Shown here: positions 1 through 15,389 of the stretch, in pieces | Layout of the letters: every line of letters starts with the position of its first letter | Position numbering within the stretch: position 1 is the stretch's first letter | Origin: Candidatus Bathyarchaeota archaeon | Lineage (GTDB): Archaea > Thermoproteota > Bathyarchaeia > Bathyarchaeales > Bathyarchaeaceae | Assembly: GCA_963697165.1 (NCBI GenBank) | Contig: CAVOMX010000013.1 | Span: forward strand, 1 to 15,389 | Length of the DNA stretch: 15,389 nucleotides | Reading direction: 5' to 3' | Made by a program: the position numbers and the translations under genes | The notes under the pieces: generated by a model | The model's input: only the letters and a program-made list of their open reading frames with translations | The model's database searches: none | Told to the model about the DNA's origin: nothing

Positions 1-1177
1 ATATTCCCTTCTCCAGATGCTTCGTGTCCACCACTATGTTGTCGCGTTTGCTGCTCCACTCTGAAAGTGGCATATCCCCAACCTTATGCTTAGAGTTGCT
101 GTAATCGCCCGGAGAATAGAGCATACATCCGCATCGTTCAAGAAACACACTCGCGCCCTCATCATACGCACTTCTGCCAATCCTAGCCAGCAGATAAGCT
201 AGCCGCGGATCAAAAACTGGAATCCTGCCGCTTTTTATCGCAGCATCTCGCACTGTCTCGTACCTGTCTATGTCCTTCCACGTAAACCCGACCATAGCCA
301 AGCCTTCACATTTAGAAAATATGTCGGTTAGGTCTGCTTCCACCTTCTTTTCGTCGTCAGGCTCCTGCTGGTCAATACGTGTTCCTTCACAGAACATTAC
401 ATCAGGCGCAAGACCGCTCAGCTCATCTCCCAAATTATAGCCAGACCTTCCATGAAACCGAACATCTCCAGTATACAGCACCTGAGAATCTTTAGTTTCT
501 ACAAGACAAGCCATAGACCCCGGTATAGAATGATCCACATTAAAGCCCGTAACCATTAACCCATTCTCGATTGTTTTTTGCCTCCTATGTTCCAGATTAC
601 AGAATTCTCGGTTTATCTCTTCTTTTGAGTAATCTACTTTTGGTTCACCGGGAAAAAATCCTGTTTTCAGCGTTCCCATCTCGCGGCCTTTCGTAGCCGT
701 CAACTGTTTATCCAAACTCTGCAAGTTTCCAATCTCAGAAACCGCATCCATCAGCGTCTTTGTCATTTCAGAACACAAAAACGGAAATGCACCCAGATAC
801 GGAGTATAGCCACAATGATCCAGATGCGCATGCGAAATAAACAATGCATCAGGATGCCAAGAACCCGCTTTCACTGCATCCTCAAAACTTTGTACATCTA
901 CTTTCCACAAGTCTTTTGCCCTAACATTGTAACTTTCAAAATCGGTGGGACAAAGGGCATCCTGCCTGTAGACTCCATCTATGCGCGGCAGCAAACCCAG
1001 TTTCAGTAAATCTTGAATTTTGCATCCTGACCGAGGCTGCAGAAACTCTTCAAAAAATAGGCTTTCTTGACTGTATGACAGACCAAAATCTAGGAAGATT
1101 GAGCCTTTATCGAGTTTGGCAAGTATTTTGTTTCCTCCGATATCTGCTACTCCACCGTAACAAGTGAATTTGATCAT
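1..1177 (-). CDS. MBL-fold metallo-hydrolase, RNase J / beta-CASP-like (3' end runs off the window)
   Basis: Not in the ORF track because the stop is outside the window. Manual minus-strand translation from ATG 1177 gives MIKFTCYGGVADIGGNKIL...FLDFG..., ISHAHLDHCG (HxHxDH), VDHSIPGS, YTGDVRFHG and CEGTRI, the MBL motif series of archaeal RNase J-like proteins. Confidence 0.88.
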   Translation of the reverse strand, partial: MIKFTCYGGVADIGGNKILAKLDKGSIFLDFGLSYSQESLFFEEFLQPRSGCKIQDLLKLGLLPRIDGVYRQDALCPTDFESYNVRAKDLWKVDVQSFEDAVKAGSWHPDALFISHAHLDHCGYTPYLGAFPFLCSEMTKTLMDAVSEIGNLQSLDKQLTATKGREMGTLKTGFFPGEPKVDYSKEEINREFCNLEHRRQKTIENGLMVTGFNVDHSIPGSMACLVETKDSQVLYTGDVRFHGRSGYNLGDELSGLAPDVMFCEGTRIDQQEPDDEKKVEADLTDIFSKCEGLAMVGFTWKDIDRYETVRDAAIKSGRIPVFDPRLAYLLARIGRSAYDEGASVFLERCGCMLYSPGDYSNSKHKVGDMPLSEWSSKRDNIVVDTKHLEKGI

Positions 1178-1299
1178 CAACTAGAACCCCACAACAAAAG
1201 TTAGTTCTCAAGAGCCAAATATAAAACATGTCACACCGTCAAAATGCAATAAAGTGATTGAACCTGTCTGAATTGTAATTAAGCAAAAAATCAGATAAC

Positions 1300-1884
1300 C
1301 TACTCACGATTTTTTTCTAGGAACCTATAGATTGCATCGTCATATCGTGCGGTTTCTTTGAAGGCTTCCACAGCCAAAACTTTTCTGTTTTCCACGCTTA
1401 CGTCGCCGTTCTTCTTGTATTCTCTTAGAACTTGACCGTATCTGCTGGGGTTAACGACTACAACAACGTTCTCAAAATTTTTTGCTGCAGCCCTAATCAT
1501 GTTAGGTCCGCCGATGTCAATGTTCTCTAGGGCAGTCTTCATGTCTGCTCCTTGTTCCGTTACCTTTTCAAAGGGATACAGATTACACACAACCAAATCG
1601 ATAGGCTCTATTCCAAACATTTCAAGGTCCTCGATGTGCTCTTTGTTGTCTCTTAGGGCAAGTATGCCGCCCATCAGCTTTGGGTGCTCAGTTTTGACTC
1701 TGCCCTCTAGTATCTCAGAAAATTCAGTGACTTCAGAAACATGTCTAACCAATCGGATTCCCTCCTCTTTTAGAATTTTCAATGTCCCGCCAGTTGAAAT
1801 TATTTCGAATCCCAGTTTGTTGAGTTCTCTAACGAAACTAACAATACCTGTTTTGTCATAGACCGAAATCAGGGCACGCTTCAT
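1300..1884 (-). CDS. purH: IMP cyclohydrolase domain of PurH (MGS-like), stand-alone, ~194 aa
   Basis: MKRALISVYDKTG, STGGT, GRVKTEHP, DLVVCNLYPF and ENIDIGGPNMIRAAAKN match the PurH N-terminal domain. The ORF ends before any transformylase domain. Start moved from 2049 to ATG 1884 (1890 also possible). Confidence 0.9.
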   Translation of the reverse strand: MKRALISVYDKTGIVSFVRELNKLGFEIISTGGTLKILKEEGIRLVRHVSEVTEFSEILEGRVKTEHPKLMGGILALRDNKEHIEDLEMFGIEPIDLVVCNLYPFEKVTEQGADMKTALENIDIGGPNMIRAAAKNFENVVVVVNPSRYGQVLREYKKNGDVSVENRKVLAVEAFKETARYDDAIYRFLEKNRE

Positions 1885-2000
1885 AATCATCAACACCAAC
1901 CAAGGCTCTGTCTTGTTATTAGGTGTAATGAAACAAAAGTCTTTCAACTGCCTTATTTTATGCCAAAAATTAAAAAGGATAACAAAAACATAACAGAAAG

Positions 2001-2034
2001 TGGAAACGGATTCGCTAATATGAATCTGATTCCA
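2001..2034 (+). promoter_or_regulatory. Stem-loop in the probable alba 5' leader
   Basis: TGGAA-A-CGGATTC-GCTAATAT-GAATCTG-A-TTCCA: 12 pairs including one G-U, plus one A/A mismatch, about 40 nt before the RBS. Confidence 0.45.
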
Positions 2035-2085
2035 AGCATGAGACCACAAAGTAGACTTAAAGAAGAAAATAAGGGAGGTGTCTAT

Positions 2086-2361
2086 ATGTCAAAAGACCCA
2101 AACACGATCTATGTTGGAACGAAACCTGCAATGAGCTACGTGCTGGCAGTGATCACCCACTTCAACGAGTCTAGCGCCAAAGATGTTACTTTGAAGGCCA
2201 GAGGAAGAGCAATAACAACAGCTATAGACGTTGTCGAAATAGTCCGCCGCAAGTTTCTAAAAGAACTCAAAACTGCCAAAATCGAAATTGGAACCGAAGA
2301 GCTCCAACGAGAAGACGGAACAAGAAACGTTTCAACAATAGAGATAAACTTGAAGCGCTGA
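2086..2361 (+). CDS. albA: DNA/RNA-binding protein Alba (91 aa)
   Basis: IYVGTKPAMSYVLAV, KARGRAITTAIDVVE and NVSTIEINL are Alba motifs. GGAGGTG RBS at 2074-2080 fixes the start at ATG 2086. Confidence 0.95.
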   Translation: MSKDPNTIYVGTKPAMSYVLAVITHFNESSAKDVTLKARGRAITTAIDVVEIVRRKFLKELKTAKIEIGTEELQREDGTRNVSTIEINLKR

Positions 2362-2393
2362 ACATCCTACAGCCTTTAAGTTTTAAACAAAAA

Positions 2394-2427
2394 TCCCCAT
2401 TTTTGCTTTTATATTTTTTCTGTTTTT
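2394..2427 (+). terminator. Oligo-T terminator of alba
   Basis: TCCCCATTTTTGCTTTTATATTTTTTCTGTTTTT downstream of the alba stop, between convergent genes. Confidence 0.55.
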
Positions 2428-2476
2428 GTCGTAACCCTTTTTGTGGTTGGTACAAGGCTGGAAACGTGTTTTTTGT

Positions 2477-2821
2477 TTAGAAGCTGTCTTGTTTTAGGTA
2501 GTAATCGTCTTCTTTTTTTGCTCCAAAGCTTCTTACGCCCTTTGTCTTCAGCTGTTTTCTAAGTTTTTTCGCGTATTCAGGGCTTATTTCCTGTCTCTTC
2601 TCCAAATAGCAGATTATCTCTTCCGCTTGTTCTGCTTTGTCACATCTACGGAGAAAATCAATCGCATCCGGTGTATAACCAGTAAATTTCTTTGAAACCG
2701 CCTTCTCAGCAGTAGTGAAGTCGGATCGAACCGAATTTATTTTTGTTCCACAGTTTTCACTTGACAGCTCTTGAGCCAAGTTCGGGAACATTTTTTGAAA
2801 CTTTTCCTTTTTGAGGTCCAT
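2477..2821 (-). CDS. DUF2095-family conserved archaeal protein
   Basis: FQKMFPNLAQEL...GYTPDAIDFLRRC...EIICYLEKRQEIS.EYAKKLRKQL...GVRSFG resembles DUF2095 (recognised from memory). Confidence 0.75.
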   Translation of the reverse strand: MDLKKEKFQKMFPNLAQELSSENCGTKINSVRSDFTTAEKAVSKKFTGYTPDAIDFLRRCDKAEQAEEIICYLEKRQEISPEYAKKLRKQLKTKGVRSFGAKKEDDYYLKQDSF

Positions 2822-2942
2822 CTTCAGGGGTTCTCCTTCTAGATGATTAATTACTGTTGTTTGTTGACTTTTGTTCCTGCATTTTTTCTTTGATTGAACC
2901 TATATTTAAATTGTAATCCACATTTTTTCTGAAAGACACTTT

Positions 2943-3565
2943 CTAGTTGGGTACAAACTTTTGAAGCGGATTCTCCTCGAGCGTTCTGGTAAGCTGCTTT
3001 AGGCTCAGACCCTTTCTTAATGTCTCCGTATGTTTCGCATCTTTCTGGTTGCCCCAGATGCTCGGGGCTTCGAACCACAACTTCTACCCCGTCTCCAGAA
3101 GAAAGAAGGACATGAATGTGAAAAGATGACTCTTTTTTGCCATCCTTAGTTACTGAACGCCGCTCTGAACTCTTTGTTTCAAAGTTTTCCTTCTGAAGCT
3201 GATTTACAACCTGAAAGTGATCTTGGGAAAACGTGTGTACGTCTATGTCGCTGTTTTGTCGGGCTGTTCCCCTCCAAACGCTTCCCACAAGACGCGGATT
3301 AAACTCCTTTAGCGCCTCCATAATTTCTTTTGCTTCTCTTCGCATTCTTAGAAGCAGTTCCTTTCTTTGGGTGCCTTCCCTCTCTTCGGCGATTCTGTCA
3401 AGTTCCTCTGCAACCTCAAAGTTGCTGGGAAGAGTTCTGGAGCCTAACGTTTCTGCGGCTCTTTGTTTGGCTTGCATGTACTCTTTTTCTTGGGACGTGT
3501 AGAGCAGCTAGTGCGGCTTCTTGGGCAACTCTGTTTCTTAAAATTTTTGTGCGGTTGCCCTTCAA
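2943..3565 (-). pseudogene. Pol-beta-superfamily nucleotidyltransferase-domain protein with two apparent +1 frameshifts (~3510 and ~3011); may be intact if these are sequencing errors
   Basis: Core LVGSVWRG...SDIDV motif. Removing one base near 3510 joins TTG 3565 (MKGNRTKILRNRVAQEAA) to LLYTSQEKEYMQAK. Removing one base near 3011 gives KKGLSLKQLTRTLEENPLQKFVPN* with the stop at 2943-2945. Confidence 0.8.
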
Positions 3566-3756
3566 AACTATCCCTCAACACTATTTACGTGTGGATGAAA
3601 CTTTTGGATGTTGCTGTCTGTTTTATTCATCAAACGAACTGTTGGCAGACGTGAAAAGAACTAAGCAACACTTGATTACTTTACAAGATAGGTAATTAAA
3701 ACAAAAAAATAGAAGAAAAAAGGTTCGAAATGAAGACTTGACATCAACCTGTGATG

Positions 3757-3894
3757 TTAGTATCTTCTTCGTTTAGCAAAACATTCTCTGCAGTATACAG
3801 GTCTGCTTCCGCTAGGCTTGAATGGAACTTCACATTCTTTGCCGCACTCTGCACATGTTGCTTTATGCATCTCGCGGTTCTCTCTATAAGACAA
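3757..3894 (-). CDS. CxxC-x17-CxxC domain small zinc-finger protein (45 aa)
   Basis: Below the ORF-track size cutoff. MSYRENREMHKATCAECGKECEVPFKPSGSRPVYCRECFAKRRRY*, with a TTG start and a perfect GGAGGTG RBS at 3903-3909. Confidence 0.92.
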   Translation of the reverse strand: MSYRENREMHKATCAECGKECEVPFKPSGSRPVYCRECFAKRRRY

Positions 3895-4032
3895 GTAGCT
3901 TACACCTCCACTTTACTCGAAAAGAACTAGTTTTTATTGAACTCCAATTCTTACGTGTAGACTCAGTTGCTTAATTTCCTTATAACTGTATGCTAAATTT
4001 TGGCGCTAAACTGTTGACTACATGGAAATCTT

Positions 4033-5493
4033 TTAATTGTTTGTGTCTGTGAAGAAAAGTCTTGTTTGTCCCATAGTTTTGATGTCGAGGGCTCTGACAT
4101 TCACCATCACAGGAAAATCGTTAACTGCTTTTCCAATGAGCAGACAGTGATGAGGCGGAAGTTCCTGAGCAATAGACTTCACGGTTTCAGAATCTACTCT
4201 TGCAGCCTTTGAAACGGTTTCCAAATCACGTTCGTTGCTGAAGTTGAAGAGAAAGACGCTGTCGGCTTGGCGATAGATGTTCTCTTTTATTGTGTCAGGC
4301 TGATTAGTCACAAAATTGGTGAACAAACCAAAGTGCCTCATCCGCGTAACGATGTCTTCCCAGTATGTTTCCCTGAGGTAAAGATGTGCCTCCTCTGCAA
4401 ACAGGAAAACAGACTTGATTTTCCATTGACCAAGAATCTTCACAAGATTCCCAAGAGTATACTCCAGCACAATCTGGCGGTCAACCGACGAAACATCCTT
4501 CAGGTTGATTACTAAGGCTCCGCCATCCTTCTTGGTTTTCTCGAAAAGCTGCTCAAAGCTTGTTGCAGACTCTTCGTTGTCTGTGAAAAAGCCTGAATTT
4601 ACGAGGCTGTAGTAACGGGAGAACAGAGCATCCCGCACATGCATGTTACCGCCAGATTGCTTGATTGCTTCTCCAAGACCTTCAAGAGAGATTTTTCTTT
4701 GTTGACACAATGTTTTCCATATGTGTTTAAACTCTCTGGTGGATGTTCCGGGAAGATCCAGAGCGTGAATCATTATCTTCAAAATGACGCTTAAGCCCAT
4801 CTGAGCCAAAGAAACCTTGAAGTTTGCTCCGGGAGTAAGCACATGCACCCTGCTGCTGTACTCGTTGTCTTCTCCCTTAGCGGAAAGACCCATCCCCGTG
4901 TATTCGCCGTTAAGGTCAAGAACCACAACCGTAGCCTTGTAGTCAACAAGACCCAAAACAAGCAGTTTCGAAAGATGAGATTTTCCTGTTCCCTTCTTGC
5001 CGGTTATAATATTTAGTCTTCCGTCGAGGTCATGAGCCGTGATGTTCAAAGGAGAACCATCCTTTGTTTCGCCGATGTTGATGGGAAGCTCTGTGCTGCC
5101 GCCAACATGCGCCAGCAAAGCGTTGATTGGAATTTTTGTGATTCCAGAATTGGAGCGGGAAGGAAGCCACGACGAATTTATGCGTAGTTTATCGTTTAGT
5201 ATTGTTCCTCGAATTTTGCAAATGAGCATACGGGCGTCTTGGATATGATTTATGTGTGATGAGATGCCTAGTGGGTCAAAGCTTTCGCCATAAACCTGTT
5301 CTTCGGTTGTGGAGTCGCGGAGAAGTTCTTCAAGAAGCCCTGGAACACTGGCGAACTGGACGTCGATTACCTGCGTGATCAGTTTCCTGTTGACCATTGT
5401 GTCTTCTACGAGAAGATAGTCGCCTTTCTCAACGTCGTCGCTTGGAGAGCTGAGAATCTGGATGCTGTTTCCTTCTTTCTTGTAGAGCCGCAT
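4033..5493 (-). CDS. herA: HerA/FtsK-like ATPase (DUF87 / helicase HerA family)
   Basis: N-terminal HAS-barrel-like region, Walker A GKKGTGKS, DLNGEY, Walker B FLFAEEAH, RMRHFG and VTNQP. Starts 3 bp after the nurA stop. Confidence 0.88.
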   Translation of the reverse strand: MRLYKKEGNSIQILSSPSDDVEKGDYLLVEDTMVNRKLITQVIDVQFASVPGLLEELLRDSTTEEQVYGESFDPLGISSHINHIQDARMLICKIRGTILNDKLRINSSWLPSRSNSGITKIPINALLAHVGGSTELPINIGETKDGSPLNITAHDLDGRLNIITGKKGTGKSHLSKLLVLGLVDYKATVVVLDLNGEYTGMGLSAKGEDNEYSSRVHVLTPGANFKVSLAQMGLSVILKIMIHALDLPGTSTREFKHIWKTLCQQRKISLEGLGEAIKQSGGNMHVRDALFSRYYSLVNSGFFTDNEESATSFEQLFEKTKKDGGALVINLKDVSSVDRQIVLEYTLGNLVKILGQWKIKSVFLFAEEAHLYLRETYWEDIVTRMRHFGLFTNFVTNQPDTIKENIYRQADSVFLFNFSNERDLETVSKAARVDSETVKSIAQELPPHHCLLIGKAVNDFPVMVNVRALDIKTMGQTRLFFTDTNN

Positions 5494-5496
5494 CTG

Positions 5497-6579
5497 TTAT
5501 CCCTCTGCTCCTTTGCCGAAGGGACCAAAAAGCATCCGCCGCACGTTCGGTCTGGTAACTATCTTGAGTCCATATTGTTGGGCTATGAACCGCTGGATGC
5601 CGATTACTTCGGTGGCTGTGAAGGTTGAGTATATGTGAGCCATCCGTAACGTTTCAGGGTAGCTTTGAATCAGCAGGTCGCTTCCTAGAAGACTCTGAAC
5701 TGCCTCTATGCCCTGTTCTTGTGGAACCTTTTTGTCGATGTCTAACCTGAAGGAGCATACTCCGCGAGTTAGTTTTGCGATGTAGATGTTTCCAAGGAGT
5801 AGAACTGGACCTGAAGATGCTGGAAAATTGTTTATTTGCAGAAGACATGGAGGCACCGCTTTTTCTGCGTAATCTGTTAGTTTGTGACCTGAGAACCTCA
5901 AATTGGTGTTTTTGGAGAATGCTAGGACAGTGTTGAGGCGGTTTCTTGCGATTTCTAGGAGCCGTGACATTTCATCCACGGGGCTGTCAGCCATTCCTGC
6001 TGTCATGGAGCCGTCCCATAGAATGATGGTGCCGTATGTCGAACAGGAGATGCCCAGTTGGAGCCAGCGTTCGAGTAGGTTGCCCATTCTGGCTTGCATA
6101 TTGACGATGTTTGGGGTTTCTGAGAATTCGAAGTGATTGTTTCTGAAGAGTTTGTGGATTTCTTTTTTGTTTTGTTCTGTTATGTGGAATGGGAATGGTC
6201 CTATCCGTTGGTATTTGTATCTGTTTTTTTCTTTCCAGACTATTGCTCCTCTTATTGCGCAGAGTTCGCCTGTTTCGGTTTCTCCTATTCGTATGCTTGA
6301 AACGTCGATAGCAACGACTGGTCTTTCGTTTGTGGTTGGCTGTAGTTGGATTGTCTTTATTGTGGAGGGTTGTTGAATCTTCATGATTGGTGTTGCGTCT
6401 GCAATATGTTCTGTTGCGGGTTGGTTGATTGGGGTTTGGTTGAGTTGTAGGTAACTGCTTTCTATGTTTTTCATGGAGCTTAGGCTTAGTTCTATGAATG
6501 CTTGTGGGAGCTGTAGTTGTTGGATGGAGGGTGGAAATTTATATGTTGGTGTTGTTGTATAGTTTAATTGTTCAATCAA
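5497..6579 (-). CDS. nurA: NurA-family nuclease with a Q/P/T-rich N-terminal extension
   Basis: VVAIDVSS, ILWDGSM, FSKNT and YPETLRMAH follow the NurA motif pattern, and the gene is coupled to herA. Start codon (TTG 6579) is uncertain. Confidence 0.8.
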   Translation of the reverse strand: MIEQLNYTTTPTYKFPPSIQQLQLPQAFIELSLSSMKNIESSYLQLNQTPINQPATEHIADATPIMKIQQPSTIKTIQLQPTTNERPVVAIDVSSIRIGETETGELCAIRGAIVWKEKNRYKYQRIGPFPFHITEQNKKEIHKLFRNNHFEFSETPNIVNMQARMGNLLERWLQLGISCSTYGTIILWDGSMTAGMADSPVDEMSRLLEIARNRLNTVLAFSKNTNLRFSGHKLTDYAEKAVPPCLLQINNFPASSGPVLLLGNIYIAKLTRGVCSFRLDIDKKVPQEQGIEAVQSLLGSDLLIQSYPETLRMAHIYSTFTATEVIGIQRFIAQQYGLKIVTRPNVRRMLFGPFGKGAEG

Positions 6580-6614
6580 TAAGATTCACCAATATGGAAG
6601 TGATTTAGTTGGTG

Positions 6615-6630
6615 CAATATTTAAATATTG
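6615..6630. promoter_or_regulatory. Perfect 16-bp palindrome containing a bidirectional TATA box
   Basis: CAATATTTAAATATTG is its own reverse complement. TTTAAATA reads on both strands, 36 and 45 bp from the two divergent start codons. Confidence 0.7.
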
Positions 6631-6674
6631 TGCATGTGCATCATGAACAATACAATAAACAATAAGGGGAAAGA

Positions 6675-7076
6675 ATGACAGAAACAACAGACCCGCCAAT
6701 CCGCCTAAAAATGAAGGTAGGCAACCTAGAATTCGAAATCGAATGCCAACAAGACCAACTGGAAGAAGCAGTAAAACGAATCCTATCTACAGTAACCGCA
6801 TACTCAAAAGAACCCATGATCATACCCGAACGCCCCCTACCCGCGCCAAGAGCAGAAACCTGCAAAAGCCTTATACAGCAACTCTGGACCGAAGGATGGT
6901 TCTCATCCCCACATGGACTAGGAGAAGTCCACAGCGAAATGGCACGCAAAGGCTTCCACTACGACCGAACAGCAGTAGCCCACGCACTAGTGGACCTAAT
7001 GAAGGAAGGGTTACTGACAAGAGAGGGACAACCACGACGCTACCGCTACGCCCAAAAAAGACCTCCTAGAGCCTAA
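6675..7076 (+). CDS. Hypothetical protein with a C-terminal winged helix-turn-helix domain
   Basis: LW.EGWFSSPHGLGEVHSEM...GFHYDRTAVAHALVDLMKEGLLTREG.PRRYRY is a wHTH pattern. N-terminal IRLKMKVGNLEFEIEC module. AGGGGA RBS-like sequence upstream. Confidence 0.75.
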   Translation: MTETTDPPIRLKMKVGNLEFEIECQQDQLEEAVKRILSTVTAYSKEPMIIPERPLPAPRAETCKSLIQQLWTEGWFSSPHGLGEVHSEMARKGFHYDRTAVAHALVDLMKEGLLTREGQPRRYRYAQKRPPRA

Positions 7077-7099
7077 ACGCCTATCCAATACAGATTTTA

Positions 7100-7353
7100 T
7101 CAGTTAAGGCACTTTGAAGAATCTTTTAGTTCTTTCCACTTGGCAACAAAATCTCGTCCTTACTCGGTTGCCACATATTTTGTTAACTCGTCTTTGATTT
7201 ACAGAAACCCATGTTCTTACATGAAAGAGAGATAATCCTGAAGCATCTTCCCTGACAGATTTGTGCCCTACATAAACCGCTTCTTGGTCTTCGGCTTGAA
7301 CACAAACCAAGAATCTACGCCATAATTTCTATGCGATCTCTCTCACTACTCAT
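7100..7353 (-). pseudogene. Degraded archaeal winged-helix regulator (HTH_45 / COG3432-like)
   Basis: From ATG 7353: MSSERDRIEIMA*ILGLCS / frameshift / KPKTKKRFM*GTNLSGKMLQDYLSFM*EHGFL*IKDELTKYVATE*GRDFVAKWKELKD. Five internal stops (7315, 7268, 7217, 7199, 7160) and one frameshift near 7298. Confidence 0.8.
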
Positions 7354-7546
7354 CGCAATCACAAGAATACACACTCTTTTATCAGTGAAGCATTTTTAAT
7401 GTATCTGTTCTGTATTCCAGTTCGAAAGTAAATTTTCCAGAAAAACACTGCAGATTCCAATTCTAGGCTTAACAATAAAGCCAAGAAGGCTCCAAAAACA
7501 GGTTATTTAACAACCAAAACTAGACAACATGCTATAAAATACGTCT

Positions 7547-7594
7547 AAAAAGTCGCCTAATTACTGTCATGCGACTTTGGTTAGGCAGCTAACC
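7547..7594 (-). terminator. Tandem hairpins plus T-run downstream of the reductase operon
   Basis: Minus strand reads GGTTAG-CTGC-CTAACC, then AAAGTCGC-N14-GCGACTTT ending in TTTTT, about 45 nt after the ferredoxin stop. Confidence 0.45.
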
Positions 7595-7636
7595 CTTGAA
7601 ACTATTGCCAAAAACTAGTTGACCTTTATACTAAGC

Positions 7637-7933
7637 CTATCTTGGTTTCCAGATACATTTTATTGCATTCTGGCTACATGCTTGAATACAAGGCACGCTG
7701 CCGCTTTCAGGTTTGCATGGCGAACAGGTGTATCTGATTTTTTTGCGGTGCTCTTCCGTAACTGCGGCTACCATCTTGTCTTCCAGGTCAATAAACATGG
7801 CTTCCATTTTCAAGGCATTCTGTGGACATTTCTGTATACAGTCGCCGCAGCTGTCGCATTTCTCCGCGTCGATGACTATGTAGTATTCACCTGATCCATC
7901 TTGGTAACCATAATATGTTATAACCTGTATCAC
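7637..7933 (-). CDS. 2[4Fe-4S] ferredoxin, BzdM-like
   Basis: YYGYQDGSGEYYIVID N-terminus, CDSCGDCIQKCP and CSPC-x8-CIQAC. Start moved to GTG 7933 (uncertain) because the track's 8026 start overlaps the upstream gene. Confidence 0.85.
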   Translation of the reverse strand: MIQVITYYGYQDGSGEYYIVIDAEKCDSCGDCIQKCPQNALKMEAMFIDLEDKMVAAVTEEHRKKIRYTCSPCKPESGSVPCIQACSQNAIKCIWKPR

Positions 7934-7937
7934 CCTC

Positions 7938-8840
7938 TCAGCGTTTGAGAGACTTCTCATATAATGCCTTGGCGAATAGGGCAGCTCCAATAGCGCCTGC
8001 GGAAGCGGGGTCCCGGCCAGTTTCATTCAAGTCTGGAACTGGAAGTCGCTTTACGCCCAGTATGTTCTCCACTCTGTGGACTAATCCGATGTTTTTGGAT
8101 TGTCCACCAGTTATTACGAAGTCTTTTTCGCAGCCCACCTTTTCTATGAGTTCGCTCATTCTGACAGCCATGGCTCTGATATATGACGCTAACACCTTCT
8201 CTTTAGACCATCCCTTACGCAATAGCCCAACTGCCTCTGTTTTCGCGAATACAACACAGGTGCTGCTAACAGGCTCAGGTTCCTCAGTTACTCTCAGGGA
8301 TACTTTGCCAACATCTTCGATGGGTATCTTCAACAAGTCAGCGATGACTTCCATTCCTCGTCCCGTGCCAGCTGCACACTTGTCGTTCATCAGAAAAGAT
8401 ACAACTTTGCCGTTCTCGTCGCAGCGAATAGCTTTGACGTCCTGCCCGCCAACATCCAGCACCGTTCTTACGGATTGTCCCCAGATGTAGTTGGCGCCTT
8501 TGGCGTGGCATGCAATTTCTGTGATGGCTCTGTTAGCCATGGGAACATTAACTCGTCCGTAACCAGTTCCCACAATATAATTGAAGTCTTTTAACGTCAA
8601 TCCAGTGTTTTCCATTGCCCACCCAAGCGCTTTATTTGCGCTATCAGAGCTGTTTGAGCCAGTTCGCATTACGCTCCACGCGTATATCTCCCCATCAGCC
8701 ATGATTACCGCCTTAGAACCCACTGAACCAACGTCGACCCCAGCGGTTATTACTTCAGCATTCTTCCAGTTCATGTTTGGCATAACTCGTTGATACTCGA
8801 GCCATCTCCAGTAATCCATTTTTCCATTGTTTTTCTCCAT
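7938..8840 (-). CDS. bzdQ: ATP-dependent activator subunit, benzoyl-CoA reductase BzdQ-like (BcrAD/BadFG ASKHA family)
   Basis: YWRW...ITAGVDVGSVGSK N-terminus recalled as typical of BzdQ; GTGYGR, EIACHAKGA, DVGGQD, MNDKCAAGTGRG and SSTCVVFA (two cluster Cys). Confidence 0.85.
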   Translation of the reverse strand: MEKNNGKMDYWRWLEYQRVMPNMNWKNAEVITAGVDVGSVGSKAVIMADGEIYAWSVMRTGSNSSDSANKALGWAMENTGLTLKDFNYIVGTGYGRVNVPMANRAITEIACHAKGANYIWGQSVRTVLDVGGQDVKAIRCDENGKVVSFLMNDKCAAGTGRGMEVIADLLKIPIEDVGKVSLRVTEEPEPVSSTCVVFAKTEAVGLLRKGWSKEKVLASYIRAMAVRMSELIEKVGCEKDFVITGGQSKNIGLVHRVENILGVKRLPVPDLNETGRDPASAGAIGAALFAKALYEKSLKR

Positions 8841-8844
8841 CAAT

Positions 8845-9627
8845 TTATTGCCTCCTTCCAGCTCTTTTGGCGGCGATTAAGGCTGCTCCTACTGCGCCGG
8901 CATACAGTGGTTCTTCAGGTATCAGTATGTCCATTCCCATTCGTCTCTTAAGAGAAGCAACAAAACCGACATCTTTGGCCGCTCCTCCCACAAGCACAAT
9001 ATCCTGATTTATTCCCAACCGATGCACCATAGAGGAGACCCTCTCAGCCATGGCATCAAAGATTGCCCTTGCGATTTCGCTCTTTGGTTCTTCCCTATGA
9101 ATCAAAGAAACCACATCAGACTCCGCGAAGATGACACAACTAGCATTTATTGGGCTTGCCCGCTCTGCCTTCAAAGCCAATGAACCCATATCCTCCAAAT
9201 CCACTTCCAATGCTCTAGCCATTGCCTCGATGAAGGTGCCGGCTCCGGCTGCACACCGGGCATTCACAACAAAATCCAGAAGTACTCCATTTTCGTCACA
9301 CTTAACTGCCCGCGCATCCTCAGCCCCAACATCTACCACTGTTCTGGCTGAAGAAAAAAAGTAGGCTCCTGCTCTGGCGTCTGCTCCCATCATGCTTATA
9401 CTGCTATCTGCGAATGGAGCCATCTTAACGCCTGCGCCAGTTGCCGTAACATGCTGTATGTCTGTGCGGGACAGCTTTGCGTTCTGCAGTGCCTCTTCGA
9501 AGGCTTGTTCAGCAGCTTTTGTAGGTTCGAATCCTGAAAATTGTTGGCACTGAGCTATTATTTGTTTGTCTTTCAGAATTGCCACCTTCACCCTTTGGGT
9601 GCCCATGTCTATTCCAGCGGATATCAT
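8845..9627 (-). CDS. bzdP: ATP-dependent activator subunit, BzdP-like (BcrAD/BadFG ASKHA family)
   Basis: AGIDMG, ATGAG, DVGAED, NARCAAGAGTFIEAMARAL and NASCVIFAESDVVSLIH. Confidence 0.8.
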   Translation of the reverse strand: MISAGIDMGTQRVKVAILKDKQIIAQCQQFSGFEPTKAAEQAFEEALQNAKLSRTDIQHVTATGAGVKMAPFADSSISMMGADARAGAYFFSSARTVVDVGAEDARAVKCDENGVLLDFVVNARCAAGAGTFIEAMARALEVDLEDMGSLALKAERASPINASCVIFAESDVVSLIHREEPKSEIARAIFDAMAERVSSMVHRLGINQDIVLVGGAAKDVGFVASLKRRMGMDILIPEEPLYAGAVGAALIAAKRAGRRQ

Positions 9628-9639
9628 TTCTTGTTCTCC

Positions 9640-10974
9640 TCAAATGTCGATACGGGCTTCCAGCATCTCTAGGAATGCTTCAACTCTTGTCTTCATCTGT
9701 CCCACATCTTCCCTGGTGTATTCCGTGTCAAGGTAATACACGGGTATATTCATGCGGTCTAGGACACGCTTGATTCGCGCGTACTCCATGGCATAGAGAA
9801 TGCACCCTCGAACTACGTAATAAATTACTCCGTCAACCTTGTATTCTTTGATTCGATCCATAATCCAGTTCACGCGGTCCTCGTTTCCATGTTCTGATGT
9901 GAAGCAGGGGCATGTGCATGCCATGATGTATCGTTCGCTTATGGCATCTAGCATGTCGCTCATTGTCCATTCATCTACTCCAACGGGATCAAAGAGAATT
10001 CTGTCCCCCGAACATTGTTCATCAATAACCACTACTCCCTGGGGGTTAGATTCTTCAATCAGGTTAGGAACCTTCCAGCTGTCTGGCCATAACATTGGGG
10101 TTCCTGTAATCATCACTCTTGGTGTGTCAGGATGAGAAGAATACTCTTTTTGTTCAACCCGTTTTTCTAGTTCCTCGCACAACTCGTTCACCTTTTGTGT
10201 CCAACGTTCAATGTTGTCCCAGAGACTAGTTTGGTTCACAAGCATGGCATCTCTTCCATTGATTACTGGAGCTCCTTTCCGTATTTCCTGTAGCCTACGA
10301 AAAGCCTTTGTTGCTTTCTGCATAGTCTCTATTGCGTCTTTAAGTTTTTTTCTGGTGATCTTGTTTCCTGTCAGTTTCTCAATTTTTTCTTTTATTACAA
10401 TTAAATCTTTTTTCCACATTGTCAAAGTGTGGGGATCATCTTTGACGCGTGGAGGATTCATGACCCATATTGGTTTGTAGTCTGACAGGATTTCGCTCAG
10501 TTTGGTTCTACCATCGCATGTCAGAGGGTTTATTATGGCATCGCTGAGCTCAAGATATGGGGACAGGCTCACCATCTTTGCGCCGACCGTTGATCTTATA
10601 ACGGGGCAGACTTCAACGGGCATGATTCTGTCTCCCAGTTTTGCTGTGTCATACCATCCTGAACCTATACGAACCGGAATGGCGCCGGCGGCCAAAATCA
10701 GTTCGATCGGAGCGAGAATGCAGGAGTAGCCGATGACCTTTTTTCCCGTTTCTTTTTGTTCACGAATCTCTTTTTCGCGTTGCCCAAACAAGTTTGAGAT
10801 TTCATCAAAATATTCCATGGCTTTCGGTCGGTTCTTCCATGTTTTTTTCATTCTTTCAATGTTTTCTTTGATCACTTTCATGGATACTGCTTTGATCGAG
10901 TTTCTAAGTTCCTCGATTTCTGTCTTGGACATATCAGGAATATATTTTGTTCCTTTTTCGATTTCGCTTGCCAT
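9640..10974 (-). CDS. 2-hydroxyacyl-CoA dehydratase D (HgdD) family Fe-S protein, double-cubane cluster reductase-like
   Basis: GYSC85, PIELILAAGAIPVR, EVC123P, LTC153DG, EQC321SG, C353TC355PC357, RGC391 and C-terminal TEY...GQMKTRVEAFLE. AAGGGG RBS upstream. Confidence 0.85.
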   Translation of the reverse strand: MASEIEKGTKYIPDMSKTEIEELRNSIKAVSMKVIKENIERMKKTWKNRPKAMEYFDEISNLFGQREKEIREQKETGKKVIGYSCILAPIELILAAGAIPVRIGSGWYDTAKLGDRIMPVEVCPVIRSTVGAKMVSLSPYLELSDAIINPLTCDGRTKLSEILSDYKPIWVMNPPRVKDDPHTLTMWKKDLIVIKEKIEKLTGNKITRKKLKDAIETMQKATKAFRRLQEIRKGAPVINGRDAMLVNQTSLWDNIERWTQKVNELCEELEKRVEQKEYSSHPDTPRVMITGTPMLWPDSWKVPNLIEESNPQGVVVIDEQCSGDRILFDPVGVDEWTMSDMLDAISERYIMACTCPCFTSEHGNEDRVNWIMDRIKEYKVDGVIYYVVRGCILYAMEYARIKRVLDRMNIPVYYLDTEYTREDVGQMKTRVEAFLEMLEARIDI

Positions 10975-11376
10975 TCACATCCCCTTTTTATTCTTCTTTT
11001 GACCAGTTTTTGGATTTGTAGATTGGTTTGCGCCTGAAATGTAACTTACGATGTTTGGAAGGCACGCGGAAGCACAGAAATTAAGTCTATACACTAACGC
11101 TAATATAAACGAGGCAAAGTATGGGTTCGAAATTTGTTGTAACATAGTCATCTTAAGTTTGCCCTTAAACTTGTTAGAGCAGAAAATATAGCATAATAAC
11201 ATTTAACTATTGCCATAAAACCAGCGAATTAACTATTCAATATTTTAACTTCAAACTACAATCTTCCACTCTTTTTCCCTATAATTACTATGACATAAGT
11301 TGTTGGTTTAATTGATTGGATTAATATGTCGTAAGATTTAATAAACATCTTTGATTCCTATTATGGGGGGAATATT

Positions 11377-12282
11377 GTGCAACCAGTAGCTGATTTGAGA
11401 TTTACTGCGCCTCTGAAAATAGTTTACTCTTTAACTTTAGGCGGTGTAGCTGCTTGGTATTTGTTCTTTTATTTATCTTATTGTCTAGGAAATGTTGGTT
11501 GGACTGGAGATAATGTCTTTTCTGTTTTTCTAATGAATTTACCTTTTCTATTTGTCATGACTGCCCTTCCGTTAGTAATCTTTACTTTAGTTTTTCTTAT
11601 TAAAGGTGGAGGATTAGACTACTTCAGAAGCTGGAATGCCGGAAAGAAATTGCCTATTTCAGCATTGACAATCATAATTGGATACATATTTGTTGTTTTC
11701 AGACCAAACACAAGTGTGACACGAGGGTATGCCCCAAATCATTACGACTTTTATTACTCATATTTTGGGTTGATCTTAATTGCTGCAGGCTTTGTTTCCA
11801 TACTGCTATACAGGAGACAGGTTTCATCTTATGAAGACTCAACCGCACATAAAATAAAGTGGAAGAGCAAAAAAACCGTTCTAGTCTTTTCTGTGATCTT
11901 GATTTTTTCAATTTTGATAGGTGGCTATTACCTGAAGGTTCAAATGGAATATGAAAATCTGCAACAAAGCTATCTATCAATTAAAGAGGGGTTTCCATTT
12001 CTAGTCAACGATGAATGGACAAACAATGAAGGCGTTGACTCTAACTATATCAACTATAAGGGCGCAATATTCAATTCAGGCTTGAATAAAAAATACAATA
12101 TTACTTTGTTGGTGAGCATTAGAGACCCAAACGGTATATGGCTTGAAAGAGCAGAAATTCCAATTGGAGACATTGATGGTTGGAACTATATAGCATTTGA
12201 CGTTAAAGTTGACTATTCTGGAGAAATGGCAGATGTATTTACAACTTATGCGTGGGATGACCCCAACCCTATGCATGGCTAG
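11377..12282 (+). CDS. Hypothetical membrane protein (~5 TM helices, C-terminal beta-rich extracytoplasmic domain)
   Basis: 301-aa ORF with hydrophobic segments, a G-rich RBS-like sequence before GTG 11377, and a C-terminal YKGAIFNSG...NITLLVSIRDPNG Ig-like pattern. Confidence 0.7.
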   Translation: MQPVADLRFTAPLKIVYSLTLGGVAAWYLFFYLSYCLGNVGWTGDNVFSVFLMNLPFLFVMTALPLVIFTLVFLIKGGGLDYFRSWNAGKKLPISALTIIIGYIFVVFRPNTSVTRGYAPNHYDFYYSYFGLILIAAGFVSILLYRRQVSSYEDSTAHKIKWKSKKTVLVFSVILIFSILIGGYYLKVQMEYENLQQSYLSIKEGFPFLVNDEWTNNEGVDSNYINYKGAIFNSGLNKKYNITLLVSIRDPNGIWLERAEIPIGDIDGWNYIAFDVKVDYSGEMADVFTTYAWDDPNPMHG

Positions 12283-12359
12283 GAATTATTATTCAAGCTA
12301 ATTTTCATTGAATATTAAATATAGTTTGGTCAAACAACTCTTTCAAGAAGCCATTTAAC

Positions 12360-12440
12360 TAAACAAAACACCGGTTTTTCGTTACATGAAACGACCAACT
12401 AATTAACAAACAAAGCTAGTTGAGAATGAACACTAGAAAA
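12360..12440 (+). repeat. ~81-bp direct repeat, copy A
   Basis: Aligns to 14775-14856 with 14 mismatches and 1 gap (hand alignment, ~82%). Identical core GACCAACTAATTAA. Confidence 0.85.
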
Positions 12441-12560
12441 TTCATTGTATGACATTTTATCTTCGAGTGTCCACAAAGCATTTTTAGGTGTTGGATACAA
12501 AAAACACTTACCATAAGTTTTCATTTTAATGTATTAAGCTCTGGTTTAGGTGTAATTTCA

Positions 12561-13526
12561 ATGGAGGAAATTATTAAATGGCTTTTGGAAGGAGAGCCTT
12601 GGGTTGAATACCGAACTCGCGTGGATTTGCTAGAACAATCTGAAATGGAATCTGAAGTAATTCATGCAAGAAAACAAATTATTACTCATCCAAAAATCCA
12701 ATTATTATTAGAAGAACTGAAAAACTGGCCTGGGACTGTCTTAAGTAGTCATAAAAGTGCAAGGCAGTCTTTCCATAAACTATCTTTTATTGCAAATTTT
12801 GGTCTAAAAAGCGACGATCCTCCAATTAATGAAATAATAAAAAAAATATATGAACATAAATCGGATGAAGGACCTTTCCAACTACCAATGAAAATTTCAA
12901 AACATTATGGAGGATCAGGAAACAATGAATGGGCATGGGCTTTATGCGATGCTCCAACCATAATTTATTCCTTAATAAAATTTGGACTTGACACAGATGA
13001 ACAAATTCAAAAAGCTGTAAGATACTTGGTTGACCTAGTCCGCCAAAACGGATGGCCTTGCGCTGTTTCAAAGGAACTGGGTAAATTTAGAGGACCAGGA
13101 AGAAAAGATGACTCTTGTCCTTATGCGACTCTTGGAATGCTCAAGATGTTATCTCAATTGGATAATTGGAAGGATAGCAAAGAAGTTCATGTTGGAACAG
13201 AATGCTTACTAGATTTGTGGAATAAGAGCAAAGAGCTGCATCCTTACATGTTTTATATGGGAACCGATTTCAGAAAAATCAAAGCACCATTGATTTGGTA
13301 TGATATTCTGCATGTTTTAGACGTGTTATCTCAATTTGATTGGTTAAGAAAAGATCCAAGACTAGAAGAAATGATGGATATAGTGAAGTCAAAGGCTAAT
13401 GATGAAGGAAAATTTATTCCTGAATCAGTATGGATGGAATGGAAAGGTTGGGATTTTGGACAAAAGAAACAACCTTCACGATGGCTTACATTCTTAATTC
13501 TAAAAACGCTAAAGAGAACTGGATAA
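12561..13526 (+). CDS. Conserved hypothetical protein, probable alpha/alpha-barrel (prenyltransferase/squalene-cyclase-like repeat) fold
   Basis: 321-aa ORF: IKWLLEGEPWVEYRT, QNGWPC, MGTDFRKIKAPLIWYDILHVLDVLS and PSRWLTF. Trp-rich helical pattern; function unknown. Confidence 0.7.
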   Translation: MEEIIKWLLEGEPWVEYRTRVDLLEQSEMESEVIHARKQIITHPKIQLLLEELKNWPGTVLSSHKSARQSFHKLSFIANFGLKSDDPPINEIIKKIYEHKSDEGPFQLPMKISKHYGGSGNNEWAWALCDAPTIIYSLIKFGLDTDEQIQKAVRYLVDLVRQNGWPCAVSKELGKFRGPGRKDDSCPYATLGMLKMLSQLDNWKDSKEVHVGTECLLDLWNKSKELHPYMFYMGTDFRKIKAPLIWYDILHVLDVLSQFDWLRKDPRLEEMMDIVKSKANDEGKFIPESVWMEWKGWDFGQKKQPSRWLTFLILKTLKRTG

Positions 13527-13593
13527 TAAGTTGAAACGTTTTCAATTTTTTATTAACTGGTTTTTTGGGTTTGGGGGGTTAAAATTTTACCCT

Positions 13594-13611
13594 AAAAAAG
13601 GGGGATTTTTG
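13594..13611. repeat. AAAAAAGGGGGA motif, copy 1 (others at 13998-14009 and 14854-14865)
   Basis: Exact 12-mer occurs three times. Copies 1 and 2 extend to A6G5A(T/G)TTTTG. Confidence 0.7.
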
Positions 13612-13716
13612 CAAGAATACAGTTTGACACTGTCCAAACTAAAAAATATCAACCTCAAATTTTTGTCTAGGATTATTTTTATAGCTAATAATCTATTGTT
13701 CTAATGGGGATTTCTT

Positions 13717-13983
13717 ATGAAGAATGATGATAGAGTTTGTCAGAGTTGTTGTTTACCGTTAAATGAAGACACATGTGGAACAGAGGCTAATGGAGATAGA
13801 AGTGAGGACTATTGTTGTCATTGTTATAAAAGCGGAGTTTTCACTAGGCCTGATACTACTTTGGAAACATTATTAGATATATCCGCAGAAGTTTGGGCAG
13901 AAAAAGATCCAAACATCACTCTTGAACAGGCTAAAGTTCAGCTTAGAAAGAAAATGCCTACTCTCAAAAGATGGACCGATTAA
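13717..13983 (+). CDS. Zinc-ribbon domain protein (Zn_ribbon_2-like)
   Basis: CQSCCLP...GTEANGDRSEDYCCHCYKSGVF...MPTLKRW matches the CQSCGMP / YC.YCY / LKRW family pattern. Confidence 0.85.
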   Translation: MKNDDRVCQSCCLPLNEDTCGTEANGDRSEDYCCHCYKSGVFTRPDTTLETLLDISAEVWAEKDPNITLEQAKVQLRKKMPTLKRWTD

Positions 13984-13997
13984 CAATTCTATTAATC

Positions 13998-14015
13998 AAA
14001 AAAGGGGGAGTTTTG
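13998..14015. repeat. AAAAAAGGGGGA motif, copy 2
   Basis: 17 of 18 bases identical to 13594-13611. Confidence 0.7.
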
Positions 14016-14082
14016 TAGAGGTCAAAAAATAACAATAAGAAATAAGACAAGTGAATAGTTGAGTTAGAAGGAGAATTTTAAG

Positions 14083-14271
14083 TTGTTTCTCAAGGATGAA
14101 ACTATGTTGGCGATAGGTATGATATCAATGGCACTGGGTATTCTGATTGGTCGCTTTCTGCAATTTGAATACTCAGGTTTTTCGGTTTCAGATTTCTTGG
14201 AAGGAGTCCTTATTGGGGTATCCCTTGTAATGAATCTCGCTTATCTGATAAGCCGGAGATCAAAAAAGTGA
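14083..14271 (+). CDS. Small two-TM membrane protein
   Basis: 62 aa with two hydrophobic helices around SDFLEGVLIGVS, a basic C-terminus and an AAGGAG RBS before the TTG start. Confidence 0.7.
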   Translation: MFLKDETMLAIGMISMALGILIGRFLQFEYSGFSVSDFLEGVLIGVSLVMNLAYLISRRSKK

Positions 14272-14294
14272 TTAATGTGTTTGGGTTTGAGAGC

Positions 14295-14657
14295 TTAATT
14301 TTTATCTTTAATGTGTTCTTGTAATTTTTTAATTTCTTCTGGATTTGCAGAATCAATAAACTCTAACATCTTTTGTTTGTTTCTAATTTCTTCCAGTCTT
14401 TTTTTCTGCTTTTTGATACTGGTATATATTGGATAAACTCGCCACAACTGTCTAAGCATTATTGCAGTTGGATCAACGGTTTTTGAGACAAGTCCTTCAT
14501 CAACTAGCTCTTTCAGATAATCTGTTAATCTTTGTCTTGAGATGTGTTTCTCTGATCGATTTTCAACAAATTTTTTGAGAAGATGAGTCCATCGTGTTTT
14601 TCCCTTGTCCTCAATAAAGAGGGCAATATCGTATTTTGAAAAATGAATAGATCTCAT
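14295..14657 (-). CDS. Winged helix-turn-helix DNA-binding protein
   Basis: RWTHLLKKFV...ISRQRLTDYLKELVDEGLVSKTV is a wHTH recognition helix and wing. GGGGA RBS-like sequence upstream. Confidence 0.75.
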   Translation of the reverse strand: MRSIHFSKYDIALFIEDKGKTRWTHLLKKFVENRSEKHISRQRLTDYLKELVDEGLVSKTVDPTAIMLRQLWRVYPIYTSIKKQKKRLEEIRNKQKMLEFIDSANPEEIKKLQEHIKDKN

Positions 14658-14674
14658 TTTTAGATTTAATCCCC

Positions 14675-14720
14675 AATTAGACTTAATCTAATATCAGACT
14701 AATTAAGATTATGTCTAATT
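14675..14720. promoter_or_regulatory. Inverted-repeat operator candidate upstream of the wHTH gene
   Basis: Arms AATTAGACTTAATCT (14675-14689) and AGATTATGTCTAATT (14706-14720) are 14/15 complementary. Each contains AGA-N5-TCT. Confidence 0.55.
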
Positions 14721-14774
14721 TATTTGGATTGTGCATGCATACAACAGTTCAATGCATTAAAGTGATTTTTTTCT

Positions 14775-14856
14775 TAAACAAAACATCAGTTTTTTATTCC
14801 ATAAAATGACCAACTAATTAAAAAACGAAGATGGTTAAGAAAGAAAAACTAGAAAA
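14775..14856 (+). repeat. ~81-bp direct repeat, copy B
   Basis: See copy A. Runs directly into the third A6G5A motif. Confidence 0.85.
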
Positions 14857-14865
14857 AAAGGGGGA
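14853..14865 (-). terminator. TCCCCCTTTTTTT terminator of the terminal membrane-protein gene
   Basis: Pyrimidine/T7 tract starting 13 nt after the corrected stop at 14878. Confidence 0.6.
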
Positions 14866-14877
14866 GTCATTGTTTTT

Positions 14878-15389
14878 TTAAGTTTCTTTTGTCATTTTCT
14901 TTGCGAGATTGTAGATTACTGGAACAAGCATTATTCCCATAGCTATAGCGAAAGCCCATGAAATGTTGGCGATTACGTTTGTTACTCCTTCAAATGTTGC
15001 GAAGATTGCTCCAGCTCCGATAACCAAGAAAATGCTGTATAAGACAAATTTTGCGTATCCTGCAACTGGAACTGAACTCTTTGTGATCGAGCTATTGATT
15101 TGATTAAGCCATCAGTTAGAGCGATTCCTGCACCAATAATAACGAAGCCTAGAATCAGCGAGTAAACAAGATCTCCTGAGAGTAACATAAGGTCAAGAGC
15201 CATCAGCAAGATTACGGCTACTAAACCGATTTGTAAAAGATTTTTGAGCATGTCAGCGATTTCAGATTTAGCTGCTGGAAAGACTGGTTTCAATGTGTTA
15301 CCAATTAAGGTTGCTAAGAAGCCAACAAGAACTGTTCCCAAGACGATTATTACGATTCCACCCAATAGCCTAGGCAAATAACCTGCGAT
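14878..15389 (-). CDS. Multi-pass membrane protein (TM-helix repeat, MscS/CmpX-associated-like), 5' partial, frameshifted at ~15070-15090
   Basis: IAGYLPRLLGGIVIIVLG... After the shift it continues as PVAGYAKFVLYSIFLVIGAGAIF...ISWAFAIAMGIMLVPVIYNLAKKMTKET* (TAA 14878-14880). The track's C-terminus ending at 14982 is out of frame. Confidence 0.72.

Follow-up and report, generated by a model that had tools for sequence, protein, structure and literature searches.

The locus lies in a window of 15,389 nt – the whole stretch of DNA that was analysed – and comprises a nurA-herA gene pair and a small gene for a candidate winged-helix (wHTH) protein, read outward from a 95-nt spacer. Its features, with coordinates and strands as they fall in the window, are as follows.

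4033..5493, minus strand: herA-type ATPase gene (486 aa), the second gene of the operon
5497..6579, minus strand: gene for a predicted NurA-fold nuclease (360 aa), with a TTG start at 6579
6054..6659, strand not applicable: left arm, 606 nt, in which all 300-nt windows are at least 68% G+T on the plus strand
6585..6590, minus strand: ribosome-binding site GGTGAA (TTCACC on the plus strand), 6 nt ahead of the TTG and present in 54/55 aligned loci
6615..6630, strand not applicable: perfect 16-nt palindrome CAATATTTAAATATTG, one copy in the genome
6618..6626, strand not applicable: TATA-box-like element TATTTAAAT, matching TAT[AT]TAA[AG]T in 54/55 aligned loci
6648..6669, plus strand: wHTH leader CAATACAATAAACAATAAGGGG, conserved in the alignment
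6675..7076, plus strand: right arm, the entire wHTH gene, 66% A+C

The herA product matches the Pfam DUF87/HerA central domain (6.3e-16) and the HerA models of PADLOC and NCBIfam; its gene starts 4 nt past the nurA stop codon, a pairing kept in 18 of 18 fetched relatives. The product of the first gene is predicted to be a NurA-fold nuclease from its AlphaFold model (pLDDT 76, pTM 0.76), for which the top match among PDB folds is the NurA of S. solfataricus (2ygk_A; E 9.2e-09, TM 0.52/0.58, 312 columns) and which also matches T. kodakarensis HerA-NurA (9x1n) and TdpAB by fold. Searches by sequence and profile (Pfam, NCBIfam, PDB, PADLOC) returned nothing significant, and the Pfam NurA model PF09376 has no match to the protein at E up to 10 and none anywhere in the genome (G000). 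Five acidic residues – D92, E100, D189, D280 and D282 – are invariant. The initial annotation had taken these neighbours for an end-resection pair, and as a prediction from structure and sequence this stands. The arrangement is that of known HerA-NurA operons (2ygk, 9x1n), in that the herA-type ATPase gene comes directly after the NurA-fold gene and the TATA spacing is suited to two outward promoters. It differs from them in the absence of adjoining mre11 or rad50 among the ORFs of the window, in the missing Pfam NurA match, and in the conserved small winged-helix gene that is its divergent partner. A full-text literature search, judged by title and abstract, found nothing on such a gene pair.

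The divergent gene encodes 133 aa with a candidate winged-helix-like domain at the C-terminus. The model (pLDDT 69) has helices at 63-72, 82-91 and 98-110 and no modelled wing; the best Pfam matches, all sub-threshold, are Penicillinase_R (0.011), MCM_C (0.045) and GntR (0.15), and no sequence family was assigned at significance by Pfam, NCBIfam, PDB sequence and profile searches or PADLOC. Foldseek returned nothing at E 0.001 or better. Its rows at E of at least 0.26 – the B. subtilis replication terminator protein and the winged helices of Fur, GntR and ORC – were given no weight. Contigs from all four RNA libraries cover the gene (assembled contigs, unstranded, with no starts shown), and no contig from any of the four runs falls in 7100-7470. 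The contig ends near 7077-7083 (X20 at 7081, an X18 alignment that stops at 7083, loose X17 ends at 7077 and 7082) do not show where a transcript ends, and the genes cannot be ranked by depth.

The initial annotation had centred its account on the palindrome of the spacer. The alignment points elsewhere: a perfect palindrome of at least 14 nt occurs at the spacer in only two of the 55 aligned loci, and the conserved core inside the palindrome region is TATTTAAAT, the TATA box. The distance from this box is 39 nt to the start of nurA and 49 nt to that of wHTH, a spacing compatible with two outward promoters, and judging by its position a single TATA box probably serves both. A dispersed palindrome family was considered and rejected, the 16-mer CAATATTTAAATATTG being unique in the genome at up to one mismatch. 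On the nurA side the TTG start and its GGTGA site, which presumably pairs with the 3' end of 16S rRNA, are conserved jointly in 54/55 loci. Conserved boxes of the spacer are TTGTTCAATCAA, ATTGTGCATG and CAATACAATAAACAAT; CAAT[AT]CAA[TC]A recurs in 52/55 loci and GTTG[TC]GCATG in 47/55. The leader CAATACAATAAACAATAAGGGG may, with the ATTGTGCATG box that precedes it, form an operator or a ribosome-binding region. A search of 5900-7700 for known RNA families gave none at E up to 1.

What sets the locus apart is a keto/amino flip on the plus strand, centred at approximately 6610-6620, in the spacer between the operon and the wHTH gene. The hand counts that first drew attention to it are exact on recount: G+T is 92/120 at 6361-6480 and A+C is 84/120 at 6721-6840. 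When the genome is cut into 16,585 non-overlapping windows of 120 nt (keto mean 0.499, sd 0.073), only seven reach 92/120 G+T, and 84 reach 84/120 A+C. We scanned the 1.99-Mb genome for the left-minus-right difference in keto content at several arm lengths (L) and gaps, and at every scale scanned this site is the top flip. With L400/gap100 the value is 0.387 at 6609 (runner-up peak 0.288, sd 0.059), with L300 it is 0.41 at 6622, and these two peaks bear out the position near 6620 given earlier by eye. With L500 it is 0.356, with L120/gap240 it is 0.492, and with L240/gap240 it is 0.421, where only four peaks genome-wide, this one included, reach 0.35. The genome-wide check thus turned up no equally strong flip elsewhere. 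GC skew runs from +0.15 to +0.56 and AT skew from -0.30 to -0.53 in the left arm; in the right arm they are -0.20 and +0.37 to +0.45.

The left arm spans nurA codons 1 to approximately 170 and most of the intergenic spacer, and the spacer as a whole is unskewed (0.516 A+C). The skew had been described as fading with distance; this is true of the left arm only, for the right one goes no further than the stop codon of wHTH. Both arms give only self-matches in a blastn search of the whole genome. No 10-11-nt periodicity of CAA, ACA, AAC or G/T, as a protein-binding array might leave, was seen; the only periodicity is of 3 nt.

The first 50 wHTH codons end in A 29 times, in C 14, in G six and in T once, just as counted before, and over the whole gene the endings are A 69, C 43, G 17 and T 5, which makes 112 A/C-ending codons out of 134, counting the stop codon. 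Given the amino acids the expected A/C-ending fraction is 0.55, and the observed values are 0.881 for wHTH (z=7.6) and 0.89 for nurA codons 1-170 (z=8.6), which upholds the earlier claim that synonymous sites carry the bias. Amino-acid composition was rejected as a cause, since it gives the expected value an sd of 0.008, whereas the observed sd is 0.106. By A/C-ending fraction the wHTH gene ranks third among 1694 ORFs. Within nurA the value falls to 0.69 over codons 171-360, and across 15 sequences of the genus it holds a plateau of 0.80-0.87 over codons 0-160 and then drops; the plateau ends inside nurA, at codon 160-200 or so, and not at a transcript end. In herA the synonymous sites have no skew (0.542 against an expected 0.543, z=0). 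Third positions in the arms are A.52, C.32-.33, G.07-.13 and T.04-.08, with genome averages of.31,.22,.19 and.28, so that no letter is depleted as much as U (4-8%); in nurA codons 1-168 the first positions, too, are shifted to A/C. Both coding strands are A/C-rich, a polarity opposite to that of transcription-associated deamination, as the initial annotation had said.

On one reading in the initial annotation, the flip fits a site that is recurrently broken. In such a model 5'-to-3' resection, perhaps by HerA-NurA itself, would leave 3' single-stranded tails whose deamination (C>T, A>G) would enrich G/T on the plus strand to the left and on the minus strand to the right. The polarity of the flip and the transition spectrum are exactly those that resection tails would give, arms of approximately 0.4-0.6 kb would suit such tails, the adjoining genes are those of a NurA-fold nuclease and a HerA-type ATPase, and the flip is the strongest of the genome. 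The comparative data nonetheless disfavour the model. The element conserved at the centre is the TATA box and not the palindrome, and the spacer is free of skew. Divergence at four-fold sites in the arms does not exceed that in herA; synonymous divergence is approximately 0.7 of saturation in both, and so is not raised. The arms are unequal, the right one ending at the wHTH stop codon in 19 of 19 profiled loci and the left one running for 0.6-1.9 kb. In one lineage (L091) the skew of wHTH is reversed while nurA keeps its own. Finally, nearly all strong flips of the genome lie at gene borders, in both polarities. The recurrent break proposed by the initial annotation is therefore not borne out, and we consider it very unlikely.

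A landmark of replication – an inverted-skew origin, a zone of fork convergence or a dif-like site, at which a HerA-type translocase would read polar G/T words such as the GTTG of the Thermococcales ASPS – fares worse still. The flip has the polarity of converging forks, and GTTG is directed to the centre from either side (the outward strands have CAAC 23 times and GTTG once). According to PMC2958812, GTTG is a polar word with a peak at dif in Pyrococcus, and an earlier suggestion of HerA as a functional FtsK analogue is cited there. Against this, the GTTG excess is only 1.9x that predicted from composition, and the skew extends only about 0.5 kb to either side. In the closed genome of a relative (G024), in which the locus lies at 1163 kb, none of the cumulative curves (keto, GC, AT, GTTG) has an extremum there; their extrema are at 385, 1399, 1444, 1527 and 1552 kb, and the cumulative GTTG skew is irregular, with its summit at 1444 kb. 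Orc1/Cdc6 genes (Cdc6_C matches) are found in G024 at 98 kb and 1438 kb, no nearer to the locus than 275 kb, and in G000 on contigs C24 and C8 rather than on the contig of the locus. As to a dif-like site, no conserved 11-6-11 inverted repeat was found at the spacer in the 55 aligned loci, and a search of the closed genome G005 yielded no nurA-herA-wHTH module. Repeats at the locus are short and at chance level only. Neither fork convergence nor an origin, both entertained in the initial annotation, is supported, given the want of a chromosome-scale switch in G024 and the distance of Orc1/Cdc6; we give a replication landmark of any kind next to no credence.

Orthologous junctions in other Bathyarchaeia do show the skew. 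The first 500 nt of nurA are at least 58% keto on the plus strand in 49 of 51 loci. The wHTH gene presents a more varied picture: across lineages with essentially the same protein its A/C-ending fraction ranges from 0.13 to 0.96, and it comes first when the 945 orthologue pairs of G000 and G024 are ordered by whichever species has the lower value.

The genome as a whole has 68 segments, the left arm among them, that are at least 300 nt long and at least 68% one-sided. Autocorrelation of the keto skew has dropped to approximately 0 by 1.6-3 kb, and there is no long-range component. Synonymous sites vary chiefly along the keto/amino axis (sd of the A/C-ending fraction 0.102, against 0.048 for purine and 0.055 for GC3), and the AT3 and CG3 skews are correlated genome-wide (r=0.67). 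A spacer tends to be skewed like the genes on either side of it (r=0.39, n=178), and first codon positions like third ones (r=0.46), which places the effect at the level of DNA or transcript and not of codon choice. Of the 50 flips with |f| of at least 0.20, 48 are at gene borders or gaps, and both polarities occur; at divergent junctions ten flips have the polarity of our locus and two the opposite. The patches are inherited, in that the A/C-ending fractions of the 945 orthologue pairs of G000 and G024 correlate (r=0.55). Comparison of low- with high-skew members of the genus gave 203 G>A, 144 T>C, 56 T>A and 37 G>C substitutions, and 21, 32, 12 and 3 of the respective reverse changes; lineage differences are mainly G<->A and T<->C, that is, transition-dominated, in the way expected of ssDNA-type damage to the G/T-rich strand. 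In short, patches are present genome-wide, end at gene borders, affect third and first positions as well as spacers, and are conserved between species.

Two claims of the initial annotation are to be read in this light. A process special to the locus is not supported, as like patches are present at gene borders throughout the genome. Of the proposed site-anchored, strand-asymmetric pressure, the persistent asymmetric and transition-dominated pressure on synonymous sites holds, while its anchoring to the palindrome does not.

The rule governing the patches is not simply that the sense strand becomes A/C-rich. Gene-level A/C-ending fractions are symmetric about approximately 0.53 (of the 644 strict genes, 20 have 0.33 or less and 11 have 0.73 or more), so such a rule fails for many real genes; the G/T-ending ORFs include ones that we take, from sequence alone, to be FtsY-, NAD-kinase- and CobS-like. 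The ORF calls were our own (ATG-first, at least 100 aa), and skewed DNA gives spurious ORFs on both strands, a problem which the strict set of 644 reduces and does not remove. Convergent neighbours are negatively correlated in their A/C-ending fractions (r=-0.48, n=38), a relation more in keeping with strand-level domains, or with read-through, than with a rule that acts gene by gene.

Ordinary translational selection, in which A/C-ending codons are optimal and both genes very highly expressed, is an account that can already be regarded as largely refuted, and one we hold to be highly improbable. The coverage of wHTH by contigs of all four RNA libraries would accord with it, and thermosome, Alba and some ribosomal-protein genes are slightly above the mean (0.58-0.66). 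Marker genes are nevertheless far from 0.84-0.89. Eight of eleven Pfam matches to thermosome, EF-Tu-domain (EF1A-like) and Orc1/Cdc6 on called ORFs of G000 have values of 0.45-0.59. Nothing of the L2 family was found in G000, a genome 81% complete, and ribosomal-protein genes were for that reason sampled from G024, where L2, L23, L4 and L3 have 0.47-0.66. Moreover herA, in the same operon, is at 0.54, the bias shifts inside nurA, spacers are skewed too, and some lineages use G/T-ending codons for wHTH.

The explanation that we favour, tentatively, is that the flip is an extreme local case of the gene-bounded, kilobase-scale keto/amino patches that tile the genomes of this genus, with two A/C-ending stretches read outward from a TATA spacer. 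Two transcription units, each A/C-rich in sense, would by their back-to-back placing produce the mirror image; a break, an origin or a terminus would not be needed. The patches themselves may result from a persistent mutation pressure that is of transition type, asymmetric between strands and bounded by transcription units. Read on the template strand it would amount to C>T and A>G, which is equivalent to G>A and T>C in the sense strand. In the case of nurA there may be added selection for a G/U-poor 5' coding leader behind the weak TTG start. Equilibrium composition cannot separate mutation bias from selection, and the cause of the patches is one that we infer.

A selective alternative is selection on the message itself, for G/U-poor, A/C-rich mRNAs without self-pairing, especially over the first 500 nt or so of nurA-herA, for the sake of translation or of control by wHTH or another RNA-binding factor. 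Much of the evidence from nurA is in its favour: the 5' skew holds in 49 of 51 loci irrespective of the neighbouring genes, codons 0-80 have lowered synonymous divergence (0.36-0.53 of saturation, against approximately 0.7), third positions at the 5' end are conserved class-wide, with those of the TTTP codons nearly invariant, and TTG and GGTGA are retained together. There is also a weak genome-wide gradient in A/C-ending fraction from gene 5' ends (0.552) to 3' ends (0.518; p=6e-5), operon-internal genes included, and the right arm ends at a stop codon. But wHTH, with nearly the same protein throughout, spans almost the full range of codon endings and shows ordinary synonymous divergence; intergenic spacers have the skew too; and there are real genes with strong G/T-ending bias. 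Known start-proximal structure-avoidance zones are, besides, far shorter than the 170 codons affected here. As an explanation for the flip as a whole we judge message selection to be unlikely.

The closest parallel to the patches – to return to the explanation we favour – is found in the GRINS of bacteria (PMC8256042). Like GRINS, the locus has intense and correlated GC and TA skews in patches of 0.3-1.4 kb, a skew that peaks at third codon positions and is accompanied by an amino-acid shift, both polarities within approximately 1 kb on one strand, and functional proteins whose C+A-rich parts are shifted toward Pro, Thr, His and Gln. The differences are equally clear. GRINS are repeats, with copies more than 80% identical and subject to gene conversion, whereas the arms here have no second copy; GRINS occur mostly in Streptomyces polyketide synthase genes, the patches here in archaeal single-copy genes; and throughout a class the patches here are kept at orthologous places. 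PMC8256042 does not use the word "archaea" in its main text, and our full-text literature search, by title and abstract, found no description of archaeal skew patches or of this locus. It is possible, if somewhat doubtful, that Bathyarchaeia chromosomes are tiled by heritable gene-bounded G/T-versus-A/C patches that are a non-repeat counterpart of GRINS, produced by an undescribed damage or repair process tied to transcription units, with the strongest footprint of this genome in the promoter-proximal half-kilobases of HerA-NurA and wHTH.

Other systems are less similar. Those parts of Cortez et al. 2010 (PMC2958812) that deal with ASPS and dif in Thermococcales describe the same keto-versus-amino axis, GTTG word and terminus polarity, but skews that are chromosome-wide and switch at oriC and terminus, in contrast to the 1-3 kb correlation length seen here. 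Selection for cheap nucleotides, as set out by Chen et al. 2016 (PMC4844684), likewise offers a selective cause for strand skews at transcribed synonymous sites, yet that model favours U and C, and U is the letter most depleted at our locus. Transcription-associated mutational asymmetry in bacteria arises from C>T change on the non-transcribed strand. It too is bounded by genes or transcription units, acts on synonymous sites and consists mostly of transitions, but sense A/C-richness is of the opposite polarity, and many genes here are G/T-rich in sense.

Strand skews are usually read as marks of replication or of transcription-coupled deamination. Neither reading suits the keto/amino skew that is the main axis of synonymous variation in this genus. 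Its direction changes every 1-3 kb, at gene borders; it is handed down at orthologous positions; and under it one and the same protein can be encoded by codons that are 96% A/C-ending in one lineage and 87% G/T-ending in a second. There are practical consequences, in that the patches give spurious ORFs on both strands, mimic origins and termini in local skew plots, and distort codon-based prediction of expression or of horizontal transfer in these abundant sediment archaea. If the patches are mutational, they would point to an unknown strand-specific process in archaea, possibly the same as that behind bacterial GRINS; if selective, they would reveal an unrecognised layer of control at the level of the message.

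The switch in keto/amino (G+T versus A+C) strand skew between nurA and wHTH is confirmed, and it is the strongest of its kind in the 1.99-Mb, 25-contig genome to which the window (contig C13) belongs. The hand counts of the initial annotation proved exact on recounting: G+T makes up 92/120 nucleotides at 6361-6480 and A+C 84/120 at 6721-6840, levels equalled by 7 and 84, respectively, of the 16,585 non-overlapping 120-nt windows of the genome. Across five settings of a genome-wide scan of left-minus-right keto content the site ranked first every time; at L400/gap100 its value was 0.387 versus 0.288 for the second-placed site (sd 0.059). With the three settings of longest window, L300-L500 at gap 100, the maximum fell at 6609-6622; the remaining two placed it at 6561 and 6679. 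That the bias falls on synonymous sites, as had been claimed, is borne out by the fraction of degenerate codons ending in A or C (A/C-ending), for which the encoded amino acids predict about 0.55: values are 0.881 in wHTH (z 7.6), 0.89 in nurA codons 1-170 (z 8.6), 0.69 in nurA codons 171-360 (z 4.1) and 0.542 in herA (z 0). Third letters of the first 50 wHTH codons are A29 C14 G6 T1.

Features of the window
1960-2361: Alba-family gene (Pfam 5.9e-19); A/C-ending moderately raised, 0.66; called ORF with an N-terminal extension of roughly 45 residues
4033-5493: HerA-type ATPase gene, downstream of nurA (Pfam DUF87, 6e-16)
5497-6579, - strand: 360-codon gene (nurA), its 5' part the left component of the switch
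6580-6674: spacer between nurA and wHTH, 95 nt
6675-7076, + strand: 133-codon gene (wHTH), the right component
7637-8026: ferredoxin gene adjoining the BcrAD/BadFG-type ATPase cluster
7938-10974: two BcrAD/BadFG-type ATPase genes, plus a 444-aa gene upstream of both

The 360-aa protein returned no sequence-model match in Pfam, NCBIfam and PDB sequence searches; its AlphaFold model (pLDDT 76) found its best fold match in S. solfataricus NurA (2ygk_A, E 9e-09), with additional matches to the T. kodakarensis HerA-NurA complex and TdpAB. The nurA-herA label of the initial annotation is therefore upheld at fold level. The top NCBIfam row for HerA is an anti-phage HerA model, well under its cut-off. 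For the 133-aa protein, a model of moderate confidence predicts a C-terminal three-helix unit, and winged-helix matches were all sub-threshold in Pfam and structure searches. The arrangement of herA-nurA against wHTH is kept in 18/18 fetched relatives from 12 families of the order, and the nurA-wHTH pair in 51 of 61 Bathyarchaeia loci, the remaining 10 being without flank sequence. In three other genomes of the genus (G005, a closed contig of 2.2 Mb with a completeness rating of 97%, G010 and G016) the queries used here found neither nurA nor wHTH, so the module may be dispensable within the genus.

A critical issue is what lies at the centre of the switch. The initial annotation had placed a palindrome there. 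Across 55 loci aligned over 130 nt of sequence preceding the wHTH start, what is conserved is a TATA-like box, TAT[AT]TAA[AG]T (54/55); only 2/55 have a perfect palindrome (14 nt or longer) with the box at its centre. The window's 16-mer palindrome occurs once in the genome and is, to judge from this conservation, a promoter element. Also conserved are GGTGAA on the nurA strand, ahead of a TTG start that is itself conserved (54/55), a GTTG[TC]GCATG box (47/55) and a CAAT-rich wHTH leader (52/55). The TATA box lies 39 nt from the nurA start and 49 nt from the wHTH start, and we infer, from sequence rather than mapped starts, that it probably serves both transcription directions. It is flanked at 6567-6578 and 6641-6653 by a pair of similar, like-oriented boxes about 75 nt apart. 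Both are conserved class-wide (TTGTTCAATCAA towards nurA, ATG[AT][AT]CAATACAA towards wHTH), and they may serve the winged-helix protein as operators.

The process originally proposed was anchored at this site: a recurrent break in the spacer, with resection leaving 3' single-stranded tails whose deamination writes the skew. The polarity so predicted matches, and low- and high-skew members of the genus differ mainly by G>A (203) and T>C (144), reverse changes numbering 21 and 32. Yet in both arms the 15 genus sequences compared diverge at four-fold sites to about 0.7 of saturation, the same as in herA, and in nurA codons 0-80 this divergence is lower, not raised. Moreover, in each of the 19 loci profiled the wHTH stop codon marks the end of the right arm (mean A+C 61, 64, 52, 59%, then 49%), the left arm terminates within nurA but extends 1.9 kb in some lineages, and the spacer, where a break would be centred, is itself without skew. 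Between lineages wHTH A/C-ending spans 0.13-0.96; in one Bathyarchaeia MAG contig, L091, wHTH is 86% G/T-ending, yet the nurA 5' end keeps 0.86 A/C-ending and the convergent gene downstream reaches 0.95. Recurrent breakage is thus disfavoured. Codon use on the same contig is an extreme mosaic over some 5 kb (L091:399-5618): A/C-ending is 0.39 in herA, 0.74 in nurA and 0.14 in wHTH, climbs along the convergent HD-like gene from 0.42 to 0.95, and is 0.82 in a nucleotidyltransferase-like gene that has stretches at 0.96.

The alternatives of fork convergence or an origin fare no better. Orc1/Cdc6 genes of the host genome lie on other contigs, and on the closed chromosome of a congener (G024) they stand at 98 and 1438 kb, the orthologous locus at 1163 kb; there the cumulative keto, GC, AT and GTTG curves of the whole chromosome are irregular, none turning at the locus. 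Keto-skew autocorrelation is gone past 1.6-3 kb in both genomes. A replication origin or terminus is thus not supported here. GTTG, described as a polar word peaking at dif in Thermococcales (PMC2958812), is directed at the centre from either side (23 vs 1), but the excess is only 1.9 times the composition-based prediction and other features of dif are wanting, and a dif site is likewise not supported. Elsewhere in the host genome, contig C24 carries an Orc1/Cdc6 match (C24:30627-30902), a second ATPase gene of the DUF87/HerA type (C24:34496-35134), a G/T-rich segment of 412 nt without an ORF (36625-37036) and, at ~37.1 kb, a keto flip that is among the stronger ones in the genome; with all four inside 7 kb, C24 ~30.6-37.1 kb may be an origin region.

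What survives of the original proposal is a strand-asymmetric pressure on synonymous sites, which is confirmed; the evidence does not support a mechanism anchored at the site, be it break, fork or origin. The nurA/wHTH switch is part of a genome-wide skew pattern. In the genome 68 segments, each 300 nt or longer, are at least 68% one-sided. Over a strict set of 644 genes, validated by a divergence from G024 that falls mainly on third positions, A/C-ending averages 0.53 (sd 0.10) with genes in both tails. Variation along the keto/amino axis is about twice that of purine content or GC3; AT3 and CG3 skews are correlated (r=0.67), and first positions track third positions (r=0.46). Neighbouring genes correlate in A/C-ending at r=+0.50 in tandem, -0.48 when convergent and -0.23 when divergent (not significant), spacer skew tracks the flanking genes (r=0.39, n=178), and all but two of the 50 flips whose |f| reaches 0.20 coincide with a gene border or a gap. 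Of those found at divergent junctions, 10 share the nurA/wHTH polarity and 2 oppose it. Inheritance of the bias shows in the 945 orthologue pairs with G024 (r=0.55), among which wHTH ranks first by the lower of the two species' values; the orthologous flip in G024 is 5th, 9th and 6th at the three gap-100 scales and does not reach the top ten at the fourth.

High expression was rejected as the source: among eleven Pfam matches mapping to called ORFs of the host genome (thermosome, EF-Tu-domain (EF1A-like) and Orc1/Cdc6), eight score 0.45-0.59, and G024 ribosomal proteins L2, L23, L4 and L3 only 0.47-0.66. The L3-L4-L23-L2 genes of G024 (G024:C1:1175363-1178981) lie ~12 kb from its herA-nurA-wHTH locus; the L2 family was not found in the host genome, which is 81% complete. 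On contig C22, at ~68-83 kb, a gene cluster on both strands prefers G/T-ending codons throughout (A/C-ending 0.20-0.33); its bias tracks coding sense, not DNA strand, and it may therefore represent an island of DNA that is foreign or treated differently. Among known systems, GRINS, repeats undergoing gene conversion (PMC8256042), share intense correlated GC and TA skews that are maximal at third positions, both polarities inside one kilobase and a Pro/Thr/Gln shift; unlike GRINS, neither arm here has a second copy in the whole genome (blastn). Selection for cheap nucleotides, as outlined in PMC4844684, favours U and C, whereas U is the most depleted letter at this locus.

The skew does occur in orthologues, as the reading of the initial annotation required: at the nurA 5' side it is present in 49/51 loci. 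This, the reduced synonymous divergence of codons 0-80, the class-wide near-invariance of third positions in the codons for the conserved N-terminal TTTP, and a weak 5'>3' gradient in A/C-ending across the genome's genes suggest nucleotide-level selection on the nurA coding leader behind the TTG start, besides the general pressure. Our preferred reading, held tentatively and at slightly less than an even chance, is that the switch is an extreme, promoter-abutting pair of gene-bounded, probably mutational skew patches combined with nurA-leader selection. A general pressure, probably mutational, would produce the two patches that abut the promoter, and selection on the nurA leader would strengthen the skew on that side.

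Follow-up and report, generated by a model that had tools for sequence, protein, structure and literature searches.

The window analysed here is the whole 15,389-nucleotide stretch of a Candidatus Bathyarchaeota genome (contig CAVOMX010000013.1, positions 1 to 15,389). It holds four tightly coupled minus-strand genes with gaps of 12, 4 and 4 bp, an arrangement already described in an earlier sequence-only reading, together with several flanking features:

9640..10974, minus strand: gene of the 444-aa putative double-cubane (DCC) protein; ORF confirmed
8845..9627, minus strand: gene of a BzdP-type ATPase (P), 260 aa; ORF confirmed
7938..8840, minus strand: gene of a BzdQ-type ATPase (Q), 300 aa from ATG, with a TTG one codon earlier; ORF confirmed
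7637..7933, minus strand: gene of a BzdM-type ferredoxin, 98 aa from GTG; ORF confirmed
11032..11151, minus strand: DsbD_2/CcdA-like remnant, first 40 codons; 72% over 40 aa to the PF13386 protein of a related locus (L006)
7549..7578, minus strand: 8-bp inverted repeat with a stretch of T after it; may mark the 3' end, but does not exceed chance
7121..7353, minus strand: pseudogene of a 90-aa protein (tblastn); downstream boundary, outside the conserved unit
11377..12282, plus strand: divergent gene of a 301-aa hydrophobic protein without NCBIfam or Pfam match; upstream boundary only

Both the divergent upstream gene and the downstream pseudogene had been recognized in that reading. Compared with its intact 90-aa homologues, present in five of 35 loci, the pseudogene is broken by internal stop codons and a frameshift; it may derive from a winged-helix gene. 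The downstream hairpins that had also been proposed came down to the single inverted repeat, and a promoter and terminator scan, run with bacterial consensus sequences on this archaeal host, did no better than shuffles (no minus-strand terminator; two sites overall against 4.1 expected). Contigs from four of the eight listed RNA runs all have pieces on the operon (4/4), although such contigs cannot tell transcription, strand or co-transcription. As the reading had stated, there is one HgdD-family gene and there are two activators: the whole assembly (81% complete) contains one PF06050 and two PF01869 genes, all in the window. Its view that the unit looks complete did not hold up, as a dsbD2 remnant lies directly upstream of the DCC protein gene and a DsbD_2 and/or NapH-like gene, whole or in part, occurs in 25 of the 33 related loci for which upstream sequence is available. 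The four genes form the cytoplasmic core of a larger system that extends to partners in the membrane.

The 444-aa protein is, as judged from its sequence, a DCCP-type double-cubane subunit of the DCCP lineage, within a napH-linked branch. It passes the double-cubane cluster protein model NF040772 marginally (356 bits against a cut-off of 350), fails the BzdN model TIGR03190 (95.5 against 453.8 bits), and matches DCCP structure 6ENO at E 2e-81 as against 4e-27 for BzdN (8S02_B). The predicted [8Fe-9S] ligands, aligned to 6ENO, are C85, C123, C153, C321, C355 and C391, three per domain, and these six cysteines are invariant across 111 sequences; an extra Cys353 proved not to be a conserved feature (C in 14 of 39 only). 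In the structure model (pLDDT 93.9) the best fold is again 6ENO (TM 0.88; 35–38% identity), with 426 columns aligned and a helical N-terminal extension (helices 17–45 and 53–59) that supplies counterparts of the DCCP helices closing the CoA channel (PMC7317905). The HadBC/HadI dehydratases and the Mbd-type MbdONPQ (3O3M, 9GAI) share the superfamily and fold (TM 0.64–0.76) but consist of two distinct three-Cys subunits, where we find one subunit with six cysteines, and the dehydratase family scores are far under their cut-offs (HadC 108 against 700 bits, HadB 27 against 750 bits). Phylogeny, proposed earlier as a check, placed the protein with neither BzdN nor BzdO: it falls in a 25-row napH-linked DCC clade (SH-aLRT 96), and union with BzdN is rejected (AU test, p = 4e-6).

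The activators and ferredoxin, by contrast of ancestry, are identified from sequence comparison as relatives of BzdP, BzdQ and BzdM, the BzdP and BzdM assignments being made without a family model, from identity and trees against genes at the same positions in bzdNOPQM loci. P and Q are 33% identical to one another, and both carry the two cluster cysteines claimed for them (C125 and C164 in P, C155 and C195 in Q), while the SxCxxF motif also claimed is found in Q (SSTCVVF) and not in P (ASCVIF). P is 47–58% identical to BzdP of seven bzdNOPQ loci of related archaea and forms a clade with BzdP (support 100/100). It lacks a glutamate equivalent to E69 of the DCCP activator DCCP-R, with M79 in its place (alignment to 7YYL_E) and M, V or I there in 40 of 40 sequences. 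Q is 61–68% identical to BzdQ of the same seven loci and lies inside the BzdQ clade; its score against the BzdQ model TIGR03192 is marginal (380.7 against 380.2 bits), and the trees concur. Full ATPase motifs (DxGS, TGYGR, TEI, GGQD) are present in Q and invariant in 24 of 24 sequences. Rather than the single homodimeric activator of DCCP/DCCP-R, there are thus two activators in Bzd clades (support 100), while those of 41 napH-DCC loci fall elsewhere in the trees. The 98-aa ferredoxin has eight cysteines in two 4Fe-4S sets (C26/29/32/36 and C70/73/82/86) and is 49–61% identical to the ferredoxin after bzdQ in six bzdNOPQM loci; the other ferredoxins of the window's own genome score at most 32 bits.

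A class-wide sample of 251 Bathyarchaeia genomes, which are kin and not independent samples, contained 37 with the BzdO-less operon, confined to one taxonomic order, and seven with a verified true bzdNOPQ operon. The predicted absence of BzdN and BzdO was borne out in all 37 (our own assembly and 36 relatives at least 90% complete), and no partner subunit is encoded elsewhere in them. One PF06050 gene is present in 29; seven have a second, close to canonical DCCP, and one has a sub-cut-off hit. Five genomes combine two DCCPs with no PF01869 genes beyond P and Q. Synteny is well kept: P-Q directly follows the DCC gene in 31 of the 32 loci whose contig continues far enough downstream, and the ferredoxin is intact in 30 of 31. 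The core of the earlier inference, a DCCP-type subunit combined with electron input of the BzdPQ/BzdM type and no BzdN/O, is sustained by families, fold and trees.

The operon family is napH-like/DCCP/activator/dsbD2. The NapH-like family occurs in 37 of 37 operon genomes against two of 29 others, and DsbD_2 in 33 of 37 against none of 29. NapH-like membrane Fe-S proteins number one to five per genome, usually beside an exported protein; the two napH-like genes of our own assembly are both on contigs other than the window's. A DsbD_2 membrane gene heads the operon in relatives, and a search of our own assembly for a full dsbD2 copy found only the 40-codon remnant. Linkage to the membrane genes is therefore loose, given this remnant, the absence of both genes from eight of 33 loci, and one locus (L037) with a broken gene and without P/Q. 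We nevertheless consider it likely that the four-gene core is functionally tied to the membrane module. Metagenome operons of the order napH-like/DCCP/single activator/dsbD2 (loci L118–L178), on which a literature search found no paper, have the same DCC branch and membrane partners, but their lone activator is of another clade, they keep a seventh cysteine (see below), and they often stand beside TonB receptors. Such receptors occur in 13 of 33 napH-DCC metagenome loci scanned, and a CobN-type chelatase in one of these and beside one Bzd-PQ-type locus, a metal-uptake context that comes mostly from bacterial-type loci and from a scan of 72 of 110 picked neighbour ORFs.

The best explanation, and in our judgement a probable one, is a mosaic, ATP-driven low-potential reductase serving membrane Fe-S modules. 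A member of the 'napH-like/DCCP/ATPase/dsbD2' family would have taken over the bzdP-Q-M block of a Bzd-type operon, replacing its own activator. The 2x[4Fe-4S] ferredoxin would reduce a [4Fe-4S] cluster bridging P and Q, and ATP hydrolysis, for the most part probably at the site in Q, would push single electrons onward to the 444-aa protein, a homodimer with [8Fe-9S] clusters; the resulting very low-potential electrons would be used with the NapH-like membrane Fe-S proteins and the DsbD_2 membrane protein. Subunit identities, discordant ancestry, BzdN/O absence and co-occurrence with membrane genes were computed; cluster types, ATP-driven transfer and the homodimer come from established knowledge; and we infer the docking of P/Q on the 444-aa protein, the P/Q asymmetry, the flow to or from the membrane protein, and the substrate. 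A complex prediction for P, Q and one 444-aa copy, a set that includes half of the expected dimer interface, scored 0.07 against a mark of 0.32 and counts neither for nor against the docking. As to what the electrons are finally used for, our first guess is that a complex of a metal or metal cofactor, caught on the cell surface, is mobilized by reduction; we put this substrate forward tentatively, and it is rather less likely than some other one.

Class I DCCP reduces acetylene, hydrazine and azide in vitro. A rather improbable alternative is a cytoplasmic small-molecule reductase of this kind that works on its own, with catalysis at the double cubane and the membrane protein only feeding electrons in or being a passenger. 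Like DCCP/DCCP-R of Carboxydothermus hydrogenoformans (6ENO, 7YYL, 7YZM, 7YZQ; PMC7317905, PMC9351452), the system has a single six-Cys subunit with the N-terminal extension and the same fold, and an adjoining ASKHA ATPase; moreover, the four genes persist in our own genome with the membrane genes detached. It differs in its two activators of Bzd ancestry, its dedicated ferredoxin, its separate napH-linked branch, and the lack of the seventh, non-ligating cysteine (C94 in DCCP, G104 here), which in DCCP sits at the opening above the cluster (PMC7317905). That position is G, N, S or D in 39 of 39 PQ-linked sequences, and cysteine in nine of the 10 nearest outside relatives and three of three canonical DCCPs; BzdN, an electron relay, likewise lacks it in alignment. 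This pattern and the tracking of the operon by NapH-like genes both speak against a self-contained reductase. Of the earlier proposal the DCCP-type subunit stands, with the double cubane as a possible active site. A selenium link also separates the two systems: SelD accompanies 955 of 970 DCCPs over 400 bits (bioRxiv 10.1101/2022.07.06.499078), but is found in 14 of 37 operon genomes and none of eight in our genus, and we reject such a link for the napH-linked branch. A TGA flagged near the DCCP of one genome (G091) lies outside the reading frame.

We can also imagine, although we think it unlikely, that the double cubane is an ATP-charged electron hub and not a catalyst. One DCC-PQM complex per cell would then feed interchangeable NapH-like conduits, each with its own exported protein, and very low-potential electrons would pass to or across the membrane, releasing metals or attacking refractory extracellular matter; P/Q would be promiscuous, able to serve also a second, selenium-linked DCCP. 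If true, ATP would here drive electrons outward along a route with no described precedent, and a DCCP-lineage protein would for the first time have a physiological role.

The takeover of a bzdP-Q-M block proposed above has a reverse, in which a DCCP homodimer with a PQ heterodimer is ancestral, the operon a surviving intermediate, and BzdNO the product of duplication; this we regard as quite improbable. An origin of BzdNO from a DCCP-like precursor has been proposed (PMC11971306), and AU tests allow DCC-linked P and Q as sister to all Bzd: neither for BzdP nor for BzdQ do they reject a monophyletic set of true members (p = 0.29 each), so that the activator trees do not prove direction. Six metagenome loci have two non-Bzd activators, and a heterodimeric activator could therefore predate the Bzd block. 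A plasmid search yielded no BzdQ (best 43%), leaving the trees without proteobacterial BzdP/Q. However, BzdN groups with other beta subunits and not with the napH-linked DCC branch, 37 of 46 napH-DCC loci have one activator, the operon is restricted to a single order in our survey, and loss of the E69 equivalent is common to P and one true BzdP (L075).

Under KEGG-style labels (bcrA/C/D) the operon would encode a class I reductase of benzoyl-CoA or another aryl-CoA, simplified to a homodimer, a reading that we hold to be highly improbable. The activators and ferredoxin are close relatives of those of Bzd-type BzdNOPQ plus BzdM (8S02; PMC11971306, PMC5658619), the order X-P-Q-M equals bzdNOPQM (PMC5658619), and a double cubane, the [8Fe-9S] cluster of BzdN (PMC11971306), receives the electrons there too. 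But the acceptor here is 27–28% identical to BzdN and approximately 50 residues longer at the N-terminus, and BzdO, which holds the substrate site and the catalytic [4Fe-4S]-OH2 (PMC11971306), is missing from the 37 genomes. With all six cysteines kept in the 444-aa protein, no space is left by a lost subcluster; equation of the seventh-Cys site with BzdO Glu65, which spacing would fit (W46+19, C75+19), was unconfirmed, the alignment putting the Glu in an insertion. Downstream ring-cleavage genes, of which the flanking hydratase and Oah were surveyed across genomes, seem mostly missing: an orthologue (at least 53%) of the hydratase flanking true bzd operons, which itself scores below the Dch cut-off, is in none of 37 operon genomes as against six of seven verified bzd genomes. 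Oah exceeds its cut-off in one of 37, and is a poor control for the aromatic pathway, reaching it in only one of seven verified bzd genomes. Ca. B. tardum, furthermore, has none of the CoA ligases, and benzoate inhibits it (PMC10477458). Most likely, then, the operon is not an aryl-CoA reductase and does not break aromatic rings.

We give equally little credence to the idea that the operon reactivates corrinoid methyltransferase proteins in general, at the cost of ATP and in place of RACE/RamA, as might be read from RACo (PF14574) in three of 37 operon genomes against 15 of 29 others and from an O-demethylase activator that the PMC10477458 supplement gives as 'not detected' for Ca. B. tardum, since the RACo pattern follows family (six of seven operon-negative genomes of family f2 also lack it), no methyltransferase family recurs among neighbours, and the membrane genes are left unexplained.

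We regard the operon as very probably a mosaic rather than a benzoyl-CoA reductase. Few subsurface microbes are as abundant as the Bathyarchaeia, which are common in sediment. 'bcr' genes have been cited as evidence of aromatic ring opening by them (PMC6472368, PMC12694404, bioRxiv 10.64898/2026.05.21.726758), and the gene trio itself was noticed in one publication, which took it for a benzoyl-CoA reductase lacking a component, 'BcrACD without BcrB' (PMC10477458). With 37 BzdO-less against seven true bzdNOPQ genomes in our sample, bcrA/C/D hits need a check for BzdO. The novelty claimed earlier holds for the lack of BzdO and a DCCP-lineage homodimer on BzdPQ; BzdN is an existing case of a double cubane that receives its electrons from BzdPQ (PMC11971306). 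The operon offers a natural module swap within the BCR/HAD/DCCP family, which allows testing of whether the pump of an aryl-CoA reductase drives a DCCP, and its P/Q pair allows testing of whether one ATPase site suffices. The DCCP lineage, the natural role of which has been stated as unknown, is now connected with definite partners in the membrane, in an organism that is in culture.

The four open reading frames proposed in the sequence-only reading are present, separated by gaps of 12, 4 and 4 bp:

9640-10974, minus strand: 444-aa large subunit, of DCCP (double-cubane cluster protein) lineage
8845-9627, minus strand: activator P
7938-8840, minus strand: activator Q
7637-7933, minus strand: BzdM-type ferredoxin
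11032-11151: DsbD_2 membrane gene, first 40 codons only

The downstream pseudogene was borne out; of the hairpins also claimed there, one 8-bp repeat exists but is not above chance. Nor is the unit complete, as it had seemed, because a DsbD_2 gene is represented at 11032-11151 by its first 40 codons. The 1.99-Mb, 81% complete assembly, in which the window is contig C13, contains one PF06050 and two PF01869 genes, all inside the window (tblastn and family searches), and the 444-aa protein's named homologues come from Bathyarchaeia. Elsewhere in the window, a 486-aa HerA-like ATPase (weak NF042943/NF053655 matches) adjoins a 360-aa protein without family match (4033-6579), a pair that about 10 of 35 loci keep on the downstream side of the operon. 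A low-GC stretch (33-35%; 12561-13983) encodes a protein of 321 aa that fits no family convincingly and a Zn_ribbon_2 protein of 88 aa.

We class the four-gene operon with the double-cubane proteins, as a variant. Its large subunit passes NF040772 (356 vs a cut-off of 350 bits) and fails the models for BzdN (95.5 vs 453.8) and BzdO (20.8 vs 448.6); the nearest solved sequence is DCCP (6ENO, E 2e-81; BzdN, E 4e-27), and six cysteines are invariant in a 111-row alignment. The AlphaFold2 model (pLDDT 93.9) best matches 6ENO (TM 0.88 over 426 columns; BzdN, TM 0.76) and contains N-terminal helices equivalent to those that close the CoA channel in DCCP (PMC7317905). The seventh cysteine of the DCCP motif, C94 in DCCP, is replaced by G104; it is missing in 39/39 PQ-linked sequences and kept in nine of the 10 nearest outside representatives and in 3/3 canonical DCCPs, while 5/5 BzdN have leucine there. 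In a 57-row tree the protein falls inside a 25-row clade of DCC proteins linked to NapH-like membrane genes (SH-aLRT 96), distinct both from BzdN and from canonical DCCPs. Grouping with BzdN was rejected, the forced topology costing 155 log units (p 4e-6). One 759-aa protein of this branch (P0131) is a DCC protein fused to one activator domain.

The activators and ferredoxin have a different affinity. We compared them with true bzd operons of related genomes (seven loci; BzdO above cut-off in 4/4 tested), whose N-O-P-Q(-M) order is that of the Azoarcus operon (PMC5658619). Identities are 47-58% for P, 61-68% for Q and 49-61% for the ferredoxin, and 27-28% for the large subunit; Q exceeds the TIGR03192 cut-off by 0.5 bits. 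In a 140-row tree P joins true BzdP and Q true BzdQ (support 100 each), and neither groups with the activators found at napH-DCC loci. Subunit identities and trees thus agree with the proposed hybrid of BzdPQ/BzdM-type input and DCCP-type subunit. When the BzdQ tree was enlarged by 24 sequences chosen from 115 matches (named bacterial ones included, without gene context), DCC-linked Q came out as a single clade (100/99) in a BzdQ radiation that is itself poorly resolved. The tests do not reject monophyly of either true set, BzdP or BzdQ (p 0.29 each), so nesting, and hence the direction of transfer, is unproven by the activator trees alone. Q has complete ATPase motifs in 24/24 sequences, and P carries M, V or I in 40/40 at the position of E69 in the DCCP activator DCCP-R, where substitution cuts ATPase activity about tenfold (PMC9351452); one true BzdP (L075) likewise departs from E69. 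Because Q is intact and P lacks the E69 equivalent, P/Q may be an asymmetric pump using ATP mainly at Q. A second heterodimeric type, with two different non-Bzd activators, accompanies DCC proteins at L109-L114, of which L112 and L113 sit behind WD40/FG-GAP propeller genes.

A homologue at ≥63% identity occurs in 37 of 251 genomes of the class, all in one order. Among 35 loci, the gene lies at a sequence end in three; P-Q directly follow it in 31 of the other 32, with an intact ferredoxin in 30 of the 31, and at L037 the DCC gene is broken and P/Q are absent. Neither BzdN nor BzdO was found in any of the 37 genomes, in keeping with the claim that the operon works without them. PF06050 genes are single in 29; seven have a second, similar to canonical DCCP (39-41% class matches; the two of seven scanned score ~500 on NF040772), and one has a sub-cut-off match. 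Five two-DCCP genomes (G141, G177, G135, G156, G090; 90-99% complete) have no PF01869 gene besides P and Q; G201 carries a third. The hydratase flanking true bzd operons, which scores below the Dch cut-off, has an orthologue in 0/37 operon genomes vs 6/7 true-bzd genomes. Oah exceeds its cut-off in 1/37 and 1/7 and is therefore not discriminating. An Oah above cut-off lies at G248:C1:5846-6934, in a genome whose only operon of the two kinds is DCC-PQ. True bzdNOPQ(M) operons occur in sister genera (L070, L071, L073, L075, L085, L102, L104; L071 with had and oah over cut-off), and none of those genomes holds the DCC-PQ operon.

SelD occurs in 14/37 operon genomes, including all seven with canonical DCCP and none of the window's genus, a rate that differs from the 955/970 of high-scoring DCCPs (bioRxiv 10.1101/2022.07.06.499078). 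Canonical Bathyarchaeia DCCPs adjoin SelD at L089, L090, L091 and L093 (G177, G201, G212, G091), with SepSecS nearby in L090 and L093 and an in-frame TGA in SelD of G201 and G212; their own activator is absent in five genomes.

Membrane partners recur. Of 33 loci whose upstream sequence is available, 25 have a DsbD_2 (PF13386) and/or NapH-like Fer4_5 membrane gene, whole or in part, and nine a CARDB protein. Genome-wide, the napH-like family occurs in 37/37 operon genomes (1-5 copies) vs 2/29 others, and DsbD_2 in 33/37 vs 0/29, the genomes being kin and not independent. The two others with the napH-like family are G153, with bzdQ-ferredoxin at a contig start, and G055, with napH-DCC lacking an adjacent activator and true bzdNOPQ elsewhere, possibly a half-way state. 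Paralogous napH-like copies mostly adjoin exported proteins (CARDB, NosD-like, unclassified). No full DsbD_2 was found in the window's 81% complete assembly; its two intact napH-like genes, on contigs C5 and C12, each adjoin a frameshifted CARDB gene:

L190:2368-5274 and L191:2554-5527 (G000 C5, C12): frameshifted CARDB genes, by decay or assembly error

Five long NapH-like proteins have an extra N-terminal domain that bears a conserved CYGPH motif behind a signal-like stretch; three of the five adjoin a NosD-like gene:

L195:7383-9056, L198:6471-8105, L199:6277-7887, L200:6221-7846, L204:5447-7024: long NapH-like proteins

Searches with outside relatives gave at least 560 metagenome loci; in the best 80, a napH-like gene is present at 46 non-PQ loci. 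Of these, 37 carry one activator (a few stop shortly behind it), four carry two non-Bzd activators, four are truncated, and L115 has bzdP-Q-ferredoxin some 2.3 kb upstream. Among 33 metagenome loci (72 of 110 picked ORFs scanned), TonB-dependent receptors occur at 13, weak or full DUF4198 matches at six and a CobN-type chelatase at one.

We suggest that a napH-DCC system took on bzdP-Q-M. This history is preferred since the napH-linked branch did not give rise to BzdN, most relatives carry one activator, and the operon is restricted to one order in the 251-genome sample. By analogy with 7YZM of the DCCP/DCCP-R system, the ferredoxin would reduce a [4Fe-4S] cluster bridging P/Q, and ATP hydrolysis would push electrons on to the homodimer's [8Fe-9S] clusters. 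The resulting electrons, at very low potential, would be put to use together with the membrane proteins (NapH-like and DsbD_2). Our leading guess, a tentative and doubtful one, is that the reductase acts as a relay when a metal complex captured at the surface is mobilised; it is prompted by the loss of the seventh cysteine, by a single reductase facing several membrane modules and by neighbours of uptake type. The main rival to this relay is small-molecule catalysis at the double cubane itself.

BzdPQ with a double cubane is not in itself new, because BzdN holds the double cubane, the substrate site being in BzdO (PMC11971306). Our literature search, which covered few subscription papers, found no description of DCCP with BzdPQ or NapH-like partners, and the accessible parts of PMC10116835, PMC7306483, PMC10418091 and PMC10134865 contain nothing on the DCCP and BzdPQ architecture. 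Candidatus Bathyarchaeum tardum is reported in PMC10477458 to have three adjacent genes 'BcrACD' with BcrB missing, to lack aromatic CoA ligases and to be inhibited by benzoate. The record named there (L006) holds the DCC-PQ operon (identities 86/79/88%), and the accession order of those genes, C-D-A, fits it. PMC6472368, PMC12694404 and bioRxiv 10.64898/2026.05.21.726758 invoke bcr genes in support of aromatic degradation; the present operon, which is real and conserved, is very probably a mosaic and no benzoyl-CoA reductase.
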